From a virus (taxonomy: Duplodnaviria; Caudoviricetes): a stretch of DNA of 59,762 nt. The notes under the pieces were generated by a model. The model ran no database searches and was not told the origin of the DNA. It saw only the letters and a program-made list of their open reading frames with translations. This document shows positions 1-59,762 of this stretch, piece after piece (the first letter of the stretch is position 1; the number at the start of each line of letters is the position of its first letter). A program made the translations under genes and the position numbers. Location: positions 1-59,762 of IMG/VR virus record IMGVR_UViG_3300037549_000080; one strand, given 5' to 3'.

Positions 1-127
1 CGTCTAAGTTGATGCTTAATAATTCGTAGCCGTCGCGCTTCTCCATCACCTTATGCGGCATCTGCGCCAACATCCGGTCAATGCCAACCTTGCGGATTAA
101 CTCGCGGCGACGGTCAGCATTGGTTTC
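1..127. repeat. Terminal direct repeat, copy 1 (identical to 59636-59762); circular assembly overlap
   Basis: Exact 127-nt match to the end of the window; a gene reads through the junction in frame. Confidence 0.95.
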
Positions 128-1294
128 TTTCATCACGCTTTCAGGGTTGATTTTCTCGGCGGGTGTCAGCACCTGATCCGGCTCCATTGCCACGCCGTTC
201 AGGAAATATAATCCCCATCCGTCCGTGTGTGATAATGACTGCGAACCATCTTTGTGAAGCTGGCCGGTGGCATTGCGGTGAATTAGGCTCGGGCGCGAGC
301 CGACAATCACAATGTTTTTGAGCGGATAATAAAGCCCAATCTCAGAAGTCGCAGACCAGTCTTTCCATTTTGGGAGGCCGGTAACGCCGATGATTTCAGC
401 CGATTCAATCCACGAAAAATAGGATGAAGAATACTGCCCATCAAAGCAAGGCCAAACATAATCCTGTTGCTCGACCTGTTGCCCGACCTGCTGCCCGACC
501 TGCTGCTCGACCTGCTGCCTGACCTGTTGCTCGACCTGCTGCCCGACCTGCTGCCCGACCTGCTGCTCGACCTGCTGCCTGACCTGCTGCCCGACCTGTT
601 GCTCGACCTGCTGCCTGACCTGCTGCCCGACCTGTTGCCAGACCTGCTGCCCGACCTGCTGCACGACCTGTTGCCTGACCTGCTGCCCGACCTGCTGCCC
701 GACCTGTTGCTCGACCTGCTGCCTGACCTGCTGCCCGACCTGTTGCTCGACCTGCTGCCTGACCTGCTGCTCGACCTGCTGCCTGACCTGTTGCTCGACC
801 TGTTGCTCGACCTGCTGCTCGACCTGCTGCCTGACCTGCTGCACGACCTGTTGCCTGACCTGTTGCCTGACCTGCTGCCCGACCTGCTGCCCGACCTGCT
901 GCCCGACCTGCTGCACGACCTGTTGCCTGACCTGTTGCCTGACCTGCTGCCCGACCTGCTGCCTGACCTGTTGCTCGACCTGCTGCCTGACCTGCTGCCC
1001 GACCTGTTGCTCGACCTGCTGCCTGACCTGCTGCCTGACCTGCTGCCTGACCTGTTGCTCGACCTGCTGCCTGCCGGGCGAAAAAAGCACAACACCAAGC
1101 CAACACGCCAATGGTGAATCAAGAACAAGTATCGGCCTCGTTTCCTCTACACCGAATATCAGCTTATGAAAATTTCGGCAAATATCGCGGGTCCGATCAA
1201 TTCCAATGCCGCCGGTTGCAAGTCCGATTTTAAGCCACTTTTCTTTGCAGGATTCTAGCTGCTGTTCCTGTTTTTTTGTCAATGAGTTAATCAT
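1..1294 (-). CDS. DUF6745-like protein, 5' part; continues across the junction into 59484-59635 (about 481 aa total)
   Basis: Hand translation from ATG at 1294: MINSLTKKQEQQLESCKEKWLKIGLATG...(xQQV)n...YYPLKNIVIVGSRPSLIHRNATGQLHKDGSQSLSHTDGWGLYFLNGVAM...; in frame with ORF 59484..59708; ATG lies 2 nt after the upstream stop. Confidence 0.85.
   Translation of the reverse strand, partial: MINSLTKKQEQQLESCKEKWLKIGLATGGIGIDRTRDICRNFHKLIFGVEETRPILVLDSPLACWLGVVLFSPGRQQVEQQVRQQVRQQVRQQVEQQVGQQVRQQVEQQVRQQVGQQVRQQVRQQVVQQVGQQVGQQVGQQVRQQVRQQVVQQVRQQVEQQVEQQVEQQVRQQVEQQVRQQVEQQVGQQVRQQVEQQVGQQVGQQVRQQVVQQVGQQVWQQVGQQVRQQVEQQVGQQVRQQVEQQVGQQVGQQVEQQVRQQVEQQVGQQVGQQVEQQDYVWPCFDGQYSSSYFSWIESAEIIGVTGLPKWKDWSATSEIGLYYPLKNIVIVGSRPSLIHRNATGQLHKDGSQSLSHTDGWGLYFLNGVAMEPDQVLTPAEKINPESVMKETNADRRRELIRKVGIDRMLAQMPHKVMEKRDGYELLSINLD
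463..1073. repeat. Coding tandem repeat, about 51 x 12 bp (CCTGYTGCHYGA), encoding (G/E/R/V)QQV
   Basis: Strict 12-nt period from 463 to 1063. Confidence 0.95.
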
Positions 1295-1296
1295 AA

Positions 1297-1623
1297 TCAG
1301 TCAATTACCTGACGTTGCATTTTTTGGAAGTAATCGTATTCTTGAACGCGACCGACTTCCCATATTCCCGGCGAAAGCGTGATGGGTTTGTGTTCTTCAT
1401 GCTTGATGGTTGTCGTCTTTTCCAGCTTTAGCAGTAGGCGCTCGCCAATCTGGATGAGTTCTGCCTCGTCATCCTCAATGACATGACTGTGGCCGGATTC
1501 GCCGTGAGCTACCACCAGCCGTTTTGCGGCGATGATCTTTGCCTCGCCGTCTGGCATGGTTTTAAGTTTACGCAACAGGACATCGCCCTGCTGCGCGTTG
1601 ATTTTGGCTATTTTGTTTTTCAT
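1297..1623 (-). CDS. Conserved small protein typically found next to DUF6745 genes
   Basis: QQGDVLL, HGESGHSH, HEEH...PG.WEV.R..EYD...V.D motifs; adjacent to the DUF6745-like gene. Confidence 0.8.
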   Translation of the reverse strand: MKNKIAKINAQQGDVLLRKLKTMPDGEAKIIAAKRLVVAHGESGHSHVIEDDEAELIQIGERLLLKLEKTTTIKHEEHKPITLSPGIWEVGRVQEYDYFQKMQRQVID

Positions 1624-1635
1624 GTGTTTTTTTAG

Positions 1636-1731
1636 TTACTCCGCTAAATGTTTATTTCCATGTTCTATCAAAGGAAGATTAGCTAATGCTTTAGCAATCC
1701 TCCGAATCATCTCCGGCGTGGGTTGGTTCAT
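1636..1731 (-). CDS. Possible 31-aa peptide (MNQPTPEMIRRIAKALANLPLIEHGNKHLAE)
   Basis: Fills the gap between two genes on the coding strand. Confidence 0.35.
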   Translation of the reverse strand: MNQPTPEMIRRIAKALANLPLIEHGNKHLAE

Positions 1732-1735
1732 AGGG

Positions 1736-2347
1736 TTATTTCCTTTCATTTGCAAACCGTCCCCGCGCCGTGGCCGGCTGCGGGGCTTCTGGCTCAAGGC
1801 ACCGACTTACCTCCACCATCAGCTTCCGGCCGTTGGCGTTGCCTATCACCTTGAATATGTGCTTCAGGGTTTCACGCAGCACCGTTTCTGTTTTCATCGT
1901 TTCGGCTTTGCTTATGCCGACCTTGATGGCGGTGGTGTCGGCCCGCAGGTCGCCTGCTTCCAGTTCCACCTGACTGTGCCGGCACGCCTGCCGGGCCGTG
2001 CGTTCCAGCAGCTGCATGATGCGGTCACGTGGCCACAGAAGGTTTAATTTGAACGGCTGGTATCGTTCCATGACGCCCCGCAAAGGGTCTCCCACCCGCT
2101 CAAGGTCAACCTCGTACCCGTGCTGCTCGCCTATCAGGCGCATCAGGGCTGCCAGCGGCCGGTACGTGTCGCCCTTGGTGCCAATCATGCGGCTGATGTC
2201 CGCCCGGTTGCCGCGCCATGCGATGCTGATGATGGTGGAGAAACGCTTCGGGACAATCTCCAGGTCCTGCGGGTGGGCGATGAACTCGGTCACTAGGTCG
2301 CGCAGCAGCGCAGCTAGTTCGGTTTCAAATTTGGTGTCCTGATTCAT
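1736..2347 (-). CDS. KhpA-like KH-domain RNA-binding protein, apparently with a second degenerate KH repeat
   Basis: LV..FI.HPQDLEI...DISRMIGTKG (GxxG loop)...LMRLIG; the second half repeats the pattern without GxxG. Confidence 0.7.
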   Translation of the reverse strand: MNQDTKFETELAALLRDLVTEFIAHPQDLEIVPKRFSTIISIAWRGNRADISRMIGTKGDTYRPLAALMRLIGEQHGYEVDLERVGDPLRGVMERYQPFKLNLLWPRDRIMQLLERTARQACRHSQVELEAGDLRADTTAIKVGISKAETMKTETVLRETLKHIFKVIGNANGRKLMVEVSRCLEPEAPQPATARGRFANERK

Positions 2348-2396
2348 TTCGTTGTTAAATATCGTGTTGCTAGTATGGTGCCGGGTCTGTGATTGG

Positions 2397-2594
2397 TCAA
2401 TAGCCTTTGGGCCAGTCCTGCACGCGCAAATCTGCCGGCCATTCGGCAGGGTCGCCGCCTTTTTTGTCGCGCAGATTTACAAGCGCATAATTTGGACAGC
2501 CAGTTGCAAATTCGGTTCCAACGGGCCACCCATCAGGTGTTAGTTCATCAGTGGTTGGAAACGCGCCAAGTTGTTTGCAGAATGTCGCGGTCAC
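2397..2594 (-). CDS. Hypothetical protein
   Basis: ORF on the coding strand with GTGA overlap upstream. Confidence 0.55.
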   Translation of the reverse strand: MTATFCKQLGAFPTTDELTPDGWPVGTEFATGCPNYALVNLRDKKGGDPAEWPADLRVQDWPKGY

Positions 2595-3111
2595 TTCGGC
2601 TTCACCACTTTGACCGTGTCCTTTGGACCGATATGCACCAGCTCAAACGCCATGCCGGCCACCGTGTACCGGAACCGTTCGCTTTCTGCATGGCCTTGAC
2701 CAAGTTCTCCACGGCCGCGCCTTTCTCGTCCGTGGCTGAGTCCAGTTCGTCCACCGCCTTTTTCAGACGCACAGCCGCCTTGCCGATTTTGTCTTTGGGC
2801 GGGCCGACCTTGATTTTGATTTCCAACTGCTCGGCCGGTTTCGTGGGCTTGGCTGCCTTGCCCTTGCGGCTGAACTTGACGCCATTGGCGTTTCCGTCCA
2901 GCTTCGGCTTCACCGGGCTGGTGTCACCCAGCTGCCGCTTTTCCAGCGCCTCTTTCAGTTCGGCCGCCTTGGTCTTGGTGACCTTGACCGGCTTTTCTTT
3001 CAGTGCCCCGGCAACCTTAAGCGCCGGGCGTTTCGTTTCAGCCGGCGGATCCGGTGCGCCAGAGTACGGCGGGCTGATTTTTTCAACTGGCTTCAGTGTG
3101 GTCGTTTGCAT
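2591..3111 (-). CDS. Lys-rich hypothetical protein with an apparent frameshift near 2677
   Basis: MQTTTLKP start after an AC-rich leader; the -1 frame C-terminus RFRYTVAGMAFELVHIGPKDTVKVVKPK ends in a GTGA overlap with the next gene. Confidence 0.6.
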
Positions 3112-3163
3112 TGTCTTTCGTGTTCGTTGTTTCGTTTTTAATCCCGGCGACATTGCCGGAAAT

Positions 3164-4576
3164 TTAATCTGCGTGCGGTGGCTTGGTTTCCCGTGGCTCC
3201 GGGTTATCACCAACCTGTGCGCTCTCCATCCTAAATTGGTTGGCAAAGAATGTAAAGTTCACATCCCCCAGCGGACCGTCTTTGTTCTTGGCGATGATTC
3301 CGGTCACCTGCCTCAAGTCTCCTTCCCGCTCCGGGCAGTGCAGCAGCACAATCTTGTCGGCGTCAGATTCAATCTGGCCGCTCTGCCGCAGGTCATGCAT
3401 GCTCGGCCGCCGCACCTTGCCGCTTTTATCCGTTTCCATCCGGCTCAGGGCGCTGGTTACTATCACCGGCACGTTCAATTCCTTAGCTATGTTCTTCACG
3501 CACTTGCTGGCCGCCGTGACAATGGCAAAGTCGCTATCACCCTTGGCTTGGATGTTTTGCAGCATGTCTATCACAAACAGCCGGGCGCCATTTTGATAAT
3601 CCTGCCGGCAGCTGGCCACCAGCTGCGTGTCGGTCATCGCCTCGTCGGAAATTATCAGGCGCTCTTTCTGGGCGCTCACCATACTAACCGCCCGAATCAT
3701 CTTGTGCATTTCACTCTCAGTGGCCTGCCCGCGTAGAAACCCGCTGCTGTCAACCTTGCCCGCGTAGCATTGCAGCCGATGCACCAGCTTGGATGCGGAT
3801 GTTTCCAGTGACTTCAGGCTGACTATCTCGCCCCGCACCGCAATGTTGTACGCGATGTTCATGGCCAGCGTGGTCTTGCCGGCGCTGGGCGTGCCGCCTA
3901 TCACAATCATTTCCTGTGGCATACACCCACCGAGGCGGTAATCCAGGTCCCGGAAGTCTGTGGTCAGCCCGGCCACCGTCCCCGTCATCGCCTGTTCATA
4001 CGCCGCTATCAGCTTTTGCTGGATGCTGGACAGGTCAACGGTGCCCCGGCCACGGCTGAAGGTCTGCCGCACCGCCAGCACCGCCCGCTCTGTCTCACCG
4101 ATGAAGTCTTCCACGGTGCCCAGATTGTCATACGCTTTGCCGACCGCCCCGGAGCAGGTGGTCAGCAGCAACCGCAGCAGGTATTTCTCACGGATGATTT
4201 CAAGGTAGTACGGCAGGTTGGCCGCGCTCGGTACGTCCTGCACCTGTGAAATGTAGGTTACGCCACCGACCTGTTCCAGCAGCTGCATGTCCTTCAGCTT
4301 GTCACACACCGCTATCAGGTCGCTGACCGGCTGCATGTCGCTGCGCATCTGCACCAGCACGTTGAAGATGGTCTGGTGCCGCAGGTCATAGAAGGCATTT
4401 ATGTTGTCGCCCAGTGACACAATGGTTTCGTCCAGTGCCTTTGGGTCCGTGAGGCAGCAGCCCAGCACGCCTTGCTCCGCCTCGGTGCTGTGCGGCGGCA
4501 GCCGGTCTAGCATGGTCGCAGCGGGCCGTTGCCGGCGGGTGCGTTTCAAATCTATCGGGTCACTTATACTTTGCAT
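3164..4576 (-). CDS. dnaB: Replicative DNA helicase
   Basis: DRLPPHS.EAEQGVLG N-domain; Walker A GGTPSAGKT; LRQSGQIESDADK; IAKNKDGP. Confidence 0.93.
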   Translation of the reverse strand: MQSISDPIDLKRTRRQRPAATMLDRLPPHSTEAEQGVLGCCLTDPKALDETIVSLGDNINAFYDLRHQTIFNVLVQMRSDMQPVSDLIAVCDKLKDMQLLEQVGGVTYISQVQDVPSAANLPYYLEIIREKYLLRLLLTTCSGAVGKAYDNLGTVEDFIGETERAVLAVRQTFSRGRGTVDLSSIQQKLIAAYEQAMTGTVAGLTTDFRDLDYRLGGCMPQEMIVIGGTPSAGKTTLAMNIAYNIAVRGEIVSLKSLETSASKLVHRLQCYAGKVDSSGFLRGQATESEMHKMIRAVSMVSAQKERLIISDEAMTDTQLVASCRQDYQNGARLFVIDMLQNIQAKGDSDFAIVTAASKCVKNIAKELNVPVIVTSALSRMETDKSGKVRRPSMHDLRQSGQIESDADKIVLLHCPEREGDLRQVTGIIAKNKDGPLGDVNFTFFANQFRMESAQVGDNPEPRETKPPHAD

Positions 4577-4635
4577 CGTTGTTTGTTGTTAGTGGCGCAA
4601 CCTTGGCAGGCTGCCCGGCCGCTGTCAAACCTTAC

Positions 4636-4866
4636 TCACTTAAAGTCGTTGTGGAACAGTACCCACACCGGCTTTATGGTCGGGTCTGCGTTGGTGGCAG
4701 TGACCTGTATCGGTGCGTTCAAAGGAAACCAGTTGGTTCCATCAAAGCTCACCTGCATTTGGATTTCAACGGTTTGATTTGTCACCGGACTCCTTCCATT
4801 GAGTAGTGGACTATCAATGTCAAAAGGGCGGCAATTATCGCTATTCCAACATTCCGTTTTTTTCAT
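4636..4866 (-). CDS. Hypothetical protein (QVSFDGTNWFP motif)
   Basis: ORF between initiator and helicase genes. Confidence 0.5.
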   Translation of the reverse strand: MKKTECWNSDNCRPFDIDSPLLNGRSPVTNQTVEIQMQVSFDGTNWFPLNAPIQVTATNADPTIKPVWVLFHNDFK

Positions 4867-4869
4867 AAA

Positions 4870-5748
4870 TTATTTTCCTGCCTTTTCGCGCAGCCATTTC
4901 TGGTACGCCGATGTGTACGTTTCAAATTGCCCTTGGCCCTCCCGGTCATTGCGGAACTGGGTCCGCTGCGGTGGCTTGGTGCGGGTGAATATCAGCGGGC
5001 CAATCTTAAACTCCGTCGCCGTCTGGTACGTGTACGCATTCGGGTCGTGCGGCTTTTGGGCCGGGGCCGTGGTGGAGACATACCCCTTTGGTTCGAACAA
5101 ACCTTGCCACCCATTCTCAATGGTCTGCCGGATTGATGCCTCTGCCTGCACCACGCCCATCTTTGCCAGTTTTTTGAGCTGGGCATCTATGGTGTACTCA
5201 TTGAGAGGATGCTTTATTATTTTCCGGTACTTCACCCAGTCAGCCCACGCCGCCCTAAAGTTTTCCGTGTCCAATGCCGCAGGCAAAACCACCGCCTTTA
5301 TTTCTTCTTTCTTTAATACTTTCTTTCTTGGGTCGGTTTCCCCGACTAGTTTTGGCCCTAACTGGTCGTTTTCCCCGACTAGTACTGGTCGGTTTCCCCG
5401 ACTAGTTACGGCGGGCAACTGGTCGGTTTCCCCGACTAGTTCACCCGGCTCCGGCAGCTTCTCAAGGTCAAGCTCATAGCAAAAACTCTGGCCGTGCGGC
5501 TTTCGCACCAGCCACCCTTTGGCCGTCAACGTCTTCAGTGCGTTGGAAACTGTTTCGCGGCTCAGGCCACAGCCCTGCTCAAAAAACGTCAGGCTCAGGT
5601 GGTGGCTGTTCCGGTGAAACCCAAAGGTGAACCGGCACACTAACATGGCCACCTTGAATTCTGGGTGCGCGAATTCATACATGCGGTCCAGCAGCAGGTT
5701 GGGTATCTGGGTATAATTTGGGTTAGGTAGTTTACTCATGGTAGGCAC
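4870..5748 (-). CDS. Phage replication initiator (lambda O-like)
   Basis: NYTQIPNLLLD...RFTFGFH...GLSRETVSNALKTL wHTH; C-terminal W..W..YR...SI.NGWQGLF; carries internal iterons; upstream of DnaB. Confidence 0.85.
   Translation of the reverse strand: MPTMSKLPNPNYTQIPNLLLDRMYEFAHPEFKVAMLVCRFTFGFHRNSHHLSLTFFEQGCGLSRETVSNALKTLTAKGWLVRKPHGQSFCYELDLEKLPEPGELVGETDQLPAVTSRGNRPVLVGENDQLGPKLVGETDPRKKVLKKEEIKAVVLPAALDTENFRAAWADWVKYRKIIKHPLNEYTIDAQLKKLAKMGVVQAEASIRQTIENGWQGLFEPKGYVSTTAPAQKPHDPNAYTYQTATEFKIGPLIFTRTKPPQRTQFRNDREGQGQFETYTSAYQKWLREKAGK
5295..5440. other. Replication origin: four 20-bp iterons plus AT-rich tract inside the initiator gene
   Basis: GGTCG(G/T)TTTCCCCGACTAGT at 5331, 5364, 5387, 5421; T-rich run at about 5298-5329. 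Confidence 0.85.
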
Positions 5749-5802
5749 AGTGGCAGGTTTGCCGGCAACGTCAATTTTATTGTCAATGCGGTGTTATCCG
5801 TA

Positions 5803-7482
5803 TTAGACAGATACCTCGTTGTAAAACGGGCTGGGCTTCTGACTCACCGGTTCCTTCACCCATTGCATCGTCCGTTTTTCTGCCATGGTTATGCAGCAGA
5901 ACTTTCGGGCTCGGGTGATGCCCACAAACGCCAGCCGCCGTTCTTCCTCAATGTCGGTGGCTTGCTTCATCGGGAACATGCCCTGCTCCCAGCCCGGCAG
6001 GAAGACGTTATCCCATTCCCGGCCCTTGGCTGAATGTATGGTGGTCACCACCACTCCGCTGCCTTGCTCCGGGGTGACCTGTTCCTTTTGCGCCAAAGCA
6101 AACTGCAATTCCAGCACTGTTGCCTCCGCCGGCAACCCGGCCACCACCTCAGCCACCCGTGCGATGCTTTCGCGCCCTATCCCGACCTGGCTCATGGCCG
6201 TGGTGACGTCAGCCACCTGCATGTTCGCAATGTGCAGCCAACGCTCATTTACACTTTGAAAGCTGTCACTGGCCTTGCGGCACATTTCCTCCGCCAGCGT
6301 CGGCCCCTTGAGCAGCGTCAGGAACCGACCGGCAATGCCGTCATTCTCCGGGTTTGTGAACAGTGCCACACAAGCCCGCGCCAGCGCCCAGTCGGGCGGT
6401 AACGTGGTTTTCGCCTTCGCCTGCACCTTGACGCCCATATTGACCAGCGCCGTGCGAAACTCGGCCGCGTGCCAGTTGGTGCGGCACAGGATGGCCACCT
6501 GCTCCGGTGGCAGCACGTACGTGATGTCCACCACGCTCTTGCACACCATGGCTGTTTCAATGCCGGCGGCCGGGAAACATATCTTCTCCACTTGGTCATG
6601 CTGCGTGTCGCCGGCGGCCACCATCAATTTTGGAATTCGATTTTTGTTGTGAGAAATAAGTTCATTGGCAGCCCCTACAATCACCGGACCGCTGCGGTAA
6701 TTTGCGTCCAGTGTCAGTAGCGTGGTCGCCGGGTTGGTTGCCTCGGCCAATATTATGCCCACATTGCCGCCGCGGAAACCGTAGATGCTCTGGTCAGGGT
6801 CACCCACGAAGAACCGGGTCACCACCGTCAGAGCGTCATATATCTGCGCGTCCATCGGGCTGCTGTCTTGATATTCATCTACTAGCAAGTGGTCATACCC
6901 TTTGGGGCACTGCTTCCAGTCAGTGGATTTAACTAGTTCCAGCCCCAGCTCGAGGATGCTGTCAAAGGTCAGGCAGCCAGTGGTCATCAGCTGGAAATAA
7001 AACTCGTACGCCACCAGTTCCTCAACCTCGGTGCGCTTCCAGCCCTTGCCCCGGTAGTACCCGACACCTTTTTTCACCGCCTGTTCAACCGCCGCCACCG
7101 GGCCACGGTAGTTTATCCGCTTGATGCACCGCGCCAGCAGCGCAGCCGCCTCTTCCTCGTCCAACACCGTCAGCCGGCGGGCGAGCCCGATGCACACACC
7201 ATACTTTTGCAACTGGCGAAGAATGAAGCCATGCAGCGTGCCAATGTAACCCAGCTTGACCGGGTCGCCGCTGTTCAGGCGCTGGTTGATTTCGTTGGCC
7301 GCTGCGTTGGTGAACGTGATGGCCACGATGTTTTCCGGCCGGGCACCGTTGCGCAGCAGGTGCCGAATGCGTTGGATGTACGTTGAGGTCTTGCCGCTGC
7401 CGGCCCCGGCAATGACCAGCAGGCGGCTGGATGCATGCTCGGCGGCTGCCCGTTGTTTTGAATTAAGTATTACGTTTTTCAT
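5803..7482 (-). CDS. UvrD/Rep/PcrA-family SF1 helicase
   Basis: AGAGSGKT, ITFTNAAA, LVDEYQD, VGDPDQSIYGFRG, NYRS, TIHSAKGREW, EERRLAFVGITRAR. Confidence 0.95.
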   Translation of the reverse strand: MKNVILNSKQRAAAEHASSRLLVIAGAGSGKTSTYIQRIRHLLRNGARPENIVAITFTNAAANEINQRLNSGDPVKLGYIGTLHGFILRQLQKYGVCIGLARRLTVLDEEEAAALLARCIKRINYRGPVAAVEQAVKKGVGYYRGKGWKRTEVEELVAYEFYFQLMTTGCLTFDSILELGLELVKSTDWKQCPKGYDHLLVDEYQDSSPMDAQIYDALTVVTRFFVGDPDQSIYGFRGGNVGIILAEATNPATTLLTLDANYRSGPVIVGAANELISHNKNRIPKLMVAAGDTQHDQVEKICFPAAGIETAMVCKSVVDITYVLPPEQVAILCRTNWHAAEFRTALVNMGVKVQAKAKTTLPPDWALARACVALFTNPENDGIAGRFLTLLKGPTLAEEMCRKASDSFQSVNERWLHIANMQVADVTTAMSQVGIGRESIARVAEVVAGLPAEATVLELQFALAQKEQVTPEQGSGVVVTTIHSAKGREWDNVFLPGWEQGMFPMKQATDIEEERRLAFVGITRARKFCCITMAEKRTMQWVKEPVSQKPSPFYNEVSV

Positions 7483-7504
7483 ATTAGTTGTTCGTTGTTA
7501 AATT

Positions 7505-7540
7505 GGCCGCCCGGTGTCGCTGTCGGTTCGCCGGGCGGCC
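7505..7540. terminator. GC-rich hairpin (terminator or 5' stabilising stem)
   Basis: GGCCGCCCGG...CCGGGCGGCC inverted repeat between genes. Confidence 0.55.
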
Positions 7541-7563
7541 TTTAAGCAGTCGTAGCTTTTACA

Positions 7564-9651
7564 TTAGGCCAATTCCTTACAGCTGGCAACCGGAATAACT
7601 TGGAAGTCTGCGAGCTTGTGTCCAAGGTGCAGATAGTCGTCGCGCTGCACGTCGCATCCGATGAACTGGTCAATGACACCCTGCTGGTGCAGCTGCACCA
7701 TGCGGTCAGCCAGCTTGACCTTATTATTTTTATCCAGCTTCCCAAGCTCGTCCATCATCACAATCCTCACCACCGGCTTTTCGTTCTGGGTCAGCGCCAC
7801 CGCCAGCCCGGCGAAGGCAATCAGTTCCTCCGCCCCGCTGAAGTATTTATACCCGACCCAGTTGCCTTGGTACGTCATACCCAGTTCACCGTCCCGGTAT
7901 TCCAGTGGCGCCTTCAAGATTCCGTCCGTGAACTTGCGGGCGTGCCGCAGCAGCAGTTCAAACGCCTCCGTGGCCACCCGGTCTTTCTCGCCGGCCACCA
8001 CCTTGAGCGAAGCGTTGTAAATGTCCGCCTTGGCCTTGGCCGCCGCATAGGCTGCCCGTGACTGGTCAGCCCGGCGGGCGTCCTGCGTCCGGGCGATGAA
8101 TTGCCGCTGTTTACCTTCCATCATCCTAATCCGGTCAAGGATGGGTTGGATTGCTCTGGTGGCCGCGGTGGCTGTCTCGCCAGCTTCCTGCGCGGCTTTC
8201 TCCAAGGCCGGCAGCTTCGCCCAAGCCTCGGCGGCCGTGGCGTTGGCGGCGAGGCTGGCTTCCAGCTTCTGGATCGTCGCCGTGGCGGTGTTGATGGTGG
8301 ATTGGGCGGCGTTGAATTCTGCCGTGGATTTGTTCCATTTCGCCACTTTCTCTTGGTTTTCCTTGAGCAATTGCTGGCTGGCGGTGTCCCATGCGGCAAT
8401 GTCGGCGGTGACATGGATCGTGGCGTCCCCGGCGGCTTTCTCGGCATCCGCGGCTGCTTTGTGCTCGATTCCAGCCTTTTCGGCTGCTTTTAGCGCCTTG
8501 GTGTACTGTTTTTCGAGTTCGGCCACCACTTTAGCCTGTTTTTCGGTGATGTCATGCCCACAGGTGGGGCAGGAGGTGTGCGCCTTGGCGTCCTGGATGG
8601 ACTTCAGGAGGCGTTGCTGCTCCGCGGCGGTGTTGAACAGTTCCCGGGCTGTCGCTTGCGCCTTGGCCTGTGCAGCGTTGAAGGCGGCATGTTCTGGCGC
8701 GTCTGTGGGTCGCGGGGTGGTCATCAGGCGCTGGATTGGTGGCTCCCCAGCCACCGGCACCAGCTTGGCACGCTCAATAACCGCCTTTTGCGCCTCGATC
8801 TCCGCGTGGACCTTGCTTTCGTCCACCGCCTTGGCAGCAAGCTGCTTGGCGTCGTTCAGTGCGTTTCTGGCTGCGGTATAGGCGTTCTCGGCATTCGCCT
8901 CGGCTTGCACCGCCTTGGTATGCTCCTCGCGGGCATCGTTGATCTCCGGCTGCACGCTTTCAATCGCTGACATGTCGCCGTCATCAGCCTTGTTGCTGGT
9001 CAAGCCTTTGACCGTCTGCTCATGCGTGTTCGCTGCCGTGGCCGCCTCTTTGCCAGTGGTCGTTATCTTGTCCACCACGGCCGTGAGCCAGTCATAGATG
9101 CTGGCATCCTCGTTCTGGCGCTCGGCTTCCAGTTCCGCAATCAGCGCCTGCACTTCATGCAATGCTTCAACCGCCGGGCCGGTTTCCGGTTTGATGTCTT
9201 TCACCAAGTTGGCGCACACCGCCTCGCAGCTGATGCCCACCTTGCTCAAGTCCACCTGTGACAGCACGTAGTTAAGCCGCGCCGGGCCCGACAAGGCGAA
9301 GTACGTGGTCGGGTCAAGCAACATGCCCGGAATGTATTCGTGCTCCGGGCCGGTATAGCTAACCTTGCCCCGCTTGATTTCCCACACCCGGCTCAGCAGC
9401 GTGTCGTTGTCCAGCAGCGCCTGCACCGTCAGGCTGGTAGCACCGCCACCCTTCGAACCGCACGCGCCAAAGGTCGCACCCGAGGTCTTGCCCCAGCGCG
9501 GCTCATACCCCAGAAGCACCAGCTTCACCGCCGCCAGCACCGCCGTCTTGCCGCTAGTGTTGTCACCCACCACGATGTTCACCGGGGCGAGATCCTCGTC
9601 AAAGGAATAACCCTTTAGGTTGTTTGCCCGCAATGTTTTGATTCTGCTCAT
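7564..9651 (-). CDS. SbcC/Rad50-like coiled-coil ABC ATPase
   Basis: Walker A GDNTSGKT, central CPTC zinc hook in coiled coil, signature FSGAE, Walker B IVMMDE. Confidence 0.88.
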   Translation of the reverse strand: MSRIKTLRANNLKGYSFDEDLAPVNIVVGDNTSGKTAVLAAVKLVLLGYEPRWGKTSGATFGACGSKGGGATSLTVQALLDNDTLLSRVWEIKRGKVSYTGPEHEYIPGMLLDPTTYFALSGPARLNYVLSQVDLSKVGISCEAVCANLVKDIKPETGPAVEALHEVQALIAELEAERQNEDASIYDWLTAVVDKITTTGKEAATAANTHEQTVKGLTSNKADDGDMSAIESVQPEINDAREEHTKAVQAEANAENAYTAARNALNDAKQLAAKAVDESKVHAEIEAQKAVIERAKLVPVAGEPPIQRLMTTPRPTDAPEHAAFNAAQAKAQATARELFNTAAEQQRLLKSIQDAKAHTSCPTCGHDITEKQAKVVAELEKQYTKALKAAEKAGIEHKAAADAEKAAGDATIHVTADIAAWDTASQQLLKENQEKVAKWNKSTAEFNAAQSTINTATATIQKLEASLAANATAAEAWAKLPALEKAAQEAGETATAATRAIQPILDRIRMMEGKQRQFIARTQDARRADQSRAAYAAAKAKADIYNASLKVVAGEKDRVATEAFELLLRHARKFTDGILKAPLEYRDGELGMTYQGNWVGYKYFSGAEELIAFAGLAVALTQNEKPVVRIVMMDELGKLDKNNKVKLADRMVQLHQQGVIDQFIGCDVQRDDYLHLGHKLADFQVIPVASCKELA

Positions 9652-9718
9652 AGTTGTTCGCTTTCGTTTTGGTTGTTAGTTGTGCCGCCGGCCAGCATAG
9701 CAGACCGGCGGCTGGTTA

Positions 9719-10177
9719 TCAAAATGGAACATCGTCGCTGTCAGGTGGCCCGTCACCTGCCAGTGGTTCCCGTCCCGCTGCCGGCTGCGCGTACCGCCCG
9801 GCAGGCTGGCCGGCTGCCCGTGGCGCAGCTGCTTCACCTTCCGGCTTGGTGCCAAGGAACTGCACACTCTCAGCCACCACACCGAGGCGCTGCTTCTTCT
9901 GGCCCGAGGTTTTGTCTTCCCACTGGTCCAGCTTCAGGCGGCCTTCCACCAGCATCGGCCGGCCCTTGCGCATGTACTGGCCGACGTTTTCGGCGGTGCG
10001 ACCAAAAATGTCCACGTCCACGAAGGTGACTTCTTCCTTCTTCTCGCCCGCCTCGTTTGTCCATACCCGGTTCACGGCCAGCCCGACCTTCGCAATGGCC
10101 GTGCCCTTTGGCGTGTACCGCAGTTCCGGGTCGCGGGTCAGGTTGCCAATCAAAATGACTTTGTTAAATGATGCCAT
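9719..10177 (-). CDS. ssb: Single-stranded DNA-binding protein
   Basis: NKVILIGNLTRDPELRYTP...VEGRL; acidic DDVPF tail. Confidence 0.97.
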   Translation of the reverse strand: MASFNKVILIGNLTRDPELRYTPKGTAIAKVGLAVNRVWTNEAGEKKEEVTFVDVDIFGRTAENVGQYMRKGRPMLVEGRLKLDQWEDKTSGQKKQRLGVVAESVQFLGTKPEGEAAAPRAAGQPAGRYAQPAAGREPLAGDGPPDSDDVPF

Positions 10178-10180
10178 AGG

Positions 10181-10885
10181 TCAGTGGGTTTGATTCTTCG
10201 CCGCGTTCTCCTTAATCCACTGCACCACTTCCACCAGCCCCGAGGCCGGGAAGTCGTCAATCTGCCCCGCACGGTCAGCCGTGATGAACAGGGTAGTGAA
10301 ACTGGTTTGGGTCAACTTGGTCGCAATGTCTTCCACCATGGCCTGGCGGGTGGCGTCCGGGAACGGCAGCCCGTTCAGTTTCAGGAAGGTTTCCACCGTG
10401 CGCACGCTTTCCGTGGCTGCCAACGCCAAAGCATTGCCGCGCCGGGCGATGAACTTTTTATACTTCAGCACCCGCTCCGCCGGGCTATCCGTGCGGGCCG
10501 CTGGGGCGGCTTGAGGCGCTTTGGGCTGTTCCGGGGCTGTGTGGGCCTGTTTTTGGGGTTCCGGGGCCGCTCCGGGCGGCTGGGGCTGGTTTTCACCCCC
10601 TTGTGGCGCACCTGCACCCAGCACTTTGATGGCCGCGCTGCCGTCCCGGCCGCTGCCGGTGGCCTCAATCATGATTGACCGGCCTTTCATGTTGGCCAGC
10701 GCCGTCTGGCAATCATCGCTTTCAATGGAGTAGTTACGCTCCCCTTCACCGTCAAACGCCAGCACGATGTACGGCGGCTTGCCGGCGAATTTGGATTTCA
10801 TTACGTCCGTCTTGACCGTCACGCGCACCGGGCCTTTTTGAACCAGCTCGCTGTGGTACAGGTTCTTCTTTTTGGCATCTGCCAT
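10181..10885 (-). CDS. Hypothetical protein (replication/recombination module)
   Basis: Long ORF with AC-rich leader directly upstream of ssb. Confidence 0.7.
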   Translation of the reverse strand: MADAKKKNLYHSELVQKGPVRVTVKTDVMKSKFAGKPPYIVLAFDGEGERNYSIESDDCQTALANMKGRSIMIEATGSGRDGSAAIKVLGAGAPQGGENQPQPPGAAPEPQKQAHTAPEQPKAPQAAPAARTDSPAERVLKYKKFIARRGNALALAATESVRTVETFLKLNGLPFPDATRQAMVEDIATKLTQTSFTTLFITADRAGQIDDFPASGLVEVVQWIKENAAKNQTH

Positions 10886-10953
10886 ATACTGCCTTTCACT
10901 TTAGTTGTTTCGTTGTTAGTTCGCCGCGCCAGCTGGCGTGGGTCACAGGCGGC

Positions 10954-10983
10954 ATTGTGCCCGGTGCCAGAAACCGCTGTCAA
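10954..10983 (-). promoter_or_regulatory. Putative sigma70 promoter for the replication module
   Basis: TTGACA-N18-CACAAT; the same TTGACAGCGG occurs at 4619-4628 upstream of dnaB. Confidence 0.55.
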
Positions 10984-11006
10984 GAAAAATGCAGCGCAAG
11001 AGCTGC

Positions 11007-11864
11007 TCAACTGAGGAACCATTCCAGCATCGGCCGCTGGTCATTAACAAACTGCCGGCCAGCTTCCACAAGGTAGGCAAGGCTAGATGGGTCGGCGCCA
11101 TCCAGCTTAACCGGGGCGGCGAAGGTCGGCTGTATCACCCGGTAGTAATCACCGAGAAATTGTTTCATCTGATATTGAACTTCTTCCTGACCGGTGGCGA
11201 ATTGCAGCCCGATGGTCAGCGCCAGGTCTTGCACCCACTGCGGCCAGCCCGGAGCCGGAACATCGTCCTGCCCGCACCCGATGGTCAACAGCTTCACCTG
11301 CTCGCCCGGCCACAGCTTGCACGCATCAGCGTACGCGCACACCGATGGGTCGTTGGCAATGTTGCCGCCGTCCCATAGGTACTTGTTCCCGAGCTTGAAC
11401 GCCGGGAAGTAACGCTGCGCCGCGGACGTCGCCCGGCCGACCTGCCATAGCGGCGTGGCTCCGTCTAACAGCAGGTTCCCGGTGTCGTACGACTTGAACA
11501 TGAACGGCACTTGGTCGGTGCGGTTGAGCGCCGGAACCAGCAGCTTGGTCTTGCAATCCTTGAGCGCCTTGCAATCAAACCGCCGCTGAAGCACAGCCTC
11601 AATCGGGCCCGCCGGGTACAGCGGCCAGTGACGGTACCATGCCGGGTTAAATATGGCCGGGCCGTCCTGCGTGAAAAAACTGGTGTACGGACCCGGAAGC
11701 GCAGCAGACACCAGCCCGGCGAGAATCCCGCCGATGCTGGTGCCTGCAATTAAATCCACATGGTCAGCCAGCTTGCCGGCCGCCATGATCTGCAGCTCGT
11801 CCAAAGCAGCGGCCGCCGGCAATCCTTTCATGCCGCCGCCCGCAATGCAGAGAACGCGCATCAT
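11007..11864 (-). CDS. Patatin-like phospholipase
   Basis: GGGMKG, GTSIG (catalytic Ser), RATSAA..YF, DGG (catalytic Asp); start reassigned to MMRVL. Confidence 0.9.
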   Translation of the reverse strand: MMRVLCIAGGGMKGLPAAAALDELQIMAAGKLADHVDLIAGTSIGGILAGLVSAALPGPYTSFFTQDGPAIFNPAWYRHWPLYPAGPIEAVLQRRFDCKALKDCKTKLLVPALNRTDQVPFMFKSYDTGNLLLDGATPLWQVGRATSAAQRYFPAFKLGNKYLWDGGNIANDPSVCAYADACKLWPGEQVKLLTIGCGQDDVPAPGWPQWVQDLALTIGLQFATGQEEVQYQMKQFLGDYYRVIQPTFAAPVKLDGADPSSLAYLVEAGRQFVNDQRPMLEWFLS

Positions 11865-11868
11865 AACC

Positions 11869-12432
11869 TTAGAAGCGGGCGCCGACGCCAACCAACACAA
11901 TGCCGCCGGAGTTGAAAGAGCCATGTTCTTCAAACGGCAGACCCCAGCCGACGTAACTGAACGTGTTCGGTGTCATAACCTTCACGGCTTTGAGGTCACC
12001 TTCCACAATCCAACTTGAATGTTGCACGTTGCCGACATAATTATTGAAGTCAGCGCCGGCAAGGATGTTGGCTTCAATCTTGAAGTCGCCTTTTTGAATA
12101 AGGTTGTAGCCGCCGCCCAACATAATCTTGCCGAACGCGGAACCGACACCTTCAAACTCACCAACGAACTGGGCATTCCAGTTGCCGAAGGTTTTTTCAA
12201 CGGTCAGCCGGTCAGCCGAGGATTTGCCGGTGATTTGCGCCAAGCCGGTTTCGACGGAAAGCGTCGAGTTGGTCCATGAGTAGGTTGGATCATAGTTGAT
12301 GGACGTGCTCCAAGAATACGCCTGCCCAAAGAAATTTACGAGCGGGTTGGCGTTGGTAGCTGTCAGGGTCTGCGCCTGCGCCGTCAGCGACAGCGTGGCG
12401 ATGGTTAGGATTGCTGCGATGTATTTTTTCAT
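11869..12432 (-). CDS. Signal-peptide protein, probable small outer-membrane beta-barrel
   Basis: MKKYIAAILTIATLSLTAQA signal; alternating amphipathic strands; terminal VGVGARF. Confidence 0.65.
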   Translation of the reverse strand: MKKYIAAILTIATLSLTAQAQTLTATNANPLVNFFGQAYSWSTSINYDPTYSWTNSTLSVETGLAQITGKSSADRLTVEKTFGNWNAQFVGEFEGVGSAFGKIMLGGGYNLIQKGDFKIEANILAGADFNNYVGNVQHSSWIVEGDLKAVKVMTPNTFSYVGWGLPFEEHGSFNSGGIVLVGVGARF

Positions 12433-12520
12433 TTTATTTTCTTTCGTTTTGTTGTTGGTGTTAGTTCCGCCAGTCTTTGTTTGAGTTTATCCCAAACTTT
12501 GTTGTAGTCGTGACGGGGTT

Positions 12521-12775
12521 TCATTTACCGCTTTCCGGTGCTGCCGGTTCTGGCTTCGGGGAAATTGTTTCAGGTTGGGTTATGCTATCTGAAAACGTAG
12601 TCGAAAGGAATGATTTCAGGCCAGATAACCCTGCCACGGCTGCGCTGGCGAACACCATCATAAGCTGTTGCCACGTCATTGACGGAGCAACGCTGGCAGC
12701 GGTGAAGGTGGTCAGGAATGGTATCAGGACGGCGATTGCGCCCTCGGTTCGGACTACGGCATCTGATTTTTTCAC
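12521..12775 (-). CDS. Holin-like membrane protein (2 TM)
   Basis: Two hydrophobic segments, charged tail, lysis-cassette position. Confidence 0.55.
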   Translation of the reverse strand: MKKSDAVVRTEGAIAVLIPFLTTFTAASVAPSMTWQQLMMVFASAAVAGLSGLKSFLSTTFSDSITQPETISPKPEPAAPESGK

Positions 12776-13032
12776 GGTATCGAGTTGGTTGCGGTTTCTT
12801 CGTTCTCACGCGGGACGTAAATCCCATGCCGCGCCAGAATGTCTTGCGTCAAATGAAGTTGATGCCAGAGGATCGTCAGCTGCGCATCACGGTTGGCAAC
12901 TTGAACGTGATACTCCGCCTGCGTCACGAATAGAAACCAGCACGCGGCCACGCTCGCGGCGACTGCGCCGGTTGCCCGCGCTCCGCCTTCCTTGTCGCTA
13001 AAGGCACCGATTAAGAATTTGAGCAACTTCAC
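12772..13032 (-). CDS. Small membrane protein, holin-like
   Basis: Hydrophobic segment AVAASVAACWFLFV; overlaps neighbours. Confidence 0.45.
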   Translation of the reverse strand: MKLLKFLIGAFSDKEGGARATGAVAASVAACWFLFVTQAEYHVQVANRDAQLTILWHQLHLTQDILARHGIYVPRENEETATNSIP

Positions 13033-13253
13033 TTAATTTCCTTTGCCAGTTCTTTGACGGTTTTAATCAAATCCGCATCCGAATACAACGCCAAAGTTTT
13101 GAGCGTCAACTCAACCGCCAGCTTGATTAGTTTTTCCTTGGCCAGTTTTTCAATCTCCATGTGCTGAACCCATGCCTCAAAGCCAACGCCTTCTTGAATG
13201 ACGTTTTCAAAGTCGGCTGGACTGTGCGGCAGGATGGTTTCGCGCCAAGGCAT
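13029..13253 (-). CDS. Hypothetical protein
   Basis: Tightly packed ORF. Confidence 0.55.
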   Translation of the reverse strand: MPWRETILPHSPADFENVIQEGVGFEAWVQHMEIEKLAKEKLIKLAVELTLKTLALYSDADLIKTVKELAKEIK

Positions 13254-13254
13254 A

Positions 13255-13572
13255 TTATTTTTTCAACGCTTCGTAAATCACGCCAGCCACCACCGCGCAG
13301 CCGACAATAAAACCACCAAGGCCATAGACCAACCCCCAAGCTCCATTCTTTTTCTCCTGCGCCTTTTCCAGTTCATCAACGCGAGGCTTTAGCAGGTCAT
13401 TCGCCTTTTCGGAGTTTTGGCGGTTGGCCTCGCTGACCGCCACGGCGGTTGTGAGCAAGTTCACGTTTTTGGTGAGCGTGATTAAATCGTTGGTGAGCCG
13501 GTCAAGCCACAATTCGTGTGACGCGAGTTTTGCTTCAGCGGCTGCCATATTGCTTCCTTCGTGGTTGTTCAT
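13255..13572 (-). CDS. Coiled-coil protein with C-terminal TM helix (lysis-cassette type)
   Basis: Heptad region then WGLVYGLGGFIVGCAVVAGVIY. Confidence 0.65.
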   Translation of the reverse strand: MNNHEGSNMAAAEAKLASHELWLDRLTNDLITLTKNVNLLTTAVAVSEANRQNSEKANDLLKPRVDELEKAQEKKNGAWGLVYGLGGFIVGCAVVAGVIYEALKK

Positions 13573-13593
13573 GTGAAAAATGCCTTATCTCCT

Positions 13594-14049
13594 TCATTTC
13601 AATGTTTCATAAGCCGCACCCGCTCTGAAATAGCACTGGCCAGTCTCCGGCCAATAGCCGTCCGTGTTGGTGCTGCAAAAGGTGTAGTTCGTGCCGGTGC
13701 CGGTGTAGCAGGCTCGCCACAGCGACATTGGCGCGGTTAAATCAGGACAACGCTCAATGACCGTTACCAACGTCTGTCCAGCCGCATTGGTAGCTGGCGA
13801 TGTTGACGGTGTCCACGCGAGGTGAATAAATAGAGGCTTGGTCAACGGCGTTACCAACGGCAGGTTGTCCATGTTCGTCCCCGTCGCCGTCTGAATCATC
13901 GGGTTAATCCCAACCGTTTCGGGATGCGCGACGGCATTCGTAACGTTGAACATCGCCTTTGCCATTCCAGCATTGAATGCCGCACTGTTCGTCTGCGCCC
14001 ACAACGGCAGCGCACAGATCAGGATTGCGATGGTGACGTATAGAGTCAT
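13594..14049 (-). CDS. Secreted protein (signal peptide, TN-rich)
   Basis: MTLYVTIAILICALPLWA/QTN; C-terminal VIERCPDL...W...YFRA motif. Confidence 0.7.
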   Translation of the reverse strand: MTLYVTIAILICALPLWAQTNSAAFNAGMAKAMFNVTNAVAHPETVGINPMIQTATGTNMDNLPLVTPLTKPLFIHLAWTPSTSPATNAAGQTLVTVIERCPDLTAPMSLWRACYTGTGTNYTFCSTNTDGYWPETGQCYFRAGAAYETLK

Positions 14050-17045
14050 TGAATTGGCTGATAAGCCGCTGTTGGTTCTGTGACCGCCGTGATTTTAATA
14101 TATTCATGCGGTTGCAAAGTAACCGTCCCACCACTCAAACCAACCGGAATTGAACGTACTGATGTTCCGTTATCGGTTCCTTTGGTTACATCCGATATAG
14201 TTGTCCCTGCCCCGTAATAAAAGATGCACGGCGTAGTCCCATTTGTTGGAACACAGTTTGTCCAGTAGGCAGGGCTAGAGCCAAGCGTGACGGGATAAAT
14301 CGGAAACTGGTTTGTTATTGATGCGAACATTCCTGACGGTGGCGGAACGAATGGCAACCCATCAATGGTATTTGCTTCCTCTTGAACAATATACCAAGCC
14401 AGCCCTTCATCTGCGCCGTCAAAGTGCGTTCCAGCCGAACAAAGATTTGTGTTCAAGTCATCAACAATCCCTTTTGGACATACCCATTTCTGATTGCCCA
14501 CATATTGAGTGATGTACTGATTTGTTTTCATCGCGTCATCCACATATCCGCACCATCCAGCAGTTACGTCGCCCGGGATACTTTCACCAAGCCAAATTAG
14601 CTTATTCTGTGGATTGTTTCGTATTGGCCCAAACAGGTTTGCAAAATTTTGAAAGAAAGCATTTGTTCCTGTTTGCGACTCGGCTCTTGCGACGTCGGTC
14701 ACTTCCAATCCTGTTACCCATGACGGCAGACAGTTGAATCGGTTAAACGTAAAAATCCAACGCGCTTGGTCGGTAAGTGTGAACTGTGCTTTTGTGGCCG
14801 TGTAGCCCTGATTAGTCATTTGAGTGGTGTCCGACCCGGCTCTTGAAAAAACACCAATACAAGGAATTGACGGGTTTCTAAACGCCCATGCCTCCCAAAT
14901 TTCATTGGTCATATTGTTGTTCAGTACATAACCTAGCTGAAGCATTGATGCGCCGTCCCACGAGTATTCATAAGGGCAAGGCTCCATTGCCCGCATAAAA
15001 CGGGTTGCCACCGTCGCCAGTGGCGACACTGTGACCGCGCCACTTCCTGCAACTACATTCGGCGCACAATTGGTGTTGAAAACAACCAAGTTATCAATCG
15101 CCCCAGCAAAACCACCGGCACCAGCACCCCATCTGGCAAACTCTGGAGTCACACCAAGGGCAATTTGACTGAATGAAATACCAGCCAACGATGCCGGAGC
15201 TTGATAGGTCAGAGCTGACCAGTTTGCATTATTCGACACCGTAAATGAGCAAGGCTCGCCTTTGTACCAAAGCTGGAATTTGTTTGTGCCATCAAAACTT
15301 AAAACCAATTGCTTTTGAAAAACGCTGAACTGTTGCGCCTGGTATGGACCAGCATTAGATGGATACCTGATTGTATTGGAGGCAGTCGAAGAATCATTAT
15401 AGTTGAACACCTGACCATTTGTTGCGATGAGCAAAGAATCATAAGTAGGCGCACGTGTTAGAATCGAAACCCAATTTGTCCCATCGGGAGTCCTCAACTC
15501 AAAAAATGGAAGTGCGTATTGCTCCGTCAGACCATTTACAGTGCCACCGTTAAATTCCTGTGGAGTCCTAACTGTTACCCCAATCGTCCACGGCCCGCTT
15601 AATGGCTGACGCAGCGTTAAAATGTTCGTGTAGGTCGTGTAGGGGCCACCGCGCAGAGTGTTGTAAAATCCAGAGATAGCTTGATTAAATCCCGTCCACG
15701 GCTGTTGATAAACAGAATACTGGTTCGTTCCATAGATACCGCCCTGCGAACTGTAAAGCGGCCAAGCATCAACTAGATTATTACGAAACCCATTGGCAGT
15801 TAAATCAGCAAACGCACCGCGCAGATGGTCTTTTTCTCGCTGTTGAAGATTTCCAACGGCAGAAATGTAATTTTCAAGCGTGGCGTCCGTCGTCACCACG
15901 CCGCTGGCGGTGAGGACGGCGGGTGGGATTGTGTTCGTAAGGTTGGCTGCGTTCAGGTTTGAGCCGTTGGTGAGCGGATTAGCCGTGAATGCGCCGTTGG
16001 ACAGAGCGTTCGTCATCACCTTCACAATATTGGTCACGTTGTTAAGCGATGCGCTGATATTTCCATCAGGTGCATTGGAGGCGAGCAAGGCTATGGCAAC
16101 AGGTCCGACTATATTGGATCCCTGCACGTTGGTAATTCCGAGCGCATTTCCAGAAAAATACGCAGCGCCAAGTGGTGTTATCACCGGAGACTGCCAAAGA
16201 AACCCGCTTAAAGAATTTCCCAACTCAAAAGCTGGCGCAAGAAATTGCCAGAATCCGTATTGAGTAAATGTTCCGCTGCTATTGTTTGTCGGTGCCACGC
16301 TCAAGATGTAGCTTTGCGCCGCCGCCGCCGCGCCGTTGGTGTCGAAAGCCGCCGCATTCGTAAGAACAGCATTCCCATTCACCCGTGCCTGTCCGTTGGT
16401 GAGCTCAAACAGCGTCATGTTTGTATTGATACCGACGTTGAACGTGTTCGATTCCCATTGCCAGCGATTCCCGAATTGATCAACGCGCAAAACGTGCTGG
16501 TTCGCGCCCACCAGCGAATGCGCCGTGGTCGTCGCGTTGGTGGTCAGCAATCCGCCCGTTGAATCAATCGAGTAGGTGACGCCGTTGGAAGTGATCGGGA
16601 AGCCGGTGCCGCCGGTATTGATGCCGGCCAGCAGTGCGTAAATCTGAGGGATGTTGAAGTAGTTTGACCAGTTGTTGGGCGGGTTAAGAACAGCCCAATT
16701 GACCAGGCTGCCCAGATGATTGCTGCCGGAGGTGTCCGGCCACACCTGCACTGGCCACGCGCTAAAAGTCGAGTCTGAGAGCGAAAAGCGGTAAAGACCG
16801 AAGCACACATTCGTGAAGGCAAAATTCCCGTTTGTGTCCGTCATCGTCCTGATCGGGTCATTGCTGATAAACTGCGCGGTGACCACGTTGTAACGGTTCC
16901 TGGGCTGCACCAGCGTCAATGTAATCGTCAGGTTGGTGCGGCCCACCTGACCAAAGCTGGACACGTTGTCATACAGTATGTTGGTCTGGGCCGGGGCGGT
17001 CAGCGCCAGCAGGATGGTCGGAAGCAGCCACAGTAACTTTCTCAT
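14046..17045 (-). CDS. Large tail-fibre/receptor-binding-like protein with a Sec signal peptide
   Basis: MRKLLWLLPTILLALTAPA/QTN; beta-rich, Thr/Asn-rich; end of tail module. Confidence 0.65.
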   Translation of the reverse strand: MRKLLWLLPTILLALTAPAQTNILYDNVSSFGQVGRTNLTITLTLVQPRNRYNVVTAQFISNDPIRTMTDTNGNFAFTNVCFGLYRFSLSDSTFSAWPVQVWPDTSGSNHLGSLVNWAVLNPPNNWSNYFNIPQIYALLAGINTGGTGFPITSNGVTYSIDSTGGLLTTNATTTAHSLVGANQHVLRVDQFGNRWQWESNTFNVGINTNMTLFELTNGQARVNGNAVLTNAAAFDTNGAAAAAQSYILSVAPTNNSSGTFTQYGFWQFLAPAFELGNSLSGFLWQSPVITPLGAAYFSGNALGITNVQGSNIVGPVAIALLASNAPDGNISASLNNVTNIVKVMTNALSNGAFTANPLTNGSNLNAANLTNTIPPAVLTASGVVTTDATLENYISAVGNLQQREKDHLRGAFADLTANGFRNNLVDAWPLYSSQGGIYGTNQYSVYQQPWTGFNQAISGFYNTLRGGPYTTYTNILTLRQPLSGPWTIGVTVRTPQEFNGGTVNGLTEQYALPFFELRTPDGTNWVSILTRAPTYDSLLIATNGQVFNYNDSSTASNTIRYPSNAGPYQAQQFSVFQKQLVLSFDGTNKFQLWYKGEPCSFTVSNNANWSALTYQAPASLAGISFSQIALGVTPEFARWGAGAGGFAGAIDNLVVFNTNCAPNVVAGSGAVTVSPLATVATRFMRAMEPCPYEYSWDGASMLQLGYVLNNNMTNEIWEAWAFRNPSIPCIGVFSRAGSDTTQMTNQGYTATKAQFTLTDQARWIFTFNRFNCLPSWVTGLEVTDVARAESQTGTNAFFQNFANLFGPIRNNPQNKLIWLGESIPGDVTAGWCGYVDDAMKTNQYITQYVGNQKWVCPKGIVDDLNTNLCSAGTHFDGADEGLAWYIVQEEANTIDGLPFVPPPSGMFASITNQFPIYPVTLGSSPAYWTNCVPTNGTTPCIFYYGAGTTISDVTKGTDNGTSVRSIPVGLSGGTVTLQPHEYIKITAVTEPTAAYQPIQ

Positions 17046-17054
17046 GATGATTTT

Positions 17055-17345
17055 CTAGTTTGGATTTTGTGTTTTAACAAGTTGTTTTTCCCATTTCCCA
17101 ATCGGGCAATCTTCCTGCCTCAAACTGCTTTTGGCCGCAATCCAGCATTTGCACACTTCGCACAATCCCATGTCGTTTTTGTCGCAGCCTTTGCAAGCCT
17201 CGCGCCGAGCCGCAATGACGGCAGACGGCGCAAGCCCTGTCCGCGTGACATATTTCACGATGCCAACCGCCCCATGCGCGAGGGTTTTGGCTGCCTGAAC
17301 AATGGCGGAATCGCCGGCCTTTGGATTGCAACCGGAACAACTCAT
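17055..17345 (-). CDS. Small Cys-rich protein (R...CxxC...CxxCxC...K......CP..KW)
   Basis: Cys pattern; overlaps the stop of the upstream tail gene. Confidence 0.7.
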   Translation of the reverse strand: MSCSGCNPKAGDSAIVQAAKTLAHGAVGIVKYVTRTGLAPSAVIAARREACKGCDKNDMGLCEVCKCWIAAKSSLRQEDCPIGKWEKQLVKTQNPN

Positions 17346-20300
17346 TTGCCGCCCCCAAGCGTCAGGGCGTAATAATACGGGTTGAATCGGCAGTTTTTCG
17401 GGATGCTTTCAAGTTCGTTCGTGTATAAAACCCAATACTCATAGGCTGGAAACGATGTTCCTGCGTATGACGGAAGGTGGTAGTCATTCGATGTAAGCCC
17501 CGGATTCGGTGGCTGCACCATAGTTGGCCATGTCAGCGCGGTGCCGAAGCAATCAGTCGGCAACGGTGGCGCTCCTCCAGGCGGCGCAGCAATAGCTTCC
17601 ATGCGCGGGCGAGGAGCGAAGTATAGCGTGAATGGCGATATGGCGTCTTGATCCACCTTGCAATTACCCATTCCGTCGAGCGTTCCATCATCCTCGGTAC
17701 AGTTAAAAACATTGCCGCCGGTGGCTGGTGGGCAGGCTGGTGTTTGGTAGAGCAAATCCGGCAGGTCAAATTCAACATTTGCCTGAACGCGGGAGCCGCT
17801 CACTCCGTCTGCTGTGAACGATTGCAATCCGCCGGCCCCAAACCAATGATTTTGTCCAGTCGCCACCGAGGCCGTTCCGCCCATGCCATCCGGCACGGTC
17901 ATGTTCGGCCAGCTTTCACCGTTCGGGGTGAATGCGATCACTTGCGGGTAGCAGGGTGACATTGGCAGGCAGCCCGCTTGCGCGCCATTGAAAAATAAGG
18001 ACGTGGTCCAGGTGATTCCATTGTCATTGACGGTTCCACCGGCAGTTGTCGGCCAAGATGGGGCAGACCCGCCAGACGTTCCCGCGCCGCCAGCGGTTTG
18101 ATAATTCCCATTACTGTCTTTCACGACTGACCCAGCAGCATAGGCTGTGCTGGCAGCCCAATTGGCATATCGGTTCTGATTATTCCATGAGCCGTAGCGC
18201 AGATCGAACTTCTGGGCGGCGTCATACCAGTACCATGCCGGCGCAGCCGAGCCGGATACTGGTGTGGCGGGATTCGTCGCCCAAACCGATGCGGTAAATG
18301 ACGACGATGCGGTAGTTGTGTGAAAATCTCTGTCCACGTTCGGCGCGAGTTTGATCAGCGTGAACACCGCCGTCCCGGCCGTGGTAGTGCCGAGTAACGA
18401 AGTTGACCACGCTGGCGTCAAAACGGTTGTGCCGCCAGTGGTGCAAAGCTGCCCGTTGGTTCCGTCGAAAACGCAGTCGCCGGCGGTATAGGTGTGGCTA
18501 TGCTGGAATAGGTCAAATCGTTTTATGGTCTGGTTGGACTGAACCACCGTCATTGAGGAATTATTAGTATCCAGAATGTCGCCGCTCCATAGTCCAGTCT
18601 GCGAGGATGCAAAGCTGATAATCGTGCCCGTGATACCATCGCTTGCAAAGGTGATTGCCTGCCGGCTACAAATCGGCCACGCGGCCGGGAAACGAAGTAT
18701 GCCACAAATGCCAGTGTAGTACGGCGTCACGGCTGGCGAGGTGACAAAAGGATGAGTGTAACCGGTTGGCAACTGAGCCACTTTAGTCGTGAGCGTTAGC
18801 GTGGTTATTCCCGCCACCGTTGCTTGCGTGCAGCCTGTCCAGATCCCATCCGAGCCGGTTGAGCCGTAAATTAGAATCCTCTGACCTGATAGCGTTGGCG
18901 ATGACGGCAGCGGGCTGGACATCGCTACGCTGACGCCAGCAACCTCGCCGGTCAGGTTTAAATACTTTGCGCTAGGCTCATCGATCAATGTTCGCCCATA
19001 CGCTCCACAAGACCCGAAGAAGTTATATGAAGGCACCGGCAGCCTAGCGAACGCCGCCTTGATGAAGAAAATCGGGGCGGTTGACGGGTTTGGCACTCCC
19101 GAAATTGACATCTGCACCTGCCCCAAATCAATCATCGCGCCACGCGGGATGTTGTGCGCCCAATGATTATTCGTCCAGTGCGTCGCATTTTGAGGAAGGA
19201 TGTTGTCGTAATAAAGGCTTAGATCGCACAGCACATTGTCAGAAAGTGAGATTCTGGCTTCGGCCAGATTCGCACCGTAAGCAAAATTATACCCCAAAAA
19301 CAATGGAGAACAGGGCGGCGTTCCGGTCTGGTCGGTGGCGCAATATCGGATGTCCGTGTAGTAAAAATCAAACCAGCCGTTCGCGCCAGCCCCGTTCGGA
19401 TGCGGAGCACCGATGATGTTTCCATCCATCACCAACCGCAATCCGGCCGCCGCGTGACTGCTTGAATCGCCAGTTGTCCAGTACCAGACATAACATTTCG
19501 GGTCGAACCATGCCCTTTGCGTGTAGGTCGGAGTCCACCCACCAGAAAAAGGGGTGTTTCCATTGCTATCATTTATCGGCAGCGTCAAATCATTCACTGT
19601 GTTGCTGAACGATGCCGAGGTTGACGGGGTTATTGTGAAACTATCAATCGGGGTGACGTTGGTCTGAACTTCCCTGCGACATACCAGCGGCATAATGCTG
19701 GTGAACTGGTCATGTCGCCAAGGCTCCGGGCCGTTCAGGGGCCACTTTATCAGCAAATTATTTTCACCATCATCTTCATTGCTGGGTGTTCCCGCCGCAA
19801 TCGTGGCATAGTACGGGTCGGAGAGTGTGATTGTGCCAGAGCAATTTATCAGGTTGTAACTGTTTTTCACAATGTTAACGCTGAATGTATAAACCGTATC
19901 GGTTCTGCTCCATGAAACAGTAATTGTTGCCGACGATGGCGCGGCTGTGACGCTTTGGCTGGTGCAAAGGTTCTTCGTATAAGTAATTTGAGGTGTTGGC
20001 GGGATGAATACGCCAGCAGATGGGTCAAAATTCCAAGGGTCGCCACTGTTCCATGTATCCACAAGATTTTCCAGCGACCCATTAAATATACCATGCAGAT
20101 TTAGCTCAACTCCGTTGCAGTGCGGGGGAGTGGTTATGAGGCTAGAAAATGCTGTGGCTAAATCAACTGATTGGCCTGGAATGTAAAATGGCGGCTCTGC
20201 CGGAGGGCTGTAATGTGGAGTAGGTATATCCGCATAAACCTGATTCCCATTTGTGAATGCCAGCGAATCCGTTATCTCACCGGTGGTGTGATTTATAGTC

Positions 20301-20977
20301 CGCGCACCCGCTATTGTCCCTAGATAATTATAGGACTCAGAAATTCCCGCTCCTATTTTCCATTCGATGCTTACGGAGTATGTTACCGTTAGATACTTCA
20401 CCTGTGACGGCGTTGAAGCATAGGGCGTGCATCCATCGGTCGGCCACGTCCAAGGATACCAGCCATGCCATTGCTTCGCCGCCGCGTATTTCTTGAACCC
20501 GTAGGCGTGACACGCGCCCAAATCTTCGGTTGAACCGGCCGCGAATGTCTGGACAGTCAGCAGGTCATGCGCCGTGCCGTTGAATTGTTCGGGCGGCTGA
20601 TTGTCGATTGTTAGCCATGCATTATCCGGAAGGCCGGTGTCATTTATAAAAGCCGAGTTCCAATTCACCGTTCCTCCTGTCACAGGCCCACCGCCTTGGT
20701 GCGCGCAGCTAGGGCAACCAGAGCCAACCGCATCACCCAGCTTGGGTAGCGGAACTGGCGATAGCGTGGCATGGTAGGTGGTCACTACCTGCGACGACTT
20801 TTTGTGCATGAACGGGTAAATCCCCGAATCCAGCCCGTATTCATGCTGGCAACGCAAACGGAATGGCGCGGCGGTGTGATCTTGGCCGGCTACGAAGGGC
20901 GGTGTGCCGGTGTCCTCACAGGTACATGGCAAACACGAGCACTTGCACAAGCCGCGTATAACTTTGGTCGCGCTCAT
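17342..20977 (-). CDS. Large tail protein / adhesin with two carbohydrate-binding-like repeats
   Basis: 1211 aa; CKCSCLPCTC N-terminus; WAASTAYAAGSVV...GTSGGSAPSWPT...DNGITWT repeat plus a degenerate copy. Confidence 0.7.
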   Translation of the reverse strand: MSATKVIRGLCKCSCLPCTCEDTGTPPFVAGQDHTAAPFRLRCQHEYGLDSGIYPFMHKKSSQVVTTYHATLSPVPLPKLGDAVGSGCPSCAHQGGGPVTGGTVNWNSAFINDTGLPDNAWLTIDNQPPEQFNGTAHDLLTVQTFAAGSTEDLGACHAYGFKKYAAAKQWHGWYPWTWPTDGCTPYASTPSQVKYLTVTYSVSIEWKIGAGISESYNYLGTIAGARTINHTTGEITDSLAFTNGNQVYADIPTPHYSPPAEPPFYIPGQSVDLATAFSSLITTPPHCNGVELNLHGIFNGSLENLVDTWNSGDPWNFDPSAGVFIPPTPQITYTKNLCTSQSVTAAPSSATITVSWSRTDTVYTFSVNIVKNSYNLINCSGTITLSDPYYATIAAGTPSNEDDGENNLLIKWPLNGPEPWRHDQFTSIMPLVCRREVQTNVTPIDSFTITPSTSASFSNTVNDLTLPINDSNGNTPFSGGWTPTYTQRAWFDPKCYVWYWTTGDSSSHAAAGLRLVMDGNIIGAPHPNGAGANGWFDFYYTDIRYCATDQTGTPPCSPLFLGYNFAYGANLAEARISLSDNVLCDLSLYYDNILPQNATHWTNNHWAHNIPRGAMIDLGQVQMSISGVPNPSTAPIFFIKAAFARLPVPSYNFFGSCGAYGRTLIDEPSAKYLNLTGEVAGVSVAMSSPLPSSPTLSGQRILIYGSTGSDGIWTGCTQATVAGITTLTLTTKVAQLPTGYTHPFVTSPAVTPYYTGICGILRFPAAWPICSRQAITFASDGITGTIISFASSQTGLWSGDILDTNNSSMTVVQSNQTIKRFDLFQHSHTYTAGDCVFDGTNGQLCTTGGTTVLTPAWSTSLLGTTTAGTAVFTLIKLAPNVDRDFHTTTASSSFTASVWATNPATPVSGSAAPAWYWYDAAQKFDLRYGSWNNQNRYANWAASTAYAAGSVVKDSNGNYQTAGGAGTSGGSAPSWPTTAGGTVNDNGITWTTSLFFNGAQAGCLPMSPCYPQVIAFTPNGESWPNMTVPDGMGGTASVATGQNHWFGAGGLQSFTADGVSGSRVQANVEFDLPDLLYQTPACPPATGGNVFNCTEDDGTLDGMGNCKVDQDAISPFTLYFAPRPRMEAIAAPPGGAPPLPTDCFGTALTWPTMVQPPNPGLTSNDYHLPSYAGTSFPAYEYWVLYTNELESIPKNCRFNPYYYALTLGGGK

Positions 20978-20981
20978 GAAA

Positions 20982-21524
20982 TCAGCAAGCCACTTGACCC
21001 CAGTAAATCCAGAAAATGCCCGCCGTGTCCAAGTCGCCCATTACGCTTCCCGGTGAGCCTGTGGGTGTCCCGGTGGCTCCGGTGTAGGGAAAGGTCGGCA
21101 CATTGTAATGCACGCCGTCTGTGGTCGCTGGCACGTCCACGGCCGCCTGCCACATGCCTTCGCAGGCTTTCTGATTCGCCATGCTGGTCAGGTCGGTCAT
21201 TCCTGCGGTCACCAGTGTGTTGCCGCTGGTTATGTAAACGAATGTGAATTGCGCGACCAATAGCGTGGGGTCAATCTCTTTGTACGGAGCCTGCCACTGC
21301 CACCCGGCCGCACCGCCCGCGCCACCAAGAATTCTCCTGCGAATGGTGTCAACCTTTTTGCTCAGCAGCTGGATTGATTCCATGGCCGCCATTAACTGTT
21401 CACGCTGCGCCCGCGATGCCTTCCACGCCTGCCGTACATCGTCGCTGTCGCCACTTGGCCGCAGCCGGCTGCTTTCATGCACCGTTGGCACCCGGATAAG
21501 CTTATTGACAGTCAAGGTCGGCAT
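20982..21524 (-). CDS. Putative tail protein
   Basis: Synteny downstream of tape measure. Confidence 0.55.
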   Translation of the reverse strand: MPTLTVNKLIRVPTVHESSRLRPSGDSDDVRQAWKASRAQREQLMAAMESIQLLSKKVDTIRRRILGGAGGAAGWQWQAPYKEIDPTLLVAQFTFVYITSGNTLVTAGMTDLTSMANQKACEGMWQAAVDVPATTDGVHYNVPTFPYTGATGTPTGSPGSVMGDLDTAGIFWIYWGQVAC

Positions 21525-21525
21525 A

Positions 21526-22824
21526 TTAGCCCAGAATCAGGTTTCGATAATTGCTCGGGCTGCTTGGGCGGTTGCCACGGCTGAAGATGTCAGCGTCCCA
21601 TGCACCCACCGGAGCGCCCAGCCAGCGCCGGGTCACTCGAAACCATGTGCGCTGGTATTCCAGCACATCCGCATCGCGCAGCCAGCTGATTCGGGTCCCG
21701 CCGCCGTAGTTACCTGTCGCGCTATACACCTGCGGATTGTAATAGCTCAAGCCGTCAAAGATTGTATCGCCAGTGGATGGCGGGTTGTCGGGACTGTAGA
21801 AGTAATCCGGTAAGCCGGGGCTGGCCTGATAAATAGGGTCTTCAATGTAGCCGCCGAGGTTCAGCAGCGGCGGCCGGAAATAGTATTCCGTCCAGGTCAA
21901 TTCCAGACCGCTCACCGGCGGCGTATCTTCCATGCGCCACAGTTTGCCAATCAACTCCTGAGCGGCCGCCAGCGCCATCGCCACGTGATTGTTCGGGTCA
22001 CTGCCGGGTGATGCATAGGACCAATAGTAAACCGGGTTCGCCGTGCAGCCCGGCGGTGCAGGACTGGCCGGCGGATAAGGCAGTGAACCGGCAAACAAGG
22101 TTCCAATCGCCGGGGCCGGGGTGGCCGGGCAGGCTGGATTATAGTTCGGATTGTTGATTGCGTACGGGAACTTGCCCGACACCAGATTCATCATGGTGTT
22201 GTCATGCAGCAGACCCACCATGCCGTTGATGTTCGCGCTGGTAGGGATGAACGGGTTTTCCCGGTACGCCTGAATCGCCCGGATAATGCACTGCTTCGCC
22301 GCAATCTGCGCGTTCGTGTCCGGGGCACCGGCCCAGCCCGGTATCTGATTGGTCGGCATCAGCGCGTAGAAGTACCGGGGATGCTTCAAAATATCCAGCC
22401 CCAGCTTCACCGGGTTGCATGAGAATTCATCCGGCGGAACATCAAATGAAATACTCTCGCTGGTGACCGTGAACAGAGCCCGGCCGCTTTTCTGCTTTTG
22501 AAGGCTGGCTGACAGCACCCGGTAATAGTTGCCGGCCGAATCTGACACCAGCGACCCACGGCCGTAAACACCCAGCATCGCCTTCCCGTTTTCGTAACTC
22601 ACCTTTTTCGTGTGATGGACGGTGCATTGCTCTGCCCGTTCAATGGTCGGGGAATCGTCGGCTTCCTCGGTGGTGATGTTACGTGTCGGCTGCTGGCCCG
22701 CCGGGCCGTTGTAAATGATTTGCTGCGGCAATGATGGCGTGCCCAGCCGGCCGCCCTGACCATCCTCCCAGTCAATGCCCATGGCCAGACCGGAAACCAG
22801 CGTGTTGTTCGGGACGTTGGGCAT
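21526..22824 (-). CDS. Putative tail tip/hub protein
   Basis: 432 aa, two genes after tape measure. Confidence 0.55.
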   Translation of the reverse strand: MPNVPNNTLVSGLAMGIDWEDGQGGRLGTPSLPQQIIYNGPAGQQPTRNITTEEADDSPTIERAEQCTVHHTKKVSYENGKAMLGVYGRGSLVSDSAGNYYRVLSASLQKQKSGRALFTVTSESISFDVPPDEFSCNPVKLGLDILKHPRYFYALMPTNQIPGWAGAPDTNAQIAAKQCIIRAIQAYRENPFIPTSANINGMVGLLHDNTMMNLVSGKFPYAINNPNYNPACPATPAPAIGTLFAGSLPYPPASPAPPGCTANPVYYWSYASPGSDPNNHVAMALAAAQELIGKLWRMEDTPPVSGLELTWTEYYFRPPLLNLGGYIEDPIYQASPGLPDYFYSPDNPPSTGDTIFDGLSYYNPQVYSATGNYGGGTRISWLRDADVLEYQRTWFRVTRRWLGAPVGAWDADIFSRGNRPSSPSNYRNLILG

Positions 22825-23366
22825 TAAATAATGATGGTCAAATGGACAACTTCCGTGATGGCTTCACCAACTGTTTCTGCGTCATCATAGACAAGGCATC
22901 GAATAAATTTCTGGCCGGCGGCCGAGCATTGCACCGTGAGCGTTTCAGTCTTGGCGCTTTCATCGCTGATTTCCTGCCACGTTTTTCCGTCCTGACTCTC
23001 CTGCCACTGGTACCCGATATTGTACTCACTGGACGCCTGCACCTTGAACGTCGCCCGGGTCGGCGCAATGGCCTCCACGGATTCCGGCTGCTTCATGATT
23101 TTAGGCGGCGACCAGGTCAGCCCCGGCTCCACCGCCATCGCCAGATTGATGACGTCCGCTATGCTCACCGCCACCGCAAGTTTCCCGCGTTTCACAAAAA
23201 CGAATTCGTCACTGATTTGAATTGACCGGTGCCAGTTTGGGTTTTCCACGGTGCCCGCGCCAATGCTCACCTGCCGCGCCGGCAGGCCGGGCGTGACTTC
23301 ACAAAGATAAAATTCCGGCAGCTTTACCGGCTGCGTTCCGTTTGGGGCTGTGGTCAGGCTTTTCAT
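22824..23366 (-). CDS. Ig-like domain protein
   Basis: PKIMKQPES...ATFKVQA...YQWQ...TLTV...RCLV pattern. Confidence 0.7.
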   Translation of the reverse strand: MKSLTTAPNGTQPVKLPEFYLCEVTPGLPARQVSIGAGTVENPNWHRSIQISDEFVFVKRGKLAVAVSIADVINLAMAVEPGLTWSPPKIMKQPESVEAIAPTRATFKVQASSEYNIGYQWQESQDGKTWQEISDESAKTETLTVQCSAAGQKFIRCLVYDDAETVGEAITEVVHLTIII

Positions 23367-23369
23367 AAA

Positions 23370-24875
23370 TTATGCTCCGCCCGGTAATCCGGCCGGCTGG
23401 CTGATGTTGAATTTGTTTCCCGCTGCCGTCAATCGTTCAATGGCCAGCAAGGTCGCCTCCACCCGCTTCAGCGTCTGGCTGCTCTCCTTGGCGTAGTTCG
23501 TGCCGCCGGCCGCACCAATGACCAAGCCCATGCGTTCCCACGCCGAGGCTGGCATCTGCTTCATGTACGCCTGCGCGGCTGGTGCCTGCACCTTCTTGAA
23601 CGGATTATTGTTCTCAAACTGTTTGGTGATGCCGTCCACGATGGCTTTTGAACCGTGGTAGAAATTCGCATCTTTGTTGATGATAGGCGTGATTCCAAGT
23701 TTTCCAGCACCCGGTATGAGGGCAATTAAGTTGTTCACCTTTACCATTATCCACGTCAGCGTGTCGGCCAATCCTTGGAACAACAGCGTAATGCCGCTGA
23801 CGGCCACCATGACCACTTTCATTGTAACCGCCAGTACTGAAAATGCGTCCGCCAGTTCCTTTGCGATACCGGGCAGCATGTCACTGTTTGAAATCGTTTC
23901 CACGAATAGTCGGATAGCGTCCTCGAGGTACACCAGCACCGGAGCAAATTCATTTGCAATCTCTGCCTCCACCGCTTTGAAGCTTTGTTCCAGTGCCGCC
24001 CCGGCCCAGCTGACAGCTGCCAGTGTCGGCGCCGTCTGAGCTAGGATCCGATTGCTGTTCTCGAACCGGTCGCCAATCCACGCGATGGCCGCTCCGAACT
24101 GGTAGATTTCATTCTGACTCACGCCCAGCGCCGAGGCCAGTGAGTTGCGGCTCTGGGTCATGCCGATGCCCATGCCGCTTTGAACTGATTGCGCGTACAA
24201 CCGTTTGCCGTTCTCGTACGCCTCTTTGAGCATCCTGGCAAACATGCGGAACGGAGCCAGCATGGCGTTGATGGTGCGCCCTATCATGTAGAACGAGGCC
24301 AGCACCTGCCCGAGCGGCAACACCGCCGCCCGCAACCCTCCTAACCGCTGAGCCAGCGTCTGCGCCTGTGCCCCAGCCACCTTGAACTGAGGCGCGGGCA
24401 CGGTGGCCGCTGGGTAGGCCAAGCCGCCGCCGTTCAGGTTCGGTGGCACTGTGGCCAGCCCGCCGCCTCCAATCGTGCGGGCGGCCCGTTGTATGCGAAG
24501 CTGGGCCGCTGCGGCGGACCGCGCTGCCGCTTCCGCCGGGTCGGTAAACTTCTGGCCCTGCTCCGCACCCATCCAAGACTGCACCCGGCTGGCCACTGTG
24601 GCCGCCTCGCGGGCCGCCCGCAACCGGTTGACATCCGCCTGCGCTGAGGCCAGCGCAGCCGCCTTGGCGAGCGCGGCCTGCTGCTTCAGCTGGTCATTGG
24701 TGGTCTTTACCGATTTGGTGAGCTTTTCCTGTGACGAGGCCGCCTTGTCGGTTTCCGCGGCCATGGCAGTAGTGCCGGCCGATTTGAAGGTGATGCCCAG
24801 TTCCTTGGCCGCCGCCCGCGCCTGCTTCATCGCGGCGTCGAGCTGCAGCTTCAGTTCTACGGATATTTGGGACAT
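23370..24875 (-). CDS. Tail tape measure protein (short, 501 aa)
   Basis: Ala-rich helical protein with hydrophobic stretches, follows the chaperone pair. Confidence 0.7.
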   Translation of the reverse strand: MSQISVELKLQLDAAMKQARAAAKELGITFKSAGTTAMAAETDKAASSQEKLTKSVKTTNDQLKQQAALAKAAALASAQADVNRLRAAREAATVASRVQSWMGAEQGQKFTDPAEAAARSAAAAQLRIQRAARTIGGGGLATVPPNLNGGGLAYPAATVPAPQFKVAGAQAQTLAQRLGGLRAAVLPLGQVLASFYMIGRTINAMLAPFRMFARMLKEAYENGKRLYAQSVQSGMGIGMTQSRNSLASALGVSQNEIYQFGAAIAWIGDRFENSNRILAQTAPTLAAVSWAGAALEQSFKAVEAEIANEFAPVLVYLEDAIRLFVETISNSDMLPGIAKELADAFSVLAVTMKVVMVAVSGITLLFQGLADTLTWIMVKVNNLIALIPGAGKLGITPIINKDANFYHGSKAIVDGITKQFENNNPFKKVQAPAAQAYMKQMPASAWERMGLVIGAAGGTNYAKESSQTLKRVEATLLAIERLTAAGNKFNISQPAGLPGGA

Positions 24876-24877
24876 GG

Positions 24878-25081
24878 TTATTTCAGGTTTTCAAGGCGCT
24901 TCTTTTCCTGCTGCACGTAGCCGCCTTTGTCGCCGGCAAACTCAAGCCCGGTGCCCCAGATGCGGGCCTCGCTCATGCGGGAAAAATTAAACCACACCCA
25001 GCCTTCTGCGCCATCCAGTTCGTCCAGACAGTAATCACGGCTCCATCCAAAAGTTTTCATCAGCAGCCCGGTCTTGTCCAC
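24878..25081 (-). CDS. Tail assembly chaperone, frameshift extension (lambda T-like)
   Basis: Frame stays open upstream to the C6 run at 25121-25126, -1 relative to the upstream gene. Confidence 0.6.
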   Translation of the reverse strand: MDKTGLLMKTFGWSRDYCLDELDGAEGWVWFNFSRMSEARIWGTGLEFAGDKGGYVQQEKKRLENLK

Positions 25082-25101
25082 CAGCCAGCCGAGGCCGTCA
25101 G

Positions 25102-25644
25102 CTACGGCTGGGACGAAGACGGGGGGCTTGCCTCATCGCCTCCCGGCGAGGGCGAAGGCTTTTCTTTGAGTTCCAAATGACCCTGCGCGTAAATCTCCAT
25201 CTGTTTCGCAATGGTGGTCAAGAAAGCTGCGATGGCAATCACCCCGTTGTCACCGAATTCGTCTTCCGCCAGTTCCTTCACGTGGTCAGCGCCTTTTTTG
25301 AATTCATCCTTGGCCGCCGCAATCGGCCGCGTGAGCAGCCAGCACAGCTGCCACGCCAGCGGGCCGCTCGGTTCAAAATTATAGCTGCCGTCAGCCATGG
25401 CCGTGAACCGGTTCAACGGGTGCCCCAGCTGCGATAGAAACATGAAATCACGGTCAACAAACCGGCGAACATTATATTTTCCAGCCTTGATGTCCGGAGC
25501 CGGGGCGAAGATGTCACGCAACGGGCCGGGCAACGCTGAGGTCAAGGCGGCCGAACCTTTCTGGTCATCAGCCGCCTGATTCGCCTGTGTCTCCGCAATC
25601 TTGGCCTGTACGGCCGGCGGAATGATAATGGGTGCATCAGCCAT
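25102..25644 (-). CDS. Tail assembly chaperone (lambda G-like)
   Basis: Position between putative tube and tape measure; slippery site near its end. Confidence 0.6.
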   Translation of the reverse strand: MADAPIIIPPAVQAKIAETQANQAADDQKGSAALTSALPGPLRDIFAPAPDIKAGKYNVRRFVDRDFMFLSQLGHPLNRFTAMADGSYNFEPSGPLAWQLCWLLTRPIAAAKDEFKKGADHVKELAEDEFGDNGVIAIAAFLTTIAKQMEIYAQGHLELKEKPSPSPGGDEASPPSSSQP

Positions 25645-25646
25645 GA

Positions 25647-26237
25647 TTACGCAATGAGTAGGAATTTCTCAACCGAGAGCGTGCGGCCAGCCGGCATCTT
25701 CGGAGCCGCTTCCCAACTGTGGTCCGCAATGATGCAGGAATACTGCGACCCGCGTGCGCCGCCGGGCACCAGCCCGGCGCCGTCCTGAATTACAAGGCGC
25801 TGGCCAACCGTCAGCGCGTTCGTGACCTGGTTGACGTCATCGCGCACATCCAACTCCCAGCGTGACCCGTCAATGCCCTGCACCTTGCCGGCGGTCAACC
25901 CGTCACCGTTCGGCAGGTTCTCATCATAGGCCATGATGGTTTTCTGGTTCACCTTGGTGATTGTCAACCAGCCGGTGATGTTGGCGAAATTGTTCGTGCC
26001 CCAGAGCAGGGTCGTGCCGGTGCCGTTAGCAATGTGCTGCCCGGTTGCCGCGTTCCCGCCGCCAGTCGGCCCGGTGGTCGGCCACCCCATTTGGTTCTGT
26101 TGTTCCAGCTGGTCAACGTAGCCCAGAAAGTTACGGCGCACGTAGGTTCGGGCGCAGTTAATCAGGAAGCTGACCCACAGGAAGCTGACCCACAGGAAGC
26201 TGACCCACAGGATGGTGGCTAATAAAGTTTGTTTCAT
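25647..26237 (-). CDS. Putative tail tube protein with hydrophobic N-terminal extension
   Basis: Synteny; start reassigned to MKQTLL (alternative MGWPTT at 26090). Confidence 0.5.
   Translation of the reverse strand: MKQTLLATILWVSFLWVSFLWVSFLINCARTYVRRNFLGYVDQLEQQNQMGWPTTGPTGGGNAATGQHIANGTGTTLLWGTNNFANITGWLTITKVNQKTIMAYDENLPNGDGLTAGKVQGIDGSRWELDVRDDVNQVTNALTVGQRLVIQDGAGLVPGGARGSQYSCIIADHSWEAAPKMPAGRTLSVEKFLLIA
26163..26212. repeat. 3.3 x 15-bp tandem repeat CAGGAAGCTGACCCA, encoding (LWVSF)3
   Basis: Direct reading. Confidence 0.9.
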
Positions 26238-26265
26238 GGCTTTGATGGTGGCGAGGTTGATGATG

Positions 26266-26490
26266 TTACGCAGCTTTGGGCTGCTCCAGAGGCTGGGCTG
26301 ACAGCGTGACCAGCGTGTTCCGCTCCGCCACCAGCTGCCGGTTATACTCATCGTACAAATCCGGATTGACATTCAACGCCTCAAATGAGGCTGCCTTGAA
26401 CTTGGAAAGCTCAAGGGAATTTTCTTTGAGTTGGATGGAGTTGGCGGCAGCCGCATGGGCAGCCATACGAAGGTCAGCTTTGTTTTTCAT
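26266..26490 (-). CDS. Hypothetical protein
   Basis: MKNKADL start just after the upstream stop. Confidence 0.6.
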   Translation of the reverse strand: MKNKADLRMAAHAAAANSIQLKENSLELSKFKAASFEALNVNPDLYDEYNRQLVAERNTLVTLSAQPLEQPKAA

Positions 26491-26491
26491 G

Positions 26492-26932
26492 TTAGGGTGA
26501 GTTGATGGTGTTGGTGACGTTGCCGGCGGCATTCGTGAACTGTGCCTGTACCCACGGCAGTGAATAGCAAAGCACCGACTGGGCGGGTATGTTGGTAGTG
26601 AAGGTTGACCCGTTGGTGTAGCCGGCGCTGGCCGGAAACGTAAGCGTCAACGTGTTCACAAAAATCGGGTTCGTGCTGCCGAACACCGCCACCCCGTATG
26701 ATAGGTTAGCTGTCTCATTGGTGACGATGCCGCTGAGCGTGAGCGGTTTCAAAGGCACATAGAAAGTCACGCTGTTTGATGGCACGCTGCCGCTGATGGG
26801 CAGCATGGCGTTGGTCGTGCCGGTCACAGTTATGCCGGTGCTGAATTGGGCATCAGCCGATAGCACAAAGGCAGTAACAATGCCGAAGGTGAGTAACGAA
26901 ACTTTGAGGAATTTCTTCAGGTTCTTTTTCAT
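26492..26932 (-). CDS. Signal-peptide, TN-rich beta protein in the morphogenesis module
   Basis: MKKNLKKFLKVSLLTFGIVTAFVLSADA/QF. Confidence 0.7.
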   Translation of the reverse strand: MKKNLKKFLKVSLLTFGIVTAFVLSADAQFSTGITVTGTTNAMLPISGSVPSNSVTFYVPLKPLTLSGIVTNETANLSYGVAVFGSTNPIFVNTLTLTFPASAGYTNGSTFTTNIPAQSVLCYSLPWVQAQFTNAAGNVTNTINSP

Positions 26933-26999
26933 AATGATGTCGTTTAACGGTTTCAATCTGTGTGGTCAATGGTTGGTTTGCAAATCTTTTTTTCCGTTT

Positions 27000-27557
27000 C
27001 TACCCGGTGGTGCCGTCCGCCAGAATCGCCGGGATGTCCGCCGCGCATTCAAATTCGATCAGCTTGCAATCCATGAACACGTTCGCAGTGGGTGACGGGC
27101 CTATCTGTGCCAGCGGCCGGATGCCCTTGTAATCCACGATGTCTTCCGTGGTGATGGCAGCCAGCACCCGGATGCCGTCCCGGATGGTTTCACAGCTGTC
27201 ACAAAAGTTTTCGTAGTAGCCGGGAGTGTTGAACTGCCCGGTGCTGTCCGCCGTGTTGTTCTTGAACCCGTGGCCGCGCATGACCACCACCGCGAACATG
27301 CGGTCAACCCGGTGCAGGTTGGTCTTTTCACCGCCGGCGTACTCACCCCGCGCCTTCTCACCCACGTACATCACGAAAATGCGCGGCTGCTCCGATACCA
27401 GCCCGCCATTGTAAATCTCTTCCCAAAGGTGCGATTCATTCTCCACGATTTTCACCTTGCCGTTGCGAGGCTTGGCGTACACCCAAAGCTGCGCCTCAAT
27501 TATCTTGAGAACCTCGCTGACCGTCATGCTGGGGTTGCCGCCGCCGGATATGCTCAT
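27000..27557 (-). CDS. Putative tail terminator / neck protein
   Basis: Synteny after virion morphogenesis gene; alpha/beta pattern. Confidence 0.5.
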   Translation of the reverse strand: MSISGGGNPSMTVSEVLKIIEAQLWVYAKPRNGKVKIVENESHLWEEIYNGGLVSEQPRIFVMYVGEKARGEYAGGEKTNLHRVDRMFAVVVMRGHGFKNNTADSTGQFNTPGYYENFCDSCETIRDGIRVLAAITTEDIVDYKGIRPLAQIGPSPTANVFMDCKLIEFECAADIPAILADGTTG

Positions 27558-36991: not shown

Positions 36992-37103
36992 AGATTTGAG
37001 TATGGGATTCGAACCCATGGATGCCTTCATCAAACGAGTCAGCGGACTCTTTTACAAGCATTCTACCGCAATCATCATTAGACCACTCTGACAATCTCAA
37101 TCT
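36992..37103 (-). ncRNA. tRNA-like element / tRNA pseudogene
   Basis: D arm TGTCAGAGTGGTCTAATGA; T arm ATGGG-TTCGAAT-CCCAT; acceptor TTGAGAT/ACTCAA one base short; no canonical anticodon arm. Confidence 0.6.
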
Positions 37104-37251
37104 GGCGGGTCGGCTAGATTAGGCTGTAATTCTCCGGGCGTACGCGCACGCACACGAACACGAACACGTACTCACGTTCTACAGTCAGCCTGTGCATCAC
37201 CCTTGTATTTCTTCAGGACGCCCAGCCTCGCCCTGTATATGTCACCGTAGA

Positions 37252-37578
37252 TTATTTCTTGCGCGGAACCTTGCCGGCATCACGCAGCGGTGGCACCCAG
37301 CTAGGCATCTCCACCTCGTCCGCAGCTTTCTGCGCGTGCGCCAGCTTGGCCGCATCGCCCGGTGTCTCCGGGCTGGTCTTGACCTTGGCGTTTGGTGGCT
37401 GCCCATCCGGCAGCCCCTGATACAAGCTGCACATCGGCCGGTTCAGCTTCACCATCGGCGGGTTGACCTGCTGCGCCCCGCTGGGATAGACAGCCGGCGG
37501 CAGCCCGTAACAAAATCCTTTCGACTCTCCGTGCGGCAACTGGAAGAACTGGCAGCTGGAACAGGTTGGTAGGCTCAT
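37252..37578 (-). CDS. Cys-rich phage protein (CxxCxFF...GxC...PP)
   Basis: Motif and ATGA overlap. Confidence 0.6.
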   Translation of the reverse strand: MSLPTCSSCQFFQLPHGESKGFCYGLPPAVYPSGAQQVNPPMVKLNRPMCSLYQGLPDGQPPNAKVKTSPETPGDAAKLAHAQKAADEVEMPSWVPPLRDAGKVPRKK

Positions 37579-37769
37579 GTTAGGAACGCTTTCAACGCCC
37601 ACCCGATAAAGGTGCGCGGGTCTTTGGGTTTGGGTTGCTCGAAGGATTCTAACTGATGCGGTGGCGGAAGGCTGCCGGCTGGATCACCGATGGCGATGCC
37701 GTATTGACATTCAACCGTCATTGATGGCGGCGGTAATGGTAATGGCCTTGCCATGGGCGCGTAGCTCAT
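37575..37769 (-). CDS. Hypothetical protein
   Basis: ATGA overlaps on both sides. Confidence 0.5.
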   Translation of the reverse strand: MSYAPMARPLPLPPPSMTVECQYGIAIGDPAGSLPPPHQLESFEQPKPKDPRTFIGWALKAFLT

Positions 37770-38167
37770 TTGCTTTTGGCTTTGGCATTCGCATTCAGCG
37801 CCCGGTGACGTTCAATTATCTTCCGCGCCATCACCACCGCAATCTCGAGCGCGGCCGCCTCGCCCACCATGGTGTCCAGCGCGGCCCGGTTGATGGTCAG
37901 CTTTACTTCGAACACCGTGCTGGTGGCCTTGGTCTTTTCTTTCGCCAGCGCACAGATGCTTTCTGTGAGCAGCTGCCGTTGCTGCGCCAGTCCGCGGTTC
38001 ACCGCGTCCAGCTGCTCCTGCGCCACCGCCCGCGATTGTGCCGGGGTCAGGAAAACTTGCTGCTGCCATTTGGTCAGGCGGGCCATGATGCGTTTTATAG
38101 TTCCGGGCGGTTTCGGTGTCGAATCTTTTTTGCTCATTGTTATTCGTTGGTTCGTTGTTACGGTCAC
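37766..38167 (-). CDS. Hypothetical protein
   Basis: Helical ORF downstream of TerL. Confidence 0.6.
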   Translation of the reverse strand: MTVTTNQRITMSKKDSTPKPPGTIKRIMARLTKWQQQVFLTPAQSRAVAQEQLDAVNRGLAQQRQLLTESICALAKEKTKATSTVFEVKLTINRAALDTMVGEAAALEIAVVMARKIIERHRALNANAKAKSK

Positions 38168-39636
38168 AATCCTAAGTCAGACGGGCTCAGCCTGTCAACA
38201 GATGAAAATGGCGAGGCGGTCACCTGCCCGGCCCGCAGCTGGCTCGCACTGGTGAAGCCGGTGCTGGCCACCGTCAGCACGTTGATGCTACCGCTCAGCG
38301 TGTCCACGATGTCATCATGCGCGTACTCGTCATCATCGTCGCTGAAGTTCTCAAGCTCGGTGAAAAACTCGTCATTCCATTTTCCTTCCACGACGAATAT
38401 CTTGCCGCCTTCCGCCTGTGACATAGCCGGCTTGGCTCGCTCAAATTTGTTTTTCGTCGGCTTGTTCGTGCGCACCGGGTACCCGGCGAGCGCTGTGATA
38501 TACGCATCCACTTCAAACTCGCCGGCTGAGCCAGGGTCACCTTCCAGCACCTGCTCCACCCGCGTGCCGTCCTGTGACGCGGTGTTGAGGATAAGCTTCT
38601 TGACGCCCAGCGGCCGCTCGCGCACCGATTGCATGTCCATCACATAAAAGTTTCCGTCCGGGCAGCGGCGCACCTTGAGGCCGCGTGTCCAGTCGGGGTC
38701 GGGGTTCTCCGGGCTGGGCACCGTGGCCGCCCGGTCCCAGTAGCGCAGCGTCCGGCCTTTCATCGGCACCATGCTGAATGGCACCACCGTGAACCAGCCC
38801 CGCTTGAAGCACATGCCGGCCGCAGCGCGAATCTTCCAGTTGCCGCCCAGCAGCCGTTCCCGGTCAACCTGCGGCAGCGCCATCATGCTGGCGAGGTATG
38901 CCGGGTCGCGTTCCATCCCGATTTTGTTGTCCGTGATTTTGGCCGGGATGAACGTAACGCTCTTGGGTCGCTGGTCGCTGCCGTACTGCGCCCGCAACTC
39001 ATTCGGGGTATCTGCCCACACCAGCTTATTGTTCACCCGGATAAACCACCGCAGCACGCCGCTCCGCTCCGGGATTGCGTACCCGCTGTCCGGGTCAATC
39101 CACCAGTCAATGAACCGGCGCACCCAGCTGTCCGGGTCCGGGTTGCACGTGGCTCGGATGTAACCGCTGATGCCGGTGGCGGAACGGTTGCGGGACATCA
39201 TGTAGAAAAACATGCGCTCAGAAAAATGCGTCAATTCATCCCAGCAAATCAGCGGCACCTGACTGCCTTGCCAGTTCAGAACATCCTTGTCGTACATCAT
39301 GTGCGCGAAGCGAATCGTCGCACCGCTCGGGAAGCGCCAGCTGGAATTGTGTTCGCTGCCCCGGCCGCCGGCCAGCGGGTACAGTTCGAGTGAGCTGTCC
39401 CACAAGCCGCCCTCATTGTGGATGTCAACGTACGTCTTGCGGAATATCACCGCGCTGAAGTTCGGTATCTGGATGTGCCGCAGCGGCTCCATCAGCAGCG
39501 CAAAGGTCTTGCCGCCGAACGCAGCGCCACCATAAATCAGGATGTCGGCCGGGCAGCTGAGCGCACCCGTCTGCGGCCCCGGCTGGGCGGCTATCTTCAC
39601 CTGCTGCTCTAGGGCTGGTTGTGTGGCTGTGTCCAT
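38164..39636 (-). CDS. terL: Terminase large subunit
   Basis: YGGAAFGGKT, ICWDELTHF, RATCNPD, RYWDRAAT, HDDIVDTLSG. Confidence 0.95.
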   Translation of the reverse strand: MDTATQPALEQQVKIAAQPGPQTGALSCPADILIYGGAAFGGKTFALLMEPLRHIQIPNFSAVIFRKTYVDIHNEGGLWDSSLELYPLAGGRGSEHNSSWRFPSGATIRFAHMMYDKDVLNWQGSQVPLICWDELTHFSERMFFYMMSRNRSATGISGYIRATCNPDPDSWVRRFIDWWIDPDSGYAIPERSGVLRWFIRVNNKLVWADTPNELRAQYGSDQRPKSVTFIPAKITDNKIGMERDPAYLASMMALPQVDRERLLGGNWKIRAAAGMCFKRGWFTVVPFSMVPMKGRTLRYWDRAATVPSPENPDPDWTRGLKVRRCPDGNFYVMDMQSVRERPLGVKKLILNTASQDGTRVEQVLEGDPGSAGEFEVDAYITALAGYPVRTNKPTKNKFERAKPAMSQAEGGKIFVVEGKWNDEFFTELENFSDDDDEYAHDDIVDTLSGSINVLTVASTGFTSASQLRAGQVTASPFSSVDRLSPSDLGL

Positions 39637-39674
39637 TTGCGATACAAATTGCGTATAAGCCTATTTCCAGCGTT

Positions 39675-40421
39675 TTATGCCTCTTTTGGCGTGCTGGGCG
39701 CTTCCGGGGCCGGCAAAGCGGCCTCCGGGGCTGCCTCGGGGCTTGCCGGGGCGGTTTTGGGGCTGCCGGCCACCCGGATGGCACCCGGTTGCATGGGGCG
39801 GCCGTTGTCGGGCAGCATTATCACCACCTGTGCCGGCTGGCTGCCGTTGGTGTCCACCGTGGTCTGCACCCGGTCAGTCTCGACGCCCGTGGCCAGCCGC
39901 CGCAGCTTGCTCACCTGTGCTATCAAACCTCCTGCAGTTCCAAAATCAAACTTGACCGGCTCCACGATGGTCACGTTTCGAATCACCGTCTTGCCGTCCT
40001 CACTGAATTGTTCCTGGGTCTGCGTCTGCCGGATGATGGGCATTTGCAGCATCTGGTTCACCTTGGCCATGAGAGCCTCTGCCATCTGCCATTCACCCTC
40101 CCGCAGCGACTGTTCCCGCTTCGCCCACTCCTTGGCGCTGCTCTGCATCTGGGTGCGGAGCGCGGCCTCAGCCTCGCGGGTCTGCTTCAGGTTCCACGCC
40201 TTAACCCGGTTGACCCAGTGCCAGCGGCCGCACCAGCGATTAACCAGTGACCCGCTCTTAGCCAACCTTTCAGCTACTTTTGGGATTGACCGGACGTCGT
40301 CACCCAGTTCCAGATACACCCTGAAGGCCGCATAGGCCACGCTAGTCTCCTTCTCCTGCTGCTCGTACAGCGGCAGGGTCAGGTCGGTCATGTCACCGTG
40401 CGCATAGCGTTTGACCTTCAC
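39675..40421 (-). CDS. terS: Terminase small subunit
   Basis: ETSVAYAAFRVYLELG..RS...VA...RW...W.W..R..AW HTH, directly upstream of TerL. Confidence 0.7.
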   Translation of the reverse strand: MKVKRYAHGDMTDLTLPLYEQQEKETSVAYAAFRVYLELGDDVRSIPKVAERLAKSGSLVNRWCGRWHWVNRVKAWNLKQTREAEAALRTQMQSSAKEWAKREQSLREGEWQMAEALMAKVNQMLQMPIIRQTQTQEQFSEDGKTVIRNVTIVEPVKFDFGTAGGLIAQVSKLRRLATGVETDRVQTTVDTNGSQPAQVVIMLPDNGRPMQPGAIRVAGSPKTAPASPEAAPEAALPAPEAPSTPKEA

Positions 40422-40424
40422 GGC

Positions 40425-40934
40425 TCAGTCTTTCGGAGAGAAGAAATCAGCGTCAATTATTTTGAAGGTGACAAGGCTGCCCATGCCCAGCTTTTCGAGC
40501 TTACCGTTCGCGGCCCAGTACGCCACGTTGGCCGCCACGTTGCTGGCATCCTTTTCACCTATCACGCCCGGCCAGCGCGTCTGCACCGCCTGAAAGATTT
40601 CGGTGACGCTCAGGGGCTTGGCCGATTCATGCATCACCTTCTTCACGGCGGCCGCAAAGGTTTCGGGGTCGGTGAGCAGTTTGTCCACGCTCACCTTGGC
40701 CTCGTCCGGGGTCTGGGGTGCTTTGCGCGTGTCCTTCCGTTTGGCCGCCGGCTCAGGCGACTTTGTTTTGGAAAGTTTTTTGCCTAGCTCTGGCACGGTT
40801 ACGGATGCCTGTTTGAACGCAGCGCCCAGCTTGCCCATGGCTGCCGCCGCATCCTCGAGCAGCTGGATGGCACGGTCAATGTCTTGGCGCTGGCACTTCA
40901 GTTCGTAAATCGTTTGCTCAATCTGTTTATTCAT
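40425..40934 (-). CDS. Coiled-coil plus winged-helix DNA-binding protein
   Basis: VKKVMHESAKPLSVTEIF...NVAANVAYWAANGKLEK. Confidence 0.6.
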   Translation of the reverse strand: MNKQIEQTIYELKCQRQDIDRAIQLLEDAAAAMGKLGAAFKQASVTVPELGKKLSKTKSPEPAAKRKDTRKAPQTPDEAKVSVDKLLTDPETFAAAVKKVMHESAKPLSVTEIFQAVQTRWPGVIGEKDASNVAANVAYWAANGKLEKLGMGSLVTFKIIDADFFSPKD

Positions 40935-40951
40935 ATCGTTGTTCGTTAAGT

Positions 40952-40986
40952 CTGCGCCCGTTGGCCTCTGGTGTCAACGGGCGCAG
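40952..40986. terminator. Hairpin
   Basis: CTGCGCCCGTTG...CAACGGGCGCAG. Confidence 0.55.
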
Positions 40987-41000
40987 CATCGGTTTGTTGC

Positions 41001-41288
41001 CTAGCTCATTTCCTGCTTCACCGGCGGCACCTCTGCGGCATTGGCGGCGGCGGGCGCGTTGGCTTTCGCCGTGGCCGTGGTGGCTTCCACCGCGTCCAGT
41101 GCATCCTGCGCGTGGTAGCCGTCACCGAGGTTGACGAAGTGCTGGGTCACGCCGCCCGGCACCACTGTGGCCACCTGACCATTGCAGCTGGTGCAGTTCG
41201 GGTTGATGTCGTGCAGGGTGCCGACTATGCCGTTGGGATAAACCACCGGGTCATTGTTCTTGGCCTCGCGGCCGTTCTTGTAGTGCAT
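41001..41288 (-). CDS. Conserved phage hypothetical protein (MHYKNGREAK)
   Basis: Recognisable N-terminus; packed ORF. Confidence 0.65.
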   Translation of the reverse strand: MHYKNGREAKNNDPVVYPNGIVGTLHDINPNCTSCNGQVATVVPGGVTQHFVNLGDGYHAQDALDAVEATTATAKANAPAAANAAEVPPVKQEMS

Positions 41289-41289
41289 G

Positions 41290-41955
41290 CTATTTGCCTT
41301 TCTTTTTTGCTGGTTTCTTTTGCTTCACCGGGACGGGCTCGGCTACCTCTGGTTCCGGCGGCTTGGCCACCGGCACGTAGAAGCTTCTCCGGGCCACTTC
41401 GTCACGGTCAACTTGGAACACGTTACCGCAGCCCGGACAGCTCATGTCCACGAGGTTGCGGGTGGCGCTGCCTATCTGGGCGACGCCGGCCTGCATCTGC
41501 TGTCCCAGTGCGGCAATCTTTTCGTTGGTCGGCACCGGGGCCGGCGTGCTGACCTTGTTCAGAAATTCGGCAATGTTGAAGTCAGGCATCATGGCCTGCA
41601 CTTCGGCGGGCGTCTGCCACTCACGGATCTCCGCCATGAGCTTGTCCGTGTCCCATGTGGCCGCCTCGCTGCTCTTGTTGTCAATGACTCGGTACTCCTT
41701 GGCCTTGGCTTCGTCCATCAGGCTGATGACGCAGGGCAATGTGGCCAGCCCCAGCTGCTTCGCGGCCATGTATCGCGTGTGCCCGGCGATGATGGTCTTC
41801 TCCGTGTCGAGGATGATGGGCTGCGTGAAGCCAAACCTTTCGATCGACGCCTTCACCACCTGCACGGCAGCCTCGTTGTTCCGCGGATTGCGCCAGTACG
41901 GTATTATCTCCGTGATAGGCACGTTTATGATTTCAAGCTGCGGCTTTTCGCTCAT
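41290..41955 (-). CDS. ParB/Srx N-terminal domain protein with C-terminal Zn ribbon
   Basis: PYWRNPRNN...SIERFGFTQPII...IIAGHTRYMAAKQLG...DNKSSE; CPGCG. Confidence 0.9.
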   Translation of the reverse strand: MSEKPQLEIINVPITEIIPYWRNPRNNEAAVQVVKASIERFGFTQPIILDTEKTIIAGHTRYMAAKQLGLATLPCVISLMDEAKAKEYRVIDNKSSEAATWDTDKLMAEIREWQTPAEVQAMMPDFNIAEFLNKVSTPAPVPTNEKIAALGQQMQAGVAQIGSATRNLVDMSCPGCGNVFQVDRDEVARRSFYVPVAKPPEPEVAEPVPVKQKKPAKKKGK

Positions 41956-42604
41956 GTGATTTTTGTATTTTGATTTGGTTTTCGGTGACCCAGGACGGGC
42001 TAAACTTTGCATCCTTGAACAGCTTGGCGAAGCCGGTGATGTGCTTCAGCCGCAGCAACTCGTCCGGTTCCAGCCCCAGCTCATTGCATATCTGGTTGTC
42101 GCCCCAGCCCAGCTTGAGCAGTTCGAACACCATGCTGCCCATGCCGGCCACGCTGTGCTTACCTCGGGCCCGGTTGTGCCGGATGGTGCTGGCCATGCGG
42201 TCGCCAATCGGCTTGTCAATGACCACGATGGGCAGCAGCCCGTTGCGGGCGGCTTTGATGTCCGGGAAATTGCGCATCGTCGTGTACCGATGGAAACCAT
42301 CAACGATGATGTACTTGCCCAGCTTCTCGTCCCAGATGGTCACCACCGGCTGCGTGTAGCCGTCATGGCTGATGCTGGTGTGCAGCAGGCGCATTTCATT
42401 TGAGGCCACGCTGTTCGGATTGTAATTGTTGCTTTGCACCATTTCGATGGGCACCCAGCGCACGTGGTCAATGGGGTCTTTCAGATCGGATATGTCATGC
42501 AGGTACTCCCTCAGCATGCCTATAAACATCTGCCGGCGGGCCGGGGTGTCCAAGCCGGCCATCAGCTTGGTGATTATATTTTTTACTTCGGCGGGCAGTT
42601 TCAT
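41933..42604 (-). CDS. ibrB: IbrB/YbdM-like ParB-domain protein
   Basis: NNYNPNSVA..EM.LL..SI..DGYTQPVV, VDGFHR, RMASTIRHNRARGKH. Confidence 0.9.
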   Translation of the reverse strand: MKLPAEVKNIITKLMAGLDTPARRQMFIGMLREYLHDISDLKDPIDHVRWVPIEMVQSNNYNPNSVASNEMRLLHTSISHDGYTQPVVTIWDEKLGKYIIVDGFHRYTTMRNFPDIKAARNGLLPIVVIDKPIGDRMASTIRHNRARGKHSVAGMGSMVFELLKLGWGDNQICNELGLEPDELLRLKHITGFAKLFKDAKFSPSWVTENQIKIQKSHERKAAA

Positions 42605-43725
42605 TTTCGTAACTCTACCTTTCCTTGCTTGAGCTGTAAATGCAAAGCGTTCTCGATTGAGCAGCACCAGTTGGCCAGCTTCACATGCTCATAGTCGTTG
42701 GTCAGGATGCTGTTGATGTGCAGCCGGAACAGTTTGTCACCCGCCTTGTCCAGCCAGATTTCCTCCATCCATTTGAATTTCTTGGCGAAGCCGTCGCGCC
42801 ATTCCGGGTTGGCGATTAAGTTTTCCAGCAGGTAATCCCGGTACTCCCGCCAGTCTTTGAACATGTGGGGCAGGTCATGGATGAAATAATCGTCTTTGTT
42901 CATCTTGCCGGCCATGTCTATGCCTTGGATGCGCTGCGTCAGGCGCTGATACGTTTCCGGCTCTATCTCCTGCAAATGGAACAGGCTCTTGACGGCGGTT
43001 TCATGATGCACGTTGCTGACCCGCATCTTGCTCGGCGGCACGCCGTACCGATAATAATGGTCATAGAGTTCGTTGTACGGCCAGCCGTTGTCATTGATGG
43101 CCTTCCACACGTCGCCCAGCGCCCAGTCATAAATCGGGTACATGGTGAAATGCAGCTGCGCCTTTTTGTTGAAGCATTTCCCCCAGGTCGCGCCCTTGTA
43201 CGTTTCATGCATCGTCAGCCCTTGGAACCGGCTCGGGCTTTCCTCGCACCGCACGCCGGCCAGATAACAGGTCTTCAGCCCGGCAAAGTCTTTGGTCAGG
43301 ATGGCTTCGAACAGTTCAAAGAACCGGTTCGTGCCGTAGGTGTTCTCCTTGATGGCGTTCGGCTCTTTGGGCCGCAGCCAGACATCTTCCTTGCCCGGCT
43401 CCCAGCAGTACAGCTGCGTGTCAATCTGGCTGGTCGCGTTGACCATCTGAATCGGTATCTGGTACCACAGCGGTTCAACCTCCGGGTTTTCCATGACGAG
43501 GCGCACGTAGTTCACCGTGGCCTGCCACTCGGCCTCTTGGTCCACGAACATCACCTTCAGCGGCAGCCGCCCTTTCTCACGGGCCACCAGCAGCGCAAGG
43601 TTCAAGATGATGGTGCTGTCTTTGCCGCCGCTGAAGCCGACCAGCACATTCGGGAATTCATCGAAGAGCCAGCGCATCCGTTTGAGCGCGGCCTCCCAGA
43701 CGTTATCTTTGATGTAGAACTTCAC
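42601..43725 (-). CDS. ibrA: IbrA/YbdN-like PAPS-reductase-fold (PP-loop) protein
   Basis: NVWEAALKRMRWLF, FSGGKDS, DQEAEW, GVRCEES..R, YPIYDW...DVW, MRVS; GTGA start. Confidence 0.9.
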   Translation of the reverse strand: MKFYIKDNVWEAALKRMRWLFDEFPNVLVGFSGGKDSTIILNLALLVAREKGRLPLKVMFVDQEAEWQATVNYVRLVMENPEVEPLWYQIPIQMVNATSQIDTQLYCWEPGKEDVWLRPKEPNAIKENTYGTNRFFELFEAILTKDFAGLKTCYLAGVRCEESPSRFQGLTMHETYKGATWGKCFNKKAQLHFTMYPIYDWALGDVWKAINDNGWPYNELYDHYYRYGVPPSKMRVSNVHHETAVKSLFHLQEIEPETYQRLTQRIQGIDMAGKMNKDDYFIHDLPHMFKDWREYRDYLLENLIANPEWRDGFAKKFKWMEEIWLDKAGDKLFRLHINSILTNDYEHVKLANWCCSIENALHLQLKQGKVELRK

Positions 43726-44888
43726 AGCGCTGGTTTTATATCGCCTTTGAACGTGAAGCCCAGCGCATTCAGCCGGTTGAAGAATTCCATTTCTGGGATG
43801 ATGCCTTCCGGGCAATACACACCCCGGTCAGTGATGAAATTTTCCAGCAGCATTTCTGTGATGATGCAGGCGGGAAAGGCGGTGTCCACGTTGCACCCGT
43901 ATTCTTCCCAGCCGGGCAGCGGCGGCACGATGCATTCCATGTGGCCCACCACCGGCAGCTTGTTGACCTCGCCCCGCACCGTCACCCACAGGTTTTCAGA
44001 TTCCTTGTACCCGGCCGGCGTTGGTATGCGCTTGCTCATGGCCGTCAGGAAGTCGCACGGCTGCACCTTGGTTGGCCCGGCATCCGTCACCACGATCACG
44101 GGCTGGTCGTGCTGGAAACCCATTTTAATCAGAGAGTCAATCACGGCCTTGCTGTGCGCCGGGAACCCGGCGAAGAATTTCACGTTCTTCAAACCCTTGT
44201 CTTTGAAATAGTGGTGGAATGAATAAACCTCCGAGTGCGGCACCAGATACACGACCTGCTCACCCAGCAGTTCAAATTCCCGGCATTTAGATTCGCTCAG
44301 CGGCGGCACCGTCACCAGCTCATTGTTCTCCATCACCAGCGCCGGCAGGCTCAGCTCCAACGTGACCACGTACAGGAAGAACGGCGGCACAAAGTCTTTC
44401 ATGTTGCTGTCCCATGCGAAACCAGCCTCAGCGCTCTCCACGGAATGCATCTGCCCGGCCATGTGCTTCATCATCACGCTGCCGATGCCCGGCACGCTGC
44501 CGCAACCCATGATAGCTGTCAGCCCGGCCGCCTTCACTTCCTGATGCCGGATTAGCCGGCGGGCGGTGCCCGGTATGTCCGAACCCAGGTCCACGTAGTG
44601 AGTGTTGAAATCAATGCACGCCTGAAGCACTCCGTCATTGTAAAAGTCGCTGGCACAGTTCAGCACGATGCGCGGCTGGAACCGTTCAAGGATGTCCCGC
44701 AGCATGTACGTGTGGCGGTGGTCGCAGAACTGGAACGGTATCTTGCCGCCGGCATGGTCTATTTCCTTCTGCACGTTGTCCCGGTAGATGTCGGCCACCA
44801 CGATGCTGTGGCCGCGCTGTGACAGGAACCGGGTGGCGATGATGCCTTGCTGCCCGTCTGCACCGAGGATGAGGATGTCAGTTTTCAT
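43722..44888 (-). CDS. Saccharopine dehydrogenase-family NAD(P)H oxidoreductase
   Basis: Rossmann ILGADGQQG, HYVDLG, GCGSVPGI, HSEV, GVYCPE. Confidence 0.85.
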   Translation of the reverse strand: MKTDILILGADGQQGIIATRFLSQRGHSIVVADIYRDNVQKEIDHAGGKIPFQFCDHRHTYMLRDILERFQPRIVLNCASDFYNDGVLQACIDFNTHYVDLGSDIPGTARRLIRHQEVKAAGLTAIMGCGSVPGIGSVMMKHMAGQMHSVESAEAGFAWDSNMKDFVPPFFLYVVTLELSLPALVMENNELVTVPPLSESKCREFELLGEQVVYLVPHSEVYSFHHYFKDKGLKNVKFFAGFPAHSKAVIDSLIKMGFQHDQPVIVVTDAGPTKVQPCDFLTAMSKRIPTPAGYKESENLWVTVRGEVNKLPVVGHMECIVPPLPGWEEYGCNVDTAFPACIITEMLLENFITDRGVYCPEGIIPEMEFFNRLNALGFTFKGDIKPAL

Positions 44889-45433
44889 TGGTTGGATTTA
44901 TCAATCACTTTTTTTAGTTCCGCGTACCGGGCACCGTTCATTTCTCCGCCTATGAACCTTGCCCCGCACTTGATGATTATTTCTGCTGTCACGCCCAGCC
45001 CGGCAAACGGGTCAAACACCAGCCCCGGCTTCAGGGCCGCAATGGCCGCCCGGATGCAGCCTTCTTCATCCAGCCCCAGCGTGGGCGTCAGATAATCGGT
45101 GTTGAAGGACAGCACCACCATCGGCTTGCCGTTGCATTGCAACGCCAGCGCGTGACCGGTGTACCGGTGGCCGCAATACTTTCCTATCTCCACCACCTTG
45201 TCCCAGCCACGGGCCGAGAACTCCACCAGCATCGGCTTGTCGCGGTGCGCTGAAGCAAATAGCTGGTTGAGCGCGTCCTTCATTGTTTCTTTTGACGCCC
45301 GGCCGGTTTTTACCATGGCCGACTTTTGGAAAAGCTTCATGATGCCTTCGTTCCAAGGCGGGTCGGTGTACATCAGGTCATAGGCCGGGAACGATGGCCA
45401 GTCTCCCACGGAACGGTTATAGGCTTGGTTCAT
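44885..45433 (-). CDS. Minimal beta-class amino-methyltransferase (N6A/N4C type)
   Basis: YTDPPW precedes VFDPFAGLG; GGEMN; only 182 aa. Confidence 0.8.
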   Translation of the reverse strand: MNQAYNRSVGDWPSFPAYDLMYTDPPWNEGIMKLFQKSAMVKTGRASKETMKDALNQLFASAHRDKPMLVEFSARGWDKVVEIGKYCGHRYTGHALALQCNGKPMVVLSFNTDYLTPTLGLDEEGCIRAAIAALKPGLVFDPFAGLGVTAEIIIKCGARFIGGEMNGARYAELKKVIDKSNQ

Positions 45434-45618
45434 GGCAGGATAAATTCACCGTCAAGTTTCTTGGAGTCTTCGGGGAACGGGTTGGAGAATTCCTTGTGCC
45501 AGTCAATGCCCATTACCTCAGCGGCCGGGTCGTACGTGGCGCTGTTGCTAAGGTTCCGGCCGCACTTGGCCGCCATGGTCGTGCAGTCACGGGTCTTGTG
45601 GTTCAGGACGTAAATCAT
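45430..45618 (-). CDS. Hypothetical protein
   Basis: ATGA overlaps on both sides. Confidence 0.65.
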   Translation of the reverse strand: MIYVLNHKTRDCTTMAAKCGRNLSNSATYDPAAEVMGIDWHKEFSNPFPEDSKKLDGEFILP

Positions 45619-45956
45619 AGTCTAGCCCGGTTGAACACCGTGGTTTCATCCGGCGGCCATCCCATCGTCCAATACTGATAGCCGCCATGCTCCAGATAAA
45701 TGTACGCCGTCCGGAAGAACGGTTTAATCACCCCGGCGCTGCGCACGTGGTTGACCATGCGCTCCCATGCGCGTTCATCCGGTGTCTCACTGCGGCGAAG
45801 GTACTGGTGCGGCAGCTGGGCTTTGCCGGCGTGCATCGGCCGGGCCGTGTGCCAGCCGCCGGCGATAACGAAGGCAGCGAACTCTTCCCAAGTAACTGTG
45901 TCGGCGGTGACTTTCTGCTTCTGCTCCGTGACGCTGGGTGTTTTCTCGTAGGCCAT
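45615..45956 (-). CDS. Conserved small domain protein (PHQY...Y.YWTMG.P..ET...NR)
   Basis: Recognisable motif; first gene of the coupled operon. Confidence 0.7.
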   Translation of the reverse strand: MAYEKTPSVTEQKQKVTADTVTWEEFAAFVIAGGWHTARPMHAGKAQLPHQYLRRSETPDERAWERMVNHVRSAGVIKPFFRTAYIYLEHGGYQYWTMGWPPDETTVFNRARL

Positions 45957-45986
45957 TAGTTTTAGTTGGTCGTTGTTTCTTGACCA

Positions 45987-46015
45987 AGTAAACACTCCGT
46001 GGCCGGCGCCGTCAA
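45987..46015 (-). promoter_or_regulatory. Putative sigma70 promoter of the modification/packaging operon
   Basis: TTGACG-N17-TTTACT followed by an AC-rich leader. Confidence 0.55.
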
Positions 46016-46075
46016 CAGAAATTGACATCCTCCCCGGCCTGAAGGCGCTGGGCAACCCATAAGGAATGGATAAAT

Positions 46076-46136
46076 GGCCGCACCGGGAACAACTCCGGTG
46101 CGGCCGCGTGACGGTAACAAGACCAACACCGTCACG
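46076..46136 (-). terminator. Two adjacent hairpins after the ligase gene
   Basis: GGCCGCACCGG/CCGGTGCGGCC and CGTGACGGT/ACCGTCACG. Confidence 0.6.
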
Positions 46137-47217
46137 AAACTTCTGCCTTGTACTTCAGCTGCCGGGTGATGCATTCCATGGCGTCAACGTCATCGCGTTT
46201 GAACGTCTCGCCCGTCATGCACGGGCTGGGTTGATACAGCACGCCTGTCGCCTTCAGGGCGTACAGGTACTTGATTTCCACGACGTCGCCAACCTTCAGC
46301 GTTTCAATCAGGCCACGCTTTAGCACCGTCACGTTGCCGCAGGACACCCACGCATTGCCGTTGAATAGCTCGCACTCAATGCTCAACGCACCGCCGGGCC
46401 GCAGCGTGCGCACCCGCGCTGAGAGGCTTTTCCAGAACTTGCACTTGAACTGCGTATCGGTGTAGCCCACTTGGAACGCGGCATCACGGCGCTTGAACAC
46501 GATACCCTCTTTGCCGCCGTGCTTCAGGTCGTTAAACATCTTGCGCTTTTCTTCCTTGGTGAACGCCGTGGGCACCACCCGCACCGGCGTGTCGGTCCAC
46601 GGGAACAGGTTGATTGCTTTGGCCAGCCGGTGACTGTACGGTTCAGAGGTTATGTCCTGCCCGTCCAGCCCGGCCCAGCTCGTCAGGTTGTGGACATGGT
46701 AAACGTCACCAATGTGTTCCGCGCTGGCAATGAAGTCCCGTTTGGCCATGATGGCTTGGTCATGCACCGGGCCGGGCGTGGGAACTATCTGCCCCTTTTT
46801 GTTCGCGCTGGTCACCACCATATTTTTCAGCCGCAGCGTCTTGTTCCGGCCGTCCAGCTTTTCCTGTGCGCAATAGGCGTCATCGTTGATGTACTGCTCC
46901 GCATCTTCCTCGCTGATGTCCGTCAGCAGCTGGGGCAACATTTCGGCGTCCACTTCCTTGGCTGTTTCACCCACCGGGGCGGCGGCCGGTTGCTCGTCCA
47001 TCTTGTAACCCTTAGCCACCTTTTCTTTCACTAGGCGGTTGAAGATGTCCTGTGCCTGTGCCCGCGTGACTTCCAGCGGCGTCTTGGTGCCGCAGGTCAG
47101 GGCGCTGCCCCGGCGGCCGTATTGGAAGTTCACCACGTAGCCGTGACCTTTCGGCTCAAGCTGCACGTGGTACTCTTTGTCACTGGTGCCCGACTGGTAT
47201 CTCAATGTCATTTTCAT
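46132..47217 (-). CDS. WGR-domain ATP-dependent ligase
   Basis: SDKEY...YGRRG (WGR); QEKLDG motif I; EGIVFKR; KCKF; C-terminal OB fold. Confidence 0.88.
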   Translation of the reverse strand: MKMTLRYQSGTSDKEYHVQLEPKGHGYVVNFQYGRRGSALTCGTKTPLEVTRAQAQDIFNRLVKEKVAKGYKMDEQPAAAPVGETAKEVDAEMLPQLLTDISEEDAEQYINDDAYCAQEKLDGRNKTLRLKNMVVTSANKKGQIVPTPGPVHDQAIMAKRDFIASAEHIGDVYHVHNLTSWAGLDGQDITSEPYSHRLAKAINLFPWTDTPVRVVPTAFTKEEKRKMFNDLKHGGKEGIVFKRRDAAFQVGYTDTQFKCKFWKSLSARVRTLRPGGALSIECELFNGNAWVSCGNVTVLKRGLIETLKVGDVVEIKYLYALKATGVLYQPSPCMTGETFKRDDVDAMECITRQLKYKAEVS

Positions 47218-47220
47218 AAT

Positions 47221-47844
47221 TTAAATCGTTGTGAATTTCTTGGCATCCGGCATCCGGTTGCACGCTTCAATGAACAGCAGCCCGTACGTCAACCATCCGC
47301 TGGGCGCACCGCGCAGCGTGTACTGCGGGGTCGGCGTCACTTGCAGCAGGTTCTTTACCGCCATCGCCGTGGTGCCACCTTTTTTTAACTGTTTGATTTT
47401 GGCCTTGATGTTGTCTTCCAAGGCGGCCTCGAAAGGTGTCATACGAATTTTCTCTGGTTGATTTGCTCCGCTAAATCCAGCACCACGCGGGCCAGCCCCT
47501 GCGGCGTCTTGGTGATGTATCCGCCACCCATGTAGTAACGGCCACCAATCCGGCTGCCTTCCGCCGTGGCACGCAGCAGGAACACTTCCCGCCAGCTTGG
47601 CACCGCAGGCGCTCAGATAGTTATCGTCAGGTTCCGGCAGCTGGTGCGGCACCAGCTCGCTCACCACGTCCGCCACCTGCTCCGCGATGTGTTCCCGCAC
47701 CAGCTTGCGCAGGTTGGTACTCAGTTGAAAGTCCTGCCCATCCAGCAGATCTTCGATGGCCTTAACGGCGTCATCCACCCGGCAGTTCTCGTAATCGTTT
47801 AACTGCACCAAGTTCGGGCAGTTGGCTTGCATTTCACGTTTCAT
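47221..47844 (-). CDS. Hypothetical; probably two or three small genes (separate gene 47221-47442)
   Basis: A +1-frame ORF 47439-47603 ends in an ATGA overlap with MTPFEAAL. Confidence 0.5.
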   Translation of the reverse strand: MKREMQANCPNLVQLNDYENCRVDDAVKAIEDLLDGQDFQLSTNLRKLVREHIAEQVADVVSELVPHQLPEPDDNYLSACGAKLAGSVPAACHGGRQPDWWPLLHGWRIHHQDAAGAGPRGAGFSGANQPEKIRMTPFEAALEDNIKAKIKQLKKGGTTAMAVKNLLQVTPTPQYTLRGAPSGWLTYGLLFIEACNRMPDAKKFTTI

Positions 47845-47972
47845 GGTCTTGTCTTTCGTTGTTTGTTGTTCGTTCCGGCTTGCCCGGCGGCTTTGCTGCC
47901 CGCCCCGGCTTACCTACAGATACAATAGCAGCTTATCCGCTGCATTGTCCAGAAGTATTTTCAACTATTTTT
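47845..47972 (-). promoter_or_regulatory. Early promoter-operator-hairpin-leader cassette 4
   Basis: TGGACA-ATGCAGCGGATAAGCTGC-TATTGT, GC stem, GAACGAACAACAAACAACGAAAGACAAGACC-ATG. Confidence 0.8.
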
Positions 47973-48100
47973 AAGCCAGCACCATCGCCATGGCTTCCGG
48001 CGTCCAGTTGTGAGCGTCCGCAGCTTGGTTGGCAGCCCACCGTTCACGCAACTCGGCTTCCAGCGCGGCGGCCGGGCTGGTGAAGTCTAAATCAATTTGG

Positions 48101-50200
48101 TCATTTTGCATTGCCATAAATCTCCGGGAACAGGTCACCCACCTGCCGGCGGTACTTCCTCGCCAGCCGCACCGCCTCCGCCCCTTGCCTCGGCGTCAGC
48201 TGGTTTTGATAGGCTAGGTGGTGGCCATACTTTACATCAAACTTGCCGAACCCTTCAGCGTTAATCGTGCTGGCTCGGTCCGCGTCCATGCCGGCCAGCT
48301 GCTGCATCGCCCGGTGCGCCCGGTCAATCTGGTCACGGGTCAGGCGCAGCGCCAGCTTGTCCGTTTCCTCACGCCGGGCCGCTTTCTTTGCCTCGGCCGG
48401 GCTGGGCGTAAACGTCACGCTCGTCGCCCCGTTGCTTTCCCGGCGCGTCACCGTGGCCGCCGGCGTCACGTTGGTCAGCGCCAGCCGGGCCTCGGCCTCA
48501 AGTTTGAAATCAACCTCGCCGCGCAGCCGCAGCACTTCGTCGGGCAGCCCGTCATTGAGAATATCAATCCGGCCAATCTTTTCGTTCACGCCCTTGCACA
48601 CCGCCTCTTCAATCGTGCCGGCCGCGAAAAATATCCGCTGGATGCTCTTGGCACCCTTGGCTCGCCACACCCGGCCCAGCGCCTGCTTCATGTCCTGCCC
48701 GCTCCACGTTGGAAAGATGATGCTCGCCCGCATGCGGCTCGTCGGGCTGCCGTGCAAACTGACACCCACGCCGCCCGCCTGTATGATGGCCAGTATCACA
48801 TGCTGCTGGTCGGCTTGGAAGGCGTCAATGTTGCCCTGCCGCTCCGCCTCAGTCTGCCCGCCTTTGATTAGGCACTTGGTGCCCAGCTTTTCGGACAGGG
48901 CGGCCAGTGTCTCGGTGAAGTTCACAAACACTGCCACGCTCATGCCTTCTTCTATCAAATCTTCAACCATCGCCACCACCGCCGGCACCTTGATTATCTC
49001 CGTCCGCTGCCGGGCGCGTAGCATCTCTGTCAGTATGCAGGCTTGCTTCTTGGCATCTTCCATTTCGCTGGCTGCAATCCGGGCAATCTCTTCGGCCATT
49101 TCTTCGTTCACCCGGTTGATGGCGGCTGCATCGCATTCGTAGCACTCTGCGGTTATTTGAGTTTCCGGGAACTGGTCACCTAGGTCGGCTATCCGTATGC
49201 GGGTACCGTGCAGCGGGAAAATGCTCTTATGAATCTTGGCCAGCGCCTCGCGGCCGCCGGTGAATTCCATCCCCCAGTTGCCCCGGCTGACCCCGTTCCG
49301 CAGCATCCACGGGTAAAACTCATGCTCGCTTTTAATCAGCCCGGCCACCCGCGCCGAAAACTTCATCTGCATCGGGTTGTCAGCCGCCGTCGCGCTCAGG
49401 CCCAGCACCTTGTATCCTTGACGCAGCGCAGCCAGCCCCAGCTGGGCGTTCAACGTCTTGGCGTTTTTCATGCGATGGCACTCGTCAAAAATAATCACTG
49501 TGTCGGCCGGCAGGTGCCACAGGAACTCCTGATACTTTTCCACCGACTTATCCCGCTTATTCCGGGTCTTGTTTTCCAGTGAGCAAACCGGCAGCGTGCC
49601 CCGGCGAAGCATTTCATAGTTCTCGCATCCGGCCAGCTGCACCCCGTAGTGGGCCGCCGCCCGCTTCCAGCTGGTCCGCACCGCCAGCGGGCACACAATG
49701 AACGCCTTCAGCCCCAGCACGGCACAGGCTGCGAGATTCACGTACGTCTTGCCGGTGCCCGTGTCGCTGGCGTCCAGCGCCGAACCGTAGTCCAGCAGCG
49801 CCCGCGCCTGCCGGCGAACACTGGGCACCTGATACGGTATGCACAGCGGTTCAACGGCCGCCAGATTGGCGTGGTACTCCACCGGCAAATCCGCCAGCGC
49901 CCCGGATAGCGCCCGTTCCATTTCAGCGCGCTCCGCATCTTGCTTGGCCTTGCGCTCGGCATCTTTGGCCGCCTGTGCGGCCGGGTCGGTGGATTGCCAC
50001 CAGCACACTTCCCAGACGCCTTGGTACTGGCCGCAGGATATTCCGGCCGCCCGCAGCTGTTCCTTGGCCTCACGCCACACGCCCCAGAAGGCTTGGCTCG
50101 GCGGTGCCTTGCGCAGCATCTTGTCACCCGCCCGGGTCGGCACCAGCTTGGCCTCGCCCCAAGGCAGCAAGGTCTTGATGTCAATGGTGGTCGCTTGCAT
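48101..50200 (-). CDS. SNF2-like SF2 helicase
   Basis: DTGTGKT, IFDECH, LSAT, GGVGVSLH, QALGRVWR. Confidence 0.9.
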   Translation of the reverse strand: MQATTIDIKTLLPWGEAKLVPTRAGDKMLRKAPPSQAFWGVWREAKEQLRAAGISCGQYQGVWEVCWWQSTDPAAQAAKDAERKAKQDAERAEMERALSGALADLPVEYHANLAAVEPLCIPYQVPSVRRQARALLDYGSALDASDTGTGKTYVNLAACAVLGLKAFIVCPLAVRTSWKRAAAHYGVQLAGCENYEMLRRGTLPVCSLENKTRNKRDKSVEKYQEFLWHLPADTVIIFDECHRMKNAKTLNAQLGLAALRQGYKVLGLSATAADNPMQMKFSARVAGLIKSEHEFYPWMLRNGVSRGNWGMEFTGGREALAKIHKSIFPLHGTRIRIADLGDQFPETQITAECYECDAAAINRVNEEMAEEIARIAASEMEDAKKQACILTEMLRARQRTEIIKVPAVVAMVEDLIEEGMSVAVFVNFTETLAALSEKLGTKCLIKGGQTEAERQGNIDAFQADQQHVILAIIQAGGVGVSLHGSPTSRMRASIIFPTWSGQDMKQALGRVWRAKGAKSIQRIFFAAGTIEEAVCKGVNEKIGRIDILNDGLPDEVLRLRGEVDFKLEAEARLALTNVTPAATVTRRESNGATSVTFTPSPAEAKKAARREETDKLALRLTRDQIDRAHRAMQQLAGMDADRASTINAEGFGKFDVKYGHHLAYQNQLTPRQGAEAVRLARKYRRQVGDLFPEIYGNAK

Positions 50201-50203
50201 AGG

Positions 50204-50407
50204 TCAGCGCGTAAAGGGTTGCGATAACTCCCACTGCTTCAGGGTTTCCCTAATCTCTTGGGCGTGCGCCTTGGCGAGCTTCAGGCAGGTTGGTTTGTGG
50301 CCGCTGCCATCACGTATCATGCCGCACAGGAACTTAATCATGTTCCTGTGGTGCGCAATTACGTTCCGGTAAATCTGCGCCGCTTCCTGCTCTCTTTGGT
50401 CTTTCAT
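50204..50407 (-). CDS. Hypothetical protein
   Basis: First gene after promoter cassette 3. Confidence 0.65.
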   Translation of the reverse strand: MKDQREQEAAQIYRNVIAHHRNMIKFLCGMIRDGSGHKPTCLKLAKAHAQEIRETLKQWELSQPFTR

Positions 50408-50512
50408 GGTCTTGTCGTTGTTAGTTGTTCGTTCGGCCCGCTGGGCACCGTGCCCACCGCAACCGTGCAGATAGTATGCAGTATATCCGCTGCATTGTCA
50501 ACACCTATTTTT
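50408..50512 (-). promoter_or_regulatory. Early promoter-operator-hairpin-leader cassette 3
   Basis: TTGACA-ATGCAGCGGATATACTG-CATACT (17-bp spacer), stem, GAACGAACAACTAACAACGACAAGACC-ATG. Confidence 0.88.
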
Positions 50513-50656
50513 GACGCCTTTCGGCCTGCCCGGCAGGGCTGGCAACCGGCCGCAGTGCGGGCACCGGCCCGGCCGTGGCTTCATCGTCCCGCAATGCCGG
50601 CACAGGAACCGGGCGGTGCGGCGGCTGTGGTAGATGCTTTTCTGGTGACCGGTCAT
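50498..50656 (-). CDS. Small Zn-ribbon protein (CRHC...CPHC)
   Basis: ATGA overlap; two CxxC. Confidence 0.5.
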   Translation of the reverse strand: MTGHQKSIYHSRRTARFLCRHCGTMKPRPGRCPHCGRLPALPGRPKGVKNRC

Positions 50657-50979
50657 GGCCATTGGTTGCTGCCCTGCGTCCGCATCCAGCGCAACGTCGA
50701 GGCCAGCGCGGAGTACCCGCTGCCGTTGGTGAGCGCGGCCATTTGGTCGCACAGGTCGCGGGGCTGCACTTCCTCGGTTTCCGGTATGTCGCCGCCGTGG
50801 CGGTACAGGCACGGGATGCAGATCGCGTAATACTCCCGCTTGCACTTCGGGCATTTCTGCATGACCGCTATCGGCAGGAGCGTGTTCATCGCCAGCCGCT
50901 CCTCGCTGAACACCTTGGTCAGCACCAAGCCCCAGCCGATTATCCATTCCCATTCACGCCGTGTCATTTCATTTTCCAT
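50653..50979 (-). CDS. Hypothetical Cys-containing protein
   Basis: CPKC...CIPC; packed ORF. Confidence 0.55.
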   Translation of the reverse strand: MENEMTRREWEWIIGWGLVLTKVFSEERLAMNTLLPIAVMQKCPKCKREYYAICIPCLYRHGGDIPETEEVQPRDLCDQMAALTNGSGYSALASTLRWMRTQGSNQWP

Positions 50980-51412
50980 ACTTGACCATTAAGTTTAGGC
51001 ACCTGATTGCATAGTCATGCTCATCCGGCCGCTGGTGCCGCAGGTGCGCCGGGCAGTGCCAGAGCAGGAACCATTCGTAATCCGTTGGCGTCCGGCCAAA
51101 GACCTGGATGCGTCTAGCCATCACCAGCTCGTCCACCGCCCGCTCAGTCACCGGGTTCCATGCGGCCGACAGCGGCAGCTTGGTCGCCTTGCGCCATTCG
51201 CCCGGCAGTATCTGGTTCCGGCCGACCTCGCCGTGGGTGCCGACCTTGGTGCCATCTTCAACGTCGCCCAGCGCCAGCCACCGAGCCTGCTCCGCCGGGA
51301 ATGTAACCTGTAGCCGGGGAGCAGGCTTTGGTTGGTTTGTCGCGGCCGGTTGCCCGCCCACCAGCGGCACAGCGCCGAGCGCAGTCATAAATATCAGGGC
51401 GAATATTTTCAC
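50969..51412 (-). CDS. Signal-peptide protein with lysozyme/lytic-transglycosylase-like motifs
   Basis: VKIFALIFMTALGAVPLVGG; W.AL..VE.G...G..GEVGRNQI...W; LLWH.PA. Confidence 0.5.
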   Translation of the reverse strand: MKIFALIFMTALGAVPLVGGQPAATNQPKPAPRLQVTFPAEQARWLALGDVEDGTKVGTHGEVGRNQILPGEWRKATKLPLSAAWNPVTERAVDELVMARRIQVFGRTPTDYEWFLLWHCPAHLRHQRPDEHDYAIRCLNLMVKYGK

Positions 51413-51414
51413 TT

Positions 51415-51879
51415 TCAGTAGGCAAAATATCCCAGTTCCCGCAGGCTGCAATATCCTTTTCCCTTTTGCGCATCGCCCACAATCACGTGGTCGCACAATT
51501 CGATTTTCAGCAGCTGCCCGCACCGGATTAAGTCGCGGGTAACTTTGATGTCAGCCTCGCTCGGTGAGCTTTCGCCGCTGGGGTGGTTATGCATCAGGAT
51601 GATGCTCGCAGCGCTCATGCCAATGGCCGGCTTGAACACTTCCCGCGGATGCACCAGTATCGTGTCCAGCGTGCCGGTGCTGATGACCGTGTGGCCGGTC
51701 AGGCGCTTGCGGCTGTTCAGGCATATCAACACCAAGGTTTCGACGTCTTGGTTGAAGCGCGGGTCAGTGGCCACGTACTGCCGCCAGTAGTTCACCACCA
51801 TATCCGGCGTGTCACAGATTGGGTCCGCCACCGGGCACTCCCGCAGCGTCATCACTTTGAATTCGATTGGTTGTTTCAT
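51415..51879 (-). CDS. radC: RadC-like JAB domain protein
   Basis: GTLDTILVHPREVFKPA, HNHPSG...PSEADI..T, CDHVIVG. Confidence 0.93.
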   Translation of the reverse strand: MKQPIEFKVMTLRECPVADPICDTPDMVVNYWRQYVATDPRFNQDVETLVLICLNSRKRLTGHTVISTGTLDTILVHPREVFKPAIGMSAASIILMHNHPSGESSPSEADIKVTRDLIRCGQLLKIELCDHVIVGDAQKGKGYCSLRELGYFAY

Positions 51880-52103
51880 GATAGCTCTTTCAGCTGTTCA
51901 GCGGCGTGGTGTTCACAGATGCCGTGCGATGTCTTGTAACCGGCGGCAATCAATTTTTTCGTTTCCCTCTTATCCGGGTCACACCACGCGCACACCGTCA
52001 GGGTCGTTCCGGCCGGCAACGCTGTGAAGTTTTCCGTTCTTACATACCCGATGTCCGGGTTAAAAATGCAGGGCTGTCCGTTGTGCTCAAGTGATTTTAT
52101 CAT
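51876..52103 (-). CDS. Small Zn-binding protein (VCAWC...SHGIC)
   Basis: Motif; ATGA overlap. Confidence 0.65.
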   Translation of the reverse strand: MIKSLEHNGQPCIFNPDIGYVRTENFTALPAGTTLTVCAWCDPDKRETKKLIAAGYKTSHGICEHHAAEQLKELS

Positions 52104-52106
52104 AAA

Positions 52107-52364
52107 TCATCCCATCTGGGTTATGCACCGGCAGCAGCTGCACATCCAGCCGTGCGTTCCGGTGACCGGGTTGCGAAAGTAAACCTGCTCGCCCTCAGGC
52201 TTGCACTGGCACCAGCTGTCACGCAGGAACTTGAAATTCACGGCCGCTGCGGCCAGTGCGACTTGGTCGTGGTCACCTGCCATGCTCAGCGGCCCTGTGG
52301 CCATTGCCAGTTCGGTTAGGCGGCTGTCGGTGCCGGGTTCCATTGTCCAAAGATTGGCGTTCAT
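52107..52364 (-). CDS. Hypothetical Cys-rich protein
   Basis: WCQC...HGWMCSCC. Confidence 0.6.
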   Translation of the reverse strand: MNANLWTMEPGTDSRLTELAMATGPLSMAGDHDQVALAAAAVNFKFLRDSWCQCKPEGEQVYFRNPVTGTHGWMCSCCRCITQMG

Positions 52365-52365
52365 A

Positions 52366-52593
52366 TTAGTCGTTGTAAATGGTGGCGATTACCAACGTCA
52401 GCGGCACTTGGTAGCGCTCGCACAGCCCGGCATCCTGCGGCCGGGTGGGCAGGTGCTTGAAGGTGCCGTAAATCGGCAGCGTAAACTCAGCCGGCCACTG
52501 GCCCGGTGCCCATTGCAGGTCTGATGCATCGCAGCTTAGTTCCAGCGCACCCAGCCGGGTGGTCTGCGTAAATGTGTCAAGGTTACATGTCAT
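52366..52593 (-). CDS. Hypothetical protein
   Basis: First gene after cassette 2; DASDL..PG.WP...IYND. Confidence 0.65.
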   Translation of the reverse strand: MTCNLDTFTQTTRLGALELSCDASDLQWAPGQWPAEFTLPIYGTFKHLPTRPQDAGLCERYQVPLTLVIATIYND

Positions 52594-52710
52594 AGTCTTG
52601 TCGTTGTTAGTTGTTCGTTCCGGCCGGGCCTGCCACCGTGGCCTGCCCTAACCGTACTGACAATATGCAGTATATCCGCTGCATTGTCCAGAACTATTTT
52701 CAGTTATTTT
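52594..52710 (-). promoter_or_regulatory. Early promoter-operator-hairpin-leader cassette 2
   Basis: TGGACA-ATGCAGCGGATATACTG-CATATT, stem, GAACGAACAACTAACAACGACAAGACT-ATG. Confidence 0.85.
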
Positions 52711-52719
52711 GCGGCCGGT

Positions 52720-54459
52720 TTACTGGCCGCTGCCCAGCAGCAGCCGGGCGTCACCGGTGCCCAGCTGCACGTTGGTCTTGAAGTATTCGGCGGCTTTCGG
52801 GTCATCCAGTTCCTCCGCCGCTTCCTTGCCCGTGCGCAGCCAGCCCCGGAGCCGGCCGTGTTCCACGTTCAACGCCAGCATGAAATCCTTGTTCAACCGC
52901 AGATGCACGTTGCCATTCAGGAAGGCCCGGCAGTCGAACAGCAGCTTGCCGGCACCCAGCGGCGTCATATAGAAGTTCTCCGTCTTGCCCGGTGTCCAGC
53001 CGGTGCGGCCGGAATAGATCAGTCGCGGTTCGCTGGTGTTGTTCTGGAAACCAAGGTTGCGAGCCAGTGTCCCTAGGTCTTGCAGGAAGCTGGCCGATGA
53101 CTCATTCAGCTCTGAATCCCGCCACGTTGACCGCATGCCGCCGCCCAGCCGGTGCGACACAATCCGGTAATCCAGCGCGTAGTGACTGTTCGGGTCGGCT
53201 TCGTCCCGGCCGCGCCACCGGTTTTCCACCCAGACCCGGTGATTGCTCTTGTACAGCGTCACGTTGGCTTTCTCCACCATCTGCTCGTAGGTTTCCAGCA
53301 GCTGCGAATCAATGTACCGGTTCGCGTTCTTGATTACCCACAGCACCACTTCAAGGATGTTGTCCACGGTGAAGTCCACCTGCACATGCTTTTGAAGCGT
53401 TTCCAGCAGCTGCTTCCGGCTCTTGTTGGTCAGGCGCTCGGTGATGGCGTTCAGGTGGTCGAACAGCTCTTTCCAGTAATCGTTGCGCAGCCCGGCCAGA
53501 CGCAGCTTGAGGCATTGCATGATTTTGTCCGGGAAGATTTCAAACTCACGCAGGAGATCCACATCCAGGTCGGACACCAGCCGGTAGTTCTTATTCACGT
53601 GTTCCATTTCGGCGTTGTACAGCTGCACCAGCGCCTCGGGATAGTTCGGGCCCACCACCAGCGAATGGAACGGCCGCACCCGGCCGCCCTTGGTCTTTTC
53701 CTCACTGAAACCGTGGTCGGGTTTCTCTGGCTCGGCGGCCTTGAACCGGTTGATTAGGTCGGCAAACTGCTCCTTGAAGAATCGGCCAAACGCATCGTCT
53801 TTGTCTCGGTCGTACCGGTCAACCCGGTACCGGATGCTGAGCAAGTCCACCTTGGCGCGGGCCTTGCGGTCTTCCGCATCTTCAAAGTCAAAGCTGCCCA
53901 CCTTGACTGCTTCAACCTCGCGGAATTGCAGCGCGTCAAGGATTTCTATGCTGCCTTCCCAGCGCCGGGGCAGCAGCAGATACACCACCCGGCAGGATGC
54001 CTCCCGGATAATCTTTTCGGCCCATGGGACAAACTGGCTGTAAGGCGGGTTGCAATAGATGATGTCCACCGGCTTCGAGAGCAGGCTTTGTTCTTCAAAC
54101 TTGGTGCCCACCACCAAGACTTCATTCGGCAGTTCGGCGCAAAGGATATGCGACTTTTCAATGGCATGCAAATTGTTCACTCCGCATTTCTCTTTGACGG
54201 CCATTAACACCTTGCCGTTGCCGGCCCCGATGTCCAAGATGCTGCTCTTGCCTTCGCGGTCATCGTCCCGGTGGCCATGCTCGTTCACGTACACCAGCCC
54301 GATGTCCCGGCACAGCGCCATGATGATTTCATTGGTGGTCGGGTACCACTCATGGTCTTCACCCGCCTGCTTCAGTTCCTCGACCAGCTTGCGCGGCGTG
54401 GTGAAGCTGCCGGATGCGGCCGCCGGTTCAAAGGTCAGGCCGGGCTGGGTGGCGGTCAT
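52720..54459 (-). CDS. Class I SAM-dependent DNA adenine methyltransferase (DUF4942-type)
   Basis: EWYPT, ILDIGAGNG, CNPPYS, C-terminal AFLNGNVHLRL. Confidence 0.85.
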   Translation of the reverse strand: MTATQPGLTFEPAAASGSFTTPRKLVEELKQAGEDHEWYPTTNEIIMALCRDIGLVYVNEHGHRDDDREGKSSILDIGAGNGKVLMAVKEKCGVNNLHAIEKSHILCAELPNEVLVVGTKFEEQSLLSKPVDIIYCNPPYSQFVPWAEKIIREASCRVVYLLLPRRWEGSIEILDALQFREVEAVKVGSFDFEDAEDRKARAKVDLLSIRYRVDRYDRDKDDAFGRFFKEQFADLINRFKAAEPEKPDHGFSEEKTKGGRVRPFHSLVVGPNYPEALVQLYNAEMEHVNKNYRLVSDLDVDLLREFEIFPDKIMQCLKLRLAGLRNDYWKELFDHLNAITERLTNKSRKQLLETLQKHVQVDFTVDNILEVVLWVIKNANRYIDSQLLETYEQMVEKANVTLYKSNHRVWVENRWRGRDEADPNSHYALDYRIVSHRLGGGMRSTWRDSELNESSASFLQDLGTLARNLGFQNNTSEPRLIYSGRTGWTPGKTENFYMTPLGAGKLLFDCRAFLNGNVHLRLNKDFMLALNVEHGRLRGWLRTGKEAAEELDDPKAAEYFKTNVQLGTGDARLLLGSGQ

Positions 54460-54746
54460 TTGGCACCGCCTTTCGGAATCTTGCTGACCGCATTGGCCAG
54501 CAGCACGTAGTTCGCCGCTTGCATCAGCGCCAGCCCGGCCCCGAGGCGCGGTTCCTGCCTCATCGCTGGGTCAATGTTGAGGTAGCTCTCTACCTGCTGC
54601 CGGTTCCACGGGCTGCCGCCGGACGGCGGCGTGGCTGTGTTCATGCGCTTCAGGATGGCCGTCTTGGCACCCCGGGTCTTGGCGCAGTATTCTGCTATGG
54701 GCGTGATGGTGTCCTGCCACAGCTGTACCGATGTTCTCTTTTTCAT
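54456..54746 (-). CDS. Putative Cro-like HTH regulator
   Basis: WNRQQVESYL...RQEPRLGAGLAL; 96 aa; start reassigned to MKKRTS. Confidence 0.5.
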   Translation of the reverse strand: MKKRTSVQLWQDTITPIAEYCAKTRGAKTAILKRMNTATPPSGGSPWNRQQVESYLNIDPAMRQEPRLGAGLALMQAANYVLLANAVSKIPKGGAK

Positions 54747-54778
54747 TGATGGTGTCTTTCGTGTTTGGTTGCGGTTGG

Positions 54779-55273
54779 TTAGTCTTTGCAGAATTGGTCC
54801 ACGTGTTCGGCCAGCGCCATCAGTTCCTCGGCCACACCGTTCAGCCGCCGCATACGGTCCCAGTGCTGGTCCTGCGCCGCCTTGAGCGCGGCCACCCCGC
54901 AGCCGCCGTCCTGAGGGTAATAGTCCCGGCCGTTCGGGTGGCACTTTTTCAGCGCTTCCTTGGCCAGCTCCACCGCCCGGCGGGCCTCAAGGTAATCGGT
55001 GCGAAGGTCGGCCGGGCTGGTGCCGTTGCTGTGGCACGTGGGTCGCGCCATGATGCCGCTCAGGGCCACCAATTGCTTTCCGCCGGCCAAGTATTTTTCG
55101 AACTCAAGGTCGTAGAACACCGCGTGGTTCAGTTCCACTTCCTCAAACTTGTGGATTTTGTACCCAGCCGGCAGGTGGAGCAACTCCTGTGCGTCCGCCT
55201 TTGACCCGGCCCACAGCACCCCGTGAATCAATCCGCCGCCCGGCCGCTCAATTTGAACTTTGAATTTTTTCAT
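54779..55273 (-). CDS. Hypothetical protein
   Basis: NGTS...PNGRDYYPQ motif; good codon usage. Confidence 0.7.
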   Translation of the reverse strand: MKKFKVQIERPGGGLIHGVLWAGSKADAQELLHLPAGYKIHKFEEVELNHAVFYDLEFEKYLAGGKQLVALSGIMARPTCHSNGTSPADLRTDYLEARRAVELAKEALKKCHPNGRDYYPQDGGCGVAALKAAQDQHWDRMRRLNGVAEELMALAEHVDQFCKD

Positions 55274-55340
55274 AAATTATCAGGTTATCAGTTTGCCCGC
55301 CCGCCCCGGCGCGTCACCGGAGCGGGCTGCGGGCGGTTGG

Positions 55341-56060
55341 TTACTTGAGCAGCCCGGCCGCCTTGACCTCGGCCACGTACGCCGCATGGTACTTCAGGAC
55401 GTTCTTCGGGTTGGTCCGGTATTTCTTGGTGGCTTCATCTTTCTCGTCGGCAAACCGGGCCACCACACGGGCCGCCACGGCGTCAGCTGTGCCGCCCTTG
55501 ATAACCTCTTCCCAGCAGGCGCGGTCAAAGGCGTTGCTGGGGAAACCGTCACCGGCCGGCTTCGTGGCCTTGGCCGCTTTCGGCGCCTTCGGTTCCACCG
55601 GGGCCACCGTGACTTGCTTGCTCTCGGCCTGCGTCACCGTGCCGTCAACCGCCACCGTGTACAGCCCTTCCACATCGGTGCGGCGGCCGCTCGCCGGCAA
55701 CTCGGCCTCAAGGTGGAACTGAATCGTAAACGGGCGGGTTTCGTTAATCAGGATTGGCTTCAGGCTGCGCACCGGCAAGGTGCTGGTCTTGCCGTCAGTG
55801 AGGCGGGCTATGGTAAAACAGGCGGCACTGCGCGGGGCGGTGATGCTGGGCGTGAAGTGCTTCACCGGGGCGGCCGGGGCTTTGGTTGAAAGGTCCTGCA
55901 CCGGCTGCGCCGTGGGCGTCACGTTCTTCAGGCTGCGGCTCGGGGCCGGGCGGCTGTCGTACGCTCCGGGCACCGGGGCCGTGACCGGCGTGGCGGGGCG
56001 TGCCTTGCGGGTGTTCAAAGTTTCGTTTTTGGTGGTCTTGCTGGCTTTGGTCGTTTTCAT
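55341..56060 (-). CDS. Lys/Ala/Pro-rich hypothetical protein
   Basis: First gene after cassette 1. Confidence 0.7.
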   Translation of the reverse strand: MKTTKASKTTKNETLNTRKARPATPVTAPVPGAYDSRPAPSRSLKNVTPTAQPVQDLSTKAPAAPVKHFTPSITAPRSAACFTIARLTDGKTSTLPVRSLKPILINETRPFTIQFHLEAELPASGRRTDVEGLYTVAVDGTVTQAESKQVTVAPVEPKAPKAAKATKPAGDGFPSNAFDRACWEEVIKGGTADAVAARVVARFADEKDEATKKYRTNPKNVLKYHAAYVAEVKAAGLLK

Positions 56061-56173
56061 TTTAGTTGTTCGTTGTTAGTTGTTGCTGGCCGGGCCGCAA
56101 CATGCTGCCCGCTACCAACACTGATACTATGCAGCCTATCCGCTGCATTTGCAAGATTTATTTTGAACTTTTT
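56061..56173 (-). promoter_or_regulatory. Early promoter-operator-hairpin-leader cassette 1
   Basis: TTGCAA-ATGCAGCGGATAGGCTG-CATAGT, stem, CAACAACTAACAACGAACAACTAAA-ATG. Confidence 0.85.
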
Positions 56174-56196
56174 CAGGCCGCCTTGGCCGACTGTGT

Positions 56197-56489
56197 TTAT
56201 GCGGCTGCGGTAACTGTGCCGCAGCGGGGCGGGCTGGGCGTGAAACTGCGACCCATGCCCGAGGTTGCACCGGATGGCGCCGGGGCACCAGCTTGGTAAT
56301 GTATGCCGCCGCATTTCTTGCACTCCACATCGGGCCAATCGGATAGTTTGACGGGTGGTTCATTTCAATGAACTTGCTGGCCGCCTTCTTATCAGGGAAC
56401 GATGGCAGGTTTTCAAACAGGCATATCTTCGGCGCACCGGGCCAGCGCGGCTTGGTTTCAAATTTCAACTTGGAATTGAAGTCTATCAT
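56197..56489 (-). pseudogene. Small Zn-ribbon gene with apparent 1-bp deletion at about 56325
   Basis: PMW followed by ECKKCGGIH only in the -1 frame. Confidence 0.5.
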
Positions 56490-56989
56490 AAAATGTCCAG
56501 ATGGTACGGCAGCACGGCGAGGAAGTCCCAAAATAGGAATCCGTTGCCGGCCGGTACCTTGAGGCCGTCATCAAACACCAGCGACTTCCGTTCTTCCATG
56601 CCGGCCGCAATCATGCACTCAAAAAAAATGCGCACCTGAAAATTGTATTCCCACAGCAGGAACGCCGCTGCGTGATGCCGCCGCCACTCGCTCAGCGCCT
56701 CGCGTTGCCGGCGGTGGAACCCGTTTTTCTCGCCGCAGTGCAGGGTCGGCTCGCTGGTTGACTTCAGTTCGAAGTGGCAGGCCCGGCCGCCGTGCTGACA
56801 CAGCACGCCGCAGAAGTCGAGAAACGGGTTTTCCAAAAATATCACTTTGCGGTTTGGTCCCCAGCCTATCACCCGCACCGGCGGCTCAACCTTTTGAAAA
56901 TATCCATGGCCTTGCTCGGCGTATATCTGGCAGTGACGCACGATGTCTTTTTCAAAGCTGCGGCCGTCATTGGCTTGGTTGCTGGTCAC
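56486..56989 (-). CDS. RecU-like Holliday junction resolvase
   Basis: N.GRSFE...KVEPP...LDFCG...FELKST...Q...L. Confidence 0.8.
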   Translation of the reverse strand: MTSNQANDGRSFEKDIVRHCQIYAEQGHGYFQKVEPPVRVIGWGPNRKVIFLENPFLDFCGVLCQHGGRACHFELKSTSEPTLHCGEKNGFHRRQREALSEWRRHHAAAFLLWEYNFQVRIFFECMIAAGMEERKSLVFDDGLKVPAGNGFLFWDFLAVLPYHLDIL

Positions 56990-57369
56990 AGCAACCCTCC
57001 TTGCTTCAGCTGGCCGGGTGGCTGGTACTTGACACCGTTGCGCTCAAGGAACGTCTGCGCCCGGGTCAGGCTGGTCAACCGGTACGCGAACACCGTGCGA
57101 CCACGGGCACCATCGGCCTCGCTGCGGCGGAAGCTGGTGGTGTGTTCAATGACCTTGGCTTTTGCCAGCAGCCGCCACGCGCTGCCCACACAGTTCTTGT
57201 CGCTGTCAGCCACGCCGGCGAGGTTAACCTTATCCGGCCACACGTGCAGCGGGTGCAGCGCCACGGCCGCTGTCACGATGTCACAGGCGACGTTCCGGAT
57301 TACGCTCGGCTTCCAGGTCAACTGCGCCAGCGCCACTTCGTTCAGATGTTCATCTGTTTGGTCACTCAT
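56986..57369 (-). CDS. Hypothetical protein
   Basis: AC-rich leader then ATG; overlaps next start. Confidence 0.65.
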   Translation of the reverse strand: MSDQTDEHLNEVALAQLTWKPSVIRNVACDIVTAAVALHPLHVWPDKVNLAGVADSDKNCVGSAWRLLAKAKVIEHTTSFRRSEADGARGRTVFAYRLTSLTRAQTFLERNGVKYQPPGQLKQGGLL

Positions 57370-57419
57370 ATCGTTGTTAGTTGTTCACCCGGCCACTGTG
57401 CAGCCGGCCGCCCAGATAA

Positions 57420-57941
57420 TCAAGATTGTTTTGGTGGCTGCACGTTCCACTGACCGGGGTCGCACAGCCACCCGAACCGTCGCGCCACCTTCGGGAACAT
57501 GTGGACAACCCGGTGCCCGAACCGGCTCATGAATATCCACCACGGTTTGTAATTCAGCAGCCGGCCGCGCCTCCCGTGGCTGTGATGGACTTCTTCCAGC
57601 CGGTTGCTGCGGCGGTTGCCGGTCCACGGCACAATCAGCGCAGCCTGCATTTCCGGCGGCAGCTGGTCAAAGGCAGCCAGCACCGGGCAGGTTTCGCCAC
57701 GCTTGCGGGCGGCATCAACGTCAGCTTTTGATTCTTTACGGTACAGCGTTCGGTCCGCGGCGGTTTCCTGCTCCACCCGCTTGTCAACTTTCTCTGGAAA
57801 TGCGGTATGCCATAGGGCACGGCGCGGGGCTGATTTGGGCCGCCTTGCCACTTTTCCCGCACTTTTAGCCTCCGCAGGTGCCTTGGCCGCCTGTATCTGC
57901 TTCCACAGGGCCGGTGGCCGGGGTGTTTTGCGGGCAATCAT
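57420..57941 (-). CDS. Degenerate HNH-like protein
   Basis: CPV...EVHHSHGR...L....W...SR.GH..VH..P..AR..GWL. Confidence 0.55.
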   Translation of the reverse strand: MIARKTPRPPALWKQIQAAKAPAEAKSAGKVARRPKSAPRRALWHTAFPEKVDKRVEQETAADRTLYRKESKADVDAARKRGETCPVLAAFDQLPPEMQAALIVPWTGNRRSNRLEEVHHSHGRRGRLLNYKPWWIFMSRFGHRVVHMFPKVARRFGWLCDPGQWNVQPPKQS

Positions 57942-58270
57942 TCTTTCGCCGCCTCCCAGCGCACTTCCTCCCGGCGCTTGTACTCCGCAAACCAGTGGAA
58001 CGCCACAATCAAATGCCAGCACCGGCGCTCCGGGCTGTAGCCTTCGCTGGCCTTGCTGCCGTTGAGGTATGGCTGATGCCGGGTTTCAAAGTCGCGGCAG
58101 CCGCACTGGCCCGTGCCGTCATACTCGTCCAAGTCAACCAGATACAGGTTGTCTGTGCTGCGGCTGGGCACGTGCAGCCGGCGGTGACTGTCATACTCTT
58201 TCACCCGGCCGATTGCCTGCACCAGCGTGATGCCGGGGCGCCGGGGCAGCTTGGCGGTTTTTGGATTCAC
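57938..58270 (-). CDS. SWIM-type zinc finger protein
   Basis: YLVDL...CGCRDF...RCWHL. Confidence 0.7.
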   Translation of the reverse strand: MNPKTAKLPRRPGITLVQAIGRVKEYDSHRRLHVPSRSTDNLYLVDLDEYDGTGQCGCRDFETRHQPYLNGSKASEGYSPERRCWHLIVAFHWFAEYKRREEVRWEAAKE

Positions 58271-58298
58271 AATTTATACTTTGGGCGGTTGTTTCTGC

Positions 58299-59093
58299 TT
58301 AGTGCAGATTCAGCCATACAAAGGTGGTGTCGCTTTTTGTCAGGCACCGCACAGCGCGGCCTTTGATTGCGTTATTTAAGGCATGTAAACAATGTGGTGG
58401 CTCTTTCGGGTGAATATAATCGTGCAGGCCGATTGCGATGAGGCCGATGCGGTCAATCCATTGGTGGGAATTTTCAAGGACTTGCCGCTCTGCACCTTCA
58501 ATGTCCATTTTCAAAATATCAATGGTTTCAAGTCTGTATTCTTTAAGCAGGCTGCCGATTGAAACTGTTTTAGTATCTCCGGTTTTTTGTGGCTCAAAGG
58601 CGAATCCAGCATGACAGCCATCCTCTTTTATTCCCATCCTACCCCCTGAATACCACCACAGCGCAGCCTTGACCGGTTTTATGTTTTGGTAGGGTGCGCT
58701 ATTCCTCAAAAGCATTTCATAATTTGACTGCTCCGGTTCAATGGCGATTATCAGCGCATCTGGATACCGGTTCGCGTAATAAACCGATGTGCAGCCGATG
58801 TTAGCTCCGGCGTCAACGATGACCTTCGGCTCGCTGGCCAGATCGCACTTGTATTCCTCGTCAAGCAGGATTTCCTGAACCACCCACATATCGGTCGTTC
58901 CGGCGCGAACACGGACTGGATGTTTAATTCCGCGAACCTTGATGAGGCTGATTTGGCTCTGGGTGATGTTTAGCGCGTGCTTTACTTTCTTAGCCACTAT
59001 GCCTATCGGGATGTGGAGTAAGAATCTAGCAATGCCGCTTAGGCCGATTTGGCGGTAGTAGTGCGGTAATCTGCGTAGTGTTTTGGTAGTCAT
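58299..59093 (-). CDS. FkbM-family methyltransferase
   Basis: IVDAGANIG, IAIEP, IDILKMDIEGAE; visibly more AT-rich than its neighbours. Confidence 0.9.
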   Translation of the reverse strand: MTTKTLRRLPHYYRQIGLSGIARFLLHIPIGIVAKKVKHALNITQSQISLIKVRGIKHPVRVRAGTTDMWVVQEILLDEEYKCDLASEPKVIVDAGANIGCTSVYYANRYPDALIIAIEPEQSNYEMLLRNSAPYQNIKPVKAALWWYSGGRMGIKEDGCHAGFAFEPQKTGDTKTVSIGSLLKEYRLETIDILKMDIEGAERQVLENSHQWIDRIGLIAIGLHDYIHPKEPPHCLHALNNAIKGRAVRCLTKSDTTFVWLNLH

Positions 59094-59124
59094 ATTATTT
59101 ATTTATTTTCCGTTCCGCAGTTGT

Positions 59125-59154
59125 TCGGCGGTGGCTCAGCTTTTTTCGTTAGGC
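59125..59154 (+). mobile_element. Truncated attC site (right arm and R' core GTTAGGC)
   Basis: 28-nt identity to 59427-59454. Confidence 0.75.
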
Positions 59155-59450
59155 CACTTACAGACGTTCATTTGATGGTTTGATTTTGCCGTTATGTTTA
59201 TCGCGCTCAAAACGACGGATTGCTTTTCGGATTTGTTCCGGCGAGTCATGGCGTCCGGTCAGGATGTCACGAGTCATGGCCGTGGTTCGGTCGTGAATCA
59301 TTGCCTCGGTTTTAGATGAGAGTTTTTTCATTTTATGTTTGTAAATTGTCGCCAGTGGCCTAACCAGTCGCCGGAGCCAACCGCCGTTGGCGCGGTCAGT
59401 TCCGCTGTCGCGGTTCACGTCACGAGTCGGCGGTGGCTCAGCTTTTTTCG
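59149..59450 (+). mobile_element. Integron-type gene cassette (302 bp) with an antisense ORF
   Basis: Begins G/TTAGGCCACT; its attC begins AGTGGCCTAAC (perfect 11-nt complement). Confidence 0.75.
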
Positions 59451-59487
59451 TTAGCAGGCTCTGCGTTGGTGTCGGTGTGGTGTTCAT
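59158..59487 (-). CDS. Hypothetical protein reading through the antisense attC (internal start MKKLSS at about 59331)
   Basis: ATGA-coupled to the DUF6745-like stop; the attC translates as PPPTRDVNRDSGTDRANGGWLRRLVRP. Confidence 0.55.
   Translation of the reverse strand: MNTTPTPTQSLLTKKAEPPPTRDVNRDSGTDRANGGWLRRLVRPLATIYKHKMKKLSSKTEAMIHDRTTAMTRDILTGRHDSPEQIRKAIRRFERDKHNGKIKPSNERL
59358..59456 (+). mobile_element. attC site (99 bp)
   Basis: GCCTAAC-N5-GCCGGAGCCAACCGCCG...CGGCGGTGGCTCAGC-N-GTTAGCA imperfect palindrome with unpaired bases. Confidence 0.8.
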
Positions 59488-59635
59488 GTCAGTATCTCCG
59501 CATTCTCATGCCAGTTTGAGTTGCGCCAATTCAACGCCTCGGTAATGGTCTTGATCTCTGGTGCGACTCCCTCAAGGTGAAAGCAGCCGACTGATGGGTT
59601 GACCATTTTCAGGTAGCGGGCGTCCTTCACCTGCT
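59484..59635 (-). CDS. DUF6745-like protein, 3' part (joins 1-1294)
   Basis: RYLKMVNPSVGCFHLEGV.P...T..EALNWR C-terminus, in frame across the junction. Confidence 0.85.
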
Positions 59636-59762
59636 CGTCTAAGTTGATGCTTAATAATTCGTAGCCGTCGCGCTTCTCCATCACCTTATGCGGCATCTGC
59701 GCCAACATCCGGTCAATGCCAACCTTGCGGATTAACTCGCGGCGACGGTCAGCATTGGTTTC
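59636..59762. repeat. Terminal direct repeat, copy 2
   Basis: Identical to 1-127. Confidence 0.95.

Follow-up and report, generated by a model that had tools for sequence, protein, structure and literature searches.

In E. coli IbrA/IbrB, and in the K-12 paralogues YbdN/YbdM, an enzyme with PAPS_reduct and DUF3440 domains adjoins a ParB-fold protein; the available part of PMC9068703 presents YbdNM only as a CitR-regulated operon. Phage genes for IbrA/PAPS reductase (phrog_2302) and a ParB-like protein (phrog_2159) are likewise paired, and IbrA lies by terminase or portal genes in Flavobacterium phage FCL-2, Streptococcus phage CHPC1148, and Mycobacterium phage Phaedrus. The carboxyspermidine, carboxynorspermidine, and carboxyaminopropylagmatine dehydrogenases (EC 1.5.1.43; 8DEB, 8H4Z/8H52, 4INA, 4RL6) share a three-domain fold. 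Virus-encoded polyamine enzymes include the homospermidine synthases of chloroviruses, giant viruses, and phage phiRSL1 (PMC9992855, available text).

The window, by which we mean the whole stretch of DNA analyzed, is a complete phage genome of 59.8 kb. Like the phages above, it pairs IbrA with a ParB-fold protein near the terminase genes; like the viruses with homospermidine synthases (PMC9992855, available text), it carries a saccharopine-dehydrogenase-superfamily enzyme, here with the three-domain fold of the EC 1.5.1.43 enzymes. With its eight genes, the locus is one form of a cassette that is widespread among phages yet biochemically unstudied, and it lies shortly before the packaging genes. 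This gene combination had been proposed to be undescribed, and our literature search indeed found no description of it. A relative of polyamine enzymes in a phage IbrAB cassette hints, on sequence grounds, that phage DNA may be decorated with amines in a new way.

The eight-gene unit and its boundaries

The original prediction described seven coupled genes at 41290..45956; all seven ORFs are present there on the minus strand, the ATGA, GTGA, or short overlaps are as described, and Pfam and PHROG searches bear out the domain identities. The first gene, gA (113 aa, 45615..45956), encodes an adaptor-like protein and meets gB (62 aa, 45430..45618) at an ATGA junction read from the sequence; a second ATGA joins gB to a DPPW mini-methyltransferase (182 aa, 44885..45433; PF01555, N6_N4_Mtase) and a third joins the latter to the carboxyspermidine-dehydrogenase-like enzyme (388 aa, 43722..44888; saccharopine dehydrogenase family in Pfam). 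IbrA (374 aa, 42601..43725), a PP-loop ATP pyrophosphatase with PAPS_reduct and DUF3440 domains, starts with GTG in a GTGA junction with the dehydrogenase and is followed across another ATGA by IbrB (223 aa, 41933..42604; ParB/Srx fold, phrog_2159), which overlaps a second ParB-like protein (221 aa, 41290..41955; ParB_N, phrog_620, phrog_498) by 23 nt. Given that a 95-aa gene (41001..41288, also minus strand) starts 1 nt past the ParB stop, the coupled unit comprises eight genes, not seven. Pfam and PHROG searches returned no family above threshold for gA, gB, or the 95-aa protein, and relatives of the last are absent from the related loci examined.

Two strong RNA hairpins directly after the stop of an upstream ligase-like gene (46076..46135, minus strand) likely mark a transcript boundary ahead of the cassette. 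Their stems occupy positions 1-28 and 31-60 of window:45950-46135(-), a 186-nt region with an MFE of -80.2 kcal/mol (z -4.37; equally stable shuffles, 0/200); they went undetected in a simple terminator scan. A 12-bp GC-rich hairpin following the 95-aa gene (40952..40986, minus strand; MFE -24.5 kcal/mol, z -3.62, equally stable shuffles 1/200, no U-tract) probably closes the unit on its 3' side. The claim that the genes lie under one promoter is not supported: upstream of gA a sigma-70 scan returned no site, and the four sites in the region (2.4 expected) are all internal. The operon does lie approximately where it was placed, just upstream of the terminase; two genes, encoding 95 and 169 aa, separate ParB from the small subunit TerS (39675..40421, minus strand; phrog_6299, 4.4e-21), beyond which lies the large subunit TerL (38164..39636, minus strand; phrog_979, 4e-159; Terminase_6N/6C).

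IbrA matches PAPS_reduct (3.7e-15), DUF3440 (2.7e-10), and phrog_2302 (1.2e-87), and its S-G-G-K-D-S loop is invariant in our alignment. The same alignment contains no invariant cysteine, so that DndC-like sulphur chemistry and an iodine-cleavage assay look unpromising. IbrB matches phrog_2159 (5.5e-71) and scores 23.7 bits against ParB_N, under the 26.3 cut-off. The second ParB matches ParB_N (1.1e-09), phrog_620 (5.8e-43), and phrog_498 (4.7e-34) and resembles the ParB domain found where phages fuse ParB to a methylase. In cultured phages, SNF2 helicases adjoin IbrA/ParB.

Fold and active site of the dehydrogenase

The predicted placement of the dehydrogenase in the reductive-amination family agrees with both its sequence and its model. 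It matches Sacchrp_dh_NADP (5.3e-11) and Sacchrp_dh_C (1.5e-13) in Pfam; against the NCBIfam carboxynorspermidine synthase equivalog it reaches 46.5 bits, where the cut-off is 800. A PDB profile search found 8deb (E 3.9e-47). The predicted structure (pLDDT 95.8) aligned in Foldseek with 8deb, the B. fragilis carboxyspermidine dehydrogenase (CASDH), at TM 0.87 and with 8h52 at TM 0.85, and also with L-lysine dehydrogenase 3abi (TM 0.73) and PDB entries of homospermidine synthase (TM 0.63-0.72); the nearest solved structures are carboxyspermidine dehydrogenases. Among predicted viral structures, the sole whole-fold matches were giant-virus homospermidine synthases (TM 0.68-0.70). No fused or enlarged forms of the dehydrogenase were found among longer proteins.

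His228, Glu230, and Glu188 of CASDH, whose roles are described in the available part of PMC10413350, align with the invariant H218, E220, and E178 of the window enzyme. Together with the fold, this conserved set of catalytic His, relay Glu, and deep Glu leads us to expect chemistry in which an aldehyde and a primary amine form an imine and hydride is transferred. An acidic residue at the position of Asp33 is typical of NAD-preferring Rossmann folds. In the dehydrogenase, Asp33-Ile34-Tyr35 replaces Ser34-Arg35-Thr36, the NADPH 2'-phosphate site of CASDH (PMC10413350, available text), and Asp33 is nearly invariant in the family; the cofactor is probably NAD(H), not NADPH.

The substrate side of the pocket has also changed. 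The acidic residue after the catalytic His of CASDH, which senses the charge at the far end of putrescine or agmatine (PMC13683441, available text), is Ser in the window enzyme and Ser, Pro, or Ala in its family, and the proton-relay Ser144 is Gly. The substrate-recognition loop is shorter than in CASDH and is basic in the phage clade, reading T-x-R-R-L-x-R there versus T-x-x-Q-L-x-M-D in the cellular clade; across residues 100-118 the net charge averages +0.9 for 10 phage-clade sequences and -1.8 for 62 cellular ones. We infer that the amine substrate differs from both putrescine and agmatine.

Recurrence of the cassette and its variable cargo

Relatives of IbrA occur in at least 575 stretches of viral contigs. 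A cassette of adaptor, DPPW amino-methyltransferase of ~180 aa, IbrA, IbrB, and ParB-like protein is widespread in these contigs: the 80 closest IbrA loci include the adaptor in 65, the mini-methylase in 35, and a glucosyltransferase-like gene (phrog_854) in 37. The gA-family HMM, which accounts for the 65 adaptors, matches 51/54 of those loci with at least 2 kb upstream. This family is defined by the conserved blocks P-H-x-Y, Y-W-T-M-G, and I-N-R-A; comparison of the gA model (pLDDT 88.4) with the PDB gave no convincing match. Elsewhere the adaptor occurs as a fusion partner of class I methyltransferases (L179, L216), a glucosyltransferase-like domain (L184), or SET (L004/L084).

Residues 24-27 of the mini-methylase are DPPW and residues 140-147 are the SAM motif F-D-P-F-A-G-L-G; the protein matches N6_N4_Mtase at 27.9 bits (cut-off 26.7) over residues 136-170 only, in its C-terminal part. 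In a PDB profile search its matches, all weak, were to DNA adenine/cytosine methylases and covered only their SAM-binding end. At E<=1e-3 the family comprises 209 cluster representatives, most of them 170-215 aa long. Its 39 unique viral loci contain IbrA in 36, IbrB in 32, ParB in 31, and the gA family in 31 (across all 44 loci, IbrA in 41, IbrB in 37, ParB in 36, and, by tblastn, gB relatives in 4). None of the 39 contains the dehydrogenase. The mini-methylase is therefore a standard member of the IbrAB cassette and not, as first proposed, a special partner of the dehydrogenase.

Cargo around the methylase elsewhere consists of HNH genes, GNAT acetyltransferases, extra methyltransferases, and a glucosyltransferase-like gene, with HNH and GNAT among the genes found between methylase and IbrA. 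The dehydrogenase is a rare cargo in this variable position: it was present in one of the 80 closest IbrA loci, on contig L001, and in 0/223 deposited phages carrying IbrA. It is nevertheless no one-off insertion, the outcome that had been named as counting against the proposal, since its clade occurs in four other contigs. The expected link to IbrA loci is thus partly upheld, the dehydrogenase recurring beside IbrA in L001 and L004/L084 and missing from nearly all other loci surveyed.

In the tree, the phage dehydrogenases form a phage-only clade of 11 rows (support 100) with its own motifs, retained across 47-58% identity. Genomic context is known for five of them: the window, L001, L002, L003, and L004. 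The L001 enzyme is 56% identical to that of the window (IbrA, 85%) and the L004/L084 enzyme 53% (IbrA, 39-40%); in both, the gene lies between a methyltransferase and IbrA, and the GTGA junction with IbrA is kept in the window, L001, and L004. In L002 and L003 the dehydrogenase is instead ATGA-coupled to a ParB that is 25-27% identical to the window ParB. An N-methyltransferase stands directly upstream in 5/5 loci, overlapping by ATGA in the window and L004 and by GTGA in L003, and belongs to four types: DPPW (window, L001), adaptor::SET (L004), and two SET subtypes (L002, L003), these last two being 31% identical where the dehydrogenases are 89% identical. Such 4-nt overlaps, repeated in four related contigs, argue that the coupling is conserved and not a matter of chance. 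L002 and L003, records 77% and 100% complete with SET and ParB present, contain no PAPS-reductase gene; IbrA is therefore not required for the dehydrogenase.

Possible roles and comparison with known systems

Our best reading, a tentative one, is that the dehydrogenase alkylates an amine, as a tailoring enzyme that supplies an IbrAB system directed at DNA. As its fold and conserved catalytic residues suggest, it would condense an aldehyde with a primary amine and convert the imine to a secondary amine, or catalyze the reverse. Because they are constantly coupled, the dehydrogenase and the upstream N-methyltransferase may act on one amine; because of the gene's position, between cassette genes in the window, L001, and L004, and the adaptor::SET fusion of L004, that amine may be a moiety handled by IbrA/IbrB/ParB or sit on their target. 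The target would most likely be phage DNA before packaging, with the dehydrogenase tailoring an amine-based modification; a methylase of the DNA N6/N4 family, two ParB-fold proteins, HNH cargo, SNF2 neighbors, and terminase proximity all point to DNA. The basic loop peculiar to the phage clade also counts in favor of this reading. Against this reading we count the rarity of the dehydrogenase, the loci lacking IbrA, the polyamine context of the cellular relatives, and the HNH genes in the shared slot, which suggest an insertion hot spot whose occupants need not have a common function. Family searches of the phage genome also found no carboxyspermidine decarboxylase, aspartate-semialdehyde enzyme, or base-hydroxymethylating enzyme, and the substrates of all characterized relatives are small molecules, turned over inside a closed active-site tunnel (PMC10413350, available text).

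Several of these points favor the main rival, which we regard as somewhat unlikely though the strongest of the alternatives: an independent polyamine gene. Here the methyltransferase-dehydrogenase pair would make or alter a free compound of the polyamine type, such as an N-methylated carboxy-polyamine, for capsid DNA condensation, translation, or host takeover, and would sit in the cassette only because the slot tolerates insertions and the expression timing is right, IbrA/IbrB/ParB being unrelated. The nearest structures are polyamine biosynthetic enzymes, and it is well established that phages can encode polyamine enzymes (PMC9992855, available text). Relatives in CPR/DPANN genomes sit among arginine/ornithine decarboxylases, homospermidine-synthase-like genes, deoxyhypusine synthase, SAM synthetase, and SAH hydrolase, often with SET (three genes away or fewer in 22/134 unique loci, mostly on the branches nearest the phage clade) or a GARS-like ATP-grasp gene (19/134); none of the 163 cellular loci examined contains IbrA, IbrB, or a window-type ParB. 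This context points toward free polyamines and not DNA. Yet the phage dehydrogenase is overlap-coupled to IbrA or ParB downstream in 5/5 loci, its SET partner in L004 is fused to the cassette adaptor, there is no decarboxylase to complete a spermidine-type product, and the residue recognizing the distal amine of putrescine or agmatine (PMC13683441, available text) is lost.

Two further roles appear improbable. Protein-lysine modification would have SET, GNAT, the methyltransferases, and the dehydrogenase act on a DNA-bound phage or host protein, such as the ParB proteins. SET domains are known protein-lysine methyltransferases, GNAT and a lysine-dehydrogenase-like fold suit the same chemistry, 3abi is structurally related, and an adaptor fused to diverse enzymes would fit protein docking; but the model retains the closed three-domain CASDH architecture, enlarged forms are lacking among longer proteins, the mini-methylase belongs to a DNA N6/N4 family, and no candidate substrate protein is conserved alongside the dehydrogenase. 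In an oxidative role, equally doubtful, the enzyme would use NAD+ to cleave or demethylate an amine that is secondary or N-methylated, serving alongside the methyltransferase for erasure or salvage instead of synthesis. The nearly invariant Asp33 in place of the phosphate site agrees with this, but cofactor preference does not fix reaction direction, it is hard to see what a phage would gain from a writer and an eraser encoded in one overlap-coupled operon, and the cellular contexts look biosynthetic. That the gene is a passenger with no role in this phage, as its rarity and the selfish HNH genes in its slot might suggest, is very improbable given an intact ORF, invariant catalytic residues, conserved overlaps in a divergent phage-specific clade, and a very confident structure model.

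The likeness of IbrA to tRNA lysidine synthetase TilS, a PP-loop enzyme that attaches an amine to a nucleic-acid base, and to DndC/SspD of DNA phosphorothioation, which share the PP-loop S-G-G-K-D-S, is one of mechanism only and not of membership: NCBIfam matches are weak (DndC, 31.4 bits, cut-off 290.4; TilS, 14.7 bits, cut-off 606), and family searches of the phage genome did not find the partners DndA, DndD, or DndE. TilS sets a precedent of adenylation followed by attack of an amine, a possible route of an amine onto DNA. Carboxyspermidine dehydrogenase is not among the viral enzymes in the abstract of PMC9992855, and 'CASDH' is absent from its main text in the part available, which likewise reports no viral homospermidine synthase beside ParB/IbrA genes; those synthases are more distant relatives of the window dehydrogenase. 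The EC 1.5.1.43 enzymes are ~20% identical to it, and their partner decarboxylase is absent from the phage. The SET + CASDH-like operons of CPR/Patescibacteria and related cells belong to the same dehydrogenase family (~40% identity); unlike the window, they lack IbrA/IbrB/ParB and add GARS-like ATP-grasp and polyamine genes. L002 to L004 retain SET directly upstream, as the cellular operons do, and the window has the DPPW methylase in its place.

A coupled gene unit ahead of the terminase genes

The phage record (59,762 bp, complete viral, with direct terminal repeats) carries 59 of its 76 kept ORFs on the minus strand, and eight minus-strand genes occupy positions 45956-41001. In order, they encode gA (an adaptor-like protein), gB, a mini-methylase with a D-P-P-W motif, a dehydrogenase, IbrA, IbrB, ParB, and a 95-aa protein; downstream lie a 169-aa gene, TerS, and TerL. 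Read from the sequence, the gA/gB, gB/methylase, methylase/dehydrogenase, and IbrA/IbrB junctions are all ATGA overlaps, and dehydrogenase and IbrA are joined by GTGA, with the IbrA start being the GTG at 43725. IbrB and ParB overlap by 23 nt, and a 1-nt gap separates ParB from the 95-aa gene. The original prediction described seven coupled genes just ahead of the terminase; this observation is confirmed, and the domain identities it proposed agree with our Pfam, PHROG, and NCBIfam scans.

A consensus promoter scan found no sigma-70-like site upstream of gA, and the corresponding terminator scan found no minus-strand terminator. There are two strong hairpins after the WGR/ligase-like gene that precedes the unit and a 12-bp hairpin after the 95-aa gene. 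Because these hairpins bracket the unit, the eight genes plausibly form one predicted transcript.

The gene directly upstream of the cassette (46132-47217, minus strand) encodes a protein of 361 aa that has a WGR domain at its N-terminus (7.6e-06) and weakly matches ATP-dependent DNA ligase (Pfam 0.0071; phrog_114 1e-09); it is kept at 63% identity in L001, a related phage locus. Two genes upstream of the cassette is a 699-aa SNF2/ResIII-type helicase (48101-50200, minus strand; phrog_62 4.1e-37), and a shorter SNF2 protein adjoins ParB/IbrA in Flavobacterium phage FCL-2 and Streptococcus phage CHPC1148. Elsewhere on the minus strand, the phage encodes a patatin-like phospholipase (11007-11933, 3.5e-19), a RadC-like JAB protein (51415-51879, 1.9e-37), a DUF4942 protein (52720-54459, 1.4e-11), and an FkbM-type methyltransferase (58299-59093, 2.6e-11).

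A fixed cassette core with exchangeable cargo

The mini-methylase has the motif order of the N6/N4 DNA amino-methyltransferases (PF01555), motif IV followed by motif I, and across 31 family members D24-P25-P26-W27 and F143-x-G145-x-G147 show little or no variation. It scores 27.9 bits against PF01555 (gathering cut-off 26.7), with only residues 136-170 aligned, and its PDB profile matches (E 1e-05 to 8e-03) cover the SAM-binding end only. At 182 aa, in a family of mostly 170-215 aa, it compares with 232-366 aa for the solved DNA-methylase relatives that it matches. An exhaustive HMMER search yielded 209 cluster representatives of the family at E<=1e-3; a word-indexed homologue search returned the query itself only, and there was no match in deposited phages.

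Scanning viral contigs with the mini-methylase alignment gave 76 loci, and we analyzed the 44 that span most of the query (L174-L217; 39 unique). IbrA is present in 41 of the 44 (36 of the 39 unique loci), IbrB in 37 (32 unique), and ParB in 36 (31 unique); by HMM, 31/39 unique loci have a gA-type domain, and 36/39 encode a protein of about 200 aa matching phrog_854 'glucosyltransferase'. Neither the dehydrogenase nor a SET protein occurs in any of them (0/44 and 0/39 for each). The genes typically run from gA-type and glucosyltransferase-like through the mini-methylase and zero to two further genes to IbrA, IbrB, and ParB. The further genes include HNH (9 loci) and GNAT proteins (two clusters, in 5 and 4 loci); elsewhere they are class I methyltransferases or an additional DPPW protein.

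Starting from IbrA gives a similar picture. Its relatives occur in at least 575 viral stretches of the viral contig collection, and among the closest 80 of these loci the gA-type domain is found in 65 (51/54 where at least 2 kb of upstream sequence is available), the mini-methylase in 35, the glucosyltransferase-like gene in 37, and SET in none. The original prediction made the dehydrogenase part of the IbrA pathway, but this neighborhood survey did not bear it out as a usual partner: it occurs in 1 of the closest 80 of at least 575 loci, the contig of L001. IbrA relatives are also found in 223 deposited phage records, 0/223 of which have the dehydrogenase; in examples there, ParB and IbrA adjoin terminase or portal genes, and some also have an SNF2 helicase. 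These surveys show that the cassette consists of a fixed core and exchangeable cargo, with the phage clade of the dehydrogenase as a rare cargo. Most of the cargo consists of enzymes acting on amino groups.

The gA-type domain spans about 85 aa, conserves the blocks P-H-x-Y, Y-W-T-M-G, and I-N-R-A, and matches no Pfam or PHROG family. It lies at 45615-45956 (minus strand) in the window and, in homologous phage loci, at 3994-4500 in L001, 2338-3354 in L004, 3604-4413 in L179, 4060-4941 in L216, and 4066-4965 in L184. Its fusion partners are class I methyltransferases (L179 and L216), a glucosyltransferase-like domain (L184), and SET (L004). The gA model, though confident (pLDDT 88.4), had no Foldseek match in the PDB better than E 0.2; in a wide structure search (VIA), the best Z was 3.9 and winged-helix-like rows were scattered. 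An Atlas look-up yielded sub-threshold leads only, FGE-sulfatase at 0.85 and structure TM values all <0.5, and we assign gA no fold.

Two further loci are worth describing. Microbacterium phage Leaf (89687-95340 of its record) encodes the best IbrA relative in deposited phages, 40% identical and annotated as an adenylyltransferase; upstream of it are genes whose annotations read methyltransferase, GNAT acetyltransferase, and (twice) glycosyltransferase, and a Pfam scan confirmed the GNAT and gave no family for the methyltransferase. This locus is another cargo-rich version of the cassette. In the mini-methylase locus L181 (4151-6720), a different, 267-aa PP-loop protein (S-G-G-K-T-S) lies upstream, and the usual neighbors give way to a second mini-methylase of DPP type and a GP88-family protein.

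The dehydrogenase and its methyltransferase partners

We modeled the 388-aa dehydrogenase (43722-44888, minus strand) from a 72-sequence alignment, with a mean pLDDT of 95.8. The model has the three-domain saccharopine-dehydrogenase-type fold of carboxyspermidine dehydrogenase (CASDH), and its nearest solved structures are CASDHs: Foldseek matched it to the enzymes of B. fragilis (8deb_A, E 3.7e-32, TM 0.87) and H. pylori (8h52, TM 0.85), and a profile search of the PDB with the family also led to 8deb (E 3.9e-47). Lower-ranked folds were saccharopine reductases (TM ~0.75), L-lysine dehydrogenase (0.73), and homospermidine synthases (0.63-0.72). We rejected a homospermidine synthase identity, given Foldseek E-values of ~1e-13 to 4e-10 for these enzymes, well behind CASDH; they are also absent from the PDB profile matches at E<=1e-3. 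Among predicted viral structures, giant-virus homospermidine synthases are the only whole-fold matches.

To map the active site, we combined a HMMER alignment with residue roles from the available text of PMC10413350 and PMC13683441. The catalytic His228, the relay Glu230, and Glu188 of B. fragilis CASDH (PMC10413350) correspond to H218, E220, and E178, which are invariant in the 72 family sequences. In contrast, CASDH Glu/Asp229, proposed to coordinate the distal amine or guanidinium of putrescine or agmatine (PMC13683441), is replaced by Ser219, with Ser, Pro, or Ala across the family. Likewise, Ser34-Arg35-Thr36, which hold the NADPH 2'-phosphate and set NADPH selectivity in CASDH (PMC10413350), are replaced by Asp33-Ile34-Tyr35, with Asp33 nearly invariant in the family, and Ser144 is replaced by Gly. 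We read the window enzyme as a predicted performer of CASDH chemistry, in which an aldehyde and a primary amine form an imine that receives a hydride, but with an amine substrate different from that of known CASDHs, which join aspartate semialdehyde to a diamine by reductive condensation; its cofactor is probably NAD(H). Against the curated carboxynorspermidine synthase equivalog NF043000, the enzyme scores 46.5 bits (45.5 in the genome search), compared with a cut-off of 800. The window dehydrogenase is a relative of the known CASDHs, not an equivalent. No scanned ORF of the complete phage genome has an Orn/DAP/Arg decarboxylase domain; a host enzyme could supply the PLP-dependent carboxyspermidine decarboxylase step.

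Neither the dehydrogenase protein nor 12 kb of window DNA has a match in deposited phages. In viral contigs, the single protein as query gave no match, but an alignment query did. Gene order in L001, a viral contig of 11.4 kb, follows that of the window: ligase, gA, DPPW methylase, dehydrogenase, IbrA, IbrB, ParB, TerS, and TerL, and its IbrA is 85% identical to that of the window. In L004 and the near-identical L084, the gA-type domain and SET are fused in one ORF, followed by the dehydrogenase, IbrA, IbrB, and TerL. The third arrangement, SET, dehydrogenase, ParB, and then portal-region genes, is that of two 58-kb viral records, L002 (77% complete) and L003 (100% complete), neither of which has a PAPS-reductase domain anywhere. 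The genes overlap here as well: SET/dehydrogenase by GTGA in L003 and ATGA in L004, dehydrogenase/ParB by ATGA in L002 and L003, and dehydrogenase/IbrA by GTGA in L001 and L004. A search among proteins of 680-2000 aa found no fused or longer forms of the dehydrogenase, which is weak evidence. In L001 (4500-5110), the mini-methylase is split across two frames, with the N-terminal D-P-P-W part in one and the SAM motif in the other, either through a frameshift or through an assembly error.

In all five of the phage loci with known context, an N-methyltransferase lies directly upstream of the dehydrogenase; these are of four kinds, and the partner has been swapped at least three times. L002 and L003 are closely related phages with dehydrogenases 89% identical, whereas their SET proteins share 31% identity over 124 residues and differ in subtype, which looks like a gene swap in place. 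A Cys-rich post-SET tail is present in one of these SET proteins, and the other is a CPR-type protein (3118-3744 in L002; 7519-7995 in L003). Such repeated exchange of the methyltransferase, beside a dehydrogenase that is never without one, is a strong sign of a candidate two-enzyme methyltransferase-dehydrogenase pathway, in phages and in CPR/DPANN cells. We dropped the idea that the DPPW methylase replaces SET as the dehydrogenase's own partner, the methylase being a regular cassette gene.

The dehydrogenase family had 332 matches at E<=1e-3 among the candidates scored. Homologous loci comprised 3 viral loci, 80 of 83 genome loci, and 80 of 181 metagenome loci, and nearly all genome loci belong to Patescibacteria/CPR and DPANN-type assemblies, with identities of about 40%. 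Dropping duplicates and two loci without a complete ORF left 134 unique loci. A FastTree phylogeny of 146 rows (the window, the unique loci, further unrepresented proteins from P0001-P0011, and three paralogue outgroups) contains a phage-type clade of 11 rows with local support 100: the window, L001-L004, and the proteins P0001, P0002, P0005, P0006, P0008, and P0009. This clade is sister to 130 cellular rows (local support 99), and one long row, L074, falls on the outgroup side. The phage clade is set apart by C-D-H-R and by a basic T-x-R-R-L-x-R in the loop matching the CASDH substrate-recognition loop.

We counted neighbors within three genes on either side of the dehydrogenase in the 134 unique loci: SET domains are found in 22, GARS-like ATP-grasp proteins in 19, a second family paralogue in 17, and FAD oxidoreductases and ketopantoate-reductase-like proteins (the latter named from sequence only) in 9 each. 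Sampled cellular loci also contain homospermidine-synthase-like genes, PLP Orn/Arg decarboxylase, pyruvoyl arginine decarboxylase, deoxyhypusine synthase, M29 peptidase, SAM synthetase, and SAH hydrolase. The cellular neighborhood is one of polyamine metabolism and methylation. By tblastn (1e-3), IbrA, IbrB, and this ParB were absent from the 163 fetched loci outside L001-L004/L084.

Some cellular arrangements recur. In Patescibacteria (L005, L010, L014, L016, L017, L018, and others), an operon combines a GARS-like ATP-grasp protein, a CASDH-like dehydrogenase, and SET, near genes for M29 peptidase, FMN reductase, arginine/ornithine decarboxylases, and the SAM cycle; it may represent a predicted, undescribed polyamine-conjugate pathway in CPR bacteria. 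DPANN-type loci (L030, L034, L041, L047, L048, L149, and others) carry a second member of the saccharopine-dehydrogenase family, a divergent paralogue of about 392 aa; of the 17 loci with this paralogue, 14 have it immediately downstream on the same strand. In another 9 loci, the ketopantoate-reductase-like gene is upstream of the dehydrogenase.

Proposed chemistry and comparison with known systems

The window enzyme would alkylate or oxidize an amine, and the N-methyltransferase and dehydrogenase would act on the same one. Fusion of the adaptor to SET, together with gene position, suggests a tie between the two enzymes and the IbrA/IbrB/ParB system, whose predicted target is most likely DNA. 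Tentatively, and with less than even confidence, we favor the reading that the pair serves this system and that its action is directed at DNA. Its chief competitor has the pair simply making a free, modified polyamine: the cellular relatives sit among polyamine genes, IbrA is absent from L002/L003, and the dehydrogenase is rare among IbrA loci. We consider this alternative somewhat unlikely.

A more specific version of DNA-directed action, by analogy with tRNA lysidine formation, strikes us as improbable. IbrA would adenylate phage DNA at a base carbonyl or phosphate, guided there by IbrB/ParB clamps loading near the packaging site; an amine would then displace AMP, as lysine does in lysidine formation, and the GNAT, SET/DPPW methylase, glucosyltransferase-like, or CASDH-like cargo, docked by the adaptor domain, would decorate that amine. 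The resulting side chain on phage DNA would be N-methylated, 3-amino-3-carboxypropyl-extended, or polyamine-like, and would be made by reductive amination. If true, this would be DNA hypermodification of a kind not yet described.

We found no aspartate-semialdehyde enzyme, no base-hydroxymethylation genes, and no DNA polymerase match in the phage genome; a DNA mark, if there is one, would therefore be put on after replication. Hypermodification through 5-hydroxymethyl-pyrimidines was rejected, as genome scans gave no thymidylate-synthase-like gene, kinase, or dioxygenase. The original prediction of an amine-based DNA modification pathway is supported in part. We dropped DndC-like sulfur chemistry as an idea, since IbrA scores 31.4 bits against TIGR03183 (cut-off 290.4) and has no conserved cysteine. 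Alignments of 7 and 22 IbrA sequences contain no invariant or nearly invariant Cys; a DndC cysteine dyad is mentioned in the available text of PMC12839542, which treats BrxP and DndC, not IbrA.

The IbrA/IbrB/ParB cassette adjoins packaging genes in many phages, and its fixed core with mostly amino-group-acting cargo narrows the chemistry to consider. The window also adds a phage-only clade to a family of polyamine enzymes without a match in deposited phage genomes. Should the amine end on DNA, the phage would have a new way of hypermodifying its DNA and likely a defense against restriction; should it stay free, the result would be a new polyamine pathway in viruses.

Within the available text of the literature on IbrA/IbrB, DUF3440, ParB, PAPS reductase, and Srx/DndB, no function is assigned to the IbrA/IbrB pair. 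In the portions available, ybdNM is a CitR-regulated operon (PMC9068703), and a 2025 bioRxiv survey of ParB-CTPase folds reports phage ParB-methylase fusions whose role is not known. The main-text listing of viral polyamine enzymes in PMC9992855 has no carboxyspermidine dehydrogenase, and a literature search found no joint occurrence of 'SET domain' and 'carboxyspermidine'.

Unlike DndC/SspD systems, which have a cysteine desulfurase and DndD/DndE-type partners, the window phage has none of these in Pfam and PHROG scans. Its IbrA matches PF01507 (PAPS_reduct, 56.8 bits) and then PF11922 (DUF3440, 40.7 bits), with a PP-loop, S-G-G-K-D-S, that is invariant in both IbrA alignments, and its IbrB matches phrog_2159 (5.5e-71) and, at 23.7 bits, falls just below the ParB_N cut-off of 26.3. 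A PAPS_reduct and DUF3440 enzyme with an adjoining ParB/Srx-fold partner is likewise the arrangement of the IbrA/IbrB (YbdN/YbdM-type) pair. The cassette is of a known but uncharacterized kind, and what is new here is this variant and its uncharacterized methyltransferase-dehydrogenase pair.

Follow-up and report, generated by a model that had tools for sequence, protein, structure and literature searches.

Integrons and gene cassettes in bacteria and phages

Integrons are best known as gene-capture devices of bacteria, and phage cases have been reported recently and in few genomes. Inverted cassettes in chromosomal integrons are mostly toxin-antitoxin cassettes with their own promoters, and in the 'inverted integrase' integrons, for example that of Treponema denticola, intI is flipped and the ORFs are left in sense to attC. 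The sedentary chromosomal integrons, such as the superintegron of Vibrio cholerae, consist of arrays of near-identical attC sites beside intI (PMC13108822, PMC11023631). Clusters of attC sites and integrons in phages have also been published: among 10,705 NCBI phage genomes 17 CALINs were identified, and IntI1 was reported to recombine five of six tested phage-borne attCs (Qi et al. 2023, PMC9892861). A CALIN has no intI nearby and, by the default of IntegronFinder 2.0, comprises at least two attC sites (PMC9024848).

The DNA analysed here (the window, 59,762 bp) is the whole of IMG/VR viral record G000, a phage genome that is complete, with direct terminal repeats of 127 bp. In this integrase-less phage, a genuine attC site and a decayed half-copy of such a site very probably bracket one small gene cassette. 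The locus resembles the CALINs of Qi et al. (PMC9892861), in which attC sites and cassettes occur in phages, virulent ones included, with no integrase nearby; DNA methyltransferase cargo and the proposed use of host IntI in trans are also in common. Unlike those CALINs, the present loci are from uncultivated viral records, their attC family is that of Verrucomicrobiae integrons, their cassette genes lie on the bottom strand, and the window itself holds one intact site and a half-site. Its related records G001 (nine sites) and G003 (five sites) are CALINs, whereas the window offers no intI, one intact attC and a 28-nt half-site that scores 17.6 bits.

Superintegron-type arrays are seen in the likely hosts of this phage (see below), whereas the copy in the window lies in a phage as a single site with no intI and with an inverted ORF. 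Like the inverted chromosomal cassettes, the window cassette has its ORF antisense to attC, an arrangement that gives no expression from an integron cassette promoter. IntI-catalysed cassette insertion outside att sites has been described and is a possible route by which a first cassette could enter non-integron DNA such as that of a phage (bioRxiv 10.1101/2022.09.11.507474); unlike a plain insertion at a genomic GTT, however, the left junction in the window is an attC half-site. The literature searched did not describe a link to the chromosomal integrons of Verrucomicrobiae, a recurrence in 17 viral records, systematic coding on the bottom strand or the compact intI-attI arrangement. In the text of PMC9892861, the words antisense, opposite and Verrucomicrobia are absent; its supplementary tables could bear on ORF orientation.

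Genome features of the phage

Nearly all long ORFs of G000 lie on the - strand. Pfam analysis of 59 ORFs of at least 100 aa identified a large terminase, a Mu-type portal, a Mu F-like protein, DnaB, a replication O-like protein, SSB, a UvrD-like helicase and several DNA-modification enzymes; the recombination and repair proteins encoded are RecU-like, SSB and UvrD-like. None of these 59 ORFs matched an integrase family. A six-frame search with PF00589 gave no tyrosine recombinase in G000, with matches in 14/14 control genomes, in agreement with an earlier note on this DNA, which had seen no such gene. The complete record G001 was likewise without a PF00589 match. G000 thus has no complete integron (intI and attI beside an array), and any recombination at its attC would need IntI in trans. 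Almost the whole + strand of G000 has a negative GC skew, and a switch point is absent; this weakly suggests replication along the direction of transcription, a signal confounded by transcription itself.

A cluster of DNA-modification-like genes was also identified (41290-45433 and 52720-54459). It comprises two ParB_N proteins, a PAPS reductase with DUF3440, a saccharopine-dehydrogenase-like protein, an N6_N4 methylase fragment and a 579-aa DUF4942 methyltransferase; PAPS-reductase and methylase genes like those of this cluster are found as cassette cargo in related phage arrays. Unusual phage cargo is present at 11007-11933 and 46132-47217, namely a patatin-like phospholipase and a WGR-domain protein with a weak match to ATP-dependent ligase.

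The intact attC site

An intact attC of 99 nt, with the + strand as its top strand, was identified at 59358..59456 using covariance model R1, which was built from 123 Verrucomicrobiae chromosomal-integron attCs only (host sites, no phage sites). The R1 match spans 59358-59455 and scored 99.0 bits (E 1.8e-25, + strand), and the one other R1 match in the 59.8-kb window is the truncated copy. R1 is strongly strand-specific: for one site of G001 the two strands scored 115.5 and 17.8 bits. The full 99-bp attC-like palindrome seen in the earlier note therefore passes a covariance-model check, made with this host-built model rather than with that of IntegronFinder. Read on the + strand, the site consists of R'' (GCCTAAC, 59358-59364), a 9-nt spacer, L'' (GAGCCA-A-CCGCCG, 59374-59386, with one extra A at 59380), a loop, L' (CGGCGG-TGGCTC, 59428-59439), a T-rich spacer (AGCTTTTTTC, 59440-59449) and R' (GTTAGCA, 59450-59456), with the crossover between G59450 and T59451. 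This is the layout R''-L''...L'-R' with the extra base on the 5' arm. The inverse core sites RYYYAAC and GTTRRRY are represented by GCCTAAC (59358-59364) and GTTAGCA (59450-59456); the bases after G/TT in the latter belong to neighbouring DNA, and the cassette's own TTAGGCC at 59149 restores GTTAGGC. Compared with the best host sites, 95/99 bases are identical, and two of the four differences lie beyond the crossover point.

Pairing of L'' with L' is imperfect, with unpaired positions on the 5' arm only in the model structure. Across 71 phage-borne sites, in an alignment that was fitted to the covariance model, pairing is seen in 93.9% of cells, and both sides vary in 18 of 21 pairs, including 12/12 pairs of the L-box helix. 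None of 500 shuffles paired as well, and slid controls paired at 25-35%. Folding energy is unremarkable: the DNA minimum free energy of the site is -22.8 kcal/mol on the + strand and -23.3 kcal/mol on the - strand (z about -1.2 to -1.3), with an equally good fold in 19 to 24 of 200 shuffles. Support for the structure consequently comes from covariation and the model score, not from folding energy; of the proposed check by folding the bottom strand, the energy part gave no support. No Rfam family matched 58800-59762. The sequence at 59358-59456 is a genuine integron attC, as recognised by a family-specific model rather than a general attC model.

The T-rich tract after L' was seen in 128/220 host sites and 20/71 phage sites. 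Since it is on the top strand only, attC would be terminator-like only when read in the sense direction. A terminator scanner gave only a small local hairpin and T-run at 59424-59449 on the + strand, with counts equal to those of shuffled sequence; a terminator role of attC is thus no more than a tentative idea.

GTTAGCAGGCT follows the last attC both in the window (59450-59461) and in the unrelated phage record G003 (L014:1700-1711). This stretch was also identified in a Verrucomicrobiia MAG (L035:~95-106, - strand), where one base differs afterwards; the further flanks of these loci are unlike. A terminal or first-cassette sequence shared by them is a possibility.

The truncated copy and the cassette

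A truncated attC, of which the L'-spacer-R' arm is present, lies at 59125..59152 on the + strand, with a weaker remnant of the variable loop to its left (59109-59121). Its 28 nt are an exact direct repeat of 59427-59454, as the earlier note had read; two matches at up to three mismatches were found, against 0.00 expected from 100 shuffles. R1 scored this copy at 17.6 bits (E 0.049, within 59024-59154). Having no R''/L'' arm, the left site cannot fold, so the cassette is not excisable now by attC × attC recombination; the intact right site is predicted to be one that could still capture cassettes.

Between the crossovers G59148/T59149 and G59450/T59451 lies a gene cassette of 302 bp (59149..59450, + strand). 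The inverted 11-mers GTTAGGCCACT (59148) and AGTGGCCTAAC (59354) are 100% complementary, and the cassette start TTAGGCCAC complements its own R'' region GTGGCCTAA, as expected of an integrated cassette. The exact complementarity of the cassette ends, claimed from the letters, therefore stands; the special meaning given to it does not, as these are the extended R''/R' boxes of the attC family, GTTAGGCCAC being the commonest 3' end in host arrays. The cassette ORF, P0001, is predicted to encode 57 aa on the - strand, which is the attC bottom strand (59161..59331, stop codon 59158-59160). A codon model scored this antisense ORF at +2.0 and the best sense ORF at -3.4, in line with the claim that the ORF is antisense to attC and matches phage transcription. 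In a canonical cassette the ORF is on the top strand with attC at its 3' end; here the ORF is on the bottom strand and attC is upstream. No Pfam or PHROG match was obtained for P0001, nor any homologue within the length range searched (31-100 aa), and it is regarded as a putative gene without a homologue, predicted from sequence.

An FkbM-type methyltransferase gene (58299..59093, - strand; PF05050, E 2.6e-11; phrog_8156, methyltransferase) starts 32 nt from the truncated attC and may once have been a cassette, or may belong to the phage backbone. On the other side, the 3' end of a DUF6745-domain gene (59484..59762, continuing at 2-1294 across the record ends, - strand) has a stop codon that overlaps the ATG at 59487. 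From this ATGA overlap an extended frame of 109 aa (59158..59487, - strand) crosses attC in frame with the 57-aa ORF, so that an ORF does read through the whole antisense attC without a stop. The same frame through the reversed attC is, however, open in 126/220 host attCs against 18/71 phage attCs, which makes it a property of the 99-nt repeat and not a design common to phage arrays. The translational wiring of the cassette into the operon, as the earlier note had proposed it, is thus not supported; judged from the frames, the read-through is no evidence of translational coupling.

Integrons of the likely hosts

A 23-mer of the 5' arm occurred at no fewer than 168 loci in genome_contigs (at least 168), and among the 80 rows listed, 66 were labelled Verrucomicrobia or a subgroup of it (Verrucomicrobiae, subdivision 3, Limisphaerales, Pedosphaera, Spartobacteria). 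Host arrays can be dense, with up to 18 matches to the 23-mer in 9.5 kb among the matches listed. Integron integrases (TIGR02249) were identified in 5/5 tested host genomes, at ten places scoring 307-423 bits (cut-off 265), and in 0/14 control genomes above 265 bits. Tandem arrays beside an integron integrase are accordingly found for this attC family in hosts, though not inside the window. In a host array that was read, the ORFs lie on the strand of the 5'-arm motif and end at the TAA inside GCC-TAA-C; in 9/9 cases in which intI and an array could be assigned to a single contig, the attC top strand is directed away from intI. For these two reasons the 5'-arm-motif strand was taken as the conventional top strand. 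Among 220 distinct host attCs, 156 have a length of 99 nt, and the median pairwise identity is 93/99. The likeness of the window site to them and the integrases in all tested host genomes agree with the supposition that the hosts are Verrucomicrobiota with IntI; on this sequence evidence, Verrucomicrobiae are the likely hosts of phage G000.

Several further observations were made in these searches. Beside intI in one host contig (L025:1005-1735, G004:C3), two near-identical tandem units of ~360 bp directly follow an attI-like GTTAGGC, each ending in CGTTAGGC with an atypical long attC-like end. Verrucomicrobia-type attC arrays were also identified in MAGs labelled 'uncultured Bifidobacteriaceae' from binchicken co-assemblies (L018, L030, L032, L066, L079, L080, L086, L090 and L091); a wrong label or faulty binning of the contigs may account for this. 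Contigs of four peat metagenome runs, X1, X2, X3 and X5 from three studies, that match the attC parts of the window (59120-59185 and 59318-59515) add up to a depth of 10^4 to 10^5, which makes the attC family very abundant in peat communities.

Related arrays in other viral records

The 23-mer was present in 15 viral contigs, which with G000 and G002 gives 17 viral records; the search of genomes and viromes proposed in the earlier note has thus placed the attC family in both. The phage arrays reach nine sites and have uniform attC polarity within an array. A 26-mer of the repeat was identified in three other viral contigs, among them that of G003, in which five sites are spaced at intervals of 260-420 bp and the L boxes change in a compensating way. 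Between the two complete records G000 and G001, structural genes share about 68-70% nucleotide identity and the attCs 88-93%; the orientation of attC relative to the backbone is opposite in the two.

No cassette was common to the viral records at the nucleotide level. Comparison of the phage loci with each other and with 434 kb of host array loci (tblastn and blastn) showed no clearly shared cassette, returning only translated-attC matches, a few short inter-phage fragments and weak matches at 27-29%. For the genes flanking the window cassette, viral_contigs gave no confirmed relative of the FkbM protein and one partial match (40% identity) to the DUF6745 protein; metagenome_contigs gave 11 distant loci for the latter, none with an attC match in 47.7 kb. 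An exact search of metagenome_contigs with 30 nt from inside the cassette had 0 matches. Neither viral_contigs nor metagenome_contigs thus yielded a close relative in which cassette presence or absence at this locus could be compared.

In G001, the main attC array wraps around the record ends, and a second attC pair lies ~5 kb from it (L013:12663-13120, 52.6-53.1 kb). In two related phage records (L014:1705-2349 and L202:490-1133), the first homologous backbone block starts 644 and 643 nt, respectively, from the last attC. The cassettes differ between these two at a nearly equal distance, which suggests a conserved array boundary with variable content.

IntI-like genes of phages

A tyrosine recombinase was identified in 3/14 viral records searched: G317 (L231:8405-9422), G318 (L232:5796-6814) and G311 (L233:4681-5664). 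Almost the full length of TIGR02249 is matched by the three proteins, at 224-264 bits and just short of the cut-off of 265; Xer models give at most 126 bits. The proteins are 33-35% identical to a host IntI. The stretch LPGxLAxKYxNAxxExxWQxxFPS, which we take to be the IntI-specific insertion, is found in all three. The contigs carry phage genes, in the case of G318 a large terminase, DnaB and an O-like initiator. Each IntI-like gene adjoins its array in canonical geometry, and these three records have, or nearly have, a complete integron. Their start codons are 2-30 nt from an attI-like GTTAGGC core, and the genes run in the same direction as the cassette ORFs. This distance leaves no room for the usual divergent promoters, and intI would be co-transcribed with the cassettes. 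The common direction of intI and cassette ORFs is shared with the Treponema denticola type; in that type intI is the inverted element, whereas in the phages intI retains the canonical polarity to attI and attC and the ORFs are inverted.

Orientation of cassette genes relative to attC

In the phage arrays, cassette genes are mirrored, that is antisense to attC, whereas host cassette genes are in sense. Pfam-supported ORFs in phage cassettes were 7/54 antisense against 0/56 sense, and in host cassettes 15/72 sense against 0/62 antisense, the host sample being 72 of the 112 cassettes of at least 300 nt. The antisense matches in phage cassettes are to N6_N4 methylase, PAPS reductase, radical SAM, R2K ATP-grasp, YopX, sigma-70 region 4/AP2 and, weakly, Zn_Tnp_IS91; no toxin-antitoxin family was matched in them by Pfam. 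By ORF length, the 175 host cassettes divide into 117 sense, 9 antisense and 49 ambiguous, and the 54 phage cassettes into 11 sense, 25 antisense and 18 ambiguous; the inverted orientation is thus a minority in host arrays and the rule in phage arrays. The codon model, which was trained on phage ORFs, assigned 3 phage cassettes to sense, 35 to antisense and 16 as unclear; on the noisier host side the numbers were 69, 38 and 68, so that by this measure the contrast is less clean than by ORF length or Pfam. The opposite orientation of their genes shows that the phage arrays did not arise simply by theft of host cassettes.

Origin and use of the phage-borne site

An attC of the host family in known orientation, a phage with no recombinase, likely hosts with IntI, and cassette genes mirrored in phage arrays are the observations that any mechanism has to accommodate. 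The cassette would have entered by IntI recombination in trans, the enzyme being that of the host or, in a co-infection, that of a phage. The substrate of this enzyme would be the folded bottom strand, which corresponds to the phage coding (-) strand; as the cassette gene is on this bottom strand, phage transcription reads it in the sense direction. The reason preferred here for the mirrored arrangement is that a phage-borne intI has to be transcribed together with the phage operon, and that this would fix the polarity of the platform, under which expression and retention would be limited to cassettes with bottom-strand genes. A bottom strand on the lagging-strand template favours recombination (PMC13108822, PMC11023631), and phage arrays would be in this recombination-prone configuration if replication follows transcription. 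With the recombining strand on the coding strand, and this probably being the lagging-strand template, the arrays may recombine more than host arrays.

Taken further, and with confidence a little below even, this leads to the tentative proposal that phages of Verrucomicrobiae run a mirrored integron of their own, with the attC family of the host, bottom-strand genes, in some cases a co-transcribed IntI, and a separate cassette pool. The phage pool (methyltransferases, PAPS-reductase-like, radical-SAM and YopX proteins and many orphans) would be kept apart from the host pool by expression polarity, and integrase-less members such as G000 would rely on the IntI of the host or of a co-infecting phage.

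Another account, which is judged rather unlikely but is the strongest competitor, makes the locus an inactive relic, its attC and half-attC being left from one old capture and serving now as an intergenic hairpin or as nothing. The loss of the R''/L'' arm on the left, and with it of excision, fits a relic, as do the single intact site of a phage without integrase and the failure of the viral_contigs and metagenome_contigs searches to find polymorphism at the locus. The intact site itself, however, is not decayed, since it is 95/99 identical to host sites and scores like sites of host arrays. Moreover, phages that are ~68% identical in structural genes carry attCs that are 88-93% identical and flank different cassettes, which points to recent and repeated acquisition. 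This same combination of near-identical repeats in unrelated phages with differing genes between them could arise if the ~100-bp repeats served as homologous-recombination linkers between co-infecting phages, with no IntI involved, and the RecU-like, SSB and UvrD-like proteins of G000 would suit such exchange. We consider this improbable: it leaves the R and L boxes, the extra bases confined to one arm and the covariation unexplained, as well as the uniform attC polarity within arrays, and three phage records keep an IntI-like gene beside an attI-like core.

The two remaining accounts are both very improbable. In one, the whole circular phage would be a giant cassette, integrating into a host integron through its attC with host IntI and so achieving lysogeny with no integrase of its own. 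An intact attC of the host's own family in an integrase-less genome would agree with this, and with all genes on the bottom strand, the integrated phage would lie antisense to the host cassette promoter. A large-terminase homologue was identified in 6/301 genomes of the host order, and the three best contigs (MAG contigs, 46-49% identity) carry no attC, which argues against such integration, though as a small test on incomplete contigs. In the other account, the cassette and the 5' part of attC would come from another array and would have been threaded in at assembly through the 28-nt repeat. The depth reached by the attC family in peat runs (10^4 to 10^5, summed) makes this conceivable, and Logan contigs stop at 59152 and restart at 59128-59132. 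No piece among those listed from the contigs of four public runs bridges the left flank into the cassette, the breaks falling inside attC repeats. Depths of cassette pieces and flanks also differ (13.5 against 21-23 in X1; 7.2 against 4-5.9 in X2), although contig depths cannot rank the parts. The joints listed in these contigs come from other arrays of the same repeat family, and none of them is an empty-site or circular-cassette joint. Against an artefact, the right-flank contig of X2 (record 16) starts with the two bases that distinguish the full attC and not with those of the left flank, so that it does not hold an empty-site join. The 28-nt repeat is also far shorter than a read, and sixteen other viral records have the same kind of embedded array carrying phage-type genes.

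Whatever its history, the site in G000 ties a phage-borne attC base for base to the integrons of poorly studied hosts of peat and freshwater. If the proposal of a mirrored phage integron is true, phages would themselves exploit integron recombination and would have a separate cassette pool, which could be a source of DNA-modification and counter-defence genes.
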